Part shown: in pieces, positions 1-64,000 of the stretch
Layout of the letters: each line of letters opens with the position of its first letter
Position numbering within the stretch: the first letter of the stretch is position 1
NCBI GenBank assembly: GCA_001567365.1
Contig: JZEL01000029.1
Location: forward strand, 17,525-81,524
Origin: Parcubacteria bacterium OLB19
Lineage (GTDB): Bacteria; Patescibacteriota; Minisyncoccia; Phycocordibacterales; UBA918
Length of the DNA stretch: 64,000 nucleotides
Direction of reading: 5' to 3'
The notes under the pieces: model-generated
Told to the model about the DNA's origin: nothing
Database searches by the model: none
The model's input: only the letters and a program-made list of their open reading frames with translations
Made by a program: the position numbers and the translations under genes

Positions 1-30
1 AATTTCACTTTTTCTGCTAAAAATTTACGC

Positions 31-456
31 TTAAAACTTTTCCGCAATTACCTCCAACTGCCAAACATCACCAACTTTCTTATCGAGTAACGAAACCACG
101 GGTAGAGAAAATTCTTGATTTAATATATCAACGGCCTGCACACAATTATCAGCATGAGCCTCATCCGAGACCTGACAACCGGCACATTCACAGTGCGGAA
201 TAAATACGAATGAAGTAGCATTGGCCTTTTCAATTAATAATGCAATATCGTCGAGCAAAACTTTCTTATGATCCTCACCACGCATACCTAAAAGAATACC
301 ATCTGGGCCGGGTACTTGAATGCGATAAAGAGCCGTTTCAGAATTAAGACTTGGGTATGATTTTTGTTTTAGTAATTCTCTTAATCGAGCAATAGTATCT
401 TCCAAGCGACCATCTGAACAACTAATAACTATAGCTACTCCATTATCGTGTGACAT
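31..456 (-). CDS. divergent beta-carbonic-anhydrase-like protein (CxDxR ... HxxC motifs: SCSDGR, HCECAGC)
   Basis: 141-aa ORF with Cys-x-Asp-x-Arg and His-x-x-Cys spaced as in beta-CA zinc ligands. Lacks the RN(A)GN segment, so the assignment is tentative. Confidence 0.3.
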   Translation of the reverse strand: MSHDNGVAIVISCSDGRLEDTIARLRELLKQKSYPSLNSETALYRIQVPGPDGILLGMRGEDHKKVLLDDIALLIEKANATSFVFIPHCECAGCQVSDEAHADNCVQAVDILNQEFSLPVVSLLDKKVGDVWQLEVIAEKF

Positions 457-518
457 ACAAAATTTTTATTTTAAAACGAGATTATACTCCTATTTATAAA
501 GAATTGGTAGATTCTTGT

Positions 519-1355
519 TTAAAACGGCAATAAACCACCCGTATATTCACAAAAAACTACTTGATCCTCAGAAATTCCTAAAGTTTTGGCAAATTCTTGA
601 CGTGCAGTTTGGCGATTACCAATCATATCAATCAAACCTTTTTCAAGCGCCCTGATTCCCGGCATAGAAGAACCATCAGCCAAAGCTTCAATTTCTTCTA
701 CTGACTTACCACGCATTTCTGCCACCTTCTTCACAAACTCTTTATGTACCAATTCCAAATCTGCTTCGAAGAGCTTTCTCTCTCCCTCGGTTAAAGGTTT
801 TTCTGGATTTCCAGCATCTTTGTATTCACCAGAAGAAAGCTGAACAAAAGTAATACCTTCCTCTTCATTCTTTTTAGAATTTTCAGTATAAGACATCGTC
901 ACGCCAATACTACCGACATCAGACATCGAAGAAGCAATTATTTTATCAGCTGAAGCTGCTACCAAGTAAGCACCCGACGCTCCCATATCACCAATCAAAC
1001 TCATAGTTGGCAAACTGGTCGAACGGACAATATCGCTGATTTGTTCAGAAGCTACTGGTGTGCCCCCCGGTGAATTTATTTCAAGTAATATACCATCAAC
1101 TCCAAAATCACTCTCCGCTCGACTGACAAAATCTCGCACTGTCTGTGGTGTGGTTACTAATGGAAAATCTTCAAAACCTGTGAACGGCATAATTGCGCCC
1201 TCCACTGGAAAAACCGCAATGTTGCAAACGCCATCACTAATAATTTCGTAATTATACCAAGCGTCAATAATTCCTAAAATAAGAAGCACTGATATAATCA
1301 CGGCTACCACACGCAGAAATACTCCTGCCACTTCCCTACCAAATGTTTTTGCCAT
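519..1355 (-). CDS. sppA: signal peptide peptidase SppA (S49 family, 36K type)
   Basis: N-terminal TM helix. ClpP/crotonase-fold motifs GDMGASGAYLVAASADKIIASSMSDVGSIGV typical of SppA. Confidence 0.8.
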   Translation of the reverse strand: MAKTFGREVAGVFLRVVAVIISVLLILGIIDAWYNYEIISDGVCNIAVFPVEGAIMPFTGFEDFPLVTTPQTVRDFVSRAESDFGVDGILLEINSPGGTPVASEQISDIVRSTSLPTMSLIGDMGASGAYLVAASADKIIASSMSDVGSIGVTMSYTENSKKNEEEGITFVQLSSGEYKDAGNPEKPLTEGERKLFEADLELVHKEFVKKVAEMRGKSVEEIEALADGSSMPGIRALEKGLIDMIGNRQTARQEFAKTLGISEDQVVFCEYTGGLLPF

Positions 1356-1418
1356 ATATTTGACTATAGTATCATAGACAGGATAACTATAAACATCGAC
1401 TACACATAGTGTAGAATA

Positions 1419-2486
1419 ATGAACAACATGGCTTTAAATAACCAAACTCAGAAAAAATTGAAAAAAATACTAGTTGTTTCAACTTTAGCTGTAGGTGCTT
1501 TATTGCTTATCCTCTTATTATTTTTGCTTTGGACTAAATATGTGGTTCACAGTGAAAAAACTGTTTATGTCACCACACCAGACAGTTCTATTAAAATAGA
1601 TACAGAAACAGACGGGCTAGAAACCTTTCCCGTCAGCGTTGATCCAGTAAACAAAAAAATAGTTGAGGATCCAACTCTTAATTCCTATTTAGAAAATCAT
1701 TTATCGATGAACGATAATAGCAAATACCGACAAGCCAGATGGTTTGATCGAATACTGGCCAAATTATCGGAATCGAGTCTATACCAACAGCTCGCTTCTC
1801 CACGCAGTCGTATATTGGTAATTTATCCAGGAGAAAGAAGAGAGGAGATAGTGAAAAATTTTGGTGACATTTTACGCTGGAACAAGGAACAAAGAAAAAC
1901 TTTTTCAGATAAAATTACTAAAACCGAACCTTTACTTGAAGATGGTAAATTTTTTCCTGGACGTTATGTGGTAGATACCAAAATCACTCCAGAAGCCGTA
2001 GGTGATTTGGTCAACACTAGATTTATCAGTGAGATTTTAAATAAATATGATGATACAGTTGCCGATAAAGTTCCACTACAAGACGCTTTAATCATTGCTT
2101 CACTACTAGAAAGAGAGGCTTATGACTTTACCGACATGCGACAAATATCTGGCATAATCTGGAATCGTTTATTTGTTGAAATGCCACTTCAACTTGATGC
2201 CAGCCTACAATACGCTCGGGGTAGCAAAGTAAACGAACCAAAATGGTGGCCAACTCCAATACCCGCCGATAAATTTCTCAAGTCACCATACAACACATAT
2301 AAAAATACAGGATTACCTCCCACTCCAATTGCCAACCCTTCAGTTGAAGCGGTGGTAGCCGCCCTTAACCCAGAGGTAACTCCTTGTATGTTTTATTTTC
2401 ATGACACTAAAGGTGGTTTTCATTGCACAAAAACCTACGAAGAGCATGTAGCTAAATTAAAGAAAATCTACGGACGTGGAATCTAG
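1419..2486 (+). CDS. mltG: endolytic murein transglycosylase MltG (YceG family)
   Basis: N-terminal TM. C-terminal YceG signature LQLDASLQYARG ... YNTYKNTGLPPTPIANPS ... A...NP...YFHD..G..H.T..EH. Confidence 0.8.
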   Translation: MNNMALNNQTQKKLKKILVVSTLAVGALLLILLLFLLWTKYVVHSEKTVYVTTPDSSIKIDTETDGLETFPVSVDPVNKKIVEDPTLNSYLENHLSMNDNSKYRQARWFDRILAKLSESSLYQQLASPRSRILVIYPGERREEIVKNFGDILRWNKEQRKTFSDKITKTEPLLEDGKFFPGRYVVDTKITPEAVGDLVNTRFISEILNKYDDTVADKVPLQDALIIASLLEREAYDFTDMRQISGIIWNRLFVEMPLQLDASLQYARGSKVNEPKWWPTPIPADKFLKSPYNTYKNTGLPPTPIANPSVEAVVAALNPEVTPCMFYFHDTKGGFHCTKTYEEHVAKLKKIYGRGI

Positions 2487-2540
2487 AAAATCTAAAAATT
2501 TTAAAAGCGCTGTTTGCAAGCAAACAGCGCTTTTTGTGCC

Positions 2541-2786
2541 TTACCAGCATCTGGTGTAACCACCGCACGGCAAGGTACGAATTGTTCCTCCACCCCTATT
2601 ACCCCTATTATACATTCCAGGGTATGCACGATGGCCATAATCTGGTCTTACGTAGGCACCACCACCATAAGGAGCAGCACCGTAACCCACTCTGTAATTG
2701 TATCCACCTTCTATATAGGGCACACCCACGCACCCACTAAGTAAAATCGATAGGAGTAATAACACTCCAATAATAATCTTTTTCAT
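2541..2786 (-). CDS. small Gly/Tyr-rich lipoprotein (signal peptide + lipobox LLSGC)
   Basis: 81 aa. MKKIIIGVLLLLSILLSGC followed by a GYG/GGY-rich low-complexity region. Confidence 0.5.
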   Translation of the reverse strand: MKKIIIGVLLLLSILLSGCVGVPYIEGGYNYRVGYGAAPYGGGAYVRPDYGHRAYPGMYNRGNRGGGTIRTLPCGGYTRCW

Positions 2787-2905
2787 GATGCCCTCCTAGA
2801 GCAAAAAATGAAATTTTGAAGAACTTTATGTTTTTATTATATCATTTTCATTGTTTTTGTCAAGGTTTTTACTTAATTATTGTGTATAAATTTTATAAAA
2901 AAAAT

Positions 2906-2950
2906 AAGCCGTCAAATTAAGCTTTCGCTTAATTTGACGGCTTTATTTGG
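2906..2950. terminator. bidirectional rho-independent terminator (perfect 17-bp stem aagccgtcaaattaagc/gcttaatttgacggctt, A-tract before, T-tract after)
   Basis: Inverted repeat read directly from the sequence. Lies between two convergent/adjacent small genes. Confidence 0.6.
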
Positions 2951-2959
2951 TGAATCATT

Positions 2960-3238
2960 TTATTCCCCACCTCCGCCATCACCTCCATCAAAACTTGATC
3001 CGTCTCCAATATTGACATCACCGTCATTATTGAAGTTGTTTATTGTGTCACCGTCATTATGATGATCATGATGGTAGTGATGATCACCAAAACCCCCATA
3101 ATAACCTAGCCCATAACCCATACCAAAGGCCCCTAATCCATAAATTGCTGGATTATAATAGCCACCTCCATAATATGCGGGAGCATTACCATAACCACCA
3201 TAGCCATAATTAGCATATCCGCCTGCTGGTATGGCCAC
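2960..3238 (-). CDS. paralogous Gly/Tyr/His-rich small protein; N-terminal signal-peptide/lipobox (…LLVLTGC) is out of frame
   Basis: GYG repeats plus a DHHYHHDHHNDGD His/Asp-rich tail. The upstream 45 nt (tcatgatgccctcctagagca(a/g)aaaatgaaatttt(t)gaagaac) is near-identical to the upstream of 2541..2786, but there is a 1-2 nt indel right after the ATG. Confidence 0.4.
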   Translation of the reverse strand: MAIPAGGYANYGYGGYGNAPAYYGGGYYNPAIYGLGAFGMGYGLGYYGGFGDHHYHHDHHNDGDTINNFNNDGDVNIGDGSSFDGGDGGGGE

Positions 3239-3371
3239 ACAGCCGGTCAGAACAAGCAGAATAATAATTGCTAAGGATATTTCTCATGATGCCCTCCTAG
3301 AGCAGAAAATGAAATTTTTGAAGAACCTTATTGTCTTTAATGGTATCATACTTTAGTCATTATGTCAATGT

Positions 3372-3412
3372 AAAAGCGGTGGTTTTGCGAAGCAAAACCA
3401 CCGCTTTTACTC
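3372..3412. terminator. rho-independent terminator hairpin (aaaagcggtggttttgc-gaa-gcaaaaccaccgctttt)
   Basis: Perfect 17-bp inverted repeat flanked by A/T tracts, downstream of 3428..4012(-). Confidence 0.6.
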
Positions 3413-3427
3413 TTATAAAGAAGTTTT

Positions 3428-4012
3428 TTATATCCCTTTCTTACCCAACTCAGTTACCTCCTTTGCCCATTTCTCTCTCATCTTATCATCCACTCTTTCA
3501 CAAGGTCCAAAAGCACTTACGGCTGTGCGGATTCCTGCAAATTCCATAATTCCATATTGAATCTCATTGGTAAAATCACCAAACTGCCACCAAGTCTTAA
3601 AGGGGCTATGCGTACCTGAAAGAATAATTACACGTCCAGTCCTCCCTTTTAAATGCTTTTCAATCTGACGAGTTTGTTTATTGAAATTAAAAGCAAATCC
3701 AGGAAGCCAAAAACGATCAAACAAACCTTTTAGTATCGCCGGCATAGTACACCACCAGTTTGGATAGATGATTACAATATGTTCAGCAGCGCGGAATTTA
3801 TTTTGTAACTCTATCAAATCAGGTTCGAGCTGTTGAATCTCCTTATAACCTTTATGTAAAATTGGATCAAAATTAAGTTCACCGATATTAACCCTCATCA
3901 CAGTATGTCCCGCATCTTCTGCTCCAGCTTGATAATAATCGGCCATAACTCCTGTGTAGGAATCCTTATCAGGGTGACCACACAAAACTAGAATATTCTT
4001 TGGATTTTTCAT
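3428..4012 (-). CDS. flavodoxin-like fold NAD(P)H-dependent oxidoreductase (MdaB/KefF/Flavodoxin_2 family)
   Basis: 194 aa: ILVLCGHP...DSYTG...IIYPNWWCTMPAILKGLFDR..LPGFAF, typical of NAD(P)H:quinone oxidoreductase-like proteins. Confidence 0.65.
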   Translation of the reverse strand: MKNPKNILVLCGHPDKDSYTGVMADYYQAGAEDAGHTVMRVNIGELNFDPILHKGYKEIQQLEPDLIELQNKFRAAEHIVIIYPNWWCTMPAILKGLFDRFWLPGFAFNFNKQTRQIEKHLKGRTGRVIILSGTHSPFKTWWQFGDFTNEIQYGIMEFAGIRTAVSAFGPCERVDDKMREKWAKEVTELGKKGI

Positions 4013-4033
4013 ATTCCTAATAGTATAACGGAA

Positions 4034-4058
4034 AAGGCGCGGGCTTCGCCCGCGCCTT
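4034..4058. terminator. GC-rich hairpin (aaggcgcgggc-ttc-gcccgcgcctt), likely terminator
   Basis: Perfect 11-bp GC-rich stem in an AT-rich context. Confidence 0.45.
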
Positions 4059-4069
4059 GTTGATTACTT

Positions 4070-4400
4070 CTACTGTCTAATAGTTCCATTAGGATTAAAT
4101 TGTCCTTGAGCACCCATTTGCATTTTCATCAGTTGTTCCTTCATTTCTGGACTCATTACAGCTAAAATTTCTTTTTGGTATTTAGGTAAAACTTTCATCG
4201 CCGCTGCCATTTGATTATTCCCGTTTACCTTTAATTCTTCTTGCATTTCTTTAGCAATTTTTTTCAAACAACGCTGGATCTTTTTCTATCATCTCCAGAA
4301 TCATTTGTTGTTGTTCTGGTGGAACATCTTTCATCTGTGATTGAAGCACTTTTTTTAAGTGCGTATTGTTTCAATTTTCCAAACATAATACCGACGATTG
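4070..4400 (-). pseudogene. degraded or frameshifted small gene (fragments MFGKLKQYALKK / MKDVPPEQQQMILEMIEKDPALFEKN / KIAKEMQEELK...MKEQLMKMQMGAQGQF)
   Basis: Three consecutive reading-frame pieces on the minus strand read as one helical, Met/Gln-rich polypeptide when joined. Only the last piece is an ORF in the track. Confidence 0.3.
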
Positions 4401-4422
4401 TATCATAATAATAATTTGAGCA

Positions 4423-5715
4423 CTATCTCCTTGCCAGCCAAGCAGAATCTTGTCTTACCAATAATTCACCAGCTTTTTCTGGTTCTTGCATAACTTCTTC
4501 AACTATCTTTTCAGCCCGAATCCCCTGAGAAGCTTTGATTAAAACCACATCTCCAGCTTGAATAAAGTTTTGTAATTCCCGCCCCGCTTTGGCAACATCA
4601 TCATATTGAAAAATATTTTTTTCACTCATACCGTACTCCAAAGCAGTCTCAGCTATCTTTCGCGCCCTAACACCTATAGTAAAAAGTACATCGGCCGAAC
4701 CAGCAACCAATTCACCTATTCTCTCATGCTCACGTGGTGAAAAACGTCCCAACTCTAACATATCACCTAAAACTGCGATCTTTCTTTTAGCTTGCTTGAT
4801 TTCTTTCAAGGTAATAATCGCCTGTTCTGCTGCAGTTGGTGATGAATTATAAGTATCATCGATCAGAACTGATCCTTTGATCCCTTTAATAATACGCATT
4901 CTCCCCGGTGGTGACATATGAGTAGACAAATCATCAACCGCCTCTCTTACAGCAACTCCACACTGTGAAGCCACAGCAATTGCGCCCGCGTATGTATATA
5001 CATGCTGACCACCAACAACGCCAGAAATTTTTACTGTATGGTTTTCGGATAAATTATTTATATCAAAACTCAAACCAGCCGGCACATCATCATGATAAAA
5101 AATTTGATCATTACTAGCCGTAAATTGTGATGGTAGATAACGGCTAAAACCAATAGCTTTGTGTCTTACTTCAGCTAATTCTTTTTGAATAATTTCGTCA
5201 TCATGGTTGTAGATAACCACTCCTTCCGGTTTAAGCGCTTCAACTAGTTTCATTTTTTCATCAATCACAGACTGGGGGTCAGAAAAATACTCCACATGCA
5301 CAGGTACATCTGGTAAACGCGTCAACACCGCCATGTCTGGTTTCATCCAACTAGTTAGTCTACTCATATCTCCTGGACGATCAATACCAGTTTCAAGCAC
5401 AAGATAAGTAGGATAATCTTTTGAAAATAAAGCAATAAAAAAACCATCCACTAAATTTTTCAACCACAAAAAAGGGTTATTCCACGCATTAGGTAAACCG
5501 AGAACAGTCAGTGGCACACCAATATCAGAATTAAAACTCTTTTCACTTTTTCTGGTTGGATAGTGTTTTTTGAGGATACTAAAAATAGCATCTTTCATAG
5601 AGGTTTTACCAACGCTACCAGTAATAGCGATAATAATTGGTTTGTGACGCTTCAATAAAATTTTCGCTTCAAACACCAACACATAAACTACAAAACTTTT
5701 AAATAAATTTTTCAT
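4423..5715 (-). CDS. murF: UDP-N-acetylmuramoyl-tripeptide--D-alanyl-D-alanine ligase MurF
   Basis: Mur ligase P-loop IAITGSVGKTSMKD. MurF-specific DDTYNSSP (DxxYNANP) motif. Sits directly downstream of ftsI in the dcw cluster. Confidence 0.8.
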   Translation of the reverse strand: MKNLFKSFVVYVLVFEAKILLKRHKPIIIAITGSVGKTSMKDAIFSILKKHYPTRKSEKSFNSDIGVPLTVLGLPNAWNNPFLWLKNLVDGFFIALFSKDYPTYLVLETGIDRPGDMSRLTSWMKPDMAVLTRLPDVPVHVEYFSDPQSVIDEKMKLVEALKPEGVVIYNHDDEIIQKELAEVRHKAIGFSRYLPSQFTASNDQIFYHDDVPAGLSFDINNLSENHTVKISGVVGGQHVYTYAGAIAVASQCGVAVREAVDDLSTHMSPPGRMRIIKGIKGSVLIDDTYNSSPTAAEQAIITLKEIKQAKRKIAVLGDMLELGRFSPREHERIGELVAGSADVLFTIGVRARKIAETALEYGMSEKNIFQYDDVAKAGRELQNFIQAGDVVLIKASQGIRAEKIVEEVMQEPEKAGELLVRQDSAWLARR

Positions 5716-5716
5716 A

Positions 5717-7438
5717 TTAGCGATCAGGTGGGATTGTATAATAATTAATCAGAAATTTTGCTATATCCATAAAGGGCTCGGTTAGTGTCTCTGAAGCATA
5801 CTTCACCCCTTTCGGCTCAACAGTATACATGAAAACAATGAATTTGGGGTCAAAGGCAGGAAAATAGCCAAAGAATGAGTGTAAATACTTATCTTCATAA
5901 TAACCACCACCATTAGGATCTGCTATTTGCGCAGTTCCGGTTTTGGCACCAATAGTGTAATTTTGCATCTTAAATTTACCTTTACCCAGAGCTTCATCCA
6001 CCACCGTAGTAAGCATGCGAGAAATCTCTTCACTACTTTCTTTGCTAATAACCTGCGCACCCTTAGGATGGAGAATTTCTTTCACAGTACCATCTTCGTA
6101 CTCAATCGCTGATGCCAAGTGTGGCGTTACCAAATACCCTCCATTACCGAGAGTCGCCAAAGCGCGGATAGTAGCGATTGGGGTTAAGGCAATACCTTGT
6201 CCAAAAGACGCTGTTGCATATTCGACATCACGAGGGGATTTTAGATTTTCAATCAAACCAAAAGCTTCATTGGGTTGATCGATACCAGTTTCGCTTCCTA
6301 ATTTGAAATTATAAAAATATTCTCGAAACTTTTCCTTACCCATCTTTTGAACAATATACGATACACCTGTATTTAAAGATTGATTCAATACTTCTTGCAT
6401 TTCTACCGTACCACGACCTTTTCCGTCATAGTTCTTGATTGTAAAAGTATTTAAAGTAATAGAACCAGCATCAAAATAGGTTGAATGACGATTAATAGCA
6501 CCACTATCAAGTCCGGCCGCCATCGTTAAAGCTTTGATAGTAGAACCAAATTCATAAACGTTTTCCACTAACGGATTTTGGAAGAACTCGACTGTTGTTG
6601 TTCCTCGATCATTTAAATTAAACCCCGGTACTGCATTCATCGCATAAATAGCGCCGGTCTTTGGATCCATAATGATGGCGCCAGTCATTTTGCTTTCATA
6701 ACGAGCATTAGTTTCAAGCAATACAGAATCTAGCATTCGCGCTACAGTTGGCTCTATAGTAGTAACAACGTCACCCTTGGGTGATGATTCCTCTTTACTA
6801 TAGACCATATCTCCGAGGTTACTAAAAATTTCGGCAAAGAAGTTAACCGACCGGACCTCACGATCACGCACCAAAACATCATCATAATAACGCTCAAGGC
6901 CATACTTACCATGAAGATCATCATCAGTTTTTTCTGTGTAACCAACAAACCCTATTACCTTAGCCGTCAAATCATCACCCGGATAATAGCGCCATTGATT
7001 GCGATAAAGCTGAACACCATCGAGATCAAGATTTTCAATTTGTTCTGCGATTTCATCAGGAATGGTAAGATCAATCTCTACGTAAGTACGTTCCTTCAAA
7101 CTAGCTTTTTCTAAACAACGTTCCTTCTCCACCTTTAAAAATGGTTGTAACTTTTCACAAACAGCATTTGGGTCTGTGATTATAGTTGGATTAAACGCCA
7201 ACAAAAACCCAGAACGGATTGAAGCGGCGGAAACTTTCTCTCCGTCCTTGGTAGTAAAAAAAATCGAACCACGAGAATACAAATCCTGCTTAGTATGTAC
7301 ATATTGTCTCTCTGCCCTGTCAGTATAAAAATCATTTTGACTTACCTGCAAACAATATAATCTAAACAATAATATTAAGGCTAAAAATAGAACAATGCCG
7401 GTAATGACACGAATTCTTATTACCATTTCGCGTCTCAT
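5717..7438 (-). CDS. ftsI: penicillin-binding protein FtsI (class B transpeptidase)
   Basis: N-terminal TM. SxxK (GSTIKAL), SxN (NQSLNTG) and KTG (GAKTGTAQ) motifs. Position in the dcw cluster. Confidence 0.85.
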   Translation of the reverse strand: MRREMVIRIRVITGIVLFLALILLFRLYCLQVSQNDFYTDRAERQYVHTKQDLYSRGSIFFTTKDGEKVSAASIRSGFLLAFNPTIITDPNAVCEKLQPFLKVEKERCLEKASLKERTYVEIDLTIPDEIAEQIENLDLDGVQLYRNQWRYYPGDDLTAKVIGFVGYTEKTDDDLHGKYGLERYYDDVLVRDREVRSVNFFAEIFSNLGDMVYSKEESSPKGDVVTTIEPTVARMLDSVLLETNARYESKMTGAIIMDPKTGAIYAMNAVPGFNLNDRGTTTVEFFQNPLVENVYEFGSTIKALTMAAGLDSGAINRHSTYFDAGSITLNTFTIKNYDGKGRGTVEMQEVLNQSLNTGVSYIVQKMGKEKFREYFYNFKLGSETGIDQPNEAFGLIENLKSPRDVEYATASFGQGIALTPIATIRALATLGNGGYLVTPHLASAIEYEDGTVKEILHPKGAQVISKESSEEISRMLTTVVDEALGKGKFKMQNYTIGAKTGTAQIADPNGGGYYEDKYLHSFFGYFPAFDPKFIVFMYTVEPKGVKYASETLTEPFMDIAKFLINYYTIPPDR

Positions 7439-7447
7439 AGTAGAAAA

Positions 7448-7759
7448 TTATTCAGCATCTGAACGAAATACTAGATTCTGCTCAGCCCTACTTATGAAAA
7501 TTTTGTTGTGATTTTCGGTAAAACCACCGACTGTTGCTACCTCAGTACTAATTCTATGTTGTGCAACGATATACGCTGATTCCAAACGAGCAATTTCGGA
7601 TCTAAGCTCATTTAAATTATGCATAGCTTCCTTCCGCATCACCACATGCATTACAGACAAACTAAGAAAATACATATACAAAACAATACCAGCAAGAAAC
7701 AAACCAAGACATAAAGTGGTAATTAAATGATTGTATTGATTTATAACTTGATTGTTCAT
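7448..7759 (-). CDS. ftsL: cell division protein FtsL-like (TM + coiled coil)
   Basis: 103 aa with a single TM and a heptad-like region. Located between rsmH and ftsI. Confidence 0.5.
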   Translation of the reverse strand: MNNQVINQYNHLITTLCLGLFLAGIVLYMYFLSLSVMHVVMRKEAMHNLNELRSEIARLESAYIVAQHRISTEVATVGGFTENHNKIFISRAEQNLVFRSDAE

Positions 7760-7768
7760 AAACTTTGT

Positions 7769-8668
7769 TTATTCTGTATTTACTCTGCTTATAATTCTTA
7801 ATTTGGCACTTCTGGCCCTAGGGTTATTTTGAAGTTCATCGTCACTAGCGGTAATGGGTTTTTTATTAACCAAAACAAATAGTCCATTATCGACCAATTC
7901 CCTGAATTTAAGTTTAACGATTCGGTCTTCAATGCTATGAAAACTAATAATCGCCAATCGTCCATTAAGCGCTAAGGCTTCAACCGCCTTATCAATAAAA
8001 TTCTCTAGGACTTTTAATTCGTCATTGACAGCAATTCGTAAAGCTTGAAAGGTTTTTGTAGCCGGATGGATAGTTTTTTTGAAAGACCTTCTAGGTACAA
8101 CTTTTTCCACTATTTCGGCCAACTCCTTGGCAGTAGCTATTGGTTTAATCTTTCTCGAAACAGCGATGGCGCGGGCGATTTTACGAGCATAACGCTCTTC
8201 CCCATAACCATAAATCACATTAGCAATATCTTCTTCCGACCAACCATTTACGATATCGTAGGCGGTAAACAAATAGTCATTAGACTCACCAAAAGTCATA
8301 AGTAATGGTTCCTCCGCTTGAAAAGAGAATCCCTTTCCACCATCAGTAAATTGATCGGTTCGCCAACCAAGATCAGCTAAAATTGCGTCGACTTTTTCTA
8401 TATTTAAAGAGCTCAGGATTGTATTAAGATTTGAAAAATTATCATTGATTAAATGTATAGTTGGAGCATTTTTTTTAAGTTCTAGAGGATTATCTCTAAA
8501 AGCGGTTTTGTCAGCATCGATACCAACATAAACACCTTGTTTTCCCAACTGTCCGCAAATCAATTTTGCATGTCCACCACCACCATAGGTTGCATCAACT
8601 ACCACACTGTTCTTATTTAATGCCAGTGCCTCTACCGCCTCAGTTTGTAGAACTGTGATGTGCTTCAT
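7769..8668 (-). CDS. rsmH: 16S rRNA (cytosine1402-N4)-methyltransferase RsmH/MraW
   Basis: DATYGGGGHA SAM-binding motif. Adjacent to mraZ. Confidence 0.9.
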   Translation of the reverse strand: MKHITVLQTEAVEALALNKNSVVVDATYGGGGHAKLICGQLGKQGVYVGIDADKTAFRDNPLELKKNAPTIHLINDNFSNLNTILSSLNIEKVDAILADLGWRTDQFTDGGKGFSFQAEEPLLMTFGESNDYLFTAYDIVNGWSEEDIANVIYGYGEERYARKIARAIAVSRKIKPIATAKELAEIVEKVVPRRSFKKTIHPATKTFQALRIAVNDELKVLENFIDKAVEALALNGRLAIISFHSIEDRIVKLKFRELVDNGLFVLVNKKPITASDDELQNNPRARSAKLRIISRVNTE

Positions 8669-8691
8669 GGTAATAAAAGTAGAAAGAGAAT

Positions 8692-9126
8692 TTATAGGAC
8701 ACCAATCTCTCCGAGTTTTTCAGCAAGAGCGTCAGCTTCTAGCTCGATCTTGCGCTTATACTCAGTCCATTTTTCCTCATCCCAAATTTCGATACGATTA
8801 TGGATACCGGCAAGCACAACGTTTGTACTTAAGGTAGCAAAATCTTTCAAAAAGTCTGGCACGAGAATACGTCCAACTGAATCCACCTCCACCTCTACTG
8901 CTCCCGACAAGAAGAATCGATTGAAGCTTCTTGTATCCGCCTGTCCGAGTGGAAGTTGACCAATCTTTTCAGTGATCTTCTCCCACTCCCGGAGCGGATA
9001 TACAAAGAGACAGTTGTCGAGACCTCGGGTTACTACAAGTTCTTTCCCAAGTTCCTTTCGCCATTTAGACGGTAAGGACAGCCGTTTCTTAGGATCCAAC
9101 GTATGCTTGTATTCGCCGATTAACAT
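8692..9126 (-). CDS. mraZ: transcriptional regulator MraZ
   Basis: 144 aa with duplicated MraZ halves. MLIGEYKHTLDPKKRLSLPSKWR start. Confidence 0.9.
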   Translation of the reverse strand: MLIGEYKHTLDPKKRLSLPSKWRKELGKELVVTRGLDNCLFVYPLREWEKITEKIGQLPLGQADTRSFNRFFLSGAVEVEVDSVGRILVPDFLKDFATLSTNVVLAGIHNRIEIWDEEKWTEYKRKIELEADALAEKLGEIGVL

Positions 9127-9254
9127 ATCTCAACTAGTCTATACGACTTTCGTCGTATTTTCCACTATCTCCCACCACACGTACATTGTATACCACTTTA
9201 CCCCACCTGCAACTACTTTATACCCAGAAATTGGGTATAACTTTCTACAAATAC

Positions 9255-9295
9255 AAAAAACCGGTGGATTCCTACGGAATCCACCGGTTTTTTGT
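9255..9295. terminator. strong bidirectional rho-independent terminator (aaaaaaccggtggattcc-tac-ggaatccaccggtttttt)
   Basis: Perfect 18-bp stem with A6/T6 flanks, downstream of lysS. Confidence 0.7.
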
Positions 9296-9397
9296 TTACT
9301 ATTTTACTTTGCTAACCCGAACCCTTTAGTTACAGATTCAATCTCAGTCTGCCCACCAAAAACCAATACACCAAGATATTCTATTTCGTCATTTTTC

Positions 9398-11197
9398 TTA
9401 CCAGCTGTAATTTCTTTTTATTTTCTTATCATTAGTTGTTTCCAACATCTCTCTAGTAAAAACAGCTACTTGTAGATTACTTTCTCTAGCTATAGTTAGC
9501 AACTTTTTTAACTCTTCATTTGTATCTGAAACTTTTACCATAATTGGATGTTGTATATTCAAAGGGATTGATACACCATCACTAGTTTCAATAGAATCAT
9601 ATTTCAAAAGTGATTTACCGCCTCTGACACCAAGTTCAGCTCCTAAATGAGCAATTGTATTTGCTATTTGCCATGATTCCAAATTAGCTTCTGTGTTATA
9701 GACAGCTACGGCCACCTTTCTTTCTTTTTCCTTTATTGACACATCTTTAGATTTCATCAACGGAAATAATTGTGTCTCACGGATTGGTTTATCTTCCAAG
9801 ATTGCAAATAGTCTTTCACCAAAACCAAAACCACAAGCTGGTGGCATACCGTGCTCAAGCATTTCTACGAATTCAAAATCTGGCATCATAGCTTCAGCAT
9901 CACCTCTTTCAATTAGAGTTTGTTGTAAATCAAAACGAGCTTTCTGCTCCAAAGGATCGTTTAGTTCTGAATAGCCATTTCCTACTTCCGTACCGGCAAT
10001 AATCGGCTGAAAGCGTTGTGTAGCACCAGGTTGCCCAACCACCTCTTTAGCTAAAGGCGAAACAAGTTTTGGATGATTGATTAAAAAAGCCGGACCAGCA
10101 ATATGTTTACGACAATACTTCCACAAAGTATCAGTAAGACGTTCGATATTATCTCCTTCGTACTTCACTCCAAGCGCATTTAATTTGCTTTTTATTTCTT
10201 CCTCATTGGTGTTTAGCAAATCTATATCAGTCTGCCTTTTAATCTCTGTTATGTAATCAACCTTAATCCACTCATCTGCCAAATCGAAGGTATGCTCTCC
10301 GCGTGTAAATTTGGTCGTGCCATATACCTCACTAGCAATCGTTCGATAAAGATTTTCCACTAAACGCATACCATCTTCATAATCAGCAAAAGCTTGGTAA
10401 AATTCCAAATTAGTAAATTCTTGTAAATGATTTGGACTTGTACCTTCATTACGATAAACACGACCAATTTCGAAAATCTTTTCAAAACCAGCTGATAGAA
10501 GCCTTTTCTGCCACAATTCCCCTACCGAGATACGCAGGAAAACATCAATATCAAAATCATTATGATGAGTTGCAAAAGGTCTAGCTTCAGCACCACCAGT
10601 TGTTACTTCTAGCGTCGGAGTTTCCACTTCAGTGAAACCCTGTTCCTTCATAAAACTCCTAGTCACATCCCAAAACTTTTCCTTACGCTTAAACATCTGA
10701 CGCAGTTCATCACGACCTAATAAATCTAGATATCTTTTTCTAATTCTCTCCTCCTCATCTTGTAAACCATGATATTTATCTGGCAAAGGTAGTAGACTTT
10801 TTGTGACCATGCGCCAAGATTCTACTAAAAGTGATTTTTCACCTCTTTGCGTCACAAACAGTGTGCCGGTTACATCAATAAAATCACCTCCATCGACCAC
10901 ATCTTTAAACAGAGAAAACGACTCTTCTGGGATAACATCTTCTTTAAACACCACCTGTAATTTACCAGTTGCATCCTGTAACACCACAAACATGATTGCC
11001 CCTTGTCCACGCACAACCATTACTCGCCCAACTATAGTGATAATCTTTTTCTCTATCTCCAAATCAGAAAACTGCTCAAGCACAGAAATAATTTCATGTG
11101 ACCGATTTACCTCTGCTGGATAAGGATTTATGCCTTTATCTTTTAAAATTTGCAGTTTTTTTAAGCGCTCAGCGCGAATTTCTTCTAGTGATGACAT
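9398..11197 (-). CDS. lysS: lysyl-tRNA synthetase (class II) with ~105-aa C-terminal extra domain (PTH2/DUF2000-like pattern)
   Basis: N-terminal OB-fold anticodon-binding domain. Class II motifs, with the core ending ...GFGFGERLFAILEDKPIRETQLFPLMK around residue 493. A further 106 aa follow: KVAVAVYNTEANLESWQIANTIAHLGAELG ... HPIMVKVSDTNEELKKLLTIARESNLQVAVFT. Confidence 0.85.
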   Translation of the reverse strand: MSSLEEIRAERLKKLQILKDKGINPYPAEVNRSHEIISVLEQFSDLEIEKKIITIVGRVMVVRGQGAIMFVVLQDATGKLQVVFKEDVIPEESFSLFKDVVDGGDFIDVTGTLFVTQRGEKSLLVESWRMVTKSLLPLPDKYHGLQDEEERIRKRYLDLLGRDELRQMFKRKEKFWDVTRSFMKEQGFTEVETPTLEVTTGGAEARPFATHHNDFDIDVFLRISVGELWQKRLLSAGFEKIFEIGRVYRNEGTSPNHLQEFTNLEFYQAFADYEDGMRLVENLYRTIASEVYGTTKFTRGEHTFDLADEWIKVDYITEIKRQTDIDLLNTNEEEIKSKLNALGVKYEGDNIERLTDTLWKYCRKHIAGPAFLINHPKLVSPLAKEVVGQPGATQRFQPIIAGTEVGNGYSELNDPLEQKARFDLQQTLIERGDAEAMMPDFEFVEMLEHGMPPACGFGFGERLFAILEDKPIRETQLFPLMKSKDVSIKEKERKVAVAVYNTEANLESWQIANTIAHLGAELGVRGGKSLLKYDSIETSDGVSIPLNIQHPIMVKVSDTNEELKKLLTIARESNLQVAVFTREMLETTNDKKIKRNYSW

Positions 11198-11232
11198 AAT
11201 GGCTGTAGTGTAACGGGAAAATGAGAAAAATA

Positions 11233-11270
11233 AAAGCCCCGAAGGCTACGCCTTCGGGGCTTTTATTTTT
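11233..11270. terminator. bidirectional terminator (aaaagccccgaaggc-tac-gccttcggggctttt)
   Basis: Perfect 15-bp stem. The same core (ccgaaggctacgccttcgg) recurs at ~29055. Confidence 0.65.
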
Positions 11271-11278
11271 CTCATTTT

Positions 11279-11770
11279 CTACTCAACCTTCAAGATCTTA
11301 TACTTCTGCTTACCAGCTGGAGTATCAAAAGTGAATTCATCACCCTTAGTCTTCCCCATCAAAGCTTCTCCGAGCGGTGACAAGTAGGACAATTTGCGCT
11401 CATGAATATTAGCCTCATCAGAACCAACAATGGTGTAGTTGCGAGTATCTTTCTCCTTATCCTTTTGAATAGTCACAACTGAACCCAAACCTACAACATC
11501 ACCTTTCTTCTCGTGCGCAACAATCTTAGCCTCCTTAATAACCTTTTCTAGATAACTGATTCTTTCTTCGATTGCTGCCTGCATATCACGAGCTTCTTGA
11601 TATTCGGCATTTTCTGATAAGTCACCAAGACTACGAGCATACTCTAGTGATTCAGCCACTTCTTTACGTCTAACAGTCTTTAAATGATCAAGTTCTTTTT
11701 TTAATTCCTCAAACTTTTCGGCGGTTAAAAATGCTTGTGTATCGTTCATATGCAATAAAAATTTATCCAA
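11279..11770 (-). CDS. greA: transcription elongation factor GreA
   Basis: N-terminal coiled coil and C-terminal FKBP-like domain. ...ARSLGDLSENAEYQEARDMQ... signature. Confidence 0.9.
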   Translation of the reverse strand: MDKFLLHMNDTQAFLTAEKFEELKKELDHLKTVRRKEVAESLEYARSLGDLSENAEYQEARDMQAAIEERISYLEKVIKEAKIVAHEKKGDVVGLGSVVTIQKDKEKDTRNYTIVGSDEANIHERKLSYLSPLGEALMGKTKGDEFTFDTPAGKQKYKILKVE

Positions 11771-11811
11771 TTATACTTACTTCGCCGTATCGGTCAAATC
11801 ACCAATAATGA

Positions 11812-13509
11812 TCATTCGTTATCAACCTTAATTCCTAAATATTCCGGTCGATTCTTCGACATCCATTCTACCACATCGCCCATGATTCTGGTGGCACCAA
11901 GCGCGTTACTCCTTGGAGCTTTATCCATCATCAAAATAAATGCATACTGTGGATTTTCATAAGGAAAAAAACCGGCCGCCCAAGAATTGACGTAGGCATT
12001 ACCAGCACCGATTTCTGCCGTACCAGATTTGGCAGCCACCGCTACATCATCACGTTCCAGACCTCTAGCTGTTCCACCATCATAGTTTACAGTCTTTCTC
12101 ATACCTTCGTGGACAATTTTTAGATAATCCTGATTTAAATGAAGATCAGTCATATTTCCTTGTTTACCCTTTACCACGTGTGGTTCAATCAAATATCCAC
12201 CGTTAGCCAAAGCTGAATAAGCTCTAAGCATTTGTATCGGGGTGGTCAAGAAACCAAACTGCCCAATAGCCGTAAAATACGTATCACCCAAGCGCCAATC
12301 ATCGTCAAACACTTCTTTCTTCCAAGTTGGATCAGGTACAACTCCAGCTTGCTCCTCTGCAATATTGATACCCGTCTTAGAACCAAGTCCGAACTTTCGG
12401 TAATACTCAGACATCTTGGTGATACCAAGACCTTTTTGATCACCAAAACCGCCACCGATTATGTAAAAGTATACATTGGATGAGAAAGCGATTGCCTCAC
12501 GCATTGTCATAGCACCATGAGCCCGCCAATCAGTGAAATGCGCAGGATTGTCTGGATTATAAGGATTAGGTACTACTATTTCACCAGTACTAACTATAAT
12601 TTTGTTTGGATCAATGATTTTTTCTGACAAAGCCGCGTAAGCTACAAATGGCTTTACTATTGACCCTGGAGTATAGGCACCACTTATGACTTTATTTAAA
12701 AAAGGTAGACGATCATCATTATTATAAGTTTCTATAGTTGCCACCTCATCACCGTCAGCCATCACTTCTGGATCATAACTAGGAAAACTAGTAAGAGCTA
12801 TCAATTCACCAGTATGAACGTCCATTATTGCTCCTGCACCACTACGAAATCCAGCTTTAGCACTAGAAGTGGAAATAATCTGATACATAGCCTCAGACAA
12901 CTCGGCATCGATAGATAAATGCAAGGGTTCGCCTGACACCGCATAATCAAGCGCATGTTCACTAATAACGTTATTTAAAGCATCTGCCACCACAATCTTG
13001 CTCCCATTTTTTCCTTTTAACAGATCATCATAGGCAGCTTCCACTCCATTTCTACCAAGATACTCAGTACGAAAATAAAATCCACGATTATCTTTCTTTG
13101 GATAACTTACATATCCAAGCACCTGACCCAAACCAAGTCGATCAGTGTAAGCTCTGATTGGAAAATCATAATGACCACTCTGGTCTACTTCGTTCCAAAC
13201 CACCATTTCCCCTTTACGGTCGTAGATAACTCCTCTTTCGGCAATAATAGTACTTCTATCCACCGTATTTGATTCAGCAATAGCCAAAAACTCCTCACCT
13301 TTGGTGACCTGCAAAACGTAAACCTTACTTAAAAAAAAGACCGCTACCAAAACAAATACCACCCCAACTTTATATATACTCTTGTTAGGAATTGGTAATT
13401 CTCTTTTACCTTCTAATCGATCAAGATCTAACCCTAGAATATTGGTTGCGTCCAGCAAAACCTCATCTACCTCGACTTGATTTTGTCTTTTTTTACGAAA
13501 CCATCTCAT
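11812..13509 (-). CDS. mrdA: penicillin-binding protein 2 (MrdA, elongasome transpeptidase)
   Basis: Class B PBP motifs SxxK (GSIVKPF), SxN (FSSNVYF), K(S/T)G (AKSGTAE). Directly downstream of mreBCD. Confidence 0.8.
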   Translation of the reverse strand: MRWFRKKRQNQVEVDEVLLDATNILGLDLDRLEGKRELPIPNKSIYKVGVVFVLVAVFFLSKVYVLQVTKGEEFLAIAESNTVDRSTIIAERGVIYDRKGEMVVWNEVDQSGHYDFPIRAYTDRLGLGQVLGYVSYPKKDNRGFYFRTEYLGRNGVEAAYDDLLKGKNGSKIVVADALNNVISEHALDYAVSGEPLHLSIDAELSEAMYQIISTSSAKAGFRSGAGAIMDVHTGELIALTSFPSYDPEVMADGDEVATIETYNNDDRLPFLNKVISGAYTPGSIVKPFVAYAALSEKIIDPNKIIVSTGEIVVPNPYNPDNPAHFTDWRAHGAMTMREAIAFSSNVYFYIIGGGFGDQKGLGITKMSEYYRKFGLGSKTGINIAEEQAGVVPDPTWKKEVFDDDWRLGDTYFTAIGQFGFLTTPIQMLRAYSALANGGYLIEPHVVKGKQGNMTDLHLNQDYLKIVHEGMRKTVNYDGGTARGLERDDVAVAAKSGTAEIGAGNAYVNSWAAGFFPYENPQYAFILMMDKAPRSNALGATRIMGDVVEWMSKNRPEYLGIKVDNE

Positions 13510-13804
13510 CGTTTTTAGTATACATCAATAACGACGGTTTTAGTAAATCAACCAAAAACACCGCACTGATAGTAATAATACTAAGTATTGGTATAGAATT
13601 AAAAGCACCAAAATAACCATCGGTCAATATCGCTACCAAAATCAATTCATAACCAGTAAATTTAAACATATACCAAAGAGCAATCGGTATTACCAGCCAA
13701 TAAAGTGGAGTAATGATTAAAAAAGTTATTAAAATAAAAAGTAAAATTCGCAACATACAATCACTGATTAATCGTACCTGTAGCAGTAGTGGAAGAAATT
13801 TCAT
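13493..13804 (-). CDS. mreD: MreD-like rod-shape protein (polytopic small membrane protein)
   Basis: 103-aa hydrophobic protein between mreC and mrdA. Assignment rests on position and hydropathy only. Confidence 0.4.
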   Translation of the reverse strand: MKFLPLLLQVRLISDCMLRILLFILITFLIITPLYWLVIPIALWYMFKFTGYELILVAILTDGYFGAFNSIPILSIITISAVFLVDLLKPSLLMYTKNDEMVS

Positions 13805-14762
13805 CCGCAGGAGTACTGGAAGCGGTGGTTGTAGCTAATTCAGCCTTAATCTTGGCGGAAATTGATTCTATGGTTGTGTCACTCATAAGCATCTTTTGTC
13901 TAATTGCATTTTTAATCGTTTCTTCGATATCATATTCGGTTTTTGGTTCAACTGCCTCAATATCAATAGATACATAAAAAATACTATTCATCGCTGTCGG
14001 CGGGGTTACATAACCATACTGTTCTGGTTGAGTAGGATGATTTTCTACTGAAATGATTTCACCATAGACTCCGTTAGACACCCCTGGCAATAACACCAAC
14101 TGTCCAACAGTAAGTGGTACTCCTTGTGGTAACTTTACCCGAGCCACTCCTCCACCCATACCTTCAAGAGTACTAAAAACATTAGGACCAATTACATAAG
14201 CAGTTGATTCAAAACCAGGTGTAGTAAATAATTCTACAAAAGCATACTTAGAAGACACTTCTGCCACTACTCCAATAACAGAATCTAATCCTGAATAAAC
14301 TGGCACACCGACCGACACTCCATGATCAGAACCTCTGTCAATCTGCATTAAATCATAAGCTAGGCTATTTGGGCGCGCTATTACCCTAGCCACCAAACGA
14401 TCGCTAGAACTACTCACATTAGCCAGAGCTCTAAGTTGCATATTCTCTTCCAACAATCGATCAATAGAAAGTTGTGTGCCGGTCTCGGTTACCAATTCTG
14501 CTCTCAGAGTTTCAAGTTCATTTACCAATTCTGCTCTCGAACGTAAATAAGTGGGAAAAACTCCATCTGAATTTTTTACCCAAGCAGTAGTAGCATGAAA
14601 AGGATACAAAACAACCATTGACACCTTAGACACAAGCCAAGGTAATAACAAACCGATTACCACCAAAAAAATGGAGGTAAAGAACCAAAACCGTCGCCTT
14701 TTATGTAAGGTACGGGGATAATTCACCTTCGTTATCGATGAGTACTTCTTCATATTGTTCAA
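13761..14762 (-). CDS. mreC: rod shape-determining protein MreC (with Ser/Thr-rich C-terminal tail)
   Basis: N-terminal TM, coiled coil (LRSRAELVNELETLRAEL) and beta-rich MreC domain. Follows mreB. Confidence 0.8.
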   Translation of the reverse strand: MNNMKKYSSITKVNYPRTLHKRRRFWFFTSIFLVVIGLLLPWLVSKVSMVVLYPFHATTAWVKNSDGVFPTYLRSRAELVNELETLRAELVTETGTQLSIDRLLEENMQLRALANVSSSSDRLVARVIARPNSLAYDLMQIDRGSDHGVSVGVPVYSGLDSVIGVVAEVSSKYAFVELFTTPGFESTAYVIGPNVFSTLEGMGGGVARVKLPQGVPLTVGQLVLLPGVSNGVYGEIISVENHPTQPEQYGYVTPPTAMNSIFYVSIDIEAVEPKTEYDIEETIKNAIRQKMLMSDTTIESISAKIKAELATTTASSTPADEISSTTATGTINQ

Positions 14763-15774
14763 AATTTTCTATTACAATACCAGCCCCGCGCACCACCGAA
14801 CGTAATGGATCAGGCACAATAATTACTGGTACCTGTAAATTTTCTTCCAACAAATCAGCCAATCCCGGAATCAAGGCACCACCTCCGCAAACATGAATTC
14901 CCCTTTGCATTACATCAGCCAAAACTTCCGGTGGCGTTTTTTCCAACACCGCTTTAGTGGATTCTATAATTGTATCAATTTGTCCAGCCACCGCATCCTT
15001 CACATCACCAGCAGTGATAATTACCTCCCGAGGTAAACCAGTCATAACATCACGTCCTCGTATCACCATCTCATTACTACTACCATCAAATTTTACCGAT
15101 GCCAGAGCAATCTTAGCCTCTTCAGCCGTTTTCTCGCCAACATAAACTTTAAATTGATCACGAATATAAGAGGCTATAGCTGAGTTTAAATGATCTCCAG
15201 CCACACGTAAATTTTTTGCCACCACAATTCCATTTAGTGAAATTACTGCTATATCAGTAGTACCCCCACCAATATCAATAATCATATTACCAGCGGCTTT
15301 ACCTACCGGTAATTTTGCACCAATAGCAGCTGCCATCGGTTCTTCAATTAAAAACACATCACGAGCTCCGGCATTTTTAGCAGCATCGCGAGCTGCTCGC
15401 ATCTCAACATTAGTAATACCAGAAGGCACACCGATTAACATACGCGGAGCAATAAAAGATTTCACATCACTCTGGACTTTGTTAATCAAATATCCGAGCA
15501 TTTCTTCTGTCACCTCAAAATCTGATATCACACCATCAACCAAAGGTCGTACCACTTCAATATGTTGCGGAGTTCGTCCTTGCATAGATTTTGCATCCTG
15601 ACCAACAGCCACCAGCTGACCGGTTTTCTTATTAACAGCCACAATGGTTGGTTCATTCAATACAATACCTTTATTTTTTACATAAACTAATGTATTAGCG
15701 GTACCTAAATCAATAGCAATATCAGTCGAAACCACTGATAAAAACTTATTTAAATTTTGGGTTAAAAAACTCAT
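14701..15774 (-). CDS. mreB: actin homolog MreB
   Basis: IAIDLGTANTLVYVKNKGIVLNEPTIVAV ... IGGGTTDIAVISL ... canonical MreB motifs. Confidence 0.9.
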   Translation of the reverse strand: MSFLTQNLNKFLSVVSTDIAIDLGTANTLVYVKNKGIVLNEPTIVAVNKKTGQLVAVGQDAKSMQGRTPQHIEVVRPLVDGVISDFEVTEEMLGYLINKVQSDVKSFIAPRMLIGVPSGITNVEMRAARDAAKNAGARDVFLIEEPMAAAIGAKLPVGKAAGNMIIDIGGGTTDIAVISLNGIVVAKNLRVAGDHLNSAIASYIRDQFKVYVGEKTAEEAKIALASVKFDGSSNEMVIRGRDVMTGLPREVIITAGDVKDAVAGQIDTIIESTKAVLEKTPPEVLADVMQRGIHVCGGGALIPGLADLLEENLQVPVIIVPDPLRSVVRGAGIVIENFEQYEEVLIDNEGELSPYLT

Positions 15775-15789
15775 TGATTTACTATATTA

Positions 15790-17053
15790 CTACGTATTCG
15801 GATCACTATCAAAATCACCAAACAATTCCTCTTCCGACAAGAAACGTACTTCACCTGTACTTCTGGTTACAACTTCAAATTTTCCTTCCTCTTTAGTCTT
15901 TTTACTAACAACCACTCTGTACGGTACACCAATCAAATCACTATCAGCAAATTTTTTCACCTACACGCGCCTCTCGATCATCGTACAAAACTTCTACACC
16001 CTTATCTTTAAGACTATTATAAATACCGTCAGTAAAATCAACAATTGACTCATCTTCTCGATTTAAACCAACCAAATGAACCTTGTATGGCGCAATATTT
16101 TCAGGCCATATTATTCCCTTCTCATCAGCCAACTTTTCAACCACCACTCCCATTACTCGAGTAACACCAATTCCATAAGATGCTAAATAGACAAACTTAT
16201 CCTCTCCATCTGCATCTTTGTATGTCACATTCATCTGTTCACCTTTTTCAGTACCAAACTTAAAAATATTTCCAACCTCTGCGCTTTTTACCGATTCTAA
16301 TTCATTCTTGGCAATACCAATTTCCGAAGAAGCATCATCAAGCACTTCTTCATTAACAGCAATATTTTTTGCCTTATTAACATAAAGCACATCTTCCCCT
16401 GCCTCACAAATAGTTTGAAACTCGTGACTAAATTTTGTAAAAGCGCCACCGCCAGCAAAAGTGACATAAGTATCTTCGCCAAGACCAAGTCTCTGGTAGA
16501 TTCGTTTATAGGCTTCAATTACCTTGTCATAATAATCATCCATATCGGCTTTTGAGGCATGTAATGAATACATGTCTTTCATCACAAACTCACGACCACG
16601 CATAATACCGCTCTTTGCTCTTAATTCATTACGGAGTTTTGTTTGGAATTGATAGACACTAATAGGTAAATCTTTATAACTATTTATATAGTTACCCATC
16701 ATCGTCATAATTGCCTCTTCATGAGACCAACCTAAACCCAATTCATTTCCATCCTTCAATTTAGTTTTAAACCAAACATCAACCACCTCATCACTCCAAC
16801 GACCGGTTGATTGCCAGACTTCAGGTGGTTGCAAACTAGTCATTATCAATTCTTGACCACCAATAGCATTCATCTCTTCTCGTATAATTTGTTTGATTTT
16901 ATCTAAAACCCTAAGACCAAGTGGTGTGTAAGCATAGACTCCAGCCATGACCTTGTACACAAAACCAGCTCTGATCAACAACTGAGCATTCTTTGCGGTT
17001 TCATCTGCCGGACTCTCCCTTCTGGTTTTGGTAAAAAGTTTTGATTGTCGCAT
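15790..17053 (-). CDS. proS: prolyl-tRNA synthetase (short bacterial form) interrupted by a 1-nt homopolymer frameshift at ~15953-15958
   Basis: The track ORF ends ...REARVGEKIC*. The next frame continues DSDLIGVPYRVVVSKKTKEEGKFEVVTRSTGEV..., the canonical ProRS anticodon-binding C-terminus. Removing one A from the A6 run restores ...GEKFADSDLIGVPYR. Confidence 0.8.
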
Positions 17054-17074
17054 AAGCCTATTTTATAAGAAGAA

Positions 17075-18168
17075 TTAATTGCTAAAGATTCTAACGATGT
17101 CGTTATAAGTTACCACTATCATCAAAAGCATCAAGAGGGCAAAACCAACTAGGTTTAATCGCCCAGCCCAAACTGGATTTATTGGTCTTTTGATTATCGC
17201 CTCTATAGCCACAAATAACAACCGTCCTCCATCGAGCGCTGGTACTGGTAGGAGGTTAATAATTGCTAAATTAAGAGAAATAATAGCTGTGAAGGAAAGT
17301 AAGGCCACCAAACCGAAATCAGCAGCATCTCCAACCATACCTACGATTCCAACCGGTCCGGCAACTTGCGATAAATCCGCCTCACCAACAACCGCTTCAG
17401 ACAATAATGTAAATAAGCCAATTGTGATATTTTTCAACCCTTCTCCAGTTGCGACAAAGGATTGTGTTAGAGCCTCAGAAAACGATCTTTCCACATTTTC
17501 CACCATCGCTAAAGAAACACCGATAGCTACCTTATCTTCTTGACCAGCAATTAATCCTTTTTTGGTTCTACTTCTATAACTCCTTCCTTATCACCGTATC
17601 GGTAATTAATTACTAAAGTTTCTGGGTGTGCCTGAACAAAACCGGTAAAAGTTGAAGGTTTTGGATTCTCTAGCACATCAGCACCAGACCTAACGCTAAT
17701 AATCTCAGAACCTGGAGATAACTTATCAGTCAAAGGACTATTTGGTAACAATCCTGAAACATATAAAACCGCCTCTGGTGAAGCTTCTTTTTCATCAACC
17801 GCAGTCGGCATCCCGATCATAAAAATGATCAAAAATAAGAACCAGGCAAAAATCACATTCATGGCAACACCAGCAATTAAAACCAGTGCCTGTGCCCATT
17901 TTGGTCTTGAACCAAAGGCTCTAGCTTTATCCGGATCATCATCGGGAATCTCCTCAAGATTTTCACCAAAAATCCTTACAAACCCACCGATTGGTAGAGC
18001 ATTAAAAGTATATTCCGTTTCACCTTTCTTAACTCCAAACATTTTGGGAGGAAAACCAATACCAAATTCATCGACCCGCATGCCGGTTTTCTTGGCTACG
18101 ATAAAATGCCCCCATTCGTGTACCAAAATGAGTACAAATAAAACTAGAAGAAATAAAATGACGGACAT
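17075..18168 (-). CDS. rseP: RIP metalloprotease RseP (site-2 protease) split by a homopolymer frameshift at ~17558-17563
   Basis: N-terminal piece has HEWGH zinc motif and PDZ. C-terminal piece has AGPVGIVG ... LNLAIINLLPVPALDGG. The upstream frame of the second ORF reads ...KKGLIAGQEDKVAIGVSLA, overlapping the first ORF end (..EVEPKKD*) across a T6 run. Confidence 0.75.
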
Positions 18169-18169
18169 A

Positions 18170-18712
18170 TTATTTTTGTAGTTCGCGTTCTTTGTTTACA
18201 AACAAACCTTCCAGATCATTATTAGTTTCCTCTACCGCCTTCTGAACAGCCTCCTTGTAGGTAAATTTGTCATCCTCTCCAATCTCGTTAGCTTTAAATT
18301 GGCGTTCGATTTCTTTCATTTCATCATCACGAATAGAACGTACAGAAATACGTGCATCTTCCAGTTTACTCTTTGCCAACTTTAAAAGTTGAACTCTTCT
18401 TTCACTTGTAAGTTCAGGAAAAATTACTCTCAAACCAGAAGAGTCAGTAACGACCGACACTCCAAGATCAGCGTCCCTAACAGCTTTTTCAATTGCTACC
18501 ACCTGACTAGCATCCCAAGGTACCACCCTTAAAGTTCTTATGTCTTCAATACTGATTGATCCAACTTGTTGCAACGACATTAAAGTACCGTAACTTTCAA
18601 CCCTAACGCTATCCAAAATTGCCGGACTAGCTTGTCCTGTTCTGATACCAGCATATTCCTTAACCAACCAATCAATCACTTCTTTAAATTTTTGCTTCAT
18701 TTCCGTATTCAT
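18170..18712 (-). CDS. frr: ribosome recycling factor
   Basis: 180 aa. Conserved Frr sequence throughout (…IRTGQASPAILDSVRVESYG…). Confidence 0.9.
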   Translation of the reverse strand: MNTEMKQKFKEVIDWLVKEYAGIRTGQASPAILDSVRVESYGTLMSLQQVGSISIEDIRTLRVVPWDASQVVAIEKAVRDADLGVSVVTDSSGLRVIFPELTSERRVQLLKLAKSKLEDARISVRSIRDDEMKEIERQFKANEIGEDDKFTYKEAVQKAVEETNNDLEGLFVNKERELQK

Positions 18713-18749
18713 ATCTTTTTTTAATTACAACCTATAGTTTAGCATTTTA

Positions 18750-19382
18750 TTATTTTTCTGCAGTATAAGGTATGGTGAGTGCAATTTCCTCTAATAACAT
18801 CTTATTTGAGGCCCCTCTCATTCCAAGATTCATTACACTCATTTGCAAAGTGAGTATTTTTTCTGATTTAAACAATAATAATGATGAGGTCAGCCAATCA
18901 GCTACACCGGATTTTATATCCTTTAACCATACCTGGTCATCTTTATCCAATTTCTTAGCAACAAGTAACAATCTATCCTTATATGGTAAATCAACAAATT
19001 CAGAAAAACTTTGATTTTTATCTACCCTATTCTCTGCTATTTTGTACTCTAGAAACCTTGACTTTAAAGTTGGTATCAAGATATTAGCCCTCGGTACAAT
19101 AAAAAGAAAAACGGTTGAAATTGGTGGCTCTTCTAGAATTTTTAACAAAGCTTGTTGTGCCTCGATAGTAAAATTTCCAACTTTCACCACAATAAGTTTT
19201 TTGCTATTTTCACCAACTGGTTGAATGTAGGCTTTTTTAATCAAATTACGTGAATCGTCAATTCCAAACAAATCGACATTCAGCTTTTCAATATCATGAA
19301 AGTTATGTATCAACAAGAAGTCCGGCGGTAAGCTAGAAACATCCAAATCAGCATAAATTATATAAGAATGATGAGTTAGCAT
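18750..19382 (-). CDS. holB: DNA polymerase III delta'-like subunit lacking the N-terminal P-loop region
   Basis: ALLKILEEPPISTVFLFIV....IPTLKSRFLEY matches the delta' sensor region (LLKTLEEPP...TI.SRC). Only 210 aa. Confidence 0.5.
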   Translation of the reverse strand: MLTHHSYIIYADLDVSSLPPDFLLIHNFHDIEKLNVDLFGIDDSRNLIKKAYIQPVGENSKKLIVVKVGNFTIEAQQALLKILEEPPISTVFLFIVPRANILIPTLKSRFLEYKIAENRVDKNQSFSEFVDLPYKDRLLLVAKKLDKDDQVWLKDIKSGVADWLTSSLLLFKSEKILTLQMSVMNLGMRGASNKMLLEEIALTIPYTAEK

Positions 19383-19391
19383 CGCACTATA

Positions 19392-29133: not shown

Positions 29134-31029
29134 ATGTTCGTTATTCAGGTAATTCCTTTAATCAAAGACACCAAAATCAACAACCTTTCCTATTTTAGTA
29201 GTACCAATTATGAAATTGGTACTTTCGTTGAAGTACCGATTCGCAAAAAAACTTATCGCGCTATAGTTGTTGAATCAAAACCAGTTTCTGAGCATAAGAG
29301 TAGTTTAAAAACCGCCCACTTTACCTTACACAAACTACCAGAACAAAAAAATATTTCTGTAATACCATCATGTCTTCGCGAAACGGCAAAAACTTTAACT
29401 GAAGTTTATCCAACCACAACCGGTGGCGTTCTATACCAAATTCTTTCACCAGATGTAAGAAACGGTGATTATCAATACCCAAATATTTCTTCTTTAACTC
29501 ATAAAGAAGAAACCACTCCACAAATACTGACTGACACCATTAAAAATCGTTATATGTCCTATCGCAGTCATATAAGAAGCATTCTCGCCAGACGCGGTTC
29601 AGTGATGTTTGTTGTACCAAATTCAGTTGACCTTGATTATGCTGAAAAAAATTTAATGACCGGTATTGAAGATCGAATAGTTAAATTCTCACCCAACCAA
29701 ACAAAACGAGAGAGAATTAAGGCTTACGAAGCTTTTGAAGATACTACTATTGCTAAAGTTATACTTACCACCCCTACCCACGCCTATCTTGACCGTGTCG
29801 ATCTCCTCTCTATTATCATCGAAAGATCTGGTAGTACTTTATATAAGGTTCGTACTCGGCCATATTTAGATCATCGCACAGCTCTAATTATTCATGCCAA
29901 AACTACTGGAAGAAATATACTACTTGGCGATATTTTACCTCGCACAGAAGATGAATTTTTTCGTCGCAATGAAATTTATTACACTTACAACGAAGAAACT
30001 AAACGTATCGCTTTTCCCACTCCACTTACAATCATTGAACAACAAGACAAGCCAACAACGGAAACACCTTTCTCTTTATTCTCTAATGAGTTAAAAAAAC
30101 GTGTTAATTCTACTCTCGAAGGAAGAGGTCGTGTTTTTATGTACGGCGCAAGAAGAGGTATTTCTCCAGTAGTTATCTGTATAGATTGCGGTTTTATTTT
30201 TCGTTGCCCCGATTCACACACCCCCTATTCCCTACTAAAAACCCATAACAAAGCTGGAGAAGAAGAGAGATGGTTTGTTTCCAGCACCTCCGGTCGGAGA
30301 GTTCGAGCTTCTGACATTTGTGATCAGTGCGGTTCATGGCGACTTAGACAAAGAGGTATTGGTATTCAGCAAGTTTATGATGAATGCCTCGCTACTTTTC
30401 CTAATCAGCCAGTTCTACTATTCGACAACACCACTGCTGACACTCGAAAAAAAGCCGAAAAAATAATCACTGATTTCTATGAAAAACGTAATGTGATTTT
30501 GGTTGGCACACAAATGGCAATACCATATCTGACTAAAAATGGTACCGATTTGAGCACAATTATTTCGCTTGATGCTACACGTTCAAACCCCACTTGGCGC
30601 GCCGACGAAGATGTCTTTCGCTTGCTATTAGAATTGCGTGAAATTTCAAACAAGGAGGTTGTGGTACAAACACGTTCTAAACCCGACGACTTACTTAATT
30701 ATGCAACTACTGGCAATTTAGATAATTTCTACAGTGATGAAATCATGCTTCGTGAACAACTAGGATATCCGCCCTTCTTTACTTTTATTTTGTTAAGTTA
30801 TGCTGGTAACAAAAACGCCGTCGAAGAAGTTGAATCACAAATTAAAAACCTCGCAAAATCCTATGAGGGTAATTATTACAGTAATCCGTTTTCACAAAAT
30901 GATAAAATTTTGCGTTACGCATTATTCCGCCTACCAGCAAACAGCAAAAAACTAAGAGATTTTATAGACATAATCCGTCTTCTCCCTCCCTATATAAAAA
31001 TTGAAATTGACCCTAGCCGTATTGTCTAA
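29134..31029 (+). CDS. priA: primosomal protein N' (PriA)-like with degenerate helicase Walker A/B motifs
   Basis: N-terminal 3'-DNA-binding-like region. Cys-rich zinc-binding insert CIDCGFIFRCPDSHTPYS...CDQCGSW. C-terminal domain pattern. Where G.TGSGKTE and DEEH are expected the sequence reads YMSYRSHIRS and IIIERS. Confidence 0.55.
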   Translation: MFVIQVIPLIKDTKINNLSYFSSTNYEIGTFVEVPIRKKTYRAIVVESKPVSEHKSSLKTAHFTLHKLPEQKNISVIPSCLRETAKTLTEVYPTTTGGVLYQILSPDVRNGDYQYPNISSLTHKEETTPQILTDTIKNRYMSYRSHIRSILARRGSVMFVVPNSVDLDYAEKNLMTGIEDRIVKFSPNQTKRERIKAYEAFEDTTIAKVILTTPTHAYLDRVDLLSIIIERSGSTLYKVRTRPYLDHRTALIIHAKTTGRNILLGDILPRTEDEFFRRNEIYYTYNEETKRIAFPTPLTIIEQQDKPTTETPFSLFSNELKKRVNSTLEGRGRVFMYGARRGISPVVICIDCGFIFRCPDSHTPYSLLKTHNKAGEEERWFVSSTSGRRVRASDICDQCGSWRLRQRGIGIQQVYDECLATFPNQPVLLFDNTTADTRKKAEKIITDFYEKRNVILVGTQMAIPYLTKNGTDLSTIISLDATRSNPTWRADEDVFRLLLELREISNKEVVVQTRSKPDDLLNYATTGNLDNFYSDEIMLREQLGYPPFFTFILLSYAGNKNAVEEVESQIKNLAKSYEGNYYSNPFSQNDKILRYALFRLPANSKKLRDFIDIIRLLPPYIKIEIDPSRIV

Positions 31030-31038
31030 TTAAAAAAC

Positions 31039-31596
31039 TTGTGGTATTTTGCTGTTATCAATATGGCTAAACTCGTACCAGAAAACAATCCAGTTTTACA
31101 CATCATTGCTGACGAAATAACTTCGGAGGAATTTACTAATGGCACCGTTAAGAAAATCATCAGTGATTTAAGACAAGCCATTAAAACCTACAAGGTCGAC
31201 GGTTTTACCGCTGTAGCCATTGCCGCACCACAAATCGGTGTTGGTAAAAGAATCTTTATGATTGAAGACCAAAGCGATGAAGCCGACCGCTTACCCACCA
31301 TTATCGCTATCAATCCGCGCTTTCTAAAAATGTCAAAAAAGACCCATTTAGTTGGTGAAGGTTGTTTATCTATCCCCGACCGTTATGGCTTGGTACGTCG
31401 TTCCACCAATGTCACAATTGAAGCAACTGATGAAAACGGTAAAACCTTCACTCGAGGTGCTGGTGGTCTATTAGCACAAATCATGCAACATGAATATGAT
31501 CATCTTGACGGAATTCTTTTCACTGACCGCGCGGAAAAAGTTTGGATTAAAAAAGATGGTGAGAATATCGAGATAACTGAAGATAACAATATTTAA
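31039..31596 (+). CDS. def: peptide deformylase
   Basis: Motifs GVGKAAPQ-like (AIAAPQIGVGKR), EGCLS, QHEYDHLDG. Confidence 0.9.
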   Translation: MWYFAVINMAKLVPENNPVLHIIADEITSEEFTNGTVKKIISDLRQAIKTYKVDGFTAVAIAAPQIGVGKRIFMIEDQSDEADRLPTIIAINPRFLKMSKKTHLVGEGCLSIPDRYGLVRRSTNVTIEATDENGKTFTRGAGGLLAQIMQHEYDHLDGILFTDRAEKVWIKKDGENIEITEDNNI

Positions 31597-31600
31597 ACTC

Positions 31601-32455
31601 ATGAAAATTGCTTTTTTTGGCACCCCAGAAATTGCCTCTATTGTTTTAGAGGAACTAAAAAACGCTAATCTTATTCCCAATCTCATAATTACAAATCCCG
31701 ACGCACCAGTTGGTCGCAAACAAATCTTGACCCCACCACCGGTAAAAATATGGGCACAAAATCAATCAATACCAGTCACCCAACCACTTTCACTTAAAAA
31801 CCCTGATTTATTACCAGAAATAACTGACCAAGAATGGGATTTATTTATTGTTGTTGCTTACGGAAAAATAATTCCAAGCTGGCTTCTAGCTAAACCCAAA
31901 TACGGAACCGTAAACGTACATCCATCATTATTACCAAAACTCCGCGGTGCTAGTCCTATCCGTAGCGCTATTTTAAATGATATTAAAGACACTGGTGTAA
32001 CCATTATGCTGATGGATGAAGAACTCGACCACGGACCGATTTTATATCAAGAAAAAACTCCAATCGAAACTGACTCTTGGCCAATAGACGGTCAAGAACT
32101 CGATAAAATTATGGCACATCAAGGTGGTAGAATGTTAGCCAAAATTATACCCGACTACATACAAGGAAGAATCTCCCCTACCTCTCAAGATCACAAGCAA
32201 GCCACTTTTTGTACCAAAATTACCAAAGACATGAGTGAACTAACGATTGATCCATATCATTTACCCGAAGGAGAAGCGGCCTATAAAATACTTTTAAAAA
32301 TCCGTGCTTTTGCTGGCTGGCCAGAAACTTTTTTCATACACAACAACAAACGCTACAAAATTAAACAAGCAAAAATAAGTAACAATAAATTAGAAATTTT
32401 GCGTGTTGTTCCAGAAGGAAAAACAGAGACCGATTTCAGTCTCTGTTTCCGTTAA
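31601..32455 (+). CDS. fmt: methionyl-tRNA formyltransferase
   Basis: MKIAFFGTPEIA... ; formyltransferase core NVHPSLLPKLRGASPI. Immediately after def. Confidence 0.85.
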   Translation: MKIAFFGTPEIASIVLEELKNANLIPNLIITNPDAPVGRKQILTPPPVKIWAQNQSIPVTQPLSLKNPDLLPEITDQEWDLFIVVAYGKIIPSWLLAKPKYGTVNVHPSLLPKLRGASPIRSAILNDIKDTGVTIMLMDEELDHGPILYQEKTPIETDSWPIDGQELDKIMAHQGGRMLAKIIPDYIQGRISPTSQDHKQATFCTKITKDMSELTIDPYHLPEGEAAYKILLKIRAFAGWPETFFIHNNKRYKIKQAKISNNKLEILRVVPEGKTETDFSLCFR

Positions 32456-32465
32456 TTTTATTTTA

Positions 32466-32831
32466 CTACTCACCATTACGCATTGCTTCTTTGATTTCTC
32501 GTCCACCTTTCCTAATCAGAGTTTGGCGCTTATCGTGATCTTTACTTAATTCCCTATCTAAATCATCTCGCACTAAATCAATCGCGGCTTCGAAAGTTTC
32601 TTTAGTAGAAACTGCTCGATACAATTCGCCAGACAACCAAATGTTAACCTCCACTCGATAAATATCACCAGAATTGTGTGACGGTAATTTCTCGAACTCA
32701 ACCTCACACTTAACATCAGTCTCTTCACCTATATATTTACCTAAAGAAGCTAATTTTTGTTCTACAAGACCGTGCAGACTTTCTTTCACTTCAGTATTAT
32801 TGTGTTTAAAAATAATCGTTGGGAATGACAT
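32466..32831 (-). CDS. hpf: ribosome hibernation promoting factor (short HPF/RaiA)
   Basis: 121 aa with the S30AE-fold sequence pattern (…IYRVEVNIWLSGELYRAVSTKETFEAAIDLVRDDL…). Confidence 0.75.
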   Translation of the reverse strand: MSFPTIIFKHNNTEVKESLHGLVEQKLASLGKYIGEETDVKCEVEFEKLPSHNSGDIYRVEVNIWLSGELYRAVSTKETFEAAIDLVRDDLDRELSKDHDKRQTLIRKGGREIKEAMRNGE

Positions 32832-32851
32832 AACTATTTAGATTTACTCTA

Positions 32852-33079
32852 TTAAATCTCAACCTTAACATCAAACATTTTACTACCAGAATGATGACCA
32901 GAAATAATTCTAACTGATTCGATTTTTACACCATACTCTTTCGCTAACAATTCTTTGATACGATTATTAGCTAAATTTCTTTCGGCCGGTTCTTTGACTG
33001 TCATTTCAAATATCTGGTCATCAATTTTACTCACTGTTTCCTTCTTAGCTTTCGGAATTACCCGAACCTTAACGTACAT
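32852..33079 (-). CDS. DUF167 (YggU) family protein
   Basis: 75 aa: VKVRVIPKAKKE...NLANNRIKELLAKEYGVKIESVRIISGHHSGSKMFDV matches the DUF167 pattern. Confidence 0.7.
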   Translation of the reverse strand: MYVKVRVIPKAKKETVSKIDDQIFEMTVKEPAERNLANNRIKELLAKEYGVKIESVRIISGHHSGSKMFDVKVEI

Positions 33080-33082
33080 AAA

Positions 33083-33415
33083 CTATCCTTCACAGGAAAC
33101 ACAAGCGTTATCACTAATATGTACACGAGGTCTAACAGGAACGCTAACACTCTTTCCATAATTAGTTTGCAGATAATTTACAATATCATCCGATTCGTAC
33201 ATTTTTATATCCTTATCTGTATCAACCAAAAAAGGAGTTTGTGATCTTCCTCCCAGTTCTTCCATTTCTGCTTTAAGATCTGCTTCAACCACATTCTTCA
33301 TCTCCACTTCAAGCTCCAACCGATCAATTACTGCTATTACTCGTCGACAGAAAGCACAGGTTGGTTTGTAATAAAGTGTCAGCATAGATTCAAAAATTAA
33401 CTTATAATCACCCAC
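33083..33415 (-). CDS. glutaredoxin-like thioredoxin-fold protein (CAFC active site)
   Basis: LTLYYKPTCAFCRRV ... TPFLVD...IV CxxC redox motif. Extra C-terminal CVSC. Confidence 0.6.
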   Translation of the reverse strand: MGDYKLIFESMLTLYYKPTCAFCRRVIAVIDRLELEVEMKNVVEADLKAEMEELGGRSQTPFLVDTDKDIKMYESDDIVNYLQTNYGKSVSVPVRPRVHISDNACVSCEG

Positions 33416-33527
33416 TATTATACTATTTTTTATATTTAGTTAAAATCACCTAAATATGTGGATTGAGTTACAAACCAAATTAAACGTTTAAAATTGAGAG
33501 TTATTAATTTGATTGAGATATTAATTA

Positions 33528-33576
33528 GGGGTGGAGGGGGCGGAAGCGAAGCTTCCGCCCCCTCCCTCCACCCCCC
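33528..33576. repeat. GC-rich near-perfect palindrome (ggggtggagggggcggaagc-gaa-gcttccgccccctccctccacccc) followed by C3-4A-rich repeats (to ~33612)
   Basis: About 20-bp stem with a 4-nt bulge and G-run/C-run strand asymmetry. A striking GC island in an AT-rich intergenic region upstream of the split tRNA. Confidence 0.5.
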
Positions 33577-33724
33577 TAAAAAACCAAACCCCTAAAATCC
33601 CAAACCGAAAAGGTTGAATATTGATTTTTTTTCTGTACAATAGGGTAACTTGATTTTTCAAGCTGTTCTTTGAGATATTGATTGTTTTACTCCGGTGTAG
33701 CTCAGCGGTAGAGCAGTCGACTGT

Positions 33725-34310
33725 GGACATTCGTCAATTTATGTTGATGATATACTTTTATATCATGATCAAAAAAAGAGACGAGAACCTATGCCGATCG
33801 TGCCGAGTACTTAAAATTAGCAGTTATCAAACGCCGTAAAAAAAGTGCGGGATATGGCTCTTGAGTACAAAGGTGGCAAATGCTGCATTTGCGGTTACAA
33901 TAAAAGTAAACGCGCACTTTCCTTTCACCATATAGATCCTAATAATAAAGACTTCGGTATTTCTTATCGAGGATTTACTAGGTCATGGGATAAAACTAAG
34001 ACCGAATTAGATAAATGCATCTTAGTTTGCATGAATTGCCACATGGAAATACACGACGGTATTACGCAGCTTCCGATAGAAATATCGGAATGAAAACAAG
34101 GTGAATTGTCTGGAAGCCCGAAACAGGTAAAGCTGTGGGTAATCAGCAGCCAAGCTTTTTGGTCAACGAGGCCGAACTGAAGGTTCAGAGACTATCCCTT
34201 ACGGGAGTACGGCTCGAAAGAGTTGGAAGCGCCTTGCACCCTATGATTTAAATTATTTATATCACGGGTGATGATATAGTCCATCCCTTTAGGAAACTTT
34301 TGGATAAATG
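33725..34310 (+). mobile_element. group I-like self-splicing intron (IC3-like core motifs) carrying an HNH homing-endonuclease ORF
   Basis: Exon ends in U and intron ends in G. The 3' part contains agccaagcuu and guucagagacuaucccuuacggga, resembling the P6/P7 (cagagacua) region of bacterial tRNA group I introns. An internal guide sequence was not confidently identified by eye. Confidence 0.5.
33845..34093 (+). CDS. HNH endonuclease (intron-encoded homing endonuclease candidate)
   Basis: 82 aa with CxxCG...HHIDP...N...CMNCH HNH/zinc motifs. Lies entirely inside the tRNA-Asn intron. Confidence 0.7.
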   Translation: MRDMALEYKGGKCCICGYNKSKRALSFHHIDPNNKDFGISYRGFTRSWDKTKTELDKCILVCMNCHMEIHDGITQLPIEISE

Positions 34311-34376
34311 TAATCGATTGGTCGCAGGTTCGAATCCTGCCGCCGGAGCAAAGAAATCAATATTCTTAAAAAATAT

Positions 34377-34420
34377 GAAAACGACCACTAGACTTCAGTT
34401 AGTGGTCGTTTTCATATTTC
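34377..34420. terminator. rho-independent terminator (gaaaacgaccacta-loop-tagtggtcgttttc)
   Basis: Perfect 14-bp stem followed by a T-tract immediately after the tRNA 3' exon. Confidence 0.6.
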
Positions 34421-34732
34421 GTTATACAATAAAAATACTCTATATTAAAATTTAAAAACCGTTCACATGAAGATAATGGGGCTTTTTTTATAAAAAATTA
34501 GATGAAGGATTTTAATTCCTCTATCAAGGTAATCTTGTTACAAAACGATAAAGTTTACATACCTATTTCTTCAGCCACCTTGATTGTTTCTGAATTATCG
34601 TCAATTGACAAACAATCCAGGGCTTTAACTGAAAGTCTATTTAAGATATGTTCAAAAAAGCTAAGCTCGTTTTAAACAAGTCTATTTCGTAAGAACAAAA
34701 CCGACCAGCCAAAGCGTAGATTGCAGGTAAAA

Positions 34733-35056
34733 TCATTTAACCGAAGATAAGGATATTTCTATACCTTGTTCATCTTTAAGTCTTTTATGTACCACTTCAG
34801 CTGATCTGTTATGCTCCAATCTAATATCTACGATCTTATCTGTGATTTCATTAGACAACTCTTTAGGATGATGCTTAGGACGACTACTTAGGGTTGGTAT
34901 GGGATGGAGACCTATCTTCTTAGCTTTATCCCTCCAAGCACAGATGGCACCAGGAGAGAACCCAAAGTGTCGAGATGCCTTACGTACTCCGTGTCTATCA
35001 GCGAAGAGTACTGCGTCTCTACGTATCTTAGGCATGTTTGGGTTTGATGTGTACAT
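34733..35056 (-). pseudogene. IS481-like transposase remnant (N-terminal HTH region only; no rve catalytic domain)
   Basis: 107-aa ORF with the typical IS481/IS3 N-terminal pattern (…RHFGFSPGAICAWRDKAKK…SSRPKHHPKELSNEITDKIVDIRLEHNRSAEVVHKRLKDEQGIEIS). Downstream 300 nt is non-coding. Sits next to the tRNA. Confidence 0.5.
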
Positions 35057-35181
35057 AACACTTCTATTTTAATAGAAGTGTTCATAAGGTATTGAACCAT
35101 AACGAAATTATTGACAAGAAGATTAATACAATGTACAATATCTGTAGTAATAATAACTCTGTATATTAAAAAGGAAGTATT

Positions 35182-35484
35182 ATGAAAAAAATGATTAAAC
35201 GAATTTCATTTATTACCAATAGTAATCCATACAGGATGACTGTGCGAGACATCAACGATATAACACCTTTTCCTAAAATACATGTCTCGACTCAGGAATA
35301 CGAAGTTCTTCCATCTGATCACGATAGAGCAGTGAGATTTATGACATATTTTGGACTAAATGACCAAATATGGGTTGAAAACACCGATGTTGAAGGAATA
35401 GTGAAGATTACATTCATAATTCCACAAAATATAATCCGAGACGATTTGCGTGAACAAAGTTTCTTATTCAATCAGATTATGTAA
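35182..35484 (+). CDS. hypothetical protein
   Basis: 100-aa ORF, no recognisable motif. Lies in the accessory region after the IS remnant. Confidence 0.3.
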   Translation: MKKMIKRISFITNSNPYRMTVRDINDITPFPKIHVSTQEYEVLPSDHDRAVRFMTYFGLNDQIWVENTDVEGIVKITFIIPQNIIRDDLREQSFLFNQIM

Positions 35485-35713
35485 CAACTTGAACACACCA
35501 ATTAGTCACACACACTCCGTTAAAGCTACATAGTTACAACGGGGTGTTTTCTTTTATATCCAAGTTCGAACTTCCTTCACCCAATGGAGCTGACAAGTAA
35601 ACAACCAGTCCGACAAAGTTATTTTCATTAAATTTAAATAAAATATTAAATACAACACTTAGATCATAAGTATTTTTTTGACAAAAATAAATTATTATGT
35701 TTTCATAAAATAA

Positions 35714-36287
35714 GTGTTCATTATAGAGGAAGAAATAATGGTAAAGCAAAATCCTGTTTTAATACACGAATGTGGAGAATGTAACACTTGTTGCATTGTT
35801 TTCGATATTCCTGAAATTAAACATACAGCTGGTACCCTATGCTCCAGATGGTGTCAATCACTAAGATGCACTATTTACGATAAGCGCCCAAGTGATTGTC
35901 GTAAGTTTGAGTGTCTTTGGTTAAAAAAATCAAAGTATGCCTGATAATTGGCGACCTGATAAACTCAAAATAATAATGCGAAGCACGGTGGCATATGGAT
36001 ATAGGATTGTTTCTTTTTGGGAAACTGAAATCAACGCTTTGAGAAATGAAGAAATAATGAAGTTTGTTAAAACTACCCTAACAGAAGGAGCTGTTGTTGT
36101 CTTACGGCGAAAAGATACTACTGGTCAATATACTTACTACTGGAGTCCAGTTTTTCCTAGTAAAGACGTTGACCCTAATATAGCTGAGTTACTGATGCCC
36201 ATTCTAAAAAAAGATATGATCCGCCTTTCAATAGAAATGTTGAAAGGCGGTTTTAAAATAAGAGTCCAACATTTGCAACCCAACTAA
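35714..36287 (+). CDS. YkgJ/UPF0153-family CxxCxxCC Zn/Fe-chelating domain protein, split by an A7 homopolymer frameshift at ~35923-35929
   Basis: CGECNTCC motif. With A6 instead of A7 the two track ORFs fuse (…FECLWLKNQSMPDNWRPDKL…) into a ~190-aa protein. Confidence 0.5.
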
Positions 36288-36317
36288 ATTGAAACTCAAG
36301 CGTGATACAATAAAATT

Positions 36318-36821
36318 ATGAGAAAAATTACCGTATCTGATACCTTACAGAAAAACTACACTTATACCCTAACTGAACCTGAAGGGAAAAATTTTCACCC
36401 TGATTTCAAACCTCATCTTACCCCACAAGAAATGTTGGAATTGGGAATTTTTGGTGGACTGTATTTTGAAGAAATTCCTAAAGAATTTCCCAGAGCATGG
36501 TTTAAAAATGCCAAACTTTCTTTAGATGGAAAACCGCAAAAAGAATTAAACTATTATGTAATCAATGCAAGTCAACCGCTTTCGGTTTGGCAAGCCAAAG
36601 GTTGGATTCATCCTGACGATCCTAAAGGTTGGTTTCAATGGTATTGCCGATATTATTTGGGTCGAAGACACAAAGATGATGAACGACAAATTAAACGTTG
36701 GAAAGCTATTACCCGACACGCCTCTCAAATTGCCCATAATTGTCGCCCCAATGATCAAACCTGTCGCAAAAGACAAAGACAGGCCATCTTACACTGGGCC
36801 TACGATCCAAGGAATTTGTAA
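36318..36821 (+). CDS. conserved-looking hypothetical protein (Trp/Tyr/Arg-rich; WFQWYCRYYLGRRHKDDERQIKRWK)
   Basis: 167-aa ORF. I could not assign a family. Confidence 0.35.
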   Translation: MRKITVSDTLQKNYTYTLTEPEGKNFHPDFKPHLTPQEMLELGIFGGLYFEEIPKEFPRAWFKNAKLSLDGKPQKELNYYVINASQPLSVWQAKGWIHPDDPKGWFQWYCRYYLGRRHKDDERQIKRWKAITRHASQIAHNCRPNDQTCRKRQRQAILHWAYDPRNL

Positions 36822-36908
36822 AACATTTATAGAAGATTTGCAAAAAAATCTTTATTGCGCTACAAATTATATAGCTGTTCATCCCACATAAAATAAGGAG
36901 ACTTAAAA

Positions 36909-37142
36909 ATGGAATTAGGACATAACTTAATTTTCATGAGCATAATTTCCATACTGGAAATCATAGCTTTATCTTGCACCTTTATTTTCTACAAACCTAG
37001 CGTACATCGTTTCATGTGCTTAAGAAAGCATATTTTTTATAGATTTTGGTTCTTAGGTTACGCTTTTTGGCTTACTGTAGCAATAATATGCACCGTCGTA
37101 TTAGTAAAGCTAAATAACGAGATTCCAATATACATACATTAA
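36909..37142 (+). CDS. small hypothetical membrane protein (2 TM)
   Basis: 77 aa, hydrophobic. Weak. Confidence 0.2.
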   Translation: MELGHNLIFMSIISILEIIALSCTFIFYKPSVHRFMCLRKHIFYRFWFLGYAFWLTVAIICTVVLVKLNNEIPIYIH

Positions 37143-37190
37143 AACTATCCACAAGTAACCACCTGATAAATTTAGTCAGGTGGTTTATTT

Positions 37191-38173
37191 TTAATTTATC
37201 TCAATATCAATATGTTTAACTTCGGGAAAATCCGTTTGGATTTTCTTTTCAATTTCGTCAATCTTAGTACCAATAATTCTTGGTATACGATCAGTGAAGT
37301 CTGAACAAAAGCGAACGAACTCAGGAAAGTTCTCTCTGGCAATTTCAAAATCTTCTCTTAAATGTCCAGTTTCGCGAATCTCTTTTAACAAAGCTGAGCC
37401 GTTAAATTCTACTTCACACTTAATTAAATATTCACCAATATTTAGATAAGTCGATTTAAAATCAATAACTTTTTCAATCGTAGGTTCTGCCTCCATCATT
37501 TCAATAATACTCTCCTTCATATCTTCCGGTATAGACCGCCCTGTTAAAAGTTCACGATTTTTATTGATTAAAATAACCGCCACACAAGCCAACATGATAC
37601 CAATAATCACTGAACTTATAGCATCACCATAATGCGTACCAGTGAAATAAGAAAAAGTGATACCGATAAGTGCTATCAGCACACCTAAAATCGCAATGCC
37701 GTCTTCATACAAGACCGCAATAGTCACAGGATCACCCTCTTTTAAAGTTTTACTAAAAGATGAACTTCGGGAATTTTTTCTTAACTCTCGATAAGCAACA
37801 TAAAAAGTAAATATTTCAGTCACCAAAGCCAAAAAAAAGAATTGAAAAAATCAAAGGTGACAAAATAACTTCTTGTGGATTTAATAAACTAGATATACCT
37901 TTATAAACAGTAATACCTGCCCCTAAAAAGAATACTCCACAAGCAGATATTAAAGACCAAATAAAAACGCTCATGACCATATCCGTAAGAATGTTCATTG
38001 TCAGCTTTCTTTTCCGATCGTTTAATACCTACCAGCAGCAGGGCTTGATTCATAGTGTCAGCCAAACTATGGATAGCCTCAGAAAACATTGCTGCCGAAC
38101 CAGACACAAAAAAACCAAAAAACTTGGCTAACATTAAAATAAAATTACCAGAAAGCGCAGCTACTACAGGCAA
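37191..38173 (-). pseudogene. cation diffusion facilitator (CDF/CzcD-like) transporter broken into three frames
   Basis: N-terminal piece …SGSAAMFSEAIHSLADTMNQ…HSYGYGHER, middle TM piece, C-terminal TM + cytoplasmic domain. Junctions fall near A8/A6 runs (~37840) and ~37990. Confidence 0.6.
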
Positions 38174-38253
38174 AAAACCCCTAGGAGCATTGTCTAAAAA
38201 ATATTTTTTGTAGTGTTCATGAGAAGTTAAAGCTCTTTCAGCAATAACAATGA

Positions 38254-39684
38254 GTGAATTATATCACGACTTATTCAGAACGTATATTTAATAAATTAAA
38301 AATTCTCCGCTCAAATCATATATACTTTACGTTCATGAATACAAACAATACCGATAACAAACTCACAACAGAACCTATACCTAGACTCTTAAAAATTATT
38401 GCCTTACCAGCCATGGTCGGTTTCTTTTTTAACACCATGTACAACGTAGTAGACACATGGGTAGCTGGACAAATTTCTGATGAAGCTCTAGCGGCACTTT
38501 CTCTTACCTTTCCTGTCTTTTTTATTATCATCGCTGTAGCCATGGGTATCGGTACTGGTGTTACTACTCTAATTGCCAACGAACTTGGAGCTGGCCGTAC
38601 ACAAAAAGCCCAACATTACACTTCTCAAGCTATATTATTTGGTTTAATAATTTCAATCGCCCTAACTATAATTGGGTACATCACCTCCCCTACTTTATTT
38701 AAATTACTAGGTGCAGAAGACACTTACCTAGCAAGCGCTCTTCTTTATATGCAGACCATATTTTTAGGTTCGATTTTCCTTAGTATGGCATCAATCTTAA
38801 ACGGTATACTTAACGCTGTCGGTGATACAAAATCATACAGAAATGTACTAGTGGTTGGGTTTTTTATAAATCTAATTCTTAGTCCGATGTTAGCGCTTGG
38901 CTGGTTGGGATTACCAGCTCTTGGTGTTTTGGGTATTGCCATCGCCACCATCATCAGCAATTTCCTCGGCTTTATATATTTATCTCACAAAGTTTGGCAA
39001 ACCAACTTAGTTGATACATCAAATATTTTTACTCCCAACAAAAAATCTTTCATAGATATTGCTACTCAAGGCCTGCCAGCCAGTTTCTCGATGATGACAA
39101 TTGCGCTCGGTGCTTTTATTATCACTTACTTTGTCAGTCAATACGGAAAAGAAGCAGTGGCTGGTTATGGCACAGCCTTAAGAATTGAACAAATAGCTTT
39201 GATACCAGCTATTGGCATAAATATTGCAGTACTAACTTTGATTGGACAAAATAATGGCGCTCAAAGATTTGATCGAGTCAAAGAAACGATCCGATATGGA
39301 CTTAAATATATTTTATTAATAAATACAATTTCAGCTTTATTTATACTTTTTGGCGCTTATTATTTATTAAAAATCTTCACAAATGCGCCAGAAATAATCG
39401 CTTTTGGTGCCGAGTATCTCACCATCGCGGCTTTAATTTCATGGGCATATGGCATTATATTTGTAACCGAATCAGTACTGCGAGGCTTGAAACGTCCTAT
39501 TTTTCCTATGATGATAGGAATAATGAGACAATTAATTCTTCCACTACCCATTTTCTACCTAGTAACTTTCACATTCACTTTAGGCATAATGGGCTTATGG
39601 TGGAGTATTTTTGCTATTGTTTGGTTATCGGCAATTATTTCGCTTTTATATACATACTCAATACTTAAGAAAACGAATAATTAA
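38254..39684 (+). CDS. MATE family efflux transporter
   Basis: 12-TM profile. N-terminal MATE motif …NTMYNVVDTWVAGQISDEALAALSLTFPVFF…. Confidence 0.8.
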   Translation: MNYITTYSERIFNKLKILRSNHIYFTFMNTNNTDNKLTTEPIPRLLKIIALPAMVGFFFNTMYNVVDTWVAGQISDEALAALSLTFPVFFIIIAVAMGIGTGVTTLIANELGAGRTQKAQHYTSQAILFGLIISIALTIIGYITSPTLFKLLGAEDTYLASALLYMQTIFLGSIFLSMASILNGILNAVGDTKSYRNVLVVGFFINLILSPMLALGWLGLPALGVLGIAIATIISNFLGFIYLSHKVWQTNLVDTSNIFTPNKKSFIDIATQGLPASFSMMTIALGAFIITYFVSQYGKEAVAGYGTALRIEQIALIPAIGINIAVLTLIGQNNGAQRFDRVKETIRYGLKYILLINTISALFILFGAYYLLKIFTNAPEIIAFGAEYLTIAALISWAYGIIFVTESVLRGLKRPIFPMMIGIMRQLILPLPIFYLVTFTFTLGIMGLWWSIFAIVWLSAIISLLYTYSILKKTNN

Positions 39685-39696
39685 AATGTATTTGTT

Positions 39697-40981
39697 TTGT
39701 GCTACGATAGCCAAATGAAAAAATCAACACACATAATTTATGATGTGATTATTATCGGTGGTGGACCAGCTGGTATGATGTCAGCTGGTCGAGCCTCAAG
39801 TCGTGGCGCTAAAGTATTACTCTTAGAAAAGAATCCCGATGTTGGCAAAAAATTATTAATAACTGGCGGTGGACGTTGTAATGTCACAAACGCAGAAGAA
39901 AATACTCGTAAGTTTTTAGCTAATTATAAAGATAGTGATAAATTTCTCTTTTCCGCATTTTCACAATATTCCGTTAAAGACGTTTTTGAATTTTTTTCAT
40001 GAACATGGAATGGAAACTAAAGTCGAAGATAATGGTCGCGTTTTCCCAGTCACCGATTCCGCTCGTACAGTTTATGAAGTACTTAAAAATTATCTAAAAG
40101 ATAATAAGGTAGAAATAGAAAACAAGGCTGAGGTAAAAAATATAATCGCTGATAATAAAAAAATTTCCAGTGTCATTTTAGCTGATGGTAGAACCTTAAA
40201 AGCTCGCTCATTTATTTTAGCCACAGGTGTCAAATCTCGCCCCGACACAGGATCGACCGGCGATGGTTTTAAGTGGCTTAAAACACTCGGACACACCGTC
40301 ATTGAACCTGATGTTTCGTTGGTGCCAATAACTATTAAAGAAGATTGGATTAAAAATTTAGCCGGTATTACTTTACCAAAAACTAAAATTACAATCTTTC
40401 AGGATAATAAAAAACAATTCAGCCGTACTGGAAAAATACTTTTTACTCACGTTGGTTTAAGTGGTCCAACTATTTTAAATATGAGTAAAAATGTTAGAGA
40501 ATTATTAAATTATGGAAAAGTAATGATACAACTGGATTTATTTCCTGACCAAAATGAGGGTGAATTAGATAATATACTTATTAATCTTTTTCAGGAAAAT
40601 AACAAGCAGTTAAAAAATTCTCTCGCCACTCTCCTTCCCAGCGCTTTAGTTATTACATTACTAAATCAAAGTACAATTTCACCTGAAATAAAATGTCACA
40701 GTATTACTCGTGAAAACAGAAAAACCTTAGTTAAATTACTGAAGACTTTTTCTTTATCAGTCAAAGGTTTACTTGGTACCAATAAAGCTATTATAACTTC
40801 TGGTGGTGTTGCCTTAACGGAAGTAAATTTCAAAACCATGCAGTCACGACTATATGACAACTTATATATTATTGGTGATTTACTAAACATAGACCGACCG
40901 TCTGGTGGTTTTAGTTTACAGTTGTGCTGGACTACCGGCTACGTAGCAGGAAACTCCATTGAGGTGGAGAACAATAAATGA
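39697..40981 (+). CDS. HI0933/YhiN-like FAD-dependent oxidoreductase (aminoacetone-oxidase family), split by a T7 homopolymer frameshift at ~39991-39997
   Basis: N-terminal GxGxxG (IIIGGGPAGMMSAG). With T6 the junction reads …DVFEFFHEHGMETKVEDNGRVFPVTDSA…, the continuous HI0933 pattern. Confidence 0.75.
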
Positions 40982-40983
40982 AT

Positions 40984-41020
40984 AAAGCGGGGTTTCCTTC
41001 GGAAACCCCGCTTTATTTTA
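40984..41020. terminator. bidirectional terminator (aaagcggggtttcc-ttc-ggaaaccccgcttt) between convergent genes
   Basis: Perfect 14-bp stem with T-tract. Confidence 0.65.
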
Positions 41021-41036
41021 GGTACATCTATCACTA

Positions 41037-41756
41037 CTAATACCCTGCAAATTCCTCAAAGCGAATATCGTCACTATCAACCCCCATCTTATCTAACATT
41101 TCTCTCATTGCCTCCACCATAGCCTGTGGTCCGACCAAATAATAAATTGGTGATGTATTTTCTGGTAGATATTTTTTAATCATATCTTCATTTATCCTCC
41201 CTCTCTCCCCTAGCCAATCTTCATTTTCATTTTCAGTATTAGTAATTGTCGCTACTAACTTAAAATTACTATTTTGTTTTTCTAAATTTTGTAATTCAGT
41301 TAAGAAAGCAGAATCCTCAGGATTGTTATTGGAATAAAATAAGATAATTTTATTTTCTAATTTTCTTTCTGTTGCATCATTAATCATAGAATAAAACGGT
41401 GTAATACCAATTCCACCCGCAATAAAAATTGCTGGTCTTTCCACTTTCTTATGTAAACCAAAAGAACCAAACGGACCCTCAAGACACAGAAATGCATCTT
41501 CATCCAAACTTCTCATTACCCGCTTAAAAGCCGAATCTCGTAAACGCATCGCTATTTTTAAAACCGGTTCATGTGGCGCGCTTACCAAAGAAAAAGTTCT
41601 TATATTTCCCTTACTGTCAGTCTCTTTCGGATCAACTAAAGTTAAGTCTATCGTTTGTCCCGATTGATACATAAAACCCTCGGGTTTTTCTAGAGTAAAT
41701 TCCATTGTCTCTCTCGCTACCTCTCTTTTTTCTATCAGTTTAATTTCGTAAATCAT
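41037..41756 (-). CDS. ferredoxin-NADP reductase-like FAD/NAD(P)-binding oxidoreductase
   Basis: RTFSLVSAP (RxYS FAD motif). GGIGITPF NAD(P)-binding motif. Confidence 0.7.
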   Translation of the reverse strand: MIYEIKLIEKREVARETMEFTLEKPEGFMYQSGQTIDLTLVDPKETDSKGNIRTFSLVSAPHEPVLKIAMRLRDSAFKRVMRSLDEDAFLCLEGPFGSFGLHKKVERPAIFIAGGIGITPFYSMINDATERKLENKIILFYSNNNPEDSAFLTELQNLEKQNSNFKLVATITNTENENEDWLGERGRINEDMIKKYLPENTSPIYYLVGPQAMVEAMREMLDKMGVDSDDIRFEEFAGY

Positions 41757-41863
41757 TATTTATTTCTAAAGTACTTAATAAGAATCTGACTATCTTAACA
41801 CTTTTTTATTATTAAAAAAGAATTTTATTATTAGATAAAAAAGTCTATACTATATCAATTAAT

Positions 41864-42808
41864 ATGAAGAAAAAGACCAAAAAAAATATTTGGTATATTA
41901 CCCTTGTTGTTGTCGAGGCACTTTGCATTATAGCTTTGAGCTTTATGATTTTTGTTTTACTGCAAGATGGTTTTGATAACTATGGGACTAATGAAAATCA
42001 AAGCCCACAAACAGCGGAAGAACAAAAAACCGATTTCCTCACAGATGAGGAAGGTGTAATGATTATTGAAAATCCAGACAAAGGAACCGAATCACCAGAA
42101 GAAGTTATCATTCCAATTAATCGTGTCTTATTTGAATACATAGAAGTTTTTGATAGTTGTGGACCACACTTTGAAGGAGAATGTTTAAATGCCCGCTCCG
42201 GCCCAGGTACTGATTATCCGGCCACTGCCAAATTAAGAAAAGGAGTAGTTTTAAAGGTTGATGGTGAAGTAGAGCGTGATAATGGTGAAATTTGGTATAA
42301 AGTGGTTTTTGATGAATGGCTTCGTTACCCAGAAAGAGTTAAAGGTGATTGGTACGTTAATTCCGATTATGTTGAGGTACTTTTAGATGAAGGTGACAAA
42401 ACTATTTGGGATCACGGCAAAGCTACTAGTACAAAAGAAATTATAGTTGATCGCTCCGAACAGAAACTTTACGCCTATGAAAACGATGAGTTATTTATGG
42501 AAATATCCATTTCCACTGGACTAGAACTAACTCCTACACCACGAGGAACTTTCACTGTTTTCAAAAAAACTCCTAGTCGTTATATGCAAGGTCCTCTACC
42601 AAACCTGATAGACCAACAATACTATGACCTTCCTGGTGTGCCTTGGAATTTGTATTTTACGGATGGTGGAGCCGTGATTCATGGTGCCTACTGGCACAAC
42701 AGCTTCGGCCGGAAATATTCACACGGTTGTGTAAATGTACCAATAGACAAAGCTCGCGAACTGTATAGTTGGACTCCACTCGGTACCAAGGTTACAGTAA
42801 AAGATTAG
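41864..42808 (+). CDS. L,D-transpeptidase (YkuD/ErfK domain) with N-terminal TM and SH3-like region
   Basis: Catalytic signature …HGAYWHNSFGRKYSHGCVNV… (H..SHGC). Confidence 0.8.
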   Translation: MKKKTKKNIWYITLVVVEALCIIALSFMIFVLLQDGFDNYGTNENQSPQTAEEQKTDFLTDEEGVMIIENPDKGTESPEEVIIPINRVLFEYIEVFDSCGPHFEGECLNARSGPGTDYPATAKLRKGVVLKVDGEVERDNGEIWYKVVFDEWLRYPERVKGDWYVNSDYVEVLLDEGDKTIWDHGKATSTKEIIVDRSEQKLYAYENDELFMEISISTGLELTPTPRGTFTVFKKTPSRYMQGPLPNLIDQQYYDLPGVPWNLYFTDGGAVIHGAYWHNSFGRKYSHGCVNVPIDKARELYSWTPLGTKVTVKD

Positions 42809-42860
42809 ACAATAAAATTTACTTTGTGTCACATGTATTTTATAGTATAATGGTAGGACT

Positions 42861-43673
42861 TTGAAATACGTTCACACCATTTCTGTTTTAGGATTTGTAT
42901 TGACCTTAAATATTGCCTACAGTCTGTTCAATGAAGTTTCATCTAAAGAAACTCTTAAATCCGAAAATAAACTCGGTCCCATTACTGTTAGTTTTACCCA
43001 TAACGCGGACAAAAAAGAAGTTATTGTTAGTCACTCTTCAGACAATGAGATTACAAAAATTTTAGACTATACTCAGATTGAATCTACAAAGGCAGATGAC
43101 ATGAGCAACGAGGAAGAAACGGAAGAAGATTACGAAAAAGAAAAAACGAGTACTAAAAAGCGGGAAAGATCTACCGAAGAAATTCAAACTCCATTCTTCT
43201 CTCAATTCACCGATATCTCCGATCCAAGTTGGCGTAAAGTTGGATGCGGAATTGCAAGTCTAGCTATGATCATTGAACTTTATAACCCAGGAAAAGTTTC
43301 GGTTGATAATTTACTTACTGAAGGTATAAAATCCGGTGCTTATCTAAATGATGCTGGTTGGATACATAATGGCTTAATACAATTGGCGCAAAACTACGGA
43401 CTAAACGGAAACACTCGAGATTTATCGTCGTTAAACACCAAAAGCGCTTTGACTGAATTAGAAAAAACTTTAAATAAGGGTCCGGTGATGGCATCGGTAC
43501 ACTACACTTTTGACCCCACAAACCCCATTCCCCACTTAGTAGTCATAAATAAAATTATCGGTGACACTGTTTATTATAATGACCCTTCTGAAAAAGCTGG
43601 TAACGGTTCTATTTCCACCACTCAATTCCTTAAAGCTTGGAAAAAAAGATATATTGAAATTAGACCAGTTTAA
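42861..43673 (+). CDS. secreted peptidase C39-like (papain-fold) domain protein
   Basis: Signal peptide. WRKVGCGIASLAMII (Cys nucleophile context) and a downstream His-containing block (…PHLVVIN…YYNDP…) as in Peptidase_C39_2. Confidence 0.5.
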   Translation: MKYVHTISVLGFVLTLNIAYSLFNEVSSKETLKSENKLGPITVSFTHNADKKEVIVSHSSDNEITKILDYTQIESTKADDMSNEEETEEDYEKEKTSTKKRERSTEEIQTPFFSQFTDISDPSWRKVGCGIASLAMIIELYNPGKVSVDNLLTEGIKSGAYLNDAGWIHNGLIQLAQNYGLNGNTRDLSSLNTKSALTELEKTLNKGPVMASVHYTFDPTNPIPHLVVINKIIGDTVYYNDPSEKAGNGSISTTQFLKAWKKRYIEIRPV

Positions 43674-43721
43674 GCTAATAAAGCTTGCTACCGTACCACA
43701 CACACGCTATTATGGTCGCTA

Positions 43722-44726
43722 ATGAAACAAATATATTCAAACTTTTTCTTTTGGCCAGTTCTTATTAGTTCTTTAATTTTTATTAGTATCGGATGGCAGA
43801 TGGGTTTAACCGCCTTTTTCTTGGTGGTGATTCTTTCCATTCTTGAAGTTACCTTGTCTTTTGACAATGCAGTTGTAAACGCCAGAGTGCTGAAACGTAT
43901 GAGCCCAATCTGGCAAAGACGCTTCTTAACTTGGGGTATTTTAATCGCTGTATTCGGTACTCGTTTTATATTACCAATTATCATTGTCAGTGTTGCTGTA
44001 CTCGCTTCGCCGGTTTATATAACGAAACTAGCCTTTACCAACCCTGAAGAGTACGGCCGACTACTTGAAGGTGTACATGCCTCTATAACGGCCTTCGGTG
44101 GAATTTTCTTACTTATGGTGTCTTTAAAATTCTTCTTTGATAAAGCTAAGTCAGTGCACTGGATTAGAGTAGTAGAAGAACATTTGGTACGTTGGGGTAA
44201 TATTGAAGCGATTGAAGTTGCAATTGCACTTTCACTTCTTTTAACTATGTCATTTTTGACACACTACGATCAAGCCTCAGTTTTGATTGCCGGAATCGTT
44301 GGTTTGGTCTTGTTTATTATCATGGAAGGTGTAGCTGGATCATTATCGATTGAAGGTAAGGATATCGCTATTGGTGGTGCCACATTATTCATTTACCTAA
44401 ACATCCTAGACTCCGCTTTCTCACTTGACGGTGTGATTGGTGCTTTTGCTCTTACTAGTAACCTAGTGATTATTATGGTAGGTCTTGGTATTGGTGCTTT
44501 CTTTGTTAGATCCTTTACTCTTTATATGGTACAAAAAAATACCTTGGCAGAATTAGTTTATCTAGAACACGGCGCACATTGGGCAATTCTTGGTTTATCG
44601 ACAATGATGTTAGCCAATTTACTGGTACATGTGCCGGAAGTAATTATAGGATTGATTGGACTTTGTTTTGTCCTACTTTCCTACTACTCTTCTATTTCGG
44701 AAAGAAAGAGAAAGATGCACAATTAA
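43722..44726 (+). CDS. TerC/DUF475-family integral membrane protein
   Basis: Multi-TM. LSFDNAVVNA and AFSLDGVIGA motifs. Confidence 0.5.
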   Translation: MKQIYSNFFFWPVLISSLIFISIGWQMGLTAFFLVVILSILEVTLSFDNAVVNARVLKRMSPIWQRRFLTWGILIAVFGTRFILPIIIVSVAVLASPVYITKLAFTNPEEYGRLLEGVHASITAFGGIFLLMVSLKFFFDKAKSVHWIRVVEEHLVRWGNIEAIEVAIALSLLLTMSFLTHYDQASVLIAGIVGLVLFIIMEGVAGSLSIEGKDIAIGGATLFIYLNILDSAFSLDGVIGAFALTSNLVIIMVGLGIGAFFVRSFTLYMVQKNTLAELVYLEHGAHWAILGLSTMMLANLLVHVPEVIIGLIGLCFVLLSYYSSISERKRKMHN

Positions 44727-44762
44727 AAAAGAGGCGCGCCCTATGGGCGCGCCTCTTTTTAA
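44726..44762. terminator. rho-independent terminator (aaaaagaggcgcgccc-tat-gggcgcgcctcttttt)
   Basis: Perfect 16-bp GC-rich stem plus T5. Confidence 0.7.
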
Positions 44763-44797
44763 TTTGCATTTCCCCAACACCCTAATACAATATAGCC

Positions 44798-45661
44798 ATG
44801 CCTGAACTACCAGAAGTAGAAACTGTGCGCCTACAGTTATTACACAAAATTCTTAATAAACCGATAGAAAAAATTAAAGTCTTCAACCAAAAGACTGTAG
44901 CTAACAATGCAAATTTTTCCAAAAAACTAATTGGAAAATCCTTCGCCAATATCGACAGAATTGGCAAATTACTAATATTCAGTTTCAAAGATGAAAAAGA
45001 TTTATTTCTACTTACCCATCTAAAAATGACTGGGCAATTCTTCTATGTTGATCAAAAAGAAATTGTTGGAGGCGGACATTCAAGCGGAGTTGATGACAGT
45101 AAAGATTTACCAAACCGTCACACGAGAATTGCTTTTTATTTTACCGATGGAACCTCTCTGTTCTTCAATGACATGCGCATGTTTGGTTATATGAAAATTG
45201 CTAATCTTGTTGAAGCGGAAAAGGCTAAAGCTAGATTCGGGCAAGAACCGATTGCGAATGATTTTGATTTCCAAAAATTTTCTGAAAGAATAAAAAAGAA
45301 AAACACTCCCATTAAAGCCACTCTTCTCGACCAGTCATTAGTAGCAGGGCTAGGAAATATTTACGTCGACGAGGCACTTTTTCTAGCTGGTGTATTACCA
45401 AACAGGAAAACTAGTGAAGTATCAGAAAAGGAAATAAAAAATATTATCAAAGCCGGTGGCAAAGTTATGAATAAATCAATCACTTATGGTGGTACCACTT
45501 TCCAACACTTTCTGGACATCGGTGGCCAAACCGGTAATTATACTGATTTTCTTAAAGTTTTTGGTAAGCAAAATACCCCTTGTCCAAAATGTAAAACCTT
45601 AATTCAAAAATCACGAGTAGCGGGAAGAGGTACTCACTTCTGTCCTAATTGTCAAAAATAA
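44798..45661 (+). CDS. mutM: formamidopyrimidine-DNA glycosylase (Fpg/MutM)
   Basis: MPELPEVETVR N-terminal catalytic Pro2/Glu3. C-terminal zinc finger CPKC…CPNC. Confidence 0.9.
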   Translation: MPELPEVETVRLQLLHKILNKPIEKIKVFNQKTVANNANFSKKLIGKSFANIDRIGKLLIFSFKDEKDLFLLTHLKMTGQFFYVDQKEIVGGGHSSGVDDSKDLPNRHTRIAFYFTDGTSLFFNDMRMFGYMKIANLVEAEKAKARFGQEPIANDFDFQKFSERIKKKNTPIKATLLDQSLVAGLGNIYVDEALFLAGVLPNRKTSEVSEKEIKNIIKAGGKVMNKSITYGGTTFQHFLDIGGQTGNYTDFLKVFGKQNTPCPKCKTLIQKSRVAGRGTHFCPNCQK

Positions 45662-46326
45662 TTATGAATGTAAAAATCGAATCAAGTTGGCAAGAAGCCC
45701 TCAAAGATGAGTTTACCAAACCCTATTTCAAAAACTTAACTGAAAAAATAAAAGACGCCTATTTACAAGAAGTAATTTATCCTCATCCCAAAAATATTTT
45801 TAACGCCTTTGCCTTTTGTCCTTTTGGTCAAGTAAAAGTGGTCATATTAGGACAAGACCCTTACCATGGTACAGGTCAAGCACACGGCTTATCTTTTTCG
45901 GTACCAGACGGTATTAAAATTCCACCCTCACTACAAAATATTTATAAGGAATTAAAAAGTGATATTGGAAAAGAAATTCCTCCTTCAGGTAATTTAGAGC
46001 ATTGGGCTAAACAAGGAGTTTTGCTTTTAAATGCCACCCTTACAGTGCGAGCCGGCGTAGCCGGCTCGCATCAAGGTCTTGGCTGGGAAACCTTTACTGA
46101 CACCATCATCAAAACTATTTCTGATCAAAAAGAACATATAGTTTTTATCCTTTGGGGTAAATATGCAGAAGCTAAAACCAACCTGATAGACAAAGAAAAA
46201 CATTTAATTATCACTTCCCCACACCCTTCCCCATTTTCAGCTTACACTGGATTCTTCGGTTCCAAACCATTTAGTAAGACAAATGAATATTTAGAAAAGC
46301 ATGGATTAGAAAAAATTGAGTGGTAA
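45649..46326 (+). CDS. ung: uracil-DNA glycosylase (family 1)
   Basis: GQDPYHG water-activating motif, HPSPFS, and overall UNG pattern. Confidence 0.9.
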   Translation: MSKIIMNVKIESSWQEALKDEFTKPYFKNLTEKIKDAYLQEVIYPHPKNIFNAFAFCPFGQVKVVILGQDPYHGTGQAHGLSFSVPDGIKIPPSLQNIYKELKSDIGKEIPPSGNLEHWAKQGVLLLNATLTVRAGVAGSHQGLGWETFTDTIIKTISDQKEHIVFILWGKYAEAKTNLIDKEKHLIITSPHPSPFSAYTGFFGSKPFSKTNEYLEKHGLEKIEW

Positions 46327-46375
46327 ATCTATAAAAAACTCCATGATGTCATAAGTAAAGTTGTAGGTTTTTACA

Positions 46376-47911
46376 CTAAACCAAACCTGGGAAGAAATCA
46401 GTAACAATCTGTTTTAGAGGTACTTTCATATCTTTGAGTAACTTTCGGTAAGATCTAACCATCATTGGCGGACCGGAAATATACCATTCCCTTTCTAAGT
46501 AATCTGGTGCGTGTTTTTTAATAATTTCTTCAGTTAAAAATCCAAATTCACAACCAACAATTTTTTCCTTAGCTAAAATATTTATCACATTGATAGGTAA
46601 TTTTTTTTCAGCATCAGCGAGAATCTCTTGGTAAGCAATTTCTGCTTCTGTGTTATTACAATTAAACAAAATAGTATCGCGCTTTTCTTTATTATGAATC
46701 ATCTCACTTATTTGACTAGCAAATGGTGTAATACCGATTCCACCTGCCACCATAGCTACTTTTTTTGTATTGTCTTTTGGTAAAGTAAAATCACCGGCTC
46801 TTTGACTAGCAATTATCTTATCGCCAACAGCTAACAAAAGTAGATTGGTTTTATAGGTACTGATTTTTTCGCCAAAACGCACTCCAATACGTAAACATTT
46901 ATCACTTGGGGCTGAAGCAATAGTAAAATATCTTCTTATACCACGATTATCTGACTGGTCATGAGGCAACATCCATTCCATGTATTGTCCAGCAACAAAT
47001 GCCATATCATGTGGTTTTGCAAAAACAAATTCAAAAGTATTTTTTGCTATTTCTCTTTTTTCTATCAGTGATAAAAATAATTTTTGACGTAAGGTAAAAG
47101 CAAAGAAAAGCAGATTGCCAATCACCAAAGCCAGCTCTGGTGTTAGTTCTAGAAATGATTCGAAGATTGTGGTTTGTGATAAAAAACCAATCAGCATTGC
47201 ATAAATGATTTGTAAATTTTTAGTCGGTGGTAAAGTAAACGGTTCCGTCAGCATGAAAAATGCCAAAAACAAGGTTGGTCCAGATAACCAAAAATTTGGT
47301 ATTTGTTCCCAAAATCCAGCACCAATACTCCAACCCTCAAATAAATAAAAAATGAAAGCGGTGAGAACGAAAACCGAAATTAATTTAAAACGCCTAAGTT
47401 TAATTACTAGCAAAGTACCAACCAGAACCAAAGGTACAAACATAGCTGGTTGCCCTATCCACCAAGCCGATTCAAAATATCCTAGATTGGGAAAAAATTG
47501 GTAAAATAATGCCACTAACACAACACCAAAAGCAGCGGGGTTTACTAAATGTTGCTTTTGTCTCACGAAAATAAATTTTGATAAAATCGCCAGAAAAGTG
47601 ACCAAAGCAATGATCCAAGATTCTGCGATATTATTCCAAAGGGCTGGCAAAACTAAAAAGAAAATGATTAAAGCGGTAATCACCGCTGATTCATTATTAA
47701 CATGGATTTGTAGTAACTTACCCAAAACAACGTTGGTTATCAAAGCTGTTGTTAGTACCACAAACAGCGAAACTAGTTGCTCTAATGCCGAATAAGGAAC
47801 AAAATTAAAAACACCTAAAACCAAAGAACATATGACCAAAAAGCTGAGAGACAAAGTCACTAGACGGTACATACCAATAGCATCTAGATGGGTGTTTATT
47901 AAGTGAAACAT
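46376..47911 (-). CDS. membrane oxidoreductase: N-terminal polytopic domain fused to C-terminal FNR-like FAD/NAD(P)-binding domain
   Basis: About 9 TM segments in the first 270 aa. Then RRYFTIASAP (RxYS) and AGGIGITPF motifs. Confidence 0.6.
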   Translation of the reverse strand: MFHLINTHLDAIGMYRLVTLSLSFLVICSLVLGVFNFVPYSALEQLVSLFVVLTTALITNVVLGKLLQIHVNNESAVITALIIFFLVLPALWNNIAESWIIALVTFLAILSKFIFVRQKQHLVNPAAFGVVLVALFYQFFPNLGYFESAWWIGQPAMFVPLVLVGTLLVIKLRRFKLISVFVLTAFIFYLFEGWSIGAGFWEQIPNFWLSGPTLFLAFFMLTEPFTLPPTKNLQIIYAMLIGFLSQTTIFESFLELTPELALVIGNLLFFAFTLRQKLFLSLIEKREIAKNTFEFVFAKPHDMAFVAGQYMEWMLPHDQSDNRGIRRYFTIASAPSDKCLRIGVRFGEKISTYKTNLLLLAVGDKIIASQRAGDFTLPKDNTKKVAMVAGGIGITPFASQISEMIHNKEKRDTILFNCNNTEAEIAYQEILADAEKKLPINVINILAKEKIVGCEFGFLTEEIIKKHAPDYLEREWYISGPPMMVRSYRKLLKDMKVPLKQIVTDFFPGLV

Positions 47912-48021
47912 TTTTGTAATTAATACGTATTTATAAGTGCGGAATCGAGAGATTCTACCACAATACGTCTATTTTATGGTATTCTTTCATCATTCTGATT
48001 ATTTCTTAATTCATTCAACCT

Positions 48022-48607
48022 ATGCCTATAGTAGCCATAATATTAAGTTTGAGTCTAATTGCTCTCGGTGTCTATTTAATAAATAATAAAAGCAATCAAG
48101 AAAATTTTGCCACTGCGAAAACTGAAGAGATACTTACAACCAAACCAGAGGAAATTGAACCTGTAAATAACGAAACAATTACTACAACACAAGAAGCAGA
48201 TTCAACTACAGAAACCAACATCACTGAAAATGAAAAGGTAGAAGAAAATCAGATCACCAATAACACTGACTCCTCAAAAAAACACTGTATATGAAATCGT
48301 ACCCGTAAGTGTAGAAAAATCCTACACTAGTGAAGCTGTATATTTTGCTTCCAACAATAAATACACTATTGATGTAACACTTGATGTGAAAGATGGAGTA
48401 GTAATCAACTCTGATGTTATGTACGGAAACAAGGAAACCGGTTACCAGCACCCACTTCAAGAACGTTTTGATGGCGCTTACAAAACTCAAGTGGTTGGCA
48501 AAAGACTAGAAGATATATCATTATCACGAGTTGGTGGTGCTTCTCTAACCTCCAAAGCCTTCAATGAAGCCATTGCTAATATTATTGATCAAACTACTCA
48601 ATCTTAA
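48022..48607 (+). CDS. secreted FMN-binding (FMN_bind) domain protein, split by an A7 homopolymer frameshift at ~48276-48282
   Basis: Signal peptide/TM, Thr/Glu-rich linker, then …NKETGYQHP…SRVGGASLTSKAFNEAI, matching the FMN_bind pattern ETPG…D.VSGAT.TS. The flavinylated position is Ser here. Confidence 0.5.
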
Positions 48608-49486
48608 ATGTCCAATCTCTTACCAGAAATCAAAGCTCTTGGCACCATTTGGTGGATTGAAATTTTCTCGGAAATATCAGATAAAGACAAGCAGGTCGTC
48701 TACGACGACCTGCTTGTCTTTATCTCTGAATTTGAAAATAAATATTCTCGTTTTCGCCAAGACTCACTTATCACCAAACTAAACGACACCAGAAAAATTG
48801 AAAACCCTGATCATATTACAATTGACTTATTACAGACCGGAATAAATTTATATAAGCAAACAGAGGGTTTGTTTAATATTTTAATTGGTGAAATCTTAGA
48901 AAACCGTGGTTATGACGCTAATTATTCATTCCTACCCAAAGAAGCAAATCTTATCATTCCTAATCCAACCGAAGAATTAAGCATATCCCAAAACCTAATT
49001 ACACTGAGTAAGGGACGAATTGATCTTGGTGGTTTTGGTAAAGGCTACTTAATAGATTTAATAGTAAAAAGATTAAAAGATAATTTTAATTTAGAATATT
49101 TTTTAATTAATGGCGGTGGTGATATTTATGCCACTAGCGACAATGGTAAACCTATAGAAATTTACCTTGAACACCCTATAGAAAAAGATACATTCATCGG
49201 CACTACCACCTTATTTAATCAAGGTTTTGCCGCCTCAAGTCCACACAAGCGCAAATGGAAAGCTGGAGACAAAATCTTTAGCCATATAGTAAACACAAAA
49301 GAAGAACCTATTTCTATAGATGGCACTTTTGTAAAAGCTGACACAGTAGCAAAAGCTGACGCTTTTGCTACTGTGTCACTAATAACCACACCAGAGAAAA
49401 TTATTAATTTTGCTAACAAATATAATTTTTCTGTGGCTTTTATAAAAAGCAATGATACGAGTTTGTTTTATAATAAAAATTGGTGA
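48608..49486 (+). CDS. apbE: FAD:protein FMN transferase ApbE
   Basis: LSKGRIDLGGFGKGYLIDLI ... FLINGGGDIYA ApbE signatures. Confidence 0.85.
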   Translation: MSNLLPEIKALGTIWWIEIFSEISDKDKQVVYDDLLVFISEFENKYSRFRQDSLITKLNDTRKIENPDHITIDLLQTGINLYKQTEGLFNILIGEILENRGYDANYSFLPKEANLIIPNPTEELSISQNLITLSKGRIDLGGFGKGYLIDLIVKRLKDNFNLEYFLINGGGDIYATSDNGKPIEIYLEHPIEKDTFIGTTTLFNQGFAASSPHKRKWKAGDKIFSHIVNTKEEPISIDGTFVKADTVAKADAFATVSLITTPEKIINFANKYNFSVAFIKSNDTSLFYNKNW

Positions 49487-49595
49487 GACTTTTACTAACT
49501 TAAGATTATTGACAGCAAATCATAATACCTGTAGTGTAAAGAGTGACAGAAGGCACTCACTGCTAAGCGGGGGGTGCCTTTGTCTTTTTTTATAG

Positions 49596-50332
49596 TTACT
49601 TTTTTCTAGGAAAAAATGTTGGTGTTTGAAACATGTATTTACCTTCTAACAAAATTGGAGAAAGATCATTACCAATCATTTTTTCTGTTTTTCCCAAATA
49701 ATGTCGTGTCAAACTCGAAAGAGCCAAATCAATCATCTGTAATCCGTTATTATTGTCACTTTTTGGCTTACAAACAAGCTTTGTTTTTCTTTTAATGTCC
49801 TCACCAGAATGAAATCTGGCACCAGTGGACTTAAGACGTTCATATTCAGCCAACAATGCATTATCTAACTCTTTACCACGACATTCTGCAACTATTTCGA
49901 CAACTGCATCCTTTGTGTGCCACAGAACTCTATTAATTAAATTTTCAAAAGAAAAATAGTAGGGATCAGCTGGCTGCGAATAATAATCAATGTGTAATTG
50001 CTTATGAATAAAGCAAGCAACAAGTGAAAATTCATGAGCCGTAATAATAGCAGTATCGATTTCCTGATAAAAATTTTTCTTTGTTCTGGATCAAGAAGAA
50101 ATATATTTCTCGGATCGCTTCGCGAATCTTTTGGACGTTTCAATTCTGATGAATGTAAAATAATAGCGGTTGAACCGTAATACTTCTCTTTTATTTTATC
50201 TACTTCATTATTTAATTTTTCATACGTCAATTCAGAAATACAGAGACCACCTAATGCAAATATGGGGTAAGTCGGATCAATTTTACTCAAATTATGATCA
50301 CCCGATTCATCAATAAACAGATAGTATTTCAT
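49596..50332 (-). CDS. DUF3800 family protein, interrupted by a 1-nt indel in an A5T5 run (~50065-50075)
   Basis: N-terminal MKYYLFIDESGDH…YPIFALGG (DUF3800 hallmark). The alternative frame continues …NFYQEIDTAIITAHEFSLVACFIHKQLHIDYY… into the 49596..49856 ORF. Confidence 0.6.
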
Positions 50333-50399
50333 CGGTATTATGATAACACAGTAGAAGCAGGCTTATATAAATCATAATTCTGTATTATAAAAAACATCA

Positions 50400-52780
50400 T
50401 TAAGCCCTCAAAAATCCAAGTTCATACACTTGTGGTTGTAGCTTCTCGGTCAGGAGTTTGTACGCCGTCTCAAATTCGGTAAAACTCACAGGCACCACAT
50501 CGCCACTCTCGTTTCTACGTTTAAGAGCATTGCGGATTTGATACCAGCCAACATCGGCACGATTTAGTTTTAATTCATCACGGACGTTGTGCTCATCGGT
50601 ATGTGTAAAATACGCTTGCCACAATTTCTTTCCTGCTTCCAAAACCGCTACCGCTTCTGGAGAAAGCTGTTTGTCGGCCAAATAACGCACCATAAAATCC
50701 GATTCAAAACGCTCAGGCGCACCCACCTCTTCTTCGGTGTATGGAATAAAATGATTGACGATAGACCATTTTTTGTCATTCCATTCTAGGTCGTTAGCAC
50801 TGGCGGTGAGGTTGCTACCATTAAACAACATCCAGATAAGGCAGTCGTTTTTGAATTCGTCGGTTAAAGGTTCAGACGGTTGCAAAAATTGATCACGGTC
50901 GTTTATCCAGGTGGGTTTGATAAGACGACGGACTGAAAAGACAACAGAAGCTTGTCGAAGGTTTTCACTGTTTACGTAAAAACCATGACCATCTCCCCAT
51001 ACCGACGAAAATAATGCTGTTTGGGTTGCAGTGTGCTGTAAGTCATTATTTTGTGACCACACATATGCGACAGCATTATCAGACCATTTATTAAGGTATT
51101 TTTTAGAAGTATATGGAGAAACCGTATTTTTTAATGGTACAACTTCCGTGCTATTTGGTTTTGGTCTATCAAGCCAAACGTTTAAATAAGTATTTACTGG
51201 CAGATTAAAGAATTTCTTTTCACCCATTGGCTCAGCTTCTTGTTCAAAACATCTAACGTAATCTCTGTAATTGGTGTTTTTTCTTTTGAGTTATTTGCGG
51301 TTTGCCACACCAAAAAACCAATCGGAAAATTTCCCTTTAATCCTTCAAAAGCCTTACTATGAACAATAAAACCTCCCATATATTTAGCATTCCATTTCTC
51401 CCTAAATAATTCAAAATTAGGAGCATTTACATACTTAAGTGTACTAAACATGGCTAGGGTAGCTGTTGGTATTTCTTGTGAAATACGGGCAACAAATTGA
51501 GTAAACAATTCATTACTAGATTTACCATAATTTTTCATTGCTGTACTCGCAATTTTTGTTGATGCCACATTATCCTTTGAATCTTTACCTAAGGTATTAC
51601 CCGCCTCAGCATACGGTGGGTTTATCAGCACTAAAATTTTCTTGCCACTCGCTATCGCTTTACGTAAACTTTCGGGGATTTTGTTGGTGAGAGTGTAGTC
51701 GATTTTTCCATCATCGGTGATATCGTCATTTAGATAATCATATTGAAAACGAGTCGCTGCGGTGCAGGTCTTAGTGGCTTTCATAACATCGACATCAGCT
51801 TGATCGAGTGTCGACATGAAAATATTGCGCGGATTGCTATGCTTTACTTCTAGGTTCCCTACCCCGCAACACATATCCCACACAATATATTCTTGTTGCC
51901 AATTATTTCCTAAGGTCTCGGTGAGTTTGTCGTAGGCTTTGTCTACCACATGCAGTGGAGTGTAATAAGCACCCTTAAAACTCCGTTCATCAAGTGGAAT
52001 CAAGCTGTCACGCCGTTCGAGTAAGTAATCGCGGTATTCGGCTTTTGGTGGTTTGTGGTAGATTGCCCAAAATTGTCGGTAACCTTCTTTATTTCCGAGT
52101 TCGTAGAGCTTGCCTCCCAAACTAAATACTGGTGCATTATTTTTGTGCAGTAGCTCAGCCGGCAAATCGTTGTGAGTTGAAATAGTACCATCATGCATAA
52201 TGTCGGCAAAGAAAAGTAAAGCGTAATCTTCTTCTGGTACATCTTTTATTTCCTTACCAATCATCTCCACCCATTTATCAAATACTTGCTTGAGGTTGTC
52301 GGGAGTTATTTGGGTACGAATAATATCGCCGTGTTTGATAGCGTTTTTAATTGCTTCGATAAATTCAGCTTCGTGTGTTTTTATTTTAAACGAGACAAAG
52401 TGTGTACCAATATATGCCGACACAGCATCAAGCGCTTCTTGAGTGTAGCCACTAGCCGACTTTCCCCACTTGATAGTTTTCTTTTCGAGCAGTGGTAAGA
52501 CATCGACAGTTTTCATTAACGCTGCTTTTTCAGTATCAATAACAGCTAAAAACGGAGGTAGATCTTCACCATGATTTAGTGCCTCCTGTACATAGTGCAA
52601 AAGCTGAGTAAACATCGCATAACTAGAAAGTCGAGAGTTTTGCTTGGCCTCAAACCAAATTTCTTTGGTCTGAATATCGATAAGATTTTTTTGATAACCC
52701 TTAAGACCAAGAGCTTTTATATAGGCATCTTTAACATCTTCCTCACTGGAAGCTTTCTGTAATTTTTCGTAAAGGCTCAT
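50400..52780 (-). CDS. large (~790 aa) gamma-class N6-adenine DNA methyltransferase with N-terminal PD-(D/E)xK-like motif and C-terminal target-recognition-like region; two overlapping ORFs joined by an A6/A7 frameshift near ~51270
   Basis: Motif I-like WDMCCGVGNL. Motif IV VLINPPYAEAG (NPPY). N-terminal …LIDIQTKEIWFEAK… (D-x10-E-x-K). The ORFs overlap by 34 nt in different frames. Confidence 0.65.
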
Positions 52781-52824
52781 ATTTTTATTCGTATAATTAG
52801 GATTATATTAGCATAAAAGTGGTA

Positions 52825-52859
52825 AAAACAGCACGGCGCCAAAGGCGCCGTGCTGTTTT
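52825..52859. terminator. bidirectional terminator (aaaacagcacggcgcc-aaa-ggcgccgtgctgtttt)
   Basis: Perfect 16-bp stem between the methyltransferase and atpD ends. Confidence 0.7.
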
Positions 52860-52881
52860 GTTGTTTTATTATTTTTACAAA

Positions 52882-53508
52882 CTACCCCTCCTTCGCGACA
52901 ATCATCGCCTTTACTCTCATAGTAGATACCACCGCATCACGAGCTCGTTCATCGAGTTGCATGGCGATAAATTTAATAGTTTCCTCTAAATTTGGAATCA
53001 TCACATTCTCAAGAGCCGATACTCGACGACGAGTTTTTTCAATTTCTTCAGCTAGGTTTTCAGCACTTTTCTCCAATCCTGCCAAACGCATAATATCAAC
53101 AAAAACCTCGTCGAATTTTACAATCGCATTATCCAAATCTCCAGAAGTATCTAAGGAACCATAAGCAAAAGCCGAACCTTCCTTAGATACCTTAAACTCA
53201 GGGATCTTAACAGACATTACAGTCTTCACAGCTACTTCGAGATTAATTTCCGCATTAGGCACCAACAAAGCCACCTCCTGAGCTAAACGTGAAGTAGTTG
53301 CACTTGAGCGCTGATAAGAATCAAAAGCCATACCCAATCGCTCTTCAACTGACTTTCGTAAATCGCGAGTTTCAAAGATTATCGCCATAAACTTTTTGAT
53401 CAAGCCATCACGCTTGTCTTTTAGAAGTTTATGTCCCTTCTTGGCTACCTTAAGTTCTTTCTTAAGATTTAGAAGAGAAATTCGTGTTGGACTAACTTTT
53501 AATATCAT
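52882..53508 (-). CDS. atpD: A/V-type ATP synthase subunit D
   Basis: 208-aa coiled-coil protein MILKVSPTRISLLNLKKELKVAKKGHKLLKDKRD… typical of V-ATPase D. Confidence 0.85.
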   Translation of the reverse strand: MILKVSPTRISLLNLKKELKVAKKGHKLLKDKRDGLIKKFMAIIFETRDLRKSVEERLGMAFDSYQRSSATTSRLAQEVALLVPNAEINLEVAVKTVMSVKIPEFKVSKEGSAFAYGSLDTSGDLDNAIVKFDEVFVDIMRLAGLEKSAENLAEEIEKTRRRVSALENVMIPNLEETIKFIAMQLDERARDAVVSTMRVKAMIVAKEG

Positions 53509-53524
53509 GTTTTATGTAGACGAA

Positions 53525-54904
53525 TTATTCAGCCTTTGGCATGTGTTTGTCGACAAACTCAGCTTTAACACGCTTCAACGATTCACGAGGAAGCATAGCT
53601 AGAAGTTTCCAACCAATATCAAGTGATTCTTCTACCGAACGATTTTCAAATTCACCTTGCCCCACAAACTCACGTTCAAAAGCTTCCGCGAAGCGCAAAT
53701 GTGCCTTATCTGAATCATCAAGTGAAGCTTCACCCAATACTACTGCCAACTCTCGTACTTCACGACCGACTGCATAAGAAGCAAACAATTGATCTTTAAG
53801 ACCACTATGATCAGCACGAGTCTTACCTTCACCTACTCCAGCTGACCATAATCGAGACAAAGAACCTTGTACATCCACCGGTGGAAATACACCCTTACGA
53901 TATAATTCGCGGGAAATCACAAACTGCCCTTCTGTAATGTAACCAGTAAGGTCAGGTACCGGATGAGTCTTGTCATCATCAGGCATACTTAGAATTGGAA
54001 TTTGTGTAATAGTTCCCTGCTTACCTTTTACCCGTCCAGCTCTTTCATAAATAGTAGAAAGGTCAGTATACAAATACCCCGGATAACCACGTCGGCCAGG
54101 CACCTCCTTTCGTACAGAAGATACTTCACGCAAAGCTTCACAGTAGTTGGTCATGTCAGTCAAAATCACCAGTACGTGCATTCCCTTTTCAAAAGCCAAG
54201 TACTCAGCTGTAGTCAAAGCCATACGTGGTGTGGAAATACGCTCAACCACTGGGTCAGCCGCTGTATTGATGAAAAGTACACTTCTCTCAAGTGAACCAG
54301 CTTCTTGAAATTGACGCTTAAAGTATTCAGCTTCTTCAAAAGACACACCGAGAGTAGCAAATACAATCGCAAACTCTCCACCATCTTTCACTTTTGCTTG
54401 ACGAGCAATTTGCGCTGCCAAACGTGAGTGCGGTAAACCAGCTCCAGAAAAGATTGGTAGCTTTTGTCCACGCACCAAAGTATTCATCACGTCGATTGAT
54501 GAAATACCAGTTTGAATAAAGTCATTAGGGAATTCACGACTGTAAGGATTGATAGCGTTACCATTAATATCGATACGCTTTTCAGGGATAATTTCTGGAC
54601 CACCGTCATTTATTACACCAGCACCCGTAAAGACCCGACCGAGCATGTCTTCACTTACACCAAGCTTCAATGTATCACCTGTAAAACGTACACGAGTATC
54701 TTCAGCTTGTACTCCAGCCGTTGGATCAAACATCTGTACCACGGCTTTATCTTCTGACACATCAAGCACCTTACCCAAACGGGTCTGATTTTCGCCCGGA
54801 ACATTTACTTCCACCAACTCTTCGTACTTTACTCCACTAACTCCCTCAACCACCAAAAGTGGTCCAGTAATAGCAGAAACGGTTTTGTATTCTTTTTGAC
54901 TCAT
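53525..54904 (-). CDS. atpB: A/V-type ATP synthase subunit B
   Basis: 459 aa. Non-catalytic B subunit pattern, with a degenerate P-loop region and SGAGLPH…. Confidence 0.9.
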
Positions 54905-54908
54905 ATTA

Positions 54909-56702
54909 TTAAGCGTTAGTTTGGGTTAGAGCTTTGATTTCCTCTTTGACTCTACTAATAAAATTCTCATAATCTGATACTTCACGTTTCTCCTTTAGAC
55001 GACCAATTTCTTTATAAGTAGACATTTGCTTGAAACGAGAAAACTCAAATTCATCAGTAGTCACAACCGGTAAACCTTCATTGTAGAAAGTAACAATTGA
55101 TTTAAGAAGATTGTACTGAATCTTGATCGGCATATATGCATCACTAGGGTCAAAAGCGTTTTGCATTAGGAAATCTTCACGAATCATACGTGCCACTTCC
55201 AAAGTAAGTTTGTCACTGTTTGATAATGACTCCATACCCACAAGACGAACAATCTCAAGCAATTTTGATTCCTTTTCCAAGAGCTCCATTGCTTGTTTTC
55301 GAATATTAGCAAAATCAGGGGCTACATTTTCACGCCAGAAATCTAATAAGTTATCAACGTAAAGTGAATATGAACCAAGCCAGTTGATAGATGGGAAATG
55401 TTTTTTGTAGGCCAATCCAGCATCAAGTGACCAGAAAGTTTTGGTCACACGTAGAGTTGATTGTGACACTGGTTCAGACAAGTCTCCACCAGGAGGAGAA
55501 ACCGCACCAATTACTGTGAGTGACCCTTGTCTCCCTTCAGAACCAAGAGTTTCTACTACACCAGCTCTTTCATAAAATTGTGCTGTGCGAGAAGAAAGAT
55601 AAGCTGGATAACCTTCCTCTCCCGGCATTTCTTCCAAACGTCCTGAAATTTCACGCATCGCCTCTGCCCAACGTGAAGTAGAGTCAGCCATTAAAGCTAC
55701 GTTATAACCCATATCACGATAGTACTCAGCAATAGTAATACCGGTATAAACTGAAGCTTCACGTGCCGCTACTGGCATATTAGAAGTGTTAGCAATGAGG
55801 ATAGTTCGCTTCATCAAAGGCTCACCTGAGTTTGGATCAATCAAGTGTGGAAACTCAGAAAGCACTTCTGTCATTTCATTTCCTCGTTCACCACAACCAA
55901 TATATACAATCACTTCAGCATTACAGTATTTAGAAATAGATTGTTGAGTCACAGTCTTACCAGCACCAAACGGCCCAGGAATACACCCAGCTCCACCTTT
56001 AGCTATTGGGAACAAAGTATCAATCGAACGACCACCAGTTAAAAGCGGTTCCGATGGGAAAATCTTTTTATTCTTTGGTCTTGGCTCACGAATTGGCCAA
56101 TATTGAAGCATAGCTACCACTTCAATTTCACCAGACTCAGTTTTAATCTCTGCAATTGTTTCTGTGATATTAAAATTACCTGATTTGATATTAGTAATTA
56201 CACCAGAAACATGAGGTGGTACCATTACCTTATGTACAATTAACTTAGTTTCAGCAACCGTACCCAAAATATCACCGCCAGTTACTTTGTCGCCTACTTT
56301 GGCTACAGCTTTAAAATCCCATTTTTTATTCTTATCCAAAGCCTCAGCATCAATACCTCTTTTAATATATACAGAACCGGAAGCCTCCTCGATAGCCTTT
56401 AGAGGTCGTTGCACGCCATCATAGATAGACTCCAAAAGACCAGGGGCTAGTGCCACTGACATAGTTTTACCGGTACGAAAAACCGGATCACCGGGCCCAA
56501 CACCAGTTGTATCTTCATACACCTGAATTGAGGCAATATCACCATTCAACTCAATTATTTCTCCAAGAAGTTTTTCTGAAGACACTTTAACCAACTCATA
56601 AAGTTTGGCAGAAGACATGCCGTTGGCACGCACCAATGGACCCGTCACTCTCACGATTTCTCCTGCCTTTGTTGCTTCTTGTGTATTAATTGTATTTGTC
56701 AT
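54909..56702 (-). CDS. atpA: A/V-type ATP synthase catalytic subunit A
   Basis: 597 aa. Walker A GPFGAGKT with flanking V-ATPase A non-homologous insert. Confidence 0.9.
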
Positions 56703-56728
56703 GGTAATAAATTTATAAATTGTTTCTG

Positions 56729-57118
56729 TTAAATAATGGCTGCTCCGATGGCTTTTTCTGCTAATTTCCGTAATCTTGCTTCTGCCAATCCTTGACTACC
56801 CTTAGCGCTTGGCAACAAGACCACAGCCGGTAATGGTCCACTGACCACTTTGGCATATTCTTTTTCGTCCATGCCTACCATTAAATCCTCAATTACACAG
56901 ACCACAGCGTATGGTGTTGGATTATTTTCGGAATTATTAATCTGTTTAATTTTACGCAATTGTCCCAAAACTTCGTCAGAAGTTTTCGCATCAAAAGCCT
57001 CTACTCCTAAAGCTTTAAAGCCCGATACGACATCACCCGGACCAACGATAGCAATTTTATACTGATTGATGTTTTTAGACATAAATTGCGCGTAATTGTT
57101 TTCGAATAACCTCTCCAC
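56729..57118 (-). CDS. atpF: A/V-type ATP synthase subunit F
   Basis: 129 aa. KIAIVGPGDVVSGFKALGVEAF pattern of V-ATPase F. Confidence 0.6.
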   Translation of the reverse strand: MERLFENNYAQFMSKNINQYKIAIVGPGDVVSGFKALGVEAFDAKTSDEVLGQLRKIKQINNSENNPTPYAVVCVIEDLMVGMDEKEYAKVVSGPLPAVVLLPSAKGSQGLAEARLRKLAEKAIGAAII

Positions 57119-58049
57119 TTTGTTTATTCTCTTTCCCTATTACAATGGCTTGTATGTTCAAAGAGACGTTTTGTTGTTTTAACAAATAAGAAACTAGGGT
57201 CGCAACTGAAAAAACATCATTACCCATCCCTTTAATTGCCACCAGAAGGTATTCATCTAGTTTGACATTGAAAGTAGTAAAATGTCCGTTCTCTAAATAT
57301 TCGCTAACAGCCTCCTTCCAAAAACGTTCACCACCAAAAGTATTCAATCTAGCTAGGAGTTTTTCCTGGGTATCAATACTGGTAAAAGCAAAACTGCCAC
57401 CATTAACAAACCAAGAAGAATCAATATCGCCTAAAGCAAATGAACGAAGACCGGTTTTTAAGTTGTACAAATCAATTTGTAATTTTAACAATTCAGCCAA
57501 AACACGATTGTCGGTTTTGTTGACCAAACTTTCTGCTAGCAAGAAATAGCCTTTATCAAATTCTTGATCCGCATTAGCTAATCCACTACCTATAACCTTT
57601 ATCGCTCGGTCATAAATGTTTTTTAAATCACTATTTATTTGTTCTAGAGTGCCAGTTTTGGCTCGTTCAAATAAAACCACAGGATCATATTTTCCCAGTT
57701 TTGACATATATGGCAAAACCTCATCTAGACCCTTACCCACCTTCAGAGCTCGCAGGATAACTCTTAAATTATGGATATCGAATCTAAACCAAAAATAAGA
57801 AAACAATTCAGGTTCCGGAGAAATTTTCTCCAAAAGGTTTTTGGTCTCAAGATTAGTTTTTTCTAGCACTGAAAATATATTGTCAATTTTATCTTCTCCA
57901 GTTAAAGAATTAAGATGAGTGTCTTTCAAAGTTTTTAACAACTCATCTGTATCTGTTACCGACAAAAGACGCTCTATATCAGCTTCACTAAGTAAACTCT
58001 TTTCTAGAGTTTTAACACGACTGGAACTGTAGATATAGGATGTCGACAT
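57075..58049 (-). CDS. atpC: A/V-type ATP synthase subunit C (V0 d-like)
   Basis: 324-aa all-helical protein in the conserved position between E and F. Confidence 0.65.
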   Translation of the reverse strand: MSTSYIYSSSRVKTLEKSLLSEADIERLLSVTDTDELLKTLKDTHLNSLTGEDKIDNIFSVLEKTNLETKNLLEKISPEPELFSYFWFRFDIHNLRVILRALKVGKGLDEVLPYMSKLGKYDPVVLFERAKTGTLEQINSDLKNIYDRAIKVIGSGLANADQEFDKGYFLLAESLVNKTDNRVLAELLKLQIDLYNLKTGLRSFALGDIDSSWFVNGGSFAFTSIDTQEKLLARLNTFGGERFWKEAVSEYLENGHFTTFNVKLDEYLLVAIKGMGNDVFSVATLVSYLLKQQNVSLNIQAIVIGKENKQSGEVIRKQLRAIYV

Positions 58050-58058
58050 AGGTTTTAA

Positions 58059-58631
58059 TTATTTCTGAAATAGATTTTTAGCTATCTCAATCTCTGAACT
58101 TGAACGAATTTCTGAAAAGAGTTTTTCTATTGATAGATCAAACTCAAAATCAGAACCAACAAAAACCAAACCACCCTTCAGTCTTGCACTTACCACCAAA
58201 GGCGCCGACACACCTAGGGCTTTAAGAATTTCTGAACTTTCTGACTGACGATGGTCTGGTGACAAAACCGACACCACCTCAATATTCTTCGGTAGAATAT
58301 TTTTATAACGTTCAGTCAAAATCGAAACATAATCTGAAGAAGACAAAGCTAATACTGATGACAAAGCTTCAGAAAACACTTCATCCAAAACTCGACGTTT
58401 TTCAGTTTGTACAGCTAAGTTGGCTTTTTGTTTTTCAAGTGACAAAGTAACGTTCTCGTAGTGTTCACTTTTCTTCTTGAACTCAGTTTGAAAACCAGCT
58501 TTAATATCGCCAATCTTTCGATCAGTTTCCTGTCTGATTTCAGAAACACGCTTCTCTGCCTCTGCCAAAATCTCATTGGCTTCGGCTTCAGAATCGGACT
58601 TTATTTTTTCAATTATTGCTTGTAATGACAT
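58059..58631 (-). CDS. atpE: A/V-type ATP synthase subunit E
   Basis: 190 aa. Long N-terminal helix (AEANEILAEAEKRVSEIRQE…) plus C-terminal globular domain. Confidence 0.7.
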   Translation of the reverse strand: MSLQAIIEKIKSDSEAEANEILAEAEKRVSEIRQETDRKIGDIKAGFQTEFKKKSEHYENVTLSLEKQKANLAVQTEKRRVLDEVFSEALSSVLALSSSDYVSILTERYKNILPKNIEVVSVLSPDHRQSESSEILKALGVSAPLVVSARLKGGLVFVGSDFEFDLSIEKLFSEIRSSSEIEIAKNLFQK

Positions 58632-58640
58632 GCAAAGATG

Positions 58641-59123
58641 TTATGCGCCAATAGAAATCAACAAAATGAAGCTGATGAGAACACCGAAAATCGCCCAAGT
58701 TTCTACCATCGCTGATATAACGATTGCCTTACCCATATTCGCTTCATCCTTAGCTATCATCAATGCTCCAGCTGCTGCTACAGAACCTTGATAAATACCA
58801 GACAATAAACCAGCAATACCAATAGGAATTCCAGCTATTAAATATTGAAGCCCAGTCACCATATCAATATCTGGCGTACCTGAACCACCAAGAATACCTG
58901 AGAAATTCAAAATTAAGAAAGCACCTACTAGACCATAAATACCTTGTGATCCTGGCAAAGCTTGCATCAAAAGCATCTTACTAAATAATTCTGGCTTCTC
59001 ACTAAGTACACCGGCAACTGCCTTACCAGCATTACCCATACCGATTGCTGAACCACAAAAACCAAACACAGCTGCAATAGCAGCACCTGCAAATACTAAC
59101 GCTACTCCGATTGATAATTCCAT
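58641..59123 (-). CDS. atpK: A/V-type ATP synthase proteolipid subunit K (duplicated c, 4 TM)
   Basis: 160 aa, Gly/Ala-rich TM hairpins. Conserved carboxylate context in the second hairpin. Confidence 0.85.
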   Translation of the reverse strand: MELSIGVALVFAGAAIAAVFGFCGSAIGMGNAGKAVAGVLSEKPELFSKMLLMQALPGSQGIYGLVGAFLILNFSGILGGSGTPDIDMVTGLQYLIAGIPIGIAGLLSGIYQGSVAAAGALMIAKDEANMGKAIVISAMVETWAIFGVLISFILLISIGA

Positions 59124-59174
59124 AAAATTTAAATGAATTTAACTTAATAAATAAAGGTAGTTTTAGGTATCAAA

Positions 59175-61165
59175 TTAACCACTATCCTCCTTTAACAAAC
59201 ATGTATAAGACTCTCTTTTAGTTAGTGGTTTAAATTCTCTCCCCGTGCCGGTGATAAACTTACCAAAGAACTCTACAAACTGCAAACGAGCACTATGAAT
59301 GAAAGAACCTAATGTATTAATCACTAGAGTAAACACATGTCCAACAATTAATACGAAAACTGCCAACACTGCACCGATATAAGGAATCATTTCATAAACA
59401 ATTCCCGCAATCAAATTAACGGCAAAAGCTAGAGCGCTTGTGGCTAGACCCAAAGCCAAAAGTCGAGAATAAGATAAGATATCAGATAGATAATTAATAC
59501 TATTGTACACACTAAGTAGACTCATCTGCACTTTACCCAAGATAGTTTTACCTGTACGACCACTAGCCAAAATTACAAAAGCTATCGCAAGATAAATCAG
59601 TGTCACTATTCGTTCTTCGTTAAATGGTAGAAATCCGAAAGTAGTAGCACCATAAACTATAAGTAAAGTAAATAATAGAAGCCAAGGACCTTGATCCAAA
59701 AGACCATTTACTAATTGTCCATTTTTAGACTCACTTACAATCTTTAAAATCATACCTACCATTACCTGTAACACACCTAGAGACAGAGCTAGATAGAAAA
59801 CCGGTAGAGGATTTCCAATTGGATCAAAAGCTTGAAGGTCTTGCAAAAACTTTGGCATCTCACTCATATTTACACCAAAGTATCCACCAAAAAACATACC
59901 GATAACAACCGTTGAAAGACCCAATAGGAAAATCAACTGGCTAAACTGTTTCGCTATTTTTGAAACCTTAAAATAAAACAAGAAAGGTAAAGCCATCAAC
60001 ATCAACAAAGCGCCGTACCCTACATCTGTTAAACAAAGACCAAAGAAGACAAAGAAGAAGACTGCCATAAACGGAGTAGGATCAATATCCTTATGTCCCG
60101 GTAAACCATTCAAACGAGTAATAATTTCGAATGGTTGAATGAGTTTATGATTTCTTATTTCAACTGGTGGAATTTCATTTTCAGCTAAGGATATTTCTGC
60201 CAAGTCATACAACACACCTTCCTCAGTAATTTTCTTTTCGAAAAGTGGTAAATTACTTTTATCAGCCCAGCCCTCAAAAACAGTTATATGTTTTGTATTT
60301 TTTACCAAACCACCAACCAGCTCACGATCACAATCCCAAACTAAGGCATCATGCGCGATTTTAATTTTTTCTAAATAATTTGTCGCAAACAAAATCAATT
60401 TACTTTTAGTTTCTGCAAGAGCACTTTCTACTTCTGCTATTCTCTTATTTAGATACTCGATTTCATCTACCGTTCTTTTTGTATAACCAACCAAATTAAT
60501 AACTTCACCTCCTAATGATTTTATGATTTGCAAAACAAGATTGTTGTCAGTACCTACTGGAACGGTTACACTAAAATACTGATTACCAACATCCTCAACA
60601 TAAGATTCGATAGCTTCCTTACCAAAAGATGCATTTATTTGCTCTGACAGGGTTAGATTCTGATTTTCTATTTTTTTTGACATTTTTGATTCTAAATAGA
60701 AAAGTCGAAGTGTAGTTCGTCTTCAGCAATCCCAAAGACACGCTCAGATCTTTCCATGGAAGCAACGTTGCTTTTTTTTTCATTTAAAGCAGATAGTTCC
60801 GCTATAGTGTTATTAAATCCGATTTCCAAAACACTCAAATCTTGTAAGACAGTCTCAAGATCGGATTTATTCAAAATTTTTTCACCAAGATTACCTTCAG
60901 AAACACTAATTAATGACCCTTTCTTTAACTTAGCAAAAGTACCTAACTTTTCTTCATAATTACTGAGAAAAGTAATTGCCTGCTTTACTTTTATTAACTT
61001 ATCAGTATTTTCACTCGAAGATATATTTGATTCAGTTAAAAATCCATCAACCTCATCGATTTTCTTAAACTCAATAGCGCCAATTTTTTGCGCTGTTTCC
61101 AGCATTTTCGCCACATCTTGACGATAAACAAAAAGACGAACTTTGGTAATAGGTACTATGGCCAT
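59175..61165 (-). CDS. atpI: A/V-type ATP synthase subunit I (a subunit), split into two ORFs at a T8/A8 homopolymer (~60671-60680)
   Basis: 60692..61165 encodes the N-terminal cytoplasmic part (MAIVPITKVRLFV…). 59175..60683 encodes the rest, including the membrane domain with the RLLALGLATS region. 157 + 502 aa gives a canonical ~660-aa subunit I. Confidence 0.75.
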
Positions 61166-61168
61166 AAA

Positions 61169-61468
61169 TTATTTAAAACTGGAGACAATTTGCTTAACCA
61201 AAGACTCTTTGCGCTTCTTGGCTTCCTGAACAAAGGTGCTTAGCTGTTCGGTTCTTTTTTTATTTTCAGTTTCGATATTTGATTTAAGTTTATTTTCAAA
61301 ATCCACTAAATCTGCCTTTAGTTTAGTTTCACCATCGCTTTTGGTATCTTTAATATTATTATCTTGCTTTACCAAAGCATCAGCTATCATTTGCTTAGCT
61401 TTTTCCTTAGCTGTAGTTATTCTTAAATCAGCCTCTTTCTCCGCTTCCAAAATCGTATTAAATGACAT
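61169..61468 (-). CDS. atpH: A/V-type ATP synthase subunit H/G-like (small coiled-coil stalk subunit)
   Basis: 99-aa charged helical protein at the 5' end of the operon. Confidence 0.5.
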   Translation of the reverse strand: MSFNTILEAEKEADLRITTAKEKAKQMIADALVKQDNNIKDTKSDGETKLKADLVDFENKLKSNIETENKKRTEQLSTFVQEAKKRKESLVKQIVSSFK

Positions 61469-61755
61469 GTTAGGTATTATTTTCTTATCGAAACCGTAAT
61501 GTGACTCTTACAAAACCCTATAAAAAAAGCCGAAAATTACAGTGCGGATATCTTACTATCTAACAATATATAGTCAAGTTGAAGTTGGGGATATACTTTT
61601 AATTTATGATTTCCTTAATCCTTATACGTTTTTAAAGTGATAAACCCTGTAATTTAACCCCTTTTAAAACACCCTGTAAGAAAGTGTGTCTTTATACGTC
61701 TATGCGATTACCACTAAGTTTTTAGTGTTTTTTAACTACGAAAGGAGGATTAGGA

Positions 61756-62337
61756 TTGTCTTCTAGTCTAACCAGGTTGTTAATGTTCCTTATTTTGGCG
61801 ACCATAATCGTATTTAACCTCAAACCAACCAGAGAATTTCATTTATTCTCCAAAACAGAGGTTTTATGGGAACCAAATCAAGATCATAATAGTGAAAATT
61901 GGCTTATTATATGGCTAAATTCTGCCACTTTTGATCGCAAACCAACACATCATGAAGTCTGGGAAGAAGAAGTTGATTATTTTAAGCAAAATTTTACTAC
62001 CTCAAATCAAAGTGATTCGATGATAAGATGGCTTAAAAACACCTTTCCAAAAGCTCCATACATGATCTATATCGCTGACTGTGAATCAACCGGTTTAATT
62101 CACCGTAAAAACGGTAAGTTACGACCAAACACTAGCGGTGACAGTAGTCTTGGCGTCCTACAAATAAACATGAGGGCTCATGGGGCAGAGATAAAAAAAC
62201 AAGGCCTCGATATAGAAAGAGACAAAGACTATTTCGCTTTTGCTCGAATCTTGTTTACTGAAAAAGGAATCGACCCTTGGAATTCTTCAAGACATTGTTG
62301 GGATGAACATTATCAACGTATTATAAGTCGTATTTAA
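61756..62337 (+). CDS. Rpf-like transglycosylase-domain protein (N-terminal TM anchor)
   Basis: IADCESTG…GDSSLGVLQIN…GIDPWNSSRHCW matches the transglycosylase-like/Rpf domain (CESGG…GLFQ…W…C). Confidence 0.55.
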   Translation: MSSSLTRLLMFLILATIIVFNLKPTREFHLFSKTEVLWEPNQDHNSENWLIIWLNSATFDRKPTHHEVWEEEVDYFKQNFTTSNQSDSMIRWLKNTFPKAPYMIYIADCESTGLIHRKNGKLRPNTSGDSSLGVLQINMRAHGAEIKKQGLDIERDKDYFAFARILFTEKGIDPWNSSRHCWDEHYQRIISRI

Positions 62338-62360
62338 GTAATTTTGTTCTTTTATTGAAT

Positions 62361-62397
62361 CACGCTGTTTCCCTCGGGAACAGCGTGTTTTTTTATT
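62361..62397. terminator. rho-independent terminator (cacgctgtttcc-ctcg-ggaaacagcgtg + T7)
   Basis: Hairpin plus T-tract after the Rpf-like gene. Confidence 0.6.
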
Positions 62398-62415
62398 CTT
62401 TGAAATTTGTTTGTT

Positions 62416-62444
62416 TTGACAGTAACCTTTATTAATGTTACTAT
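62416..62444 (+). promoter_or_regulatory. sigma70-like promoter TTGACA-N17-TACTAT with ~130-nt 5' leader for the DEAD-box helicase
   Basis: Exact -35 consensus, 17-nt spacer, 4/6 -10. Read directly from the sequence. Confidence 0.4.
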
Positions 62445-62576
62445 AGCATTACCTTGAGATTCTAGTGTAGGGCTCTTGAGCCACCATTGGCATAGAAATC
62501 TTCTATACCAAAACGGATTACTATCTGCACACCTACCGAGACTTATTTTAGTCTCAGTCTAAATAAACAAATAATA

Positions 62577-63944
62577 ATGTATAAAACAAATAGCCGACCA
62601 ACACGGTCGACCTCTACTAATAGCCGTCCAAAACGAGCTTTTTCTTCAGATAGCAGTAGCGAATCGAGATCACCTCGTCGCTCCTTTTCTCGTCCTACAG
62701 GTAACGGGTCTTTTAGCCGATCTCCAAGATCTGCCTCTTTTGGTGGATTTTCAAGAGGAGGTAGTTCACGCCGACAATTTTCAAGTAGTGGTTCAAGAGG
62801 CGGAAATGGTGGTGGACGCCGTGGCGGTAGACAATTATCTACCTTCGATGTTTCAAAATACATAAACTTAAATCCAGTAGCAGCAAAAACGGAAGTCTAT
62901 GAAACTAAGCATAAATTTTCTGATTTTAAATTAGAGAAAAATCTAACAGAAGCAATTGCTGCAGCTGGTTTAGAAACCCCTAGTCCAATTCAGGATCAAG
63001 TTATTCCTTTGATTCTAGAAGGTAATGATGTTATTGGATTAGCTCAAACCGGTACTGGAAAAACAGCAGCTTTTCTTATTCCTACTATTCAAAAAACACT
63101 GAAGCAAAGAGGATACTTAACTCTTATTCTTACCCCTACTCGTGAATTAGCTATTCAAATCGAACAAGAATTAAAAAAACTCACACCCAAAATGGGAATT
63201 TATTCTACTGTCTGTGTAGGTGGCATGAATATCATGCCTCAAATTCGTGGCCTTCGTCGTCGTAATCATTTTATTATTGGTACACCAGGACGTGTACAAG
63301 ATTTGATTGATCGTGGGCACATAAAGCCAGGAGCTATCACTCACGTGATTCTAGACGAAGCTGATCGAATGTTAGACATGGGCTTTATTCATGACATTAA
63401 ACAAATCCTGAAGGATATTCCTGACGAACGAGAAACTCTATTCTTCTCTGCCACCATGTCTAAAAGTATTGAAGGTTTAGTTCATGATTTCCTTCGCAAC
63501 CCTATCACAATATCAGTGCGAAAAGCTGACATAACAAACAGTATCACTCAAGATGTTGTACGTTATGAACATCACTCTAAATTTGAGACTTTGGTTTCTC
63601 TTCTAAAAGAGCCGGCTTTTGAACGAGTTATTATCTTCGGTGCCATGAAACATAGCGTGGAGAAATTAAGTCAAGAATTAATCCATGCTGGCGTTACAGC
63701 CGACGCTATTCACGGCAACAAGTCACACGGGCAACGTCAAAGAGCCTTAAAACGTTTTAAAGACGGACAAATAAAGGTGTTGGTAGCCACCGACGTAGCT
63801 GCTCGTGGTATTCACATTGATGATGTGTCACACGTAATAAACTATGACTTACCTAGCACCTATGAAGATTATGTACACCGCATTGGTCGTACTGGACGTG
63901 GTAGCAAGCGTGGTCAAGCTCTGACTTTCGTCCCAAATAAATAA
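62577..63944 (+). CDS. DEAD-box ATP-dependent RNA helicase with ~95-aa N-terminal Arg/Ser/Gly-rich disordered region
   Basis: Q motif (F..L), Walker A AQTGTGKT, PTRELA, DEAD (DEADRM), SAT, HRIGRTGR. Confidence 0.9.
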   Translation: MYKTNSRPTRSTSTNSRPKRAFSSDSSSESRSPRRSFSRPTGNGSFSRSPRSASFGGFSRGGSSRRQFSSSGSRGGNGGGRRGGRQLSTFDVSKYINLNPVAAKTEVYETKHKFSDFKLEKNLTEAIAAAGLETPSPIQDQVIPLILEGNDVIGLAQTGTGKTAAFLIPTIQKTLKQRGYLTLILTPTRELAIQIEQELKKLTPKMGIYSTVCVGGMNIMPQIRGLRRRNHFIIGTPGRVQDLIDRGHIKPGAITHVILDEADRMLDMGFIHDIKQILKDIPDERETLFFSATMSKSIEGLVHDFLRNPITISVRKADITNSITQDVVRYEHHSKFETLVSLLKEPAFERVIIFGAMKHSVEKLSQELIHAGVTADAIHGNKSHGQRQRALKRFKDGQIKVLVATDVAARGIHIDDVSHVINYDLPSTYEDYVHRIGRTGRGSKRGQALTFVPNK

Positions 63945-64000
63945 AACCTGTTATAATTAGACCGATATGCAAGCAGTTTTGTTAGCCATCGGTCTTTTTA

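Follow-up and report, generated by a model that had tools for sequence, protein, structure and literature searches.

The stretch analysed here, a window of 64,000 nucleotides from Parcubacteria bacterium OLB19, carries on its minus strand a lysS gene whose reading frame continues well beyond the end of the lysyl-tRNA synthetase (LysRS) it encodes (Table 1). The gene product, 100% identical in sequence to the LysRS recorded for OLB19, is a normal class II LysRS of the bacterial LysS type, with an OB domain and a class IIb core. Two NCBIfam models, NF001756 (lysine--tRNA ligase; 506.5 bits, cut-off 468) and TIGR00499 (448 bits, cut-off 427.6), matched the ORF over residues of about 5-483. An earlier reading of the letters alone (the sequence-only reading) had the core ending in LFPLMKSKD at residue 493; the motif was correctly recognised, but the position is residue 485.

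Table 1. Features of the lysS-DUF2000 locus, in coordinates of the window
Feature	Position	Strand	Basis or remark
Annotated lysS ORF	9398..11197	-	599 aa
Reconstructed full lysS-DUF2000 gene	9304..11197	-	630 codons + stop, one A removed at 9415-9419
OB-fold anticodon-binding domain, residues 53-130	10808..11041	-	PF01336, E 3.8e-14
Class II (D/K/N type) catalytic core, residues 147-481	9755..10759	-	PF00152, E 2.4e-64
Lys/Glu-rich linker KSKDVSIKEKER, residues 482-493	9719..9754	-	AF2 pLDDT and alignment variability
DUF2000 / PTH2-fold domain, first 101 residues (494-594), annotated frame	9416..9718	-	PF09391, conservation, AF2
A5 homopolymer with one extra base	9415..9419	-	Sequence, three-frame translation, homologues in single frame
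Last 36 DUF2000 codons EITAGKKNDEIEYLGVLVFGGQTEIESVTKGFGLAK: predicted strand 4, helix 4, C-terminal strand	9307..9414	-	Out of frame in assembly
Stop codon TAA of reconstructed gene	9304..9306	-	Sequence
Intrinsic terminator, 20-bp hairpin and U run	9253..9295	-	Starts 9 nt past reconstructed stop

The LysRS C-terminus is followed by a flexible linker, some 12 residues long, and then by a complete DUF2000 domain of 137 residues. The pLDDT of the linker was below 50 at residues 480-491 of the full-length AF2 model, and both its length and its sequence varied among fused homologues (alignment A1). Residues 503-595 of the 599-aa ORF matched the Pfam family PF09391 (DUF2000) with an E value of 1.1e-10 and about 42-47 bits, the cut-off (gathering score) of this family being 25 bits. 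Within residues 494-594, W509, N513, H517, D540, N547 and the motif F580-T-R-E583-M584-L-E-T-T-N589-D590-K-K are conserved. The invariant residues of the domain, as judged from alignment conservation, are polar (N, H, D, E, T) and not basic or hydrophobic, which indicates a specific site, for binding or catalysis, rather than a generic RNA-binding or packing surface.

The annotated frame covers only positions 8-98 of the 133 positions of the DUF2000 profile and, as a result of a +1 insertion in the A5 run, ends in RNYSW at a stop codon at 9398..9400. When one A was removed, the match extended over profile positions 8-132 of 133 (E 1.8e-21, 76.9 bits), a gain of some 30 bits in the Pfam score. 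The 36 codons that lie out of frame in the assembly hold no stop and contain the family-conserved residues L608, G609, G614 and T623. The corrected length of 630 aa fits that of the fused homologues (626-634 aa), which read the junction (...KKI[KI]E[IA]T...) in a single frame. The terminator hairpin behind the reconstructed stop folds with -32.8 kcal/mol (z -9.1), and none of 200 shuffled sequences folded as well. The domain, taken by the sequence-only reading to be DUF2000-like and to end at 9398, is indeed DUF2000-like but continues out of frame to 9307. That reading overlooked the sequencing-type error in this gene: the frameshift truncates the domain, and does not create it.

Fusion to DUF2000 recurs among the LysRS proteins of CPR/Patescibacteria, where it is a conserved architecture and not an accident. 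PF09391 was present in 28 of the 120 closest LysRS clusters. The DUF2000 domain lay directly behind the LysRS core in every one of 56 GTDB species loci with upstream DNA, as one ORF in 50 of them, while another 4-5 keep a single frame provided that TGA is taken as a sense codon. All but three of the locus titles say CPR/Patescibacteria or are unspecific, and the long matches of an exhaustive search of representatives were mostly LysRS fusions. It had been proposed to check related LysRS orthologues for the same extension, and we found it in at least 55 species-level genomes. Some of these proteins bear further domains beside DUF2000 at the LysRS C-terminus, namely an AlaX-type editing domain (P0166), a PheRS-type B3/4 domain (P0196) and HD domains (P0130, P0137 and P0152). 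Acquisition of AlaX-type, B3/4 and HD domains at the same C-terminus suggests handling of acyl-tRNA as a common theme. The domain is dispensable, since the 18 LysRS clusters closest to OLB19 LysRS (86-90% core identity, 485 aa) are without it and share the same greA-lysS-mraZ synteny.

Structure prediction of the isolated domain gave a model with pLDDT 88 and pTM 0.79. With this model as query, Foldseek returned 2GAX and all PTH2 entries with a probability of 1.0, everything else being below 0.2. The DUF2000 domain of LysRS is thus predicted to have the PTH2 fold, which is also the fold of 2GAX. Profile search and structure prediction, both suggested as checks by the sequence-only reading, bore out its view of a PTH2/DUF2000-like C-terminal extension, with the above-cut-off PF09391 match and the PTH2 fold of the model; of the two peptides it had quoted, the first spans strand 1 and helix 1 of the modelled domain, and the second strand 2, helix 3 and strand 3. 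A Pfam scan of the LysRS protein gave no match to PF01981 (PTH2) at E up to 10, and in a profile search against the PDB, 2GAX was the only match for the domain. Alignment to a PTH2 alignment by hhalign ran from end to end with P values of 1e-4 to 3e-3, but at just 11-27% probability.

Pth2 of S. solfataricus reportedly requires K18, D86 and T90, K18 being the catalytic Lys at the start of helix 1, and D86 and T90 the catalytic Asp and Thr of the loop after strand 3. In the hhalign alignments the invariant His of PTH2 was aligned with H517, and the catalytic Lys (K18) with Q510 (Q29 in alignment A1), a position occupied by Q, E, S or A across the wider DUF2000 family. The counterpart of D86 fell at or next to E586 in one run (a gapped printout with an ambiguity of about one residue) and at D590, which is 98% conserved, in the other, per-column confidence being low in both. 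DUF2000 domains are acidic to neutral, with a median pI of about 6, as against about 9 for PTH2 enzymes. A generic basic tRNA-binding appendage is unlikely, given the net charge of the domain. The full-length AF2 model (pTM 0.52) had a disordered linker and did not dock the domain on the core with confidence.

Stand-alone DUF2000 proteins are abundant in Proteobacteria (5356 matches); a search with 2GAX returned, among the matches listed, only near-identical Agrobacterium proteins. Two stand-alone neighbourhoods were examined, that of Atu0240, which has a divergent AraC regulator next to it, and that of P0170, which is monocistronic; no link to translation was seen in either. When the six-frame ORFs of the window were searched by phmmer with an E. 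coli Pth query, no separate pth gene was found at E up to 10, and Pfam scans of the window ORFs of about 190 aa revealed a flavodoxin-like protein, V-ATPase E and a deformylase, but no Pth. A search of the available literature gave no described activity for any DUF2000 protein; queries on LysRS and Pth2 returned just one Pth1 paper, and those on a LysRS extension in CPR nothing relevant.

On the strength of sequence and modelled structure, we tentatively suggest that the DUF2000 module may be a tethered accessory hydrolase at the acylated 3' end of tRNALys, a role we consider somewhat short of probable. Coupled tRNA recycling or trans-editing, the task that the sequence-only reading had in mind for the fusion, may be involved. 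The anticodon-binding domain of LysRS would provide the recognition of tRNALys, and the mobile PTH2-fold domain would take the CCA end and cleave an unwanted ester, either that of dropped-off peptidyl-tRNALys (peptidyl or N-acyl) or that of a non-cognate aminoacyl residue. Once freed, tRNALys could be recharged by the same LysRS enzyme. The functional surface would be the one used by PTH2, which comprises the first half of helix 1 and the loop that follows strand 3. W509, N513, H517, E583, T587, N589 and D590, which are nearly all the invariant polar residues of the fused subfamily, map to this PTH2-like surface of the model. The chemistry would have to differ from that of PTH2, because the catalytic Lys of PTH2 is absent. 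In E. coli deficient in Pth, growth was limited by tRNALys sequestered as peptidyl-tRNA, according to a study of 1996 as cited in PMC11994314. Carried to its full extent, the proposal would describe a CPR enzyme that strips and recharges, in which a LysRS-tethered PTH2-fold esterase specifically clears tRNALys of peptidyl groups, N-acyl groups or wrong amino acids, and the same polypeptide then re-aminoacylates it; in this specific form we regard it as unlikely.

Several observations speak against a tethered hydrolase. At the level of the domain, these are the mismatch to PF01981, Q510 in place of Lys, the ambiguous counterpart of D86, Phe in 2GAX at the position of H517, and the acidic to neutral pI. 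At the level of genes and of the whole protein, they are the stand-alone neighbourhoods without a link to translation, the closest relatives without the domain, and the want of a confident docking.

The domain might alternatively be a ligand-binding, regulatory or protein-interaction module having only ancestry and fold in common with PTH2; examples would be a sensor of an amino acid or nucleotide, or a module that acts on a small molecule, for instance an aminoacyl-adenylate. Such a role is plausible though doubtful. It would agree with the non-conservation of the catalytic Lys of PTH2, with an acidic to neutral charge unlike that of PTH2, with the abundance of stand-alone members, two of which (Atu0240 and P0170) have neighbourhoods without a link to translation, and with the absence of the domain from close relatives. 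It accounts less readily for a CPR subfamily linked only to LysRS, for the deacylase-type domains (AlaX-type and B3/4) found in the same polypeptides, and for conserved motifs placed where PTH2 has its active site, towards the N-terminus of helix 1 and in the loop that follows strand 3.

The OLB genomes, to which OLB19 belongs, were assembled from IonTorrent data with 'persistent frameshifts' according to the assembly authors, who had applied an indel-correction step. Since OLB19 was assembled from IonTorrent reads, a sequencing error is likely; most likely the extra A is a residual homopolymer error of this kind and the real product has 630 aa. Exact-pattern and protein-guided scans of metagenome contigs gave no independent copy of the same strain in which A4 could be told from A5.

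It is improbable that the frameshift is real and marks a domain undergoing loss in this lineage, an incipient pseudo-domain that is already gone from the nearest relatives. The 18 most similar LysRS clusters, of 485 aa and without the domain, would fit such a loss, as would a relative (L060) with a clean absence in the same synteny and the fact that the assembly had already passed indel correction by its authors; but the out-of-frame codons are free of stops, retain all the family-conserved residues and contribute their 30 bits or so, just one base is affected, within an A5 run, as is typical of IonTorrent errors, and the terminator stands directly behind the reconstructed stop. Programmed +1 ribosomal frameshifting at AAA-A-GAA, by which expression of the full domain would hinge on translation conditions, is highly improbable. 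A slip of the P-site tRNALys from AAA to the overlapping AAA is chemically possible, with AUA AAA AGA read as AUA AAA (A) GAA, and would occur in the gene for LysRS itself; against it, the junction is in one frame in all homologues examined, the 0-frame A-site codon AGA is not a stop and is unlikely to be rare or slow in a genome of 34-44% GC, and the assembly, again, derives from IonTorrent data. Non-coding read-through from a lost LysRS stop codon, which the sequence-only reading had itself raised, deserves hardly any credence and was rejected: close relatives do terminate straight after LFPLMRPKI, but the match to a curated domain family is far over threshold, the predicted fold is confident and the extension is conserved across dozens of species.

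If the tethered-hydrolase reading is true, the fusion would be the first case of a module of the peptidyl-tRNA hydrolase type built into an aminoacyl-tRNA synthetase, in a class of LysRS regarded as having no post-transfer editing or recycling domain. The large DUF2000 family would thereby gain its first function, and a fold considered archaeal and eukaryotic would be in use in bacteria. The fusion offers a testable handle on the role of DUF2000, a family of thousands of members with one orphan structure from 2006, and on tRNA quality control in organisms with minimal genomes. It also carries a lesson for annotation, the deposited OLB19 LysRS being most likely shortened by a homopolymer indel when it should have 630 aa.

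We know of no post-transfer editing domain in class II LysRS, nor of any aminoacyl-tRNA synthetase editing domain that uses the PTH2 fold. Among known proteins, PTH2/Bit1 (PF01981; 1WN2, 1XTY, 1Q7S) has the same fold as that predicted for the DUF2000 domain of LysRS. The latter, however, has Gln for the catalytic Lys and is acidic instead of basic; in its model a beta-hairpin takes the place of helix 2, and the catalytic loop has an insertion of two short helices. The DUF2000 domain is bacterial and fused to a synthetase; PTH2, by contrast, occurs in archaea and eukaryotes as a free homodimer (PMC11994314). The DUF2000 structure 2GAX is that of Atu0240 of Agrobacterium, a stand-alone protein of about 135 aa whose gene adjoins that of an AraC-type regulator; it shares 19% identity with the LysRS domain and has Phe for H517, which is invariant in the LysRS-linked subfamily. 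LysX of Mycobacterium, in which LysRS is joined to an MprF-type lysyl-phosphatidylglycerol synthase, likewise has a second domain, there acting on Lys-tRNALys. The LysRS part matched the LysX model NF002821 below its cut-off (417.9 bits against 742), and the partner in LysX is an N-terminal membrane transferase, while that in OLB19 LysRS is a small soluble C-terminal domain of predicted PTH2 fold. The editing domains of aminoacyl-tRNA synthetases (AlaRS/AlaX, ThrRS N2, PheRS B3/4 and ProRS INS/YbaK) are likewise hydrolase-fold modules tethered to a tRNA-recognising synthetase, and CPR LysRS variants combine DUF2000 with AlaX-like or B3/4 domains such as occur in those editing systems.

The ORF at 9398..11197 on the minus strand encodes a genuine LysRS of 599 aa, identical (100%) to the entry deposited as 'Lysine--tRNA ligase [Parcubacteria bacterium OLB19]'. 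Two curated LysRS models, NF001756 (506.5 bits, cut-off 468) and TIGR00499 (448 bits, cut-off 427.6), matched within residues 5-483. The core ended at the motif LFPLMKSKD, as the sequence-only reading had it, but at residue 485 and not near 493, and was followed by a Lys/Glu-rich linker. The same reading had claimed an extra C-terminal domain with a PTH2/DUF2000-like pattern. This domain is real, since PF09391 matched far beyond chance (E 1.1e-10, 42 bits, cut-off 25).

The annotated ORF spanned only positions 8-98 of the 133 in the PF09391 profile, and fused homologues were 626-634 aa long as compared to its 599 aa. Three-frame translation past the annotated stop revealed EITAGKKNDEIEYLGVLVFGGQTEIESVTKGFGLAK, closed by a stop, in another frame; it corresponds to the conserved C-terminal end of the homologues (...KKIKEITAGKK..VEYLGVLVFG...T..F.L..). 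The DNA at the frameshift reads AAA ATA AAA A GAA ATT ACA. Once the A5 run at 9415-9419 is shortened by one A, the frame encodes 630 aa and stops at 9306..9304; the corrected C-terminus matched DUF2000 over profile positions 8-132 of 133 (E 1.8e-21, 76.9 bits). The OLB genomes are IonTorrent assemblies, for which the authors report 'persistent frameshifts, common in IonTorrent data' (PMC4821891), and a residual homopolymer error most likely explains the truncation. Less probable, and formally conceivable, are a genuine mutation of very recent origin and programmed +1 slippage on AAA-A; in exact-pattern and protein-guided scans of metagenome contigs, no second copy of the strain turned up in which to compare the A run.

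We modelled the corrected domain with AF2 from an alignment of 25 fused homologues (pLDDT 88.1, pTM 0.79). Foldseek returned 2GAX, the solved DUF2000 structure of Agrobacterium Atu0240, first, followed by every PTH2 entry (1WN2, 1Q7S, 3ERJ, 1XTY, 2ZV3, 1RLK and 1RZW) at a probability of 0.96-1.0, all other matches being below 0.2. A PDB search with the fused-domain profile retrieved 2GAX (E 6e-5), and hhalign aligned this profile end to end with five PTH2 structures (P 1e-4 to 3e-3), so that sequence profiles lend weak support to the PTH2 fold. The proposed likeness was thus borne out, and OLB19 LysRS carries a complete DUF2000 domain with a modelled PTH2 fold. In the full-length AF2 monomer (pLDDT 78.6, pTM 0.52) linker residues 480-491 fell below 50 pLDDT and the domain appears flexibly tethered; at this pTM no docking geometry on the core can be claimed.

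Fromant and co-workers are said to have found in 2005 that Pth2 of S. solfataricus needs three residues: K18, where helix 1 begins, plus D86 and T90 of the loop that follows strand 3. Both hhalign runs paired K18 with Q510, and H25, the invariant His of PTH2, with H517. The partner of D86 was of low confidence: in one run it fell at or beside E586, in a gapped stretch with about one residue of ambiguity, and in the other at D590. A broader alignment combined fused and stand-alone sequences with 2GAX, 51 in all; there, positions conserved in at least 80% included W509, N513, H517, D540, N547, E583, M584, D590, G609 and T623, while position 510 was variable and 2GAX has Phe in place of H517. The strongest motifs, W-Q..N...H and F-T-R-E-M-L-E-T-T-N-D-K-K, therefore lie at the two places of the PTH2 active site. 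In contrast to PTH2, the LysRS-linked domain lacks the catalytic Lys, is acidic to neutral (median pI ~6, against ~9 for three PTH2 enzymes), has a beta-hairpin (residues 535-545) in place of helix 2, and has two extra short helices in the loop that follows strand 3.

The fusion is recurrent and specific to CPR LysRS. PF09391 was present on 28 of the 120 closest LysRS clusters. HMMER, run exhaustively over 1.84 billion cluster representatives with the truncated domain as query, gave 72 matches, the long ones mostly LysRS fusions. We scanned one genome per GTDB species with the pattern FT[RK]EM[LI]xT[TS]N, which is specific to the LysRS-linked subfamily and hence speaks for tight linkage inside CPR and not for absence elsewhere. 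All but three of the 59 loci obtained were labelled CPR/Patescibacteria (Paceibacterota, Nomura-, Kaiser-, Wolfe-, Taylor-, Zambryski-, Doudna-, Kuenen- and Gracilibacteria) or unspecifically 'bacterium'; the exceptions, two 'Nanoarchaeota' and one 'Azotimanducaceae', are probably mis-binned. The domain directly followed the LysRS core in all 56 loci having upstream DNA, as a single ORF in 50. Four others (L022, L033, L038, L054), and probably L036, form one frame if TGA is sense, and in L034 the domain adjoins the core in another frame. These TGA-containing genes have 5-9 in-frame TGA each; L022, L033 and L038 are Gracilibacteria-type, L054 and L036 being labelled only 'Patescibacteria group bacterium'. 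Such frames fit genetic code 25, and the fusion is present in that lineage also. Stand-alone DUF2000 is abundant (5356 matches with 2GAX as query). As the LysRS-linked His is Phe in Atu0240, proteobacterial stand-alone members may differ in role. In loci L061/L062 (4130-5408) the Atu0240 gene is divergent from an AraC-family regulator and adjoins lepA.

Further domains were found on fused proteins from the search of representatives. Three (P0130, P0137, P0152) read LysRS-DUF2000-HD (HD/HDIG domains), P0166 continues into an AlaX-like editing domain (tRNA_SAD; AlaXM model, E 3e-36), and P0196 has a PheRS-type B3/4 domain between core and DUF2000. Thus, the CPR LysRS C-terminus accumulates domains whose established target is the acylated tRNA 3' end. 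P0153 and P0157 have an extra N-terminal 130-180 aa.

The 18 clusters nearest to the OLB19 core (86-90% identity) are unfused, at 485 aa, and fused forms begin at 86% core identity. In one unfused relative (locus L060, 3001-4810), which shares mreC-PBP2-greA-lysS-mraZ synteny with the window (9100-11197 compared), lysS ends right past LFPLMRPKI and a terminator follows, with no domain remnant. The OLB19 domain shares 40-54% identity with other fused domains, against 78-90% for the cores. Taken with the unfused relatives, this gap makes the domain a dispensable accessory, gained, lost or exchanged between close relatives. Domains carried by distant LysRS cores resembled the OLB19 domain more closely (52-54%) than did those of the nearest fused cores (~43%), which hints at loss or exchange of the domain between close relatives.

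A cell-envelope/division cluster (5717-15774, minus strand) encloses the gene. Its listed mreC ORF has a TTG start 62 nt inside mreB, and is probably over-extended. ARAGORN called no tRNA in the window; when the halves of the apparently split tRNA gene (33691-34352) were joined in silico, a tRNA was predicted at many junctions, the anticodon (GUG, GAC, UGU, others) varying with the splice site.

Features of the LysRS-DUF2000 gene and of the window
Feature	Position	Strand	Basis or remark
OB anticodon-binding domain	residues 53-130		Pfam
Class II core of LysRS	residues 147-481		Pfam
DUF2000	residues 503-595 of annotated ORF		PF09391
Terminator hairpin	9 nt past corrected stop		20 bp, -32.8 kcal/mol, z -9.1, then U run
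PBP	5717-7438	-	
ftsL-like	7448-7759	-	
rsmH	7769-8668	-	
mraZ	8692-9126	-	
greA	11279-11770	-	next gene lysS-DUF2000
PBP2-like	11812-13509	-	
mreC	13761-14762	-	
mreB	14701-15774	-	
tRNA gene, apparently split by ~580-nt insert	33691-34352	+	
5' half of split tRNA	starts 33691	+	CTCCGGTGTAGCTCAGCGGTAGAGCAGTCGAC...
3' half of split tRNA	ends 34352	+	...GGTCGCAGGTTCGAATCCTGCCGCCGGAGCA
HNH-type ORF in tRNA insert	33845-34093		82 aa, overlaps intron 5' part
Group I intron match within tRNA insert	34003-34303		Rfam RF00028, full-length, 75.6 bits
V/A-type ATPase operon	~53500-61200	-	
Large subunit-sized ORFs of the operon	54909-56702, 53525-54904	-	
ATP-synt_F	56729-57118	-	Pfam
AC39	57075-58049	-	Pfam
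vATP-synt_E	58059-58631	-	Pfam

The tethered domain would act as a hydrolase on the acylated CCA end of tRNALys or, at the least, bind it specifically, and may recycle peptidyl- or N-acyl-tRNALys or else edit mischarged tRNALys. This is supported by the PTH2 fold, the placement of the conserved polar motifs, the co-occurring AlaX-type and B3/4 domains, and the special sensitivity of cells to tRNALys sequestration (Heurgue-Hamard et al. 1996, as cited in PMC11994314). Against it count that the catalytic Lys is absent, that the domain is acidic, that the gene contexts of stand-alone members are uninformative and that close relatives do without the domain; the searchable literature describes no biochemical activity of any DUF2000 protein, which we also counted against a hydrolase. 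A hydrolase is a tentative reading, somewhat short of an even chance. A non-hydrolytic ligand-binding or regulatory module is possible at slightly lower probability, and a decaying domain and exotic readings are, taken jointly, unlikely.

The architecture is not new to databases, as it is already visible in precomputed Pfam annotations; no description of it was found in the searchable literature. To our knowledge, the PTH2/DUF2000 fold is not in any known aaRS editing domain. LysRS-DUF2000 is best called an aaRS extended by a hydrolase-fold module, of a fold not earlier linked to LysRS.

Follow-up and report, generated by a model that had tools for sequence, protein, structure and literature searches.

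The window, a stretch of 64 kb that was analysed as a whole, derives from Parcubacteria bacterium OLB19, whose fmt (KXJ97843.1) and priA (KXJ97841.1) proteins are also encoded on it. The host is thus a patescibacterium, and OLB19 is a GTDB genus within Patescibacteriota. When the whole window was searched with ARAGORN under default settings, not a single tRNA was called. With introns allowed, the program reported a tRNA-Asn(gtt) at 33691-34349 with the notation i(35,586), namely an intron of 586 nt after position 35. The 5' exon occupies 33691-33724 on the forward strand (34 nt) and comprises the acceptor strand, the D arm, the 5' strand of the anticodon stem and the loop bases CUGU, with U35 as its last nucleotide. 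The 3' exon lies at 34311-34348 on the same strand (38 nt) and supplies UAA, the 3' strand of the anticodon stem, the variable loop, the T arm, the 3' strand of the acceptor and G73, which is an identity element of tRNA-Asn; CCA is not encoded. Joined, the ARAGORN exons give a canonical tRNA-Asn cloverleaf with anticodon GUU and the loop CUGUUAA. The initial annotation had proposed a split tRNA-Asn(GUU) with its halves about 586 nt apart, and this proposal was borne out by the intron-aware ARAGORN call and by the fold of the joined exons. All coordinates and sequence motifs quoted there were found as given.

Candidate transcription signals lie on both sides of the gene. A consensus scan found the promoter-like sequence TTGAAT-16-TACAAT (33614-33641, forward strand; 9/12 matches) some 50 nt before the tRNA, but it is weak evidence, as the region contains seven sites of this kind and 3.3 were expected. 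Downstream, a 21-bp hairpin followed by UUUCGUU (34371-34419, forward strand; -28.9 kcal/mol, z = -10.5) is a probable terminator of the tRNA unit. A consensus terminator scan made no call, this hairpin included.

The insert between the exons (33725-34310, forward strand) was classified from ARAGORN, Rfam and covariation as an IA-like group I intron. It measures 586 nt as deposited, its true length probably being 584 nt, and interrupts tRNA-Asn between the anticodon nucleotides U35 and U36. The Rfam model RF00028 (Intron_gpI) matched 34003-34303 on the forward strand over model positions 1-253 with 75.6 bits (gathering score 50, E = 2.2e-17), so that the group I identity assumed from the letters passed this search; it was the sole Rfam match within the 64-kb window. 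The 5' exon ends in U33724 and the insert in G34310 (omega-G), which confirms the rule of a U at the exon end and a G at the insert end that had been invoked for the locus.

A P1-P9 fold of the insert, which the initial annotation had suggested as a check, was obtained together with covariation across 43 homologous introns. These introns stem from many phyla, and the structure test covered 71 pairs, with slid partners and 500 shuffles as controls. In total, 83.1% of the cells were paired compared to 37-44% when the partners were slid. The covariation score amounted to 0.44 as against at most 0.13 in the slid controls, and none of the 500 shuffles reached 0.44. Changes on both sides of the pair were observed for 50 of the 71 pairs.

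P1 spans the 5' splice site. Its 5' strand (33721-33725, forward strand) consists of the exon end CUGU and the intron's G+1 and pairs with CGCAG at 34065-34069 (forward strand), a 3' strand placed by the alignment, in which GCAG (34066-34069) is the guide and G34066 the partner of U-1. This U-G wobble is invariant in all 43 introns, as are three more pairs, and GCAGC is likewise unchanged throughout, while the +1 pair covaries (AU 12, GC 8, CG 3, GU 2, UA 1). The guide lies 340 nt downstream of the 5' splice site; the endonuclease gene described below therefore sits in the P1 loop. A short P1 with GUUGAUG (33741-33747) as guide had been considered and was dropped, since alignment with endonuclease-free relatives identified the 3' strand of P1 as the invariant GCAGC at 34066-34070. 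Rfam's own placement of P1 and P2 at 34003-34037 falls inside the ORF and away from the splice site and is probably wrong. P2 (34071-34090, forward strand) is the hairpin UUCCGAUA-GAAA-UAUCGGAA, with two-sided changes at all eight pairs across the family, and the stop codon TGA of the endonuclease gene follows directly at 34091-34093.

The catalytic core extends from 34097 to 34310 on the forward strand, with coordinates and covariation taken from the 43-intron alignment. It is composed of P3 (34097-34103/34230-34236), P4 with a bulged U34109 (34107-34113/34143-34148), P5 (34116-34119/34137-34140), P5a (34123-34136), P6 (34150-34151/34182-34183), P6a (34158-34176), P7 (34190-34194/34277-34281), P7.1 (34195-34206), P7.2 (34211-34224), P8 (34239-34268), P9 (34286-34303) and omega-G (34310). 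P3 is paired in 98% of the cells and has three pairs with two-sided changes, P7 is invariant, and P4, P6, P6a, P8 and P9 covary across the family. Three features tell against the reading as a self-splicing intron: P9 of the OLB19 lineage contains three U-U mismatches in succession, P4 has its bulged U, and P10, judged by eye, comprises at best 4 bp, formed by UAAU with AUUA at 34061-34064.

In the scheme of Michel and Westhof, the IA subgroup is marked by two additional hairpins, P7.1 and P7.2, which lie between the 5' strand of P7 and the 3' strand of P3. Both are present here, with two-sided changes at all eight pairs and 75-77% of the cells paired across the family. IC3 introns are without these hairpins and are inserted at 33/34, 34/35 or 36/37, whereas the site at this locus is 35/36. 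Judged from sequence and covariation, the intron is IA-like and not IC3. The initial annotation had seen a resemblance to the P6-P7 core of IC3 introns; the motifs are indeed common to IC3 introns, but the subgroup was wrong, as the stretch 'aucccuuacggga' is P7.1 and is followed by P7.2. According to Nakagawa et al. (mSystems 2026, PMC13011429; preprint 10.1101/2025.07.03.662931), 25 of the 28 introns at 35/36 belong to the IA subgroup, and so does almost every tRNA intron of Patescibacteria.

At loci of this kind, ARAGORN and tFind often prefer to read the host as tRNA-Thr(UGU) with an intron at 33/34. A call of Thr(tgt) i(33) is what ARAGORN returns for L001, L002 and L004, three near-identical loci, and for many others, and the ambiguity was likewise reported by Nakagawa et al. 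(PMC13011429). On the window itself, however, the program calls Asn. With a threonine host, the intron would end in A and the U-G wobble register of P1 would be broken; moreover, the invariant guide GCAG pairs with CUGU and not with the Thr boundary, and the exons bear G73 and match tRNA-Asn. The 35/36 junction was also found when spliced products of a relative were sequenced (PMC13011429). The threonine reading thus deserves hardly any credence, and asparagine is retained as the identity of the host.

The 5' exon is identical to those of the syntenic relatives L001 and L004 at 33 of 34 positions, and the lone change (G27/A27) still pairs with U43. The 3' exon is identical at all 38 positions. 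Altogether, 71 of the 72 exon nucleotides have been kept while the gene within the intron has reached saturation at its synonymous sites (dS 1.1-1.5), which argues that the split gene is maintained as a functional one; the comparison indicates that its exons are under purifying selection. This conservation is difficult to reconcile with a dead pseudo-tRNA that resulted from an ordinary insertion while an intact tRNA-Asn elsewhere serves the cell. Apart from the split gene, no tRNA was found in the 64-kb window by default ARAGORN or Rfam. Against a pseudogene also stand the nature of the insert, a group I ribozyme delimited exactly by U-1 and omega-G, the occurrence of the same split gene in at least 112 species genomes, and published relatives, for which in-vitro splicing was shown and which provide the only tRNA-Asn of their complete genomes (PMC13011429). 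A disrupted, non-functional gene is therefore extremely improbable, and a working tRNA-Asn remains the preferred reading.

The P1 loop carries an HNH homing-endonuclease gene (33765-34093, forward strand) with 108 codons after one A has been removed from each of two A7 runs, and its final nine codons overlap P1' and P2. As deposited, the sequence contains an ORF of 82 aa with a GTG start (33845-34093, forward strand), inside which the whole CxxC...HH...CxxCH core is found. This ORF had initially been described as an 82-aa HNH endonuclease; the family assignment agrees with a Pfam HNH match, but the ORF is only the 3' part of the 108-codon gene, which is interrupted by two +1 shifts. The Pfam match (PF01844) was a borderline pass with 22.6 bits for the 82-aa and 21.7 bits for the 108-aa form at a cut-off of 21.4. 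A clearer match was obtained with phrog_2255 'HNH endonuclease' (E = 2e-28), and the nearest virus families are phage HNH groups. The repaired ORF displays C39-x2-C42, H55-H56 and C88-x2-C91-H92-x3-H96, in line with the motif CxxC...HH...N...CxxCH for which it was tested. Among 793 homologues of the endonuclease, the closest is a protein of 108 aa (P0001) with 93% identity over 100% of the length, and the repaired ORF is colinear with four published intact HNH genes. Sequence searches with the endonuclease gave no significant match in the PDB, where the En domain of a group II maturase scored best (E = 0.079), and none in NCBIfam. A hairpin is predicted at 33747-33767 (forward strand), and its 3' strand reaches into the beginning of the ATG start codon (33765-33767). 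It is also predicted in L001 and L004, with a compensatory change, and may have a regulatory role.

Both frameshifts are +1 relative to intact relatives and are located in A7 runs (33771-33777 and 33838-33844, forward strand); at the second one, the relatives possess AAAGAAG or AAAGAAA, which is one base shorter. The OLB19 MAG was sequenced only on IonTorrent, its annotated genes were frameshift-corrected and its authors noted 'persistent frameshifts'. For the repaired gene, dN/dS was 0.026 compared to L001, within a range of 0.026-0.067. The 27 codons that precede the second shift contain 13 synonymous changes versus two non-synonymous ones. These values point to purifying selection on the endonuclease gene. 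With an IonTorrent-only source and a dN/dS of 0.03 versus intact relatives, the two shifts are probably sequencing errors, namely homopolymer overcalls, and the endonuclease gene is consequently probably intact.

The competing explanation is that the intron splices while its endonuclease gene is truly dead, and that an immobile, vertically inherited intron has been caught in the decay stage of the homing cycle; an N-terminally truncated HNH protein of 82 aa may then still be made. The deposited sequence does show A7 at both sites. Elsewhere in the window, some 45 A7/T7 runs fall within intact ORFs, so the shifts could be real, and gene decay had been our initial reading on this basis. Decay also occurs in the family, as a frameshift in L064, as stop codons in L016 and as remnants in L071, L020, L110 and L062, and the majority of tRNA introns are without such genes (Nakagawa et al., PMC13011429). 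The reading was reversed by the IonTorrent source, by the dN/dS of 0.03 and by a second gene in the window that is likewise broken at homopolymers. The two lesions, moreover, affect precisely the two longest homopolymers of a gene that has no further lesions, the relatives at the same locus are intact, and the 27 codons with predominantly synonymous changes would go untranslated in a dead gene. A dead endonuclease gene is accordingly considered unlikely, though it keeps some weight.

Much less probable is a third explanation, in which the shifts are real and the endonuclease is still made, rarely and in a regulated manner, either by ribosomes with a programmed +1 frameshift or by slippage during transcription of the A7 runs. 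Both shifts lie in A7 tracts, A tracts are slippery for RNA polymerase and ribosomes (which is established for longer A runs), and the frame across both shifts is under purifying selection. Close relatives, however, use a single frame with AAAGAAG or AGAAAAG in place of A7; the A7 runs are hence not conserved recoding signals. Furthermore, each protein molecule would require two shifts independent of each other, and a sequencing artefact is the simpler account. Overcalls in an intact gene remain the most likely reading.

Taken together, the locus very probably represents the functional tRNA-Asn(GUU) of OLB19, split at U35/U36 by a mobile, self-splicing IA group I intron with an HNH gene. In the transcript, the guide GCAG (34066-34069) would pair with the exon end CUGU, so that P1 places its U-1/G wobble at the splice site, and the P3-P9 core including P7.1 and P7.2 would fold. 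Free guanosine held in P7 would attack the 5' splice site; G34310 would then take its place and the freed exon end would attack the 3' splice site, yielding a 72-nt tRNA-Asn with the anticodon GUU. Splicing of the OLB19 copy is expected by analogy with its relatives. The product of the 108-codon HNH gene in the P1 loop of about 340 nt presumably cuts intron-less tRNA-Asn genes at the conserved anticodon-loop DNA, and repair of the cut gene would copy the intron in; both activity and target are predictions from the sequence. The reading frame ends with nine codons that form part of P1' and P2, and it starts within a hairpin, so that a given transcript can probably either be translated or fold into the ribozyme, but not both.

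Related elements were also observed outside Patescibacteria, where the non-patescibacterial, archaeal and phage assignments rest on MAG labels. In MAGs of CPR, Nitrospira, Planctomycetes, Deltaproteobacteria, Omnitrophota and Elusimicrobia, tRNA-Asn introns contain endonuclease genes with 59-79% identity, and the G+C content of these introns is adapted to each host. The same split tRNA-Asn was found on contigs with archaeal marker genes (Pacearchaeota), apparently DPANN cases; an earlier survey of tRNA introns dismissed a Pacearchaeota case as mis-binning. In jumbo phages, free-standing homologues of the endonuclease are located beside tRNA-Asn genes; these phages could be vectors, and the position of the homologues fits tRNA-Asn DNA as the target. 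Lak megaphage matches to the endonuclease had neither a tRNA-Asn nor a ribozyme nearby. It is conceivable, at slightly less than an even chance, that intron and HNH gene constitute one active mobile element that crosses phyla and possibly domains by homing into the near-universal anticodon-loop DNA of tRNA-Asn. If true, this would go beyond the published view, in which IA introns with such endonuclease genes occur only in Patescibacteria and undergo limited horizontal transfer. Specialists may value these by-products, namely the wide occurrence of introns with an endonuclease gene beyond Patescibacteria, the apparent archaeal examples and the homologues that lie by tRNA-Asn in phages. For OLB19 itself, the gain is one of annotation. 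Its tRNA-Asn is missed by default tRNA finders so that the genome looks incomplete, a gap that is now fixed, and two probable homopolymer errors hide a homing endonuclease of 108 aa. As one more case of a recently described class, the locus opens no new question.

Among known group I systems, the IA introns of phages with HNH endonucleases, for example the one encoding I-HmuI in the DNA polymerase gene of Bacillus phage SPO1, resemble the OLB19 intron in their IA-like core with P7.1 and P7.2. They differ in that their hosts are protein-coding genes and their enzymes are larger nicking enzymes, and the PDB search revealed no detectable sequence match between HNH enzymes of the I-HmuI type and the OLB19 endonuclease. 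With the classical IC3 introns (tRNA-Ile of Azoarcus, cyanobacterial and plastid tRNA-Leu(UAA), tRNA-fMet and tRNA-Arg of Agrobacterium), the intron shares the self-splicing group I class and a location in the anticodon loop, the P6-P7 motifs GCCAAGC...GAAGGU(U/G)(C/U)AGAGACUA, U-1, omega-G and a compact P1 built with the anticodon stem-loop. Besides the differences in insertion site and hairpins given above, IC3 introns usually contain no ORF, and those in tRNA genes that do have one encode PD-(D/E)XK enzymes (I-Ssp6803I in tRNA-fMet) or LAGLIDADG enzymes and not HNH enzymes (PMC13011429).

The initial annotation had regarded a tRNA-Asn host with an HNH passenger as unusual, but this combination was already published. 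The earlier survey raised the number of tRNA intron types from 4 to 21 and, according to Nakagawa et al. (PMC13011429), includes the type Asn '4Ug' (35/36); it remained a survey with no analysis of structure, endonuclease or splicing. Nakagawa et al. (PMC13011429) studied 95 complete genomes, to which the draft MAG OLB19 does not belong, and reported 15 patescibacterial tRNA-Asn introns at 35/36, of which four contain HNH genes. Their tRNA-Asn intron of GCA_016700035.1 self-splices precisely and in a GTP-dependent manner in vitro; an endonuclease gene is present in GCA_016699425.1 and GCA_023898525.1 and absent in GCA_016699245.1. When the introns of their Table S3 were used for comparison, the OLB19 intron differed by the two homopolymer frameshifts in its deposited gene and by the U-U mismatches in its P9. 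It agreed with them in host tRNA, insertion site, phylum and an IA-type core with P7.1, and also in an endonuclease of 106-108 aa that is encoded in the P1 loop and ends in ...QLP... over GCAGCUUCC. Its core is 74% identical to that of GCA_016699245.1 (Paceibacteria) and 63% identical to that of GCA_016700035.1, the intron spliced in vitro. The OLB19 locus is thus not a discovery but a further example of the arrangement described for Patescibacteria in 2025-2026.

The tRNA-Asn(GUU) gene at 33691-34348 (+) is real, and the initial annotation, which had described it as split by a group I-like intron, was correct in essence. Default ARAGORN reported no tRNA across the entire 64-kb window. With introns allowed, it called tRNA-Asn(gtt) at 33691-34349 and placed an intron of 586 nt behind position 35, i.e. 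between the anticodon nucleotides U35 and U36 (35/36), and this split gene is the only tRNA-Asn detectable within the 64-kb window. The joined exons (33691-33724 and 34311-34348) form a canonical tRNA-Asn with the anticodon loop CUGUUAA and the discriminator G73; all coordinates and motifs originally described were recovered by sequence check and ARAGORN. The 5' exon terminates in U33724 and the insert (33725-34310) in G34310, as the group I rule of an exon-final U and an insert-final G demands. A covariance model agreed as well: the Rfam group I model RF00028 matched 34003-34303 with 75.6 bits (E = 2.2e-17; gathering score 50) and was the sole Rfam family in the window. The insert is a group I intron of the IA type, self-splicing as judged by homology and constraint, which bears an HNH homing-endonuclease gene and interrupts the tRNA-Asn of a patescibacterium.

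The structure was drawn by hand and then scored on a MAFFT alignment of 43 introns. The comparison set comprised the patescibacterial tRNA-Asn introns listed in Table S3 of PMC13011429 and at least 112 split tRNA-Asn genes from a pattern scan of GTDB species genomes. In P1, C33721-U-G-U33724 and G33725 are paired with C34065-G-C-A-G34069, and the last exon base (U-1) faces G34066. The 3' strand of P1 is formed by an invariant GCAGC (34066-34070), 340 nt 3' of the splice site. P2 (34071-34090, GAAA loop) is followed in order by P3, P4 with a bulged U, P5/P5a, P6/P6a and P7, then by P7.1 (34195-34206), P7.2 (34211-34224, GAAA loop), P3', P8, P7', P9 (34286-34303, GAAA loop) and the terminal omega-G at 34310. 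Standard pairs occupied 83.1% of the alignment cells; sliding the 3' partners by 1-3 columns lowered this to 37-44%. None of 500 shuffles attained the covariation score of 0.44 (≤0.13 for the slid controls). Two-sided changes occurred at 50 of 71 pairs; P7 and four P1 pairs were invariant, and the P1 pair of the first intron base covaried (AU, GC, CG, GU, UA). The P1-P9 folding envisaged for the insert is thus supported by covariation across 43 introns.

Subgroup IA, unlike IC3, is marked by two additional hairpins between P7 and P3'. Since P7.1 and P7.2, both supported by the alignment, occupy this place, the intron belongs to IA. The IC3-like P6-P7 core noted earlier is real as a resemblance, because the motifs GCCAAGC and GAAGGUUCAGAGACUA are common to IC3 introns and this one, but it is not diagnostic, and the IC3 assignment fails as aucccuuacggga is P7.1. 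A published survey placed nearly all patescibacterial tRNA introns in IA (PMC13011429). As a mild caveat on splicing, P9 (34286-34303) contains two or three consecutive U-U mismatches in the window intron and in those of L001 and L004, two syntenic metagenomic contigs, while it is Watson-Crick paired in other family members.

L001 and L004 share with the window the gene order priA-like, def, fmt, HPF, DUF167, glutaredoxin-like, and in both contigs the tRNA-Asn is interrupted by the same intron. Their exons are identical to those of the window at 71 of 72 positions, the single difference preserving a base pair, and the synonymous sites of the intron ORF are saturated (dS 1.1-1.5). In its ribozyme core, the window intron shares 74% identity with the Paceibacteria intron of GCA_016699245.1, which has no endonuclease gene, and 63% with the intron of GCA_016700035.1. 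The latter was spliced precisely at 35/36 in vitro, and its omega-G to C mutant was blocked in the second step (Nakagawa et al., PMC13011429). Given this homology and the exon constraint, the window copy is probably spliced too.

The endonuclease gene occupies the P1 loop. Its final nine codons (...GITQLPIEISE) traverse P1' and P2 with the stop codon directly 3' of P2, which accounts for the C-terminal ...QLP... that all relatives conserve. A predicted hairpin (window 33747-33767; L001:3977-4003; L004:3976-4003) has the start codon in its 3' strand; it is retained in both contigs via a compensatory change (GATATA/TATATC vs GGTATA/TATACC) and may serve translational control. With this layout, translation and ribozyme folding would be mutually exclusive. 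Upstream, flanked by the divergent glutaredoxin-like gene on one side and the putative promoter of the tRNA on the other, lies a near-perfect, G+C-rich hairpin at 33528-33574 (GGGGTGGAGGGGGCGGAAGC-GAA-GCTTCCGCCCCCTCCCTCCACCCC; genome 37% G+C) that is single-copy in the window, with a predicted energy of -43.9 kcal/mol (z = -7.4).

The 82-aa HNH ORF described initially is present (33845-34093), is the longest of the insert and narrowly passes the Pfam HNH cut-off, but it is only part of the gene. Upstream of it, two other frames encode MIKK and then ETRTYADRAEYLKLAVIKRRKK, both continuing published intact proteins. One A fewer in each of two A7 runs (33771-33777 and 33838-33844) yields a single 108-codon ORF from ATG 33765 to TGA 34093, colinear with four published HNH genes and sharing 93% identity along its entire length with its closest homologue P0001 (108 aa, encoded in L001). 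In total, 793 homologues of the repaired endonuclease were found.

The shifts were at first read as gene decay, as some 45 further A7/T7 runs of the window sit in intact ORFs. This reading was reversed by the source of the reads, the lesion type, dN/dS and a second broken gene. Two proteins encoded in the window match KXJ97843.1 and KXJ97841.1 of the MAG 'Parcubacteria bacterium OLB19' exactly, the MAG contig measuring 120,853 bp; OLB19 is now a GTDB genus within Patescibacteriota. Its assembly, which Speth et al. published in 2016 as bin OD1 (JZEL00000000), derives from IonTorrent PGM reads only; 'persistent frameshifts, common in IonTorrent data' were corrected by the authors, in annotated genes only (PMC4821891). 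Both lesions are +1 and lie in the two longest homopolymers of the gene, which has no other lesion. Compared with L001, the repaired gene has a dN/dS of 0.026, and the 27 codons that would remain untranslated if the shifts were real contain 13 synonymous and 2 non-synonymous differences. A cation-diffusion-facilitator-like (cation-efflux) gene at 37191-38263 (-) is likewise split over three frames, with shifts at T5 (~37963-37967) and A8 (37831-37838); it holds either residual IonTorrent errors or is a pseudogene. The A7 shifts are therefore probably sequencing errors, a very recent real inactivation is rather unlikely despite the intact runs elsewhere, and recoding at the two runs is highly improbable. 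Elsewhere in the intron family, the endonuclease occurs in decay states (frameshift, in-frame stops and short remnants in loci L064, L016, L071, L020, L110 and L062), as expected for a homing cycle.

Two large phages that are unrelated to each other have free-standing homologues of the endonuclease directly beside tRNA-Asn genes, suggesting tRNA-Asn DNA as the target of this enzyme family. In Bacillus phage Janet (L125:2095-2770, MF288922.1), the endonuclease gene is followed by a 3' fragment of tRNA-Asn that starts with GGCTGTTAACC; in Erwinia phage Kaldavass (L127:1157-1789, PQ464595.1), the adjoining tRNA-Asn is unannotated. No group I ribozyme was found at either endonuclease locus.

The pattern scan of GTDB species genomes returned at least 120 loci. 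At least 112 resolve as split tRNA-Asn genes, at least 54 from CPR groups and the others from at least 12 further labelled phyla. A full-length HNH homologue is encoded in at least 25 loci, including MAGs labelled Nitrospira, Planctomycetes, Deltaproteobacteria, Elusimicrobia and Omnitrophota; the introns of eight non-Patescibacteria loci with such a homologue (L021, L036, L043, L044, L070, L082, L106 and L123) measure 516-564 nt. In endonuclease-bearing loci, the G+C of the intron follows the G+C of its host contig, and the enzymes of different phyla are 59-79% identical. Endonuclease-bearing IA introns at 35/36 were stated to occur solely in Patescibacteria (PMC13011429); going by MAG taxonomy labels, these loci extend that distribution and suggest horizontal spread.

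Two contigs labelled Ca. Pacearchaeota also carry a tRNA-Asn(GUU) split at 35/36, with inserts of 258 nt (L012:1900-2210, JAGVXA010000008.1; 83.1 bits on RF00028) and 423 nt (L020:890-1400, JAFCDH010000004.1). Their exons start with G1-C72, unlike every bacterial case. Because of the flanking genes, namely TYW3, a KRR1/PNO1-type KH protein (both archaeal or eukaryal markers), FtsZ and GatA, both contigs appear to be truly archaeal. Archaeal group I introns have been published only from rRNA, and a previous archaeal tRNA intron case was set aside as mis-binning.

The main practical value of the present locus is its correct annotation and the flagging of probable sequencing errors. Williams (bioRxiv 2020) had raised the number of tRNA types with introns from 4 to 21. 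In a survey of 95 complete patescibacterial genomes, Nakagawa et al. (mSystems 2026, PMC13011429; preprint July 2025) found 15 cases of tRNA-Asn(GUU) interrupted at 35/36 by a group I intron, four of which encode HNH (PF01844) endonucleases; they classed the introns as IA and demonstrated self-splicing in vitro. A tRNA-Asn host with an HNH passenger, initially deemed unusual, is thus established for Patescibacteria. While the published cases come from complete genomes, OLB19 is a draft MAG absent from that list, and its intron sequence differs from those of all four endonuclease-bearing ones; the locus therefore adds a further example of an arrangement that is itself already known.

What the first reader, a model, noticed from the sequence alone, without database searches (positions are those of the whole stretch)
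46376..49486. Extracytoplasmic flavinylation cassette: membrane FNR-fusion oxidoreductase, secreted FMN-binding protein (Ser in place of the flavinylated Thr) and ApbE
48022..48607 encodes a signal-anchored protein whose C-terminal region matches the FMN_bind domain (…NKETGYQHP…SRVGGASLTS…). It is directly followed by ApbE, the flavin transferase that modifies such domains. 46376..47911 immediately upstream is a ~9-TM protein fused to a ferredoxin-NADP-reductase-like domain, and a second FNR-like protein lies at 41037..41756. Together these look like an ApbE-dependent extracellular electron-transfer/redox module (analogous to PplA/FmnB systems) in a fermentative small-genome organism. The flavin acceptor motif reads GGAS rather than SGAT.
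Basis: partly seen in the sequence, partly recalled or inferred. Interest (0 to 1): 0.5.

Follow-up and report, generated by a model that had tools for sequence, protein, structure and literature searches.

The report
NQR/RNF-like flavin electron-transfer cassette
This is a three-gene module of a kind already described in tiny-genome bacteria that probably passes electrons from NAD(P)H across the membrane through flavins. It has three features not noted in the papers read here: an altered flavin-attachment motif, a flavin transferase with no export signal, and a conserved RNA hairpin inside the transferase gene.

Summary
The genes are there as described. 46376..47911(-) is an RnfD/NqrB-like membrane domain fused to an NqrF/FNR-like NAD(P)H/FAD domain. 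48022..48607(+) is a membrane-anchored NqrC/RnfG-like FMN-binding protein. 48608..49486(+) is ApbE. This meets the published definition of the "NQR/RNF-like" flavinylation system (Méheust 2021; Huang 2024), which is known from candidate phyla radiation bacteria. It is not a PplA/FmnB-type system. The window matches Parcubacteria bacterium OLB19.

The FMN-binding gene is broken by an A7 run at 48276..48282. Five independent assemblies of 98-99% identical strains have A6 and an intact 194-aa protein. Several other homopolymer frameshifts occur in the window, so this is probably an assembly error.

- The acceptor motif (L)SRVGGAS(L)T is near-invariant in a clade of about 3,000 cluster representatives. 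A Ser acceptor is already allowed; the real deviations are the missing Asp and Gly at -3.
- The cognate ApbE has no signal peptide in all 120 closest homologs, and none in other NQR/RNF-like clusters, so where flavinylation happens is unresolved.
- A 13-22 bp hairpin sits at codons 25-39 of apbE in 55 of 72 diverged genes, with strong covariation. It is probably a terminator or 3' protective structure that lowers ApbE relative to its substrate.

The parts
46376..47911 (-). Gene for the 511-aa fusion protein, identical to KXJ97862.1 (annotated 'Flavohemoprotein') of Parcubacteria bacterium OLB19: an RnfD/NqrB-like membrane domain joined to an NqrF/FNR-like FAD/NAD(P)H domain.
47087..47911 (-). 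Residues 1-275: RnfD/NqrB-like domain with about 10 TM helices and both N- and C-termini inside. It lacks the NqrB/RnfD flavinylation loop. The invariant Glu223 in FFMLTEP aligns with NqrB Asp346 in FFMATDP.
46379..47083 (-). Residues 277-511: cytoplasmic FNR-family FAD/NAD(P)H-binding domain, with invariant RRYFT and GGIGITP motifs.
47912..48021 (.). 110-bp divergent intergenic region between the fusion gene and the FMN_bind-apbE pair. It presumably holds the divergent promoters, but this is inferred only.
   Evidence: Gene layout. The same divergent layout occurs in L003, L006, L007, L008 and in 40 metagenome loci. The sigma-70 consensus scan found no site here and fewer sites in the region than in shuffles.
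48022..48607 (+). Gene for the NqrC/RnfG-like FMN-binding protein: an N-terminal TM anchor (residues 2-21), an acidic Thr/Pro/Ser-rich linker of about 75 aa, and a C-terminal FMN_bind-fold domain. The gene is split by a +1 frameshift in this assembly.
48276..48282 (+). A7 homopolymer that breaks the reading frame. Relatives have A6.
   Evidence: Alignment with L001 and L002. This is the only gap in 3.9 kb. The same A6 is seen in L089-L091. Homopolymer test.
48524..48544 (+). Predicted flavinylation motif S-R-V-G-G-A-S. The acceptor Ser (Ser174 of the intact 194-aa protein) is encoded at 48542..48544.
   Evidence: Translation. R, V, G, A, S and T are invariant in 59-60 homologs. Motif census. 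The motif lies at the N-terminus of the last helix of the AF2 model.
48608..49486 (+). apbE (FAD:protein FMN transferase), 292 aa, with no signal peptide or lipobox. Identical to KXJ97865.1 of Parcubacteria bacterium OLB19. Its ATG directly follows the TAA stop of the FMN_bind gene.
   Evidence: Pfam 114 bits, with profile position 2 at residue 12. NCBIfam profile position 38 at residue 7. N-termini of 120 homologs. Alignment to solved ApbEs, with the SH(I/V) His and the ADAxxT motif conserved. Exact-sequence look-up.
48679..48725 (+). Perfect hairpin inside apbE (22-nt arms, 3-nt loop, codons 25-39, DKDKQVVYDDLLVFI). It is conserved in position but variable in sequence across the clade. It is a candidate intragenic terminator or 3' protective structure for the FMN_bind message.
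   Evidence: MFE -39.2 kcal/mol, z -9.75. 72-gene MFE profile. Stem statistics. Covariation. Synonymous recoding. Negative control clade.
49339..49378 (+). Second perfect hairpin inside apbE (18-nt arms, 4-nt loop), over the codons for ADTVAKADAFATVS. It is present in near-identical strains but is not general in the clade.
   Evidence: The 72-gene profile shows only a shallow dip near +690.
41037..41756 (-). Stand-alone FNR-family flavin reductase paralog (239 aa). It sits in the same position in relative L003. Whether it belongs to the module is not shown.

Best explanation
The cassette is a two-subunit 'NQR/RNF-like' flavin-based transmembrane electron-transfer module together with its maturation enzyme.

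Proposed mechanism:
1. NAD(P)H reduces FAD in the cytoplasmic FNR/NqrF-like domain of the 511-aa protein. This is inferred from homology.
2. Electrons cross the membrane through the RnfD/NqrB-like domain. That domain has lost its own covalent-FMN loop and presumably holds a non-covalent flavin. This too is inferred from homology, and from the AlphaFold-multimer model published for a Ktedonobacter homolog.
3. Electrons reach an FMN that ApbE has attached by a phosphoester bond to Ser174 of the membrane-anchored NqrC/RnfG-like protein (motif SRVGGAS). That protein sits on a flexible acidic linker of about 75 residues.
4. The FMN passes the electrons to an unidentified acceptor outside the cell. 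In a fermentative Parcubacterium this would regenerate NAD(P)+.

Shown here: the domain identities, the folds, the conserved three-gene linkage, the loss of the NqrB flavinylation site, the near-invariance of the acceptor motif, and the intact gene in sister strains.

Not shown: flavinylation itself, the direction of electron flow, the acceptor, and the side of the membrane on which ApbE acts.

Within apbE, a conserved stable hairpin about 70-117 nt into the gene most likely forms the 3' end of the FMN_bind message, either by intrinsic termination or by blocking exonucleases. The stoichiometric substrate would then be made in excess over its catalytic transferase.
For: Domain and fold identities.

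The published definition is met: PMC8238504 sections 13 and 23 and PMC10979944 section 8.

The three-gene cassette is conserved in divergent Patescibacteria loci.

There is no [STG]GA[ST] motif in the membrane domain, and NqrB residues 217-273 are reduced to about 16 residues.

The acceptor motif is invariant or near-invariant in 59 close homologs and in most of the 132 further representatives examined. The family has 3,035 representatives at E<=0.001.

The ApbE catalytic His and the ADAxxT motif are conserved.

The gene is intact in five independent assemblies.

Hairpin evidence:
- Mean MFE of 51-nt windows is -24.4 kcal/mol at one site, against roughly -5 to -11 elsewhere, in 72 genes.
- 55 of 72 genes have at least 11 Watson-Crick pairs, and 36 stems are perfect.
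- All 20 pairs covary. 87.6% of cells are paired against 36-43% when the partner is slid. The covariation score is 0.864 against 0.232 in shuffles, with 0 of 500 shuffles as high.
- The real sequence is 4.4 SD more stable than synonymous recodings.
- The outer stem is an A-tract paired with a T-tract, like the window's intergenic terminators.
- The hairpin is absent where apbE is followed by the fusion gene on the same strand.
- 3' protective structures embedded on average 107 +/- 56 nt into the downstream gene are documented in E. coli operons (PMC5927463).
Against: The FMN_bind match of this protein is below Pfam's cut-off (18 against 22 bits). A profile of the family finds no NqrC or RnfG by sequence in the PDB. 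Foldseek gave no significant hit.

The motif lacks the Asp at -6 that the ApbE review describes as strictly conserved, and lacks Ser/Thr at -3 (PMC12052999). No member of this clade has been shown to be flavinylated.

ApbE has no export signal. This conflicts with an extracytoplasmic acceptor domain unless flavinylation precedes export.

The N-terminal anchor has no positive charge ahead of the TM helix, so its orientation is not secure.

No acceptor or partner gene is conserved next to the cassette.

As it stands in this assembly, the acceptor gene is frameshifted.

For the hairpin, the U-tract is only moderate (25 of 44 sequences have at least 5 T in 8 nt). No transcript data were available. 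The alignment used for covariation held only genes preselected for a stable fold at that site (56 of 72).
Confidence: 0.7

Rival explanations
1. The module is dead in this organism. The +1 frameshift is real and the FMN-binding gene is a pseudogene, leaving an orphan ApbE and an orphan fusion protein.
For: The window sequence has A7 at 48276..48282 and no single ORF spans 48022..48607.
Against: Five independent assemblies of 98-99% identical strains have A6 and an intact 194-aa protein. There are no other disabling changes. The same window has further homopolymer-length frameshift candidates in otherwise conserved genes: the HI0933-like gene at 39991, DUF3800 near 50068, and a 795-aa gene that is intact in relatives and for which the homopolymer test suggests the T6 run at 51277. 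These genes are intact in relatives. That pattern is typical of systematic homopolymer error.
Confidence: 0.08
2. The flavoprotein faces the cytoplasm. The anchor inserts N-out/C-in and the leaderless ApbE flavinylates the domain in the cytoplasm. The FMN domain then works on the inner face, for example between the FNR domain and the membrane domain, rather than as an extracellular electron outlet.
For: ApbE has no signal peptide across the clade and in other NQR/RNF-like clusters. There are no K/R residues before the TM helix, and on average one K/R just after it. Cytoplasmic ApbEs with cytoplasmic FMN_bind substrates are known, for example the Klebsiella fumarate reductase (PMC12052999).
Against: By K/R counting, the loop of the RnfD-like domain that replaces the NqrB FMN loop (residues 141-151) lies outside. 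The published multimer model of a homologous complex puts the NqrC-like subunit on the extracytosolic side, next to that site. Sister-branch FMN_bind proteins start with a classical MKK + hydrophobic N-in anchor yet also have a leaderless ApbE. The linker is strongly acidic and rich in Thr/Pro/Ser (mean 12 D/E against 3 K/R), as in exported tethers.
Confidence: 0.15
3. The module is a minimal redox-driven ion pump, or conversely is driven by an ion gradient. NqrB is the ion-conducting subunit of Na+-NQR, so NAD(P)H-to-acceptor electron flow through the NqrB-like domain might move Na+ or H+ and feed the ATPase encoded nearby.
For: The membrane domain has the RnfD/NqrB fold. The invariant Glu223 aligns with NqrB Asp346; the role of Asp346 in Na+ translocation is from my own knowledge and was not checked here. 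ATPase operons lie within a few kb in the window, L007 and L008.
Against: NqrD/E, RnfA/E and the second flavin site are absent. ATPase adjacency is seen in only 3 of 27 fusion loci, and the ATPases are of different types. In the close relative L003 the ATPase segment is absent from this site. The NqrB alignment is marginal by sequence (E 0.024).
Confidence: 0.1
4. The apbE hairpin is not an RNA 3'-end element. It could be a DNA-level palindrome (a cruciform or a target of template-switch correction), or a translational pause or RNase III site within apbE.
For: Stems are almost purely Watson-Crick (903 WC, 22 GU, 14 mismatches) and 36 of 55 are perfect. That suits a DNA palindrome or long dsRNA as well as a terminator. 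Arms reach 20-22 bp, which I recall is long enough for RNase III. The loop is exactly one codon in 45 of 55 genes.
Against: Sequence-independent conservation of a structure with A-tract/T-tract flanks matches the genome's own intergenic terminators. The hairpin occurs only where apbE is the last gene of the pair. Its position, +71 to +117 nt, falls in the range reported for 3' protective structures. An RNase III cut would in any case have the same net effect of lowering ApbE.
Confidence: 0.2

Closest known systems
NQR/RNF-like flavinylation-associated system (Méheust et al. 2021, eLife, PMC8238504; Huang et al. 2024, PMC10979944)
   Same: An NqrB/RnfD-like membrane domain (PF03116) fused to an NqrF-like NAD-binding domain (PF00175). 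It is clustered with an NqrC/RnfG-like FMN-binding protein and ApbE. The NqrB flavinylation site is lost. The system was reported mainly from Actinobacteria and the candidate phyla radiation.
   Different: In this Parcubacteria-type clade the fusion gene is divergent from an FMN_bind-apbE pair; the other branch sampled here has FMN_bind, apbE and the fusion gene on one strand. The acceptor motif is SRVGGAS rather than VDIISGAT. The FMN_bind domain falls below Pfam's cut-off. The anchor starts MP + TM with no positive charge. apbE carries the embedded hairpin. The lack of a signal peptide on the cluster's ApbE, seen here in both branches, is not discussed in the sections of those papers I read.
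Na+-NQR (NqrB/NqrC/NqrF) and Rnf (RnfD/RnfG)
   Different: Only two polypeptides are present. There are no NqrA/D/E or RnfA/B/C/E subunits, no Fe-S carriers and no covalent FMN on the B/D-like subunit. Electron flow is presumed to run one way, outward, instead of the semicircular path. Ion pumping has not been shown.
Listeria-type extracellular electron transfer (FmnB/PplA/Ndh2/EetA/EetB/DmkA)
   Same: An ApbE-family transferase and a surface-tethered FMN_bind protein are proposed to carry electrons outward from NAD(P)H.
   Different: The membrane step here is an RnfD-like/FNR fusion, not Ndh2 plus a quinone plus EetAB. The protein has one FMN_bind domain on a TM anchor rather than being a two-domain lipoprotein. 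This ApbE has no lipoprotein signal. No eet or dmk genes are in the window.
Cytoplasmic ApbE of Klebsiella pneumoniae (serves the soluble fumarate reductase; reviewed in PMC12052999)
   Same: An ApbE without a signal peptide.
   Different: Its substrate is a soluble cytoplasmic enzyme. Here the only candidate substrate in the cluster is membrane-anchored and, by homology, extracytoplasmic.
3' protective RNA structures in differentially decaying operons (Dar and Sorek 2018, PMC5927463) and operon-internal intrinsic terminators
   Same: [quoted passage not shown] The E. coli structures lie on average 107 +/- 56 nt into that gene; here the hairpin spans 71-117 nt. It follows the gene whose product is needed in larger amount.
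   Different: The stems here are unusually long and perfect. They are symmetric around a single codon and are kept by covariation, with arms that read as in-frame complementary codons in the examples inspected, across genes only 40-65% identical in protein. No transcript data exist for these organisms.

Membership tests
NQR/RNF-like system (operational definition of PMC8238504, section 23) | [quoted passage not shown] | tested here: met
NQR/RNF-like system (operational definition of PMC8238504, section 23) | [quoted passage not shown] | tested here: met
NQR/RNF-like system (operational definition of PMC8238504, section 23) | Encoded within five genes of an ApbE or FMN_bind gene | tested here: met
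   The ApbE and FMN_bind-like genes are immediately adjacent. The same linkage is seen in L003, L006-L008 and in 40 metagenome loci.
NQR/RNF-like system (operational definition of PMC8238504, section 23) | [quoted passage not shown] | tested here: inconclusive
   No SignalP was available. The FMN_bind-like protein has an N-terminal hydrophobic helix (residues 2-21) with no preceding positive charge. ApbE has none.
NQR/RNF-like system (structural description in PMC10979944) | [quoted passage not shown] | tested here: met
   There is no [STG]GA[ST] motif in residues 1-275. NqrB residues 217-273 correspond to about 16 residues here.
FMN_bind domain (PF04205; NqrC/RnfG/PplA type) | Pfam profile match above the gathering score | tested here: not met
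   18.0-18.1 bits against a cut-off of 22 for the window protein and P0001. 47 of 59 relatives match at E<=0.1, best 4e-5.
FMN_bind domain (PF04205; NqrC/RnfG/PplA type) | FMN_bind fold | tested here: met
ApbE substrate motif D-x-x-[S/T]-G-A-[S/T] (PMC12052999) | Acceptor Ser/Thr preceded by G-A | tested here: met
   G-A-S at 48536..48544. It is invariant in the clade.
ApbE substrate motif D-x-x-[S/T]-G-A-[S/T] (PMC12052999) | Asp at -6 and Ser/Thr at -3 | tested here: not met
   Position -6 is Ser (Ala in some relatives) and -3 is Gly. The review notes that D-to-A had only minor effects in one substrate.
ApbE substrate motif D-x-x-[S/T]-G-A-[S/T] (PMC12052999) | Covalent FMN actually attached | not testable with these tools
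   This needs co-expression followed by in-gel fluorescence or mass spectrometry.
ApbE (PF02424) FAD:protein FMN transferase | Profile match and conserved catalytic and Mg/FAD residues | tested here: met
   114 bits. The protein aligns to solved ApbEs with the SH(I/V) His and the ADAxxT motif kept. H226, D251 and T255 are invariant in 46 sequences.
ApbE (PF02424) FAD:protein FMN transferase | The typical N-terminal lipoprotein signal, giving a periplasmic location | tested here: not met
   The domain starts at residue 12, and E. coli-type profile position 38 falls at residue 7. 118 of 120 homologs show no hydrophobic N-terminus, and the other two are borderline and equally short.
Listeria-type EET locus | Ndh2, EetA, EetB, DmkA/B and a PplA-like lipoprotein | tested here: not met
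   None of the window ORFs scanned carries these domains. The rest of the genome could not be examined.
Intrinsic terminator / 3' protective hairpin | A stable GC-containing stem followed by a U-rich tract, with conserved position and covariation | tested here: met
   MFE -39 kcal/mol. T frequencies of 0.52-0.93 at alignment columns 51-54 and 0.77 at column 56. Covariation. The tool's terminator scan flags the site, on the minus strand because it is a palindrome.
Intrinsic terminator / 3' protective hairpin | RNA 3' ends, or a drop in coverage, at the site | not testable with these tools
   No transcriptome data were available.

The most novel reading that the evidence does not exclude
In NQR/RNF-like systems the cognate ApbE is cytoplasmic. 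FMN would then be attached to the short C-terminal motif of the anchor protein before or during its export. These small-genome bacteria could thus make an extracellular covalent flavoprotein without exporting FAD. In the Parcubacteria-type clade this would go with a re-specified recognition motif (SRVGGAS) and a hairpin inside apbE that sets the substrate-to-enzyme ratio.
Probability: 0.25. Interest if true: 0.7.

Novelty: new variant of a known kind. Interest (0 to 1): 0.45.

Why it matters
Candidate phyla radiation bacteria are thought to lack respiratory chains, and how they re-oxidise NAD(P)H is an open question. A published survey reported extracytosolic flavinylation as strikingly under-represented in this group (PMC8238504). 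That survey used Pfam matches and signal-peptide filters. In this clade the FMN_bind domain falls below Pfam's cut-off and ApbE has no signal peptide, so such a survey could undercount it.

Here the acceptor family has about 3,000 representatives at 50% identity, and the fusion protein has many Patescibacteria homologs. This two-subunit flavin wire may therefore be a common redox outlet in these organisms.

The leaderless ApbE raises a concrete, testable question about where covalent flavinylation takes place.

The apbE hairpin is an unusually clear case of a nucleic-acid structure constraining a protein sequence: 20 covarying pairs, with arms that read as complementary codons in the examples inspected. 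It gives a handle on operon stoichiometry control in uncultured bacteria.

Tried and rejected
- A sequence profile of the FMN_bind-like family against PDB sequences gave no NqrC or RnfG hit. phmmer with the membrane domain alone gave nothing.
- Stop-codon readthrough producing an FMN_bind-ApbE fusion would explain the leaderless ApbE. The two genes are in frame in the window and in L003, but not in L006, L007 or L008 (coordinates). I rejected the idea.
- A functional link to the ATPase operon was considered. Adjacency is seen in only 3 of 27 fusion loci, so I did not pursue it.
- Fused or multi-domain relatives of the acceptor protein (P0305, P0306, P0330, P0335, P0346, P0418) gave no Pfam domains that would hint at an acceptor.
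- Rfam has no family for either hairpin. The only matches are generic hairpin hits far below their gathering scores.
- A search of the Méheust supplementary files for OLB19, Paceibacteria or Patescibacteria found nothing in the text that is held. A literature search for Patescibacteria together with ApbE found no paper.
- The exact-sequence contig look-up for the OLB19 ApbE was not on record. Identity was established through the cluster look-up instead.
- A sigma-70 consensus scan gave no convincing promoter in the divergent intergenic region.


Full report
ORIGIN AND OBSERVATION

The ApbE (48608..49486) and the 511-aa protein (46376..47911, minus strand) are identical to KXJ97865.1 and KXJ97862.1 of the MAG Parcubacteria bacterium OLB19, in the Patescibacteria group.

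Pfam gives the following for the 511-aa protein: NQR2_RnfD_RnfE (44 bits, above cut-off), NAD_binding_1 (51 bits) and a weak FAD_binding_6. It gives ApbE at 114 bits for 48608..49486, and NAD_binding_1 at 81 bits for 41037..41756.

The gene at 48022..48607 is not one ORF. Frame 1 ends at 48294 and the FMN-binding part continues in frame 2. The switch is an A7 run at 48276..48282.

THE FRAMESHIFT

Two Logan contigs (L001, L002; about 99% identical) and three ENA contigs (L089-L091; about 98% identical) carry A6. They encode an intact 194-aa protein, P0001. Over 3.9 kb this is the only gap against L001.

A mechanical test finds six homopolymer runs in the window where a 1-nt change fuses two ORFs. 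These are at 17558, 20727, 35923, 39991, 48276 and 51277. Relatives have the HI0933-like gene, the DUF3800 gene and a 795-aa gene intact where the window splits them. I conclude that the break is most likely a homopolymer assembly error and not a pseudogene.

WHAT THE THREE PROTEINS ARE

Hydropathy and K/R counts give about 10 TM helices with both ends inside. The loop at residues 141-151 is outside. A profile of the membrane domain aligns to V. cholerae NqrB in two stretches that skip NqrB 217-273, and only about 16 residues stand there in this protein. By my recollection that skipped segment carries the flavinylated Thr236. The domain contains no [STG]GA[ST] motif. NqrB Asp346 (FFMATDP) aligns with the invariant Glu223 (FFMLTEP).

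(b) The 194-aa protein. It has an N-terminal helix (residues 2-21), a disordered acidic Thr/Pro/Ser-rich linker, and a confidently modelled beta-3/alpha-2 domain at residues 98-193.

(c) ApbE. It aligns to solved ApbEs with the SH(I/V) histidine and the ADAxxT motif conserved.

COMPARISON WITH WHAT IS KNOWN

Méheust et al. 2021 defined an 'NQR/RNF-like' system. It is a flavinylation-associated cluster encoding a PF03116 + PF00175 fusion. [quoted passage not shown]

Huang et al. 2024 added three points. The system has two subunits. The NqrB-like flavinylation site is lost. An AlphaFold-multimer model places the flavin of the NqrC-like subunit next to the non-covalent site of the NqrB-like subunit.

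The window cassette meets each sequence criterion, so it belongs to this kind. It is not a PplA/FmnB/Ndh2/EetAB-type system. None of those partners is among the window ORFs I scanned.

CONSERVATION AND DISTRIBUTION

The layout is fusion gene (minus strand), then FMN_bind and apbE (plus strand). It recurs in L003, L006, L007, L008 and in 40 metagenome loci.

The fusion protein has many full-length homologs named Pacebacteria, Paceibacterota or Kaiserbacteria. The genome collection also holds full-length copies in Saccharibacteria, Nomura-, Ames- and Adlerbacteria, Peribacteraceae, Ktedonospora and Actinobacteria.

In that second branch the order is FMN_bind, apbE, fusion gene, all on one strand. 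The acceptor there has a classical MKK + TM start and the canonical VD(I/M)(I/V)SGAT motif.

THE ACCEPTOR MOTIF

In the window's clade the motif (L)SRVGGAS(L)T is essentially fixed. R, V, G, A, S and T are invariant in 59-60 sequences. Among the 132 further top representatives examined, 77 read LSRVGGASLT, most of the rest are close variants, and 16 did not match the search pattern. A full HMMER pass finds 3,035 representatives at E<=0.001 and 2,417 at E<=1e-10.

A Ser acceptor lies within the published motif D-x-x-[S/T]-G-A-[S/T]. The real departures are the missing Asp at -6 and Gly at -3. No member of this clade has been tested experimentally, as far as the library shows.

THE UNRESOLVED POINT: A LEADERLESS ApbE

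The ApbE domain begins at residue 12. Position 38 of the E. coli-type profile falls at residue 7. All 120 nearest homologs are equally short and have no hydrophobic N-terminus. The cluster ApbEs of the other branch also start directly at the first strand. This includes Ktedonospora, a relative of the organism modelled by Huang et al..

Cytoplasmic ApbEs are known, but they serve soluble cytoplasmic substrates. There are three possibilities here:
- FMN is attached in the cytoplasm to the unfolded C-terminal motif before export. The review notes that a 7-residue tag suffices and works best at protein termini.
- The FMN domain is in fact cytoplasmic.
- ApbE is exported by an unknown route.

Homology, the predicted outside position of loop 141-151, and the acidic linker all favour an external domain. 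I therefore rank the first option highest, but nothing here settles the question.

I rejected a readthrough fusion of the two genes. They share a frame only in the window and in L003 (coordinates).

A CONSERVED HAIRPIN INSIDE apbE

The terminator scan and the repeat finder showed a perfect hairpin at 48679..48725, with 22-nt arms and a 3-nt loop. Its RNA MFE is -39.2 kcal/mol, z = -9.75. It covers codons 25-39, DKDKQVVYDDLLVFI. A second perfect hairpin lies at 49339..49378. Both are identical in three independent ENA contigs. All other perfect hairpins in the window that I compared with the ORF coordinates are intergenic and terminator-like.

Divergent relatives have a hairpin at the same offset but with a different sequence. 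I therefore collected 80 more loci and anchored 72 non-redundant genes on the conserved Gly of 'ALGT'. The results were:
- The mean MFE of 51-nt windows has one sharp minimum of -24.4 kcal/mol (median -26.2) at +36. Elsewhere it is roughly -5 to -11.
- 55 of 72 genes have at least 11 Watson-Crick pairs at the site. In 45 of them the loop is exactly one codon at the same position.
- Arms are 11-22 nt long and 36 stems are perfect. Totals are 903 WC pairs, 22 GU pairs and 14 mismatches.
- On an ungapped 44-sequence alignment, all 20 pairs show double-sided changes. 87.6% of cells pair, against 36-43% when the partner is slid. The covariation score is 0.864 against 0.232 in shuffles, with 0 of 500 shuffles as high. 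Caveat: only genes with a stable fold at the site went into this alignment, which was 56 of the 72.
- Real sequences are on average 4.4 SD more stable than synonymous recodings.
- The outer stem is an A-tract paired with a T-tract. T frequency is 0.52-0.93 at alignment columns 51-54 and 0.77 at column 56. This is the build of this genome's intergenic terminators.
- The hairpin is present where apbE ends the FMN_bind-apbE pair. It is absent in the 3 clade members with the fusion gene downstream, and in 10 genes of the co-directional branch.
- Rfam has no matching family.

The closest precedent is the class of 3' protective structures that sit on average 107 +/- 56 nt inside the downstream gene of differentially decaying E. 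coli operons (PMC5927463).

My reading is that the hairpin forms the 3' end of the FMN_bind message, by termination or by blocking exonucleases. Expression of the catalytic ApbE would then be lower than that of its stoichiometric substrate. An RNase III site or a DNA-level palindrome cannot be excluded.

MECHANISM, WITH SHOWN AND INFERRED STEPS

Shown:
- the domain identities and folds;
- the conserved linkage of the three genes;
- the loss of the NqrB flavinylation site;
- the conserved acceptor motif;
- the intact gene in sister strains;
- the leaderless ApbE;
- the conserved hairpin.

Inferred:
- the electron path NAD(P)H to FAD (FNR domain), to a non-covalent flavin in the RnfD-like domain, to covalent FMN on Ser174, to an external acceptor;
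- the outward orientation of the FMN domain;
- the role of the hairpin.

Unknown:
- the acceptor;
- NADH or NADPH preference;
- any ion coupling.

The second FNR-like gene (41037..41756) is a 32%-identical paralog that sits in the same position in L003. I could not link it functionally to the cassette.

VERDICT

Two corrections apply. The Ser acceptor is ordinary, and the enzyme is not predicted to be secreted.

The cassette itself is a member of a described system. The fixed variant motif, the leaderless ApbE and the apbE-internal hairpin are, as far as I could find, undescribed. They make it a variant worth a modest follow-up.

Noticed in passing
window 17558, 20727, 35923, 39991-39997, 50068 region, 51277: There are further homopolymer-linked frameshift candidates. 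They include a T7 run that splits an HI0933-like flavoprotein (39697..40002 and 39935..40981), an A5-versus-A6 difference that splits a DUF3800 gene, and a 528 + 275 aa split of a gene that is 795 aa in relatives. The pattern points to systematic homopolymer errors in this assembly.
   Followed up: partly
window 49245-61951: A segment of about 12.7 kb lies between apbE and the DEAD-box helicase gene. It holds DUF3800, a 795-aa gene with no Pfam match, and a V/A-type ATPase operon (subunits D, B, A, C, E, I at 52882..61468, minus strand). The segment is absent from the same site in the 80%-identical relative L003. Other relatives (L008, L089) do have a V-type ATPase next to apbE.
   Followed up: partly
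window 49339-49378: A second perfect 18-bp hairpin lies inside apbE, over the codons of the catalytic-region motif ADTVAKADAFATVS. It is identical in three independent assemblies of near-identical strains but is not a general feature of the clade. Its function is unknown.
   Followed up: partly
window 11217-11279, 29050-29094, 9253-9295, 3370-3410, 40981-41017, 52825-52859, 2503-2534: The intergenic terminator-like hairpins of this genome are unusually long and perfect (15-30 nt arms). Nearly all have a 3-nt loop (one has 2 nt) and A/T-tract flanks, which suggests bidirectional terminators.
   Followed up: no
P0305 (440 aa) and P0306 (1005 aa): These relatives of the acceptor protein carry 4 and 7 matched stretches. 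Two and one copies of the (L)[SA]R.GGASLT motif were found in them. They are possible multi-flavinylated proteins in the same clade, and they have no Pfam matches.
   Followed up: partly
window 44798-46326; L001, L003, L006: Fpg (8-oxoguanine glycosylase family) and uracil-DNA glycosylase genes sit immediately next to the fusion gene in the window and in several relatives, including the distant L006. This may be simple synteny or a link to oxidative stress.
   Followed up: no
window 27545-29044: This ORF combines an N-terminal HTH_3 (XRE-type) domain with a full EPSP_synthase/MurA-family domain. That is an unusual fusion.
   Followed up: no
window 9398-11197: A class II (Asp/Lys/Asn-type) tRNA synthetase carries a C-terminal DUF2000 domain.
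   Followed up: no
L001 and L002 ends (window 48670 and 48646): Both short-read Logan contigs of sister strains stop within about 35 nt upstream of the apbE palindrome. A plausible reason is that the perfect inverted repeat breaks the assembly graph.
   Followed up: no

Follow-up and report, generated by a model that had tools for sequence, protein, structure and literature searches.

A solitary MmeI-like nuclease-methyltransferase gene, putatively a one-protein restriction-modification system, in an insertion hotspot of Parcubacteria OLB19

Introduction

The systems closest to the gene described here are the Type IIL enzymes MmeI (PDB 5HR4) and DrdV (PDB 7LO5), together with Type IIG enzymes such as BpuSI (PDB 3S1S) and the Eco57I family. 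The methylases M.BseCI, M.TaqI, and CamA, and the Type I subunit HsdM, are without the N-terminal nuclease and linker (∼260 residues) of the large protein studied here, and HsdM needs separate HsdS and HsdR subunits, both of which are absent at this locus. In structural alignments the large protein is only 11–13% identical to MmeI and DrdV. At 793 aa it is 120–230 residues shorter than these two enzymes (1011–1016 residues in the DrdV chains; MmeI we take to have ∼919 aa), and its linker is shorter too. It differs from the MmeI family also in having no detectable sequence-family membership and no MmeI-type Pfam match, and from both enzymes in a Q59-xxx-Y63 motif that follows the ExK of its nuclease, which we take to be a RecB/Cas4-family feature.

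We analyzed a 64,000-nt stretch (the window) of the MAG Parcubacteria OLB19, in which positions 49596–52780, hereafter the island, had been read from the sequence as a defence-island-like pair of a DUF3800 gene and a single-chain N6-adenine methyltransferase gene. Both genes are on the minus strand, and all coordinates are those of the window.

Results and Discussion

Two single-base deletions interrupt the genes

The island consists of a gene for a 793-aa protein and a gene for a 245-aa DUF3800 protein, each with one 1-base homopolymer deletion. The large gene (50400..52780, minus strand; delimited by its ORFs and frames, its identity to P0001, and an AlphaFold model) occupies two minus-strand frames, 52780–51194 (528 aa) and 51227–50400 (275 aa). 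Its frameshift lies at 51234..51236, near 51235 on the minus strand, where GG of the intact contig L001 is reduced to G (AAGAAGGCTGAG to AAGAAGCTGAG). The DUF3800 gene (49596..50332, minus strand) is likewise split into 50332–49937 and a second frame reaching 49599, with T6 of its relatives contracted to T5 at 50066..50071, near 50068 on the minus strand (AAAAATTTTTT to AAAAATTTTT). With one base restored, the large gene encodes 793 aa, identical to the database protein P0001 (100% identity, 100% coverage), which is encoded intact on L001 (3365–5746). Both genes are unbroken on L001 (99.2% identical at the DNA level) and on L083–L086, all contigs from other samples, and the DUF3800 gene has its intact 245-aa form on each of them.

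The OLB19 MAG (BioProject PRJNA274364) was obtained from IonTorrent PGM data with homology-guided indel correction, and its authors called persistent frameshifts common and fixed them after annotation by script and manual curation (PMC4821891). Given intact copies on near-identical contigs and a MAG sequenced by IonTorrent, both frameshifts are most likely homopolymer errors of that platform, and both genes are therefore probably intact in the organism. The two frameshifts that had been noted are real in the deposited record, but they probably arose in sequencing, and full-length orthologues do exist once they are corrected. Phase variation was dropped as a cause because the runs are short (G2 and T6) and IonTorrent error accounts for the breaks more simply.

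It is unlikely, by comparison, that the OLB19 population carries both genes as true pseudogenes, on an island that is decaying and inactive there. Such decay would fit the frequent inactivation of restriction genes and the distribution of the breaks, with each island gene broken once and zero indels in the flanking genes over 4.2 kb aligned with L001; the other genes checked in the window were free of frameshifts, the remaining overlapping ORF pairs being separate intact genes. Both changes are, however, homopolymer contractions of the IonTorrent type, of the kind that the OLB19 authors themselves met often enough to correct by script and curation. Homology-guided correction would presumably have skipped genes without annotated relatives, as both of these are, and neither gene is broken in the five Illumina-type contigs that cover this locus.

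The large gene joins a nuclease and a methyltransferase in one polypeptide

The large protein combines, in this order, a PD-(D/E)xK nuclease, a linker, a gamma-class N6-adenine methyltransferase, a putative recognition domain, and a C-terminal domain. The nuclease domain (∼residues 1–150; 52331..52780, minus strand) contains E13-E14, D35 (52678–52676), E44-x-K46 (52651–52643), and Q59-xxx-Y63 (52606–52592), and in the model the catalytic D…(D/E)xK residues sit on adjacent strands of a restriction-endonuclease-like fold. D35, E44, and K46 are invariant or nearly so among relatives down to 25% identity, and Q59 is retained in at least 90% of sequences that are otherwise only 25–30% identical. 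The N-terminal motif of the original prediction is thus present, with the spacing D35-x8-E44-x-K46 in place of the x10 first given. The linker (∼residues 151–262; 51995..52330, minus strand) is composed of helices and beta-hairpins according to the secondary structure of the models, with N162, W170, and D193 invariant throughout A2. It may couple the nuclease and methyltransferase activities, by analogy with MmeI and DrdV.

The methyltransferase domain (51343..51994, minus strand) has a predicted Rossmann-like fold and carries GAYYTP (residues 270–275; 51973–51956), WDMCCGVGNL (residues 301–310; 51880–51851), and NPPY (residues 387–390; 51622–51611), which correspond to motif X (GxFYTP-like), motif I (DxxxGxG), and motif IV, respectively. 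This is the gamma-class order that had been read from WDMCCGVGNL and NPPY, with GAYYTP preceding both. G270, T274, D302, G306, and N387–P389 are invariant in 54 relatives with 25–72% identity. The stretch C-terminal to NPPY, put earlier at ∼400 aa, measures 403 residues. It includes a hypervariable, beta-rich segment (∼residues 480–625; 50907..51342, minus strand), which is the putative target-recognition domain, and a conserved, mostly helical C-terminal domain (∼residues 626–793 with the stop codon; 50400..50906, minus strand). The latter has TWxNDRDQF at its start, near-invariant W625, N627, D630, and P635 in the consensus, a pLDDT of 90–98, and high conservation among close relatives.

Predicted structure and family searches

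The full-length AlphaFold model (pLDDT 90.4, pTM 0.79) comes closest to DrdV and MmeI, the two Type IIL enzymes with solved structures. In a Foldseek search against the PDB, DrdV was the top match (E = 6e-12, ∼760 aligned columns) and BpuSI the next, and the model of the N-terminal domain alone returned restriction-nuclease folds. Two methylases that lack nuclease activity, CamA and M.BseCI, were good matches to the central part, and PglX of BREX and Type ISP enzymes were also among the structural matches. All of these comparisons take a predicted model as the query, and the structural support is to be read at that level.

Searches of Pfam, NCBIfam, and the PDB sequences with the large protein gave nothing usable; no methyltransferase score reached the curated thresholds of Pfam or NCBIfam, and neither database matches the protein. 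PADLOC MTase_II matched at E = 4.4e-5 over residues 268–330 only (a 60-residue match), and a profile matched M.BseCI at E = 6.8e-4. When 54 diverse members were scanned against Pfam, N6_Mtase was weakly matched in 7 of the 54 (best E = 1.6e-4) and Eco57I in one, alongside sporadic weak matches to AviRa and Cas_Cas4. No MmeI-family Pfam model matched the repaired protein at E up to 1 or any of the 54 members at E up to 0.01, with MmeI_N, MmeI_hel, MmeI_Mtase, MmeI_TRD, and MmeI_C presumably all present in the Pfam copy used. A phage collection contained no match to the large protein, and close and distant members alike are named "hypothetical protein" in their sources. The sequence similarity of the large protein to known methyltransferases is marginal.

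One segment is exchanged on a conserved scaffold

The window and contig L083, which carries the same locus, are 97–100% identical except at ∼residues 393–627, where identity falls to 53–83%; this stretch (∼51600–50900) is wider than residues 480–625. P0001 and P0002, two alleles at the same locus, share 99.8% of the core and 48.6% of residues 480–625. The same pattern is visible in 120 close relatives, whose identity to the query is 0.44–0.65 in the segment and 0.8–0.99 elsewhere, and core and segment identities are hardly related (correlation = 0.13). Clustering at 80% identity produced 76 clusters of the segment versus two of the core. The segment at ∼480–625 thus behaves as an exchangeable cassette, and it would be the part that recognizes DNA. 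As far as the sequence pattern goes, this corresponds to a specificity that varies through its recognition domain on a conserved scaffold.

Family size, spread, and selection

The family of the large protein comprises 2007 clusters at 50% identity, and at least 482 species have a copy that is at least 70% identical. Bacteroidota, Proteobacteria, Patescibacteria, and Campylobacterota are all represented, with members on chromosomes, on small plasmids, and on some phage-like contigs. The plasmids include pSHINM1 of Fluviibacter phosphoraccumulans SHINM1 and pYUSHP14-3 of Acinetobacter sp. SH20PTE14. Within one clade, amino-acid identity is 73–79% across phyla. Cross-phylum copies have saturated synonymous sites (pS = 0.72–0.88) and dN of 0.15–0.20, and the G+C of the gene tracks that of its host (r = 0.79); recent horizontal transfer was dropped as the source of the high cross-phylum identity on these two grounds. 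The substitution pattern points to exceptionally strong purifying selection on the scaffold, which we take as selection for function. With synonymous sites saturated, this level of identity between phyla seems higher than is usual for restriction enzymes, and it may reflect an additional or different constraint on the family. Signs of a mobile element (conserved flanking DNA or terminal repeats) were absent around the family members, and only a few pairs share 20–190 nt upstream.

A probable solitary restriction-modification enzyme and its alternatives

The 793-aa gene is probably a complete restriction-modification system in one protein, built to the Type IIL (MmeI/DrdV) design and solitary. 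The Type IIG/IIL (MmeI-like) single-chain architecture of the original prediction gains support from the invariant nuclease motif and from the exchangeable cassette that follows the methyltransferase fold. Because of these same two results, the opposite case that it had named, in which the N-terminal region has no nuclease fold and the protein clusters with orphan methyltransferases, does not describe the protein.

In such a system, recognition of a short asymmetric site would fall to the variable segment (∼480–625) together with the methyltransferase domain. Within the NPPY pocket, one adenine, on one strand, would be methylated with S-adenosylmethionine, and the mark would shield the host. 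Unmodified DNA would be cut at a fixed distance from the site by the PD-(D/E)xK domain (D35, E44, K46), probably only when molecules at two or more sites meet, since the protein contains a single nuclease motif, as does MmeI, which works in this manner. The protein and its linker are shorter than in MmeI and DrdV, so that the cutting geometry may differ, or the protein may not cut. New specificities would arise as genes that are nearly identical elsewhere exchange their variable segments. The large gene travels alone, and here it landed in the hotspot between the V-ATPase operon and apbE. More tentatively, and as a possibility somewhat short of even, we propose that the gene represents a hitherto unrecognized family, very large and built from compact one-protein restriction-modification enzymes, in which a segment of ∼145 residues is swapped in the manner of a cassette.

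The protein might instead be a solitary, non-restricting DNA adenine methyltransferase whose N-terminal nuclease-like domain serves DNA binding or some other role, the methylation acting in epigenetic regulation or in shielding plasmids and phages from host restriction. The good structural matches of CamA and M.BseCI to its central part would suit such an enzyme, as would the members on small plasmids and phage-like contigs, where protective methylases are common, and strong long-term purifying selection characterizes conserved orphan methylases more than it does restriction enzymes. We nevertheless consider this doubtful. A non-catalytic domain would not be expected to keep D35, E44, and K46 invariant and Q59 at 90% or above, the best full-length structural matches are bifunctional enzymes, and the extreme diversification of the recognition segment would be expected from conflict between phage and host, not from regulation.

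Less probable again, and by a clear step, is a protein of MmeI-like build that follows a different logic, with the methyltransferase-like module as a sensor of DNA state (BREX-like or modification-dependent) or with the gene as an addiction module. PglX of BREX and Type ISP enzymes are among the structural matches and conservation across phyla is unusually high, but BREX or helicase partners were found nowhere in the neighborhoods examined, and all the catalytic methyltransferase motifs are invariant. The presence of the gene on small non-mobilizable plasmids would fit post-segregational killing; addiction fits ordinary restriction-modification as well, however, and is not really a rival mechanism.

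Were the family active as a one-protein restriction-modification system, thousands of genomes, including those of streamlined Patescibacteria, would carry restriction-modification that has no Pfam, NCBIfam, or PADLOC model, and both model-based defence inventories and interpretations of methylomes would miss it. A compact, conserved 793-aa scaffold with a discrete swapped segment would then be a second engineering scaffold besides MmeI and a natural platform into which new DNA specificities could be plugged. The cross-phylum identity of ∼75–80% with saturated synonymous sites would also bear on the means by which selfish restriction genes survive through continual transfer.

The DUF3800 gene is a neighbor of this species only

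The repaired DUF3800 protein scored 63.3 bits against Pfam PF12686 (cut-off 21) and carries both motifs defined for the family (PMC7736814), an N-terminal DE (in FIDESGD) and a C-terminal QxxD (QMID). An RNase H-like fold is predicted for the family in the literature and for this protein. The two motifs are shared with the DUF3800 proteins linked to the type VII retron, Cas12a2, Cas12a3, and Cas13; unlike those, the protein here is a stand-alone 245 aa, with no TPR domain and with neither a reverse transcriptase nor cas genes nearby. An Rfam scan around the gene for DUF3800-associated RNA motifs returned chance-level matches only (E = 1.5 or worse). A promoter-like site (50384..50411, minus strand; TTGAGG and TATAAT separated by 16 nt, 10/12 matches) lies upstream of the DUF3800 start and overlaps the 3′ end of the large gene, and this consensus scan suggests that the DUF3800 gene can be transcribed on its own.

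The pairing of DUF3800 with the methyltransferase did not hold outside this species. We searched 82 loci of the large gene by tblastn with the DUF3800 query, and none of the 80 loci from other species had a DUF3800 gene within 6 kb; all-against-all clustering of 841 neighboring ORFs from the 82 loci revealed no conserved neighbor of the large gene at all. DUF3800 relatives in other Patescibacteria occur in unrelated contexts, never beside a relative of the large gene, and the two genes differ in G+C (0.40 for the large gene and 0.33 for DUF3800) and in phylogenetic affinity. The large gene occurs alone on 10-kb plasmids and in distant members. No separate restriction or specificity subunit is found near it here, as had been stated before, nor is there a separate methylase gene. 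Judged by these contexts, the DUF3800 gene is an accessory gene in its own right, of a kind typical in Patescibacteria, and a chance neighbor, not a partner. That the two genes form a functional defence system, with DUF3800 as effector or partner, is accordingly highly improbable: they do lie on the same strand, 67 nt apart and between two terminators, in a layout that five contigs from this or a sister strain share, the literature ties DUF3800 to retrons and CRISPR loci, and the protein weakly matches a PADLOC candidate (PDC-M04A, E = 9.5e-4), but the five syntenic contigs are one locus by descent and not independent observations, and they weigh little against the loci of other species, the differing composition and affinity, and the promoter-like site that DUF3800 has to itself.

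The spacer between the V-ATPase operon and apbE is an insertion hotspot

The island lies, as originally described, between housekeeping genes, with apbE at 48608–49486 and V-ATPase subunit D at 52882–53508. The strong terminators said to bracket it exist as hairpins, but they are owned by the V-ATPase operon and apbE, not by the island. The V-ATPase operon ends in a perfect 16-bp hairpin (52825..52859; −29.7 kcal/mol, z = −7.9) with a T-run after it on the minus strand, and this terminator lies shortly upstream of the large gene. A second hairpin, at 49545..49592, lies where apbE and the DUF3800 gene converge; it folds strongly on the plus strand (∼49545–49585, −32.3 kcal/mol, z = −5.0, with U7 after it) and less so on the minus strand (−16 kcal/mol, z = −1.4). 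Repeats inside the island amount to short chance-level matches only.

In relatives, the ATPase-apbE spacer contains a HAD-like hydrolase or toxin-antitoxin pairs instead, and the spacer is an insertion hotspot whose accessory genes vary between relatives. The label "defence-island-like" applies loosely, in the sense of such a hotspot. At the level of the window the message is modest, the "pair" being an accident of the hotspot and the frameshifts probably errors of sequencing. One relative has a partial second copy of the ATPase D gene in the spacer.

The locus and its frameshifts

Two minus-strand genes, each with one frameshift, are flanked by apbE (48608-49486, + strand) on one side and on the other by the V-ATPase operon (52882-53508 for subunit D, with B and A next). 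The larger is read in a frame from 52780 to 51194 (528 aa) and a second running to 50400 (275 aa counted from the first ATG), and the smaller in a frame from 50332 to 49937 and a second running to 49599; when the frames are joined, the products are 793 aa and 245 aa, the shorter of which belongs clearly to DUF3800 (63 bits against a cut-off of 21). A perfect 16-bp hairpin just upstream of the large gene (52825-52859; -29.7 kcal/mol, z = -7.9) terminates the ATPase operon, and apbE is terminated by a strong hairpin that carries a U7 tail and faces the DUF3800 end (~49545-49592).

Exact protein matches assign the window to the MAG "Parcubacteria bacterium OLB19". The OLB genomes were sequenced by IonTorrent PGM, and their frameshifts went through post-annotation correction by script and manual curation. 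In a different sample, the Logan contig L001 (99.2% identity across 7.4 kb) encodes both proteins unbroken, the only two indels relative to the window being G2>G1 near 51235 and T6>T5 near 50068. Both genes are also unbroken in all four sister-strain ENA contigs (L083-L086), and the other overlapping gene pairs checked in the window are distinct, intact genes. The frameshifts in both genes are probably not biological, and real inactivation of the two in the OLB19 population is unlikely. We infer that frameshift correction of OLB data works where annotated relatives exist, a limit that would explain why these two genes, which lack such relatives, retain errors. The V-ATPase subunit I ORF is also short (59175-60683, - strand; 502 aa, covering only positions 203-458 of the 815 in the profile) and is preceded on the same strand, across an 8-nt gap, by a 157-aa ORF (60692-61165) with no family match; this arrangement could be a further uncorrected frameshift or stop, or a truly split subunit.

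A predicted nuclease-methyltransferase of MmeI-like build

The large protein has no family or sequence match in Pfam, NCBIfam or PDB sequences, and PADLOC returned a methyltransferase match over 60 residues and nothing more. The family to which it belongs is very large all the same: one search matched >5900 clusters at 90% identity, and an exhaustive search of a 50%-identity library matched 2007 representatives with E no higher than 0.001, 639 of them with E no higher than 1e-30; most are complete proteins of about 800 aa. The sole name that any source gives to members is "hypothetical protein". In an alignment of 54 members (25-72% identity to the query), E44, K46, G270, T274, D302, G306, L310, S323, N387-P388-P389, Q428, R460 and P635 are invariant, and D35 is retained in at least 90%. 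The conserved columns map to a nuclease motif, D35-x8-E44-x-K46, with an acidic helix (E13-E14) before it and Q59-xxx-Y63 after it, and to the gamma-class adenine methyltransferase motifs GAYYTP, WDxxxGxGNL and NPPY in that order. The family profile matched M.BseCI (E = 6.8e-4) and Type I HsdM proteins in PDB.

The AlphaFold2 model built from the same alignment is confident (pLDDT 90.4, pTM 0.79), and its top Foldseek match in PDB is DrdV (E = 6e-12, ~760 aligned columns), followed by BpuSI, LlaBIII, M.BseCI, BsaXI, CamA and PglX. Residues 1-262 were modelled alone as an independent test of the nuclease (pLDDT 93.1), and the N-terminal domain is predicted to be a restriction-endonuclease fold with conserved catalytic residues. 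The original prediction of an MmeI-like enzyme is supported by the MmeI/DrdV build, the retention of all catalytic motifs, the solitary, mobile gene and the diversified recognition segment, with the activities themselves putative. By sequence the protein falls outside the MmeI family, and we therefore treat it as representing a new, unannotated family within a known kind of enzyme; the family may already be entered in REBASE as putative Type IIG.

An exchangeable, putative recognition segment

In the sister-strain contig L083, both genes and apbE are 97-100% identical to the window, except at 51600-50900 (residues about 393-627), which is only 53-83% identical. Residues 480-620 are also the least conserved among 120 close relatives (0.44-0.65 identity to the query vs 0.8-0.99 elsewhere), and pairwise identities in residues 480-625 (the segment) and in the remainder (the core) are nearly uncorrelated (r = 0.13). 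The intact database protein identical to the repaired one (P0001) and the sister allele at the same locus (P0002) share 99.8% of the core and 48.6% of the segment. Eight pairs combine core identity ≥93% with segment identity ≤70%, and three show the opposite pattern; at 80% identity, the 120 relatives fall into 2 core clusters vs 76 segment clusters. Because the segment stands straight after the methyltransferase fold, in the same place as the MmeI recognition domain, we infer by analogy that it would determine DNA specificity.

Distribution and selection

When one genome per species was scanned, 482 loci proved to encode relatives of the large protein. The best 80 of these 482 are 70-79% identical over the full length, and their hosts are Bacteroidota, Gamma- and Betaproteobacteria, Saccharibacteria, Peribacteria, Vogelbacteria, Ignavibacteria relatives and Helicobacteraceae. 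No recurrent neighbour emerged when 841 ORFs from 82 loci were clustered, and no conserved flanking DNA was found around the gene. Acinetobacter and Fluviibacter carry members on plasmids of 10-16 kb, and Lactobacillus and Helicobacter pylori on plasmids as well; others adjoin housekeeping genes in gut bacteria, and more distant members occur on phage-like contigs. The GenBank phage collection gave zero matches to the large protein. Two 35%-identical members lie on L131 (6001-8349), a 148-kb phage-like contig with ribonucleotide reductase, primase-helicase, Rad52 and GP88, and on L135 (6001-8523), which has a polynucleotide-kinase-like gene and many small ORFs. The enzyme may serve phages as a weapon against their competitors or hosts.

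Between cross-phylum copies, synonymous sites are saturated (pS 0.72-0.88), dN is 0.15-0.20, and the G+C of the gene tracks that of the host (r = 0.79). The similarity therefore reflects long purifying selection, and recent spread is rejected as its source. Protein identity between phyla is star-like, all at ~74-79% (L001, L003, L005, L017, L022, L029, L032 and L053), a plateau that seems unusually tight for a restriction enzyme. The closest relatives of the large gene outside the OLB19 species are mostly from Bacteroidota. According to the paper describing OLB19, it may live on the Bacteroidetes population BCD2. Such a host and its epibiont may share genes.

The DUF3800 neighbour and the insertion hotspot

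The DUF3800 gene had been predicted to form a defence-island-like pair with the large gene. No DUF3800 gene lies within 6 kb of the large gene at any of 80 other-species loci, the DUF3800 relatives examined stand in unrelated gene contexts, and G+C differs (0.33 vs 0.40 in the large gene), which refutes the pairing: DUF3800 is not a partner. The gene has its own promoter-like site upstream; only about 60 relatives of its protein are detectable, and all those with a source name are labelled Patescibacteria. In the literature, DUF3800 has a predicted RNase H-like fold, unknown function and a link to some retrons and CRISPR loci.

Relatives traced by their ATPase D subunit share the order ATPase B, ATPase D, spacer, apbE and NqrF-like gene, with a spacer of 0.8 to 2.7 kb. 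The closest (L091, D subunit 95% identical) has a HAD-like hydrolase there (2404-3090). The spacers of L112, L113 and L115 carry an RHH antitoxin with a ParE-like toxin, and in L112 and L113 this pair adjoins a second, partial copy of the D-subunit gene, a 39-codon 3′ fragment that resembles a scar left by insertion at the gene end. Cargo of these kinds lies at 1184-1812 and 1861-1977 in L112, 9511-9627 in L113 and 8920-9479 in L115. Further relatives have a Phd-like antitoxin or other genes, and neither the large gene nor DUF3800 was found in relatives' spacers. The ATPase-apbE spacer is an insertion hotspot, and the "defence island" stands as accessory genes within it and as nothing more. 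ATPase B and D (~53100-55060) are only 80-90% identical to L083, vs 97-100% for the two genes, apbE and the next genes (48000-53100); the switch inside the D-subunit gene suggests recombination between diverged lineages of this species.

A group I intron

The 64-kb window, in which no tRNA was found, also holds a group I intron at 34003-34303 (+ strand; Rfam RF00028, 75.6 bits, E = 2e-18). The end of a small HNH-endonuclease-like ORF (33845-34093, + strand), which has the pattern CxxC...HH...CxxCH, is overlapped by the intron, and no host gene for rRNA or tRNA was found nearby.
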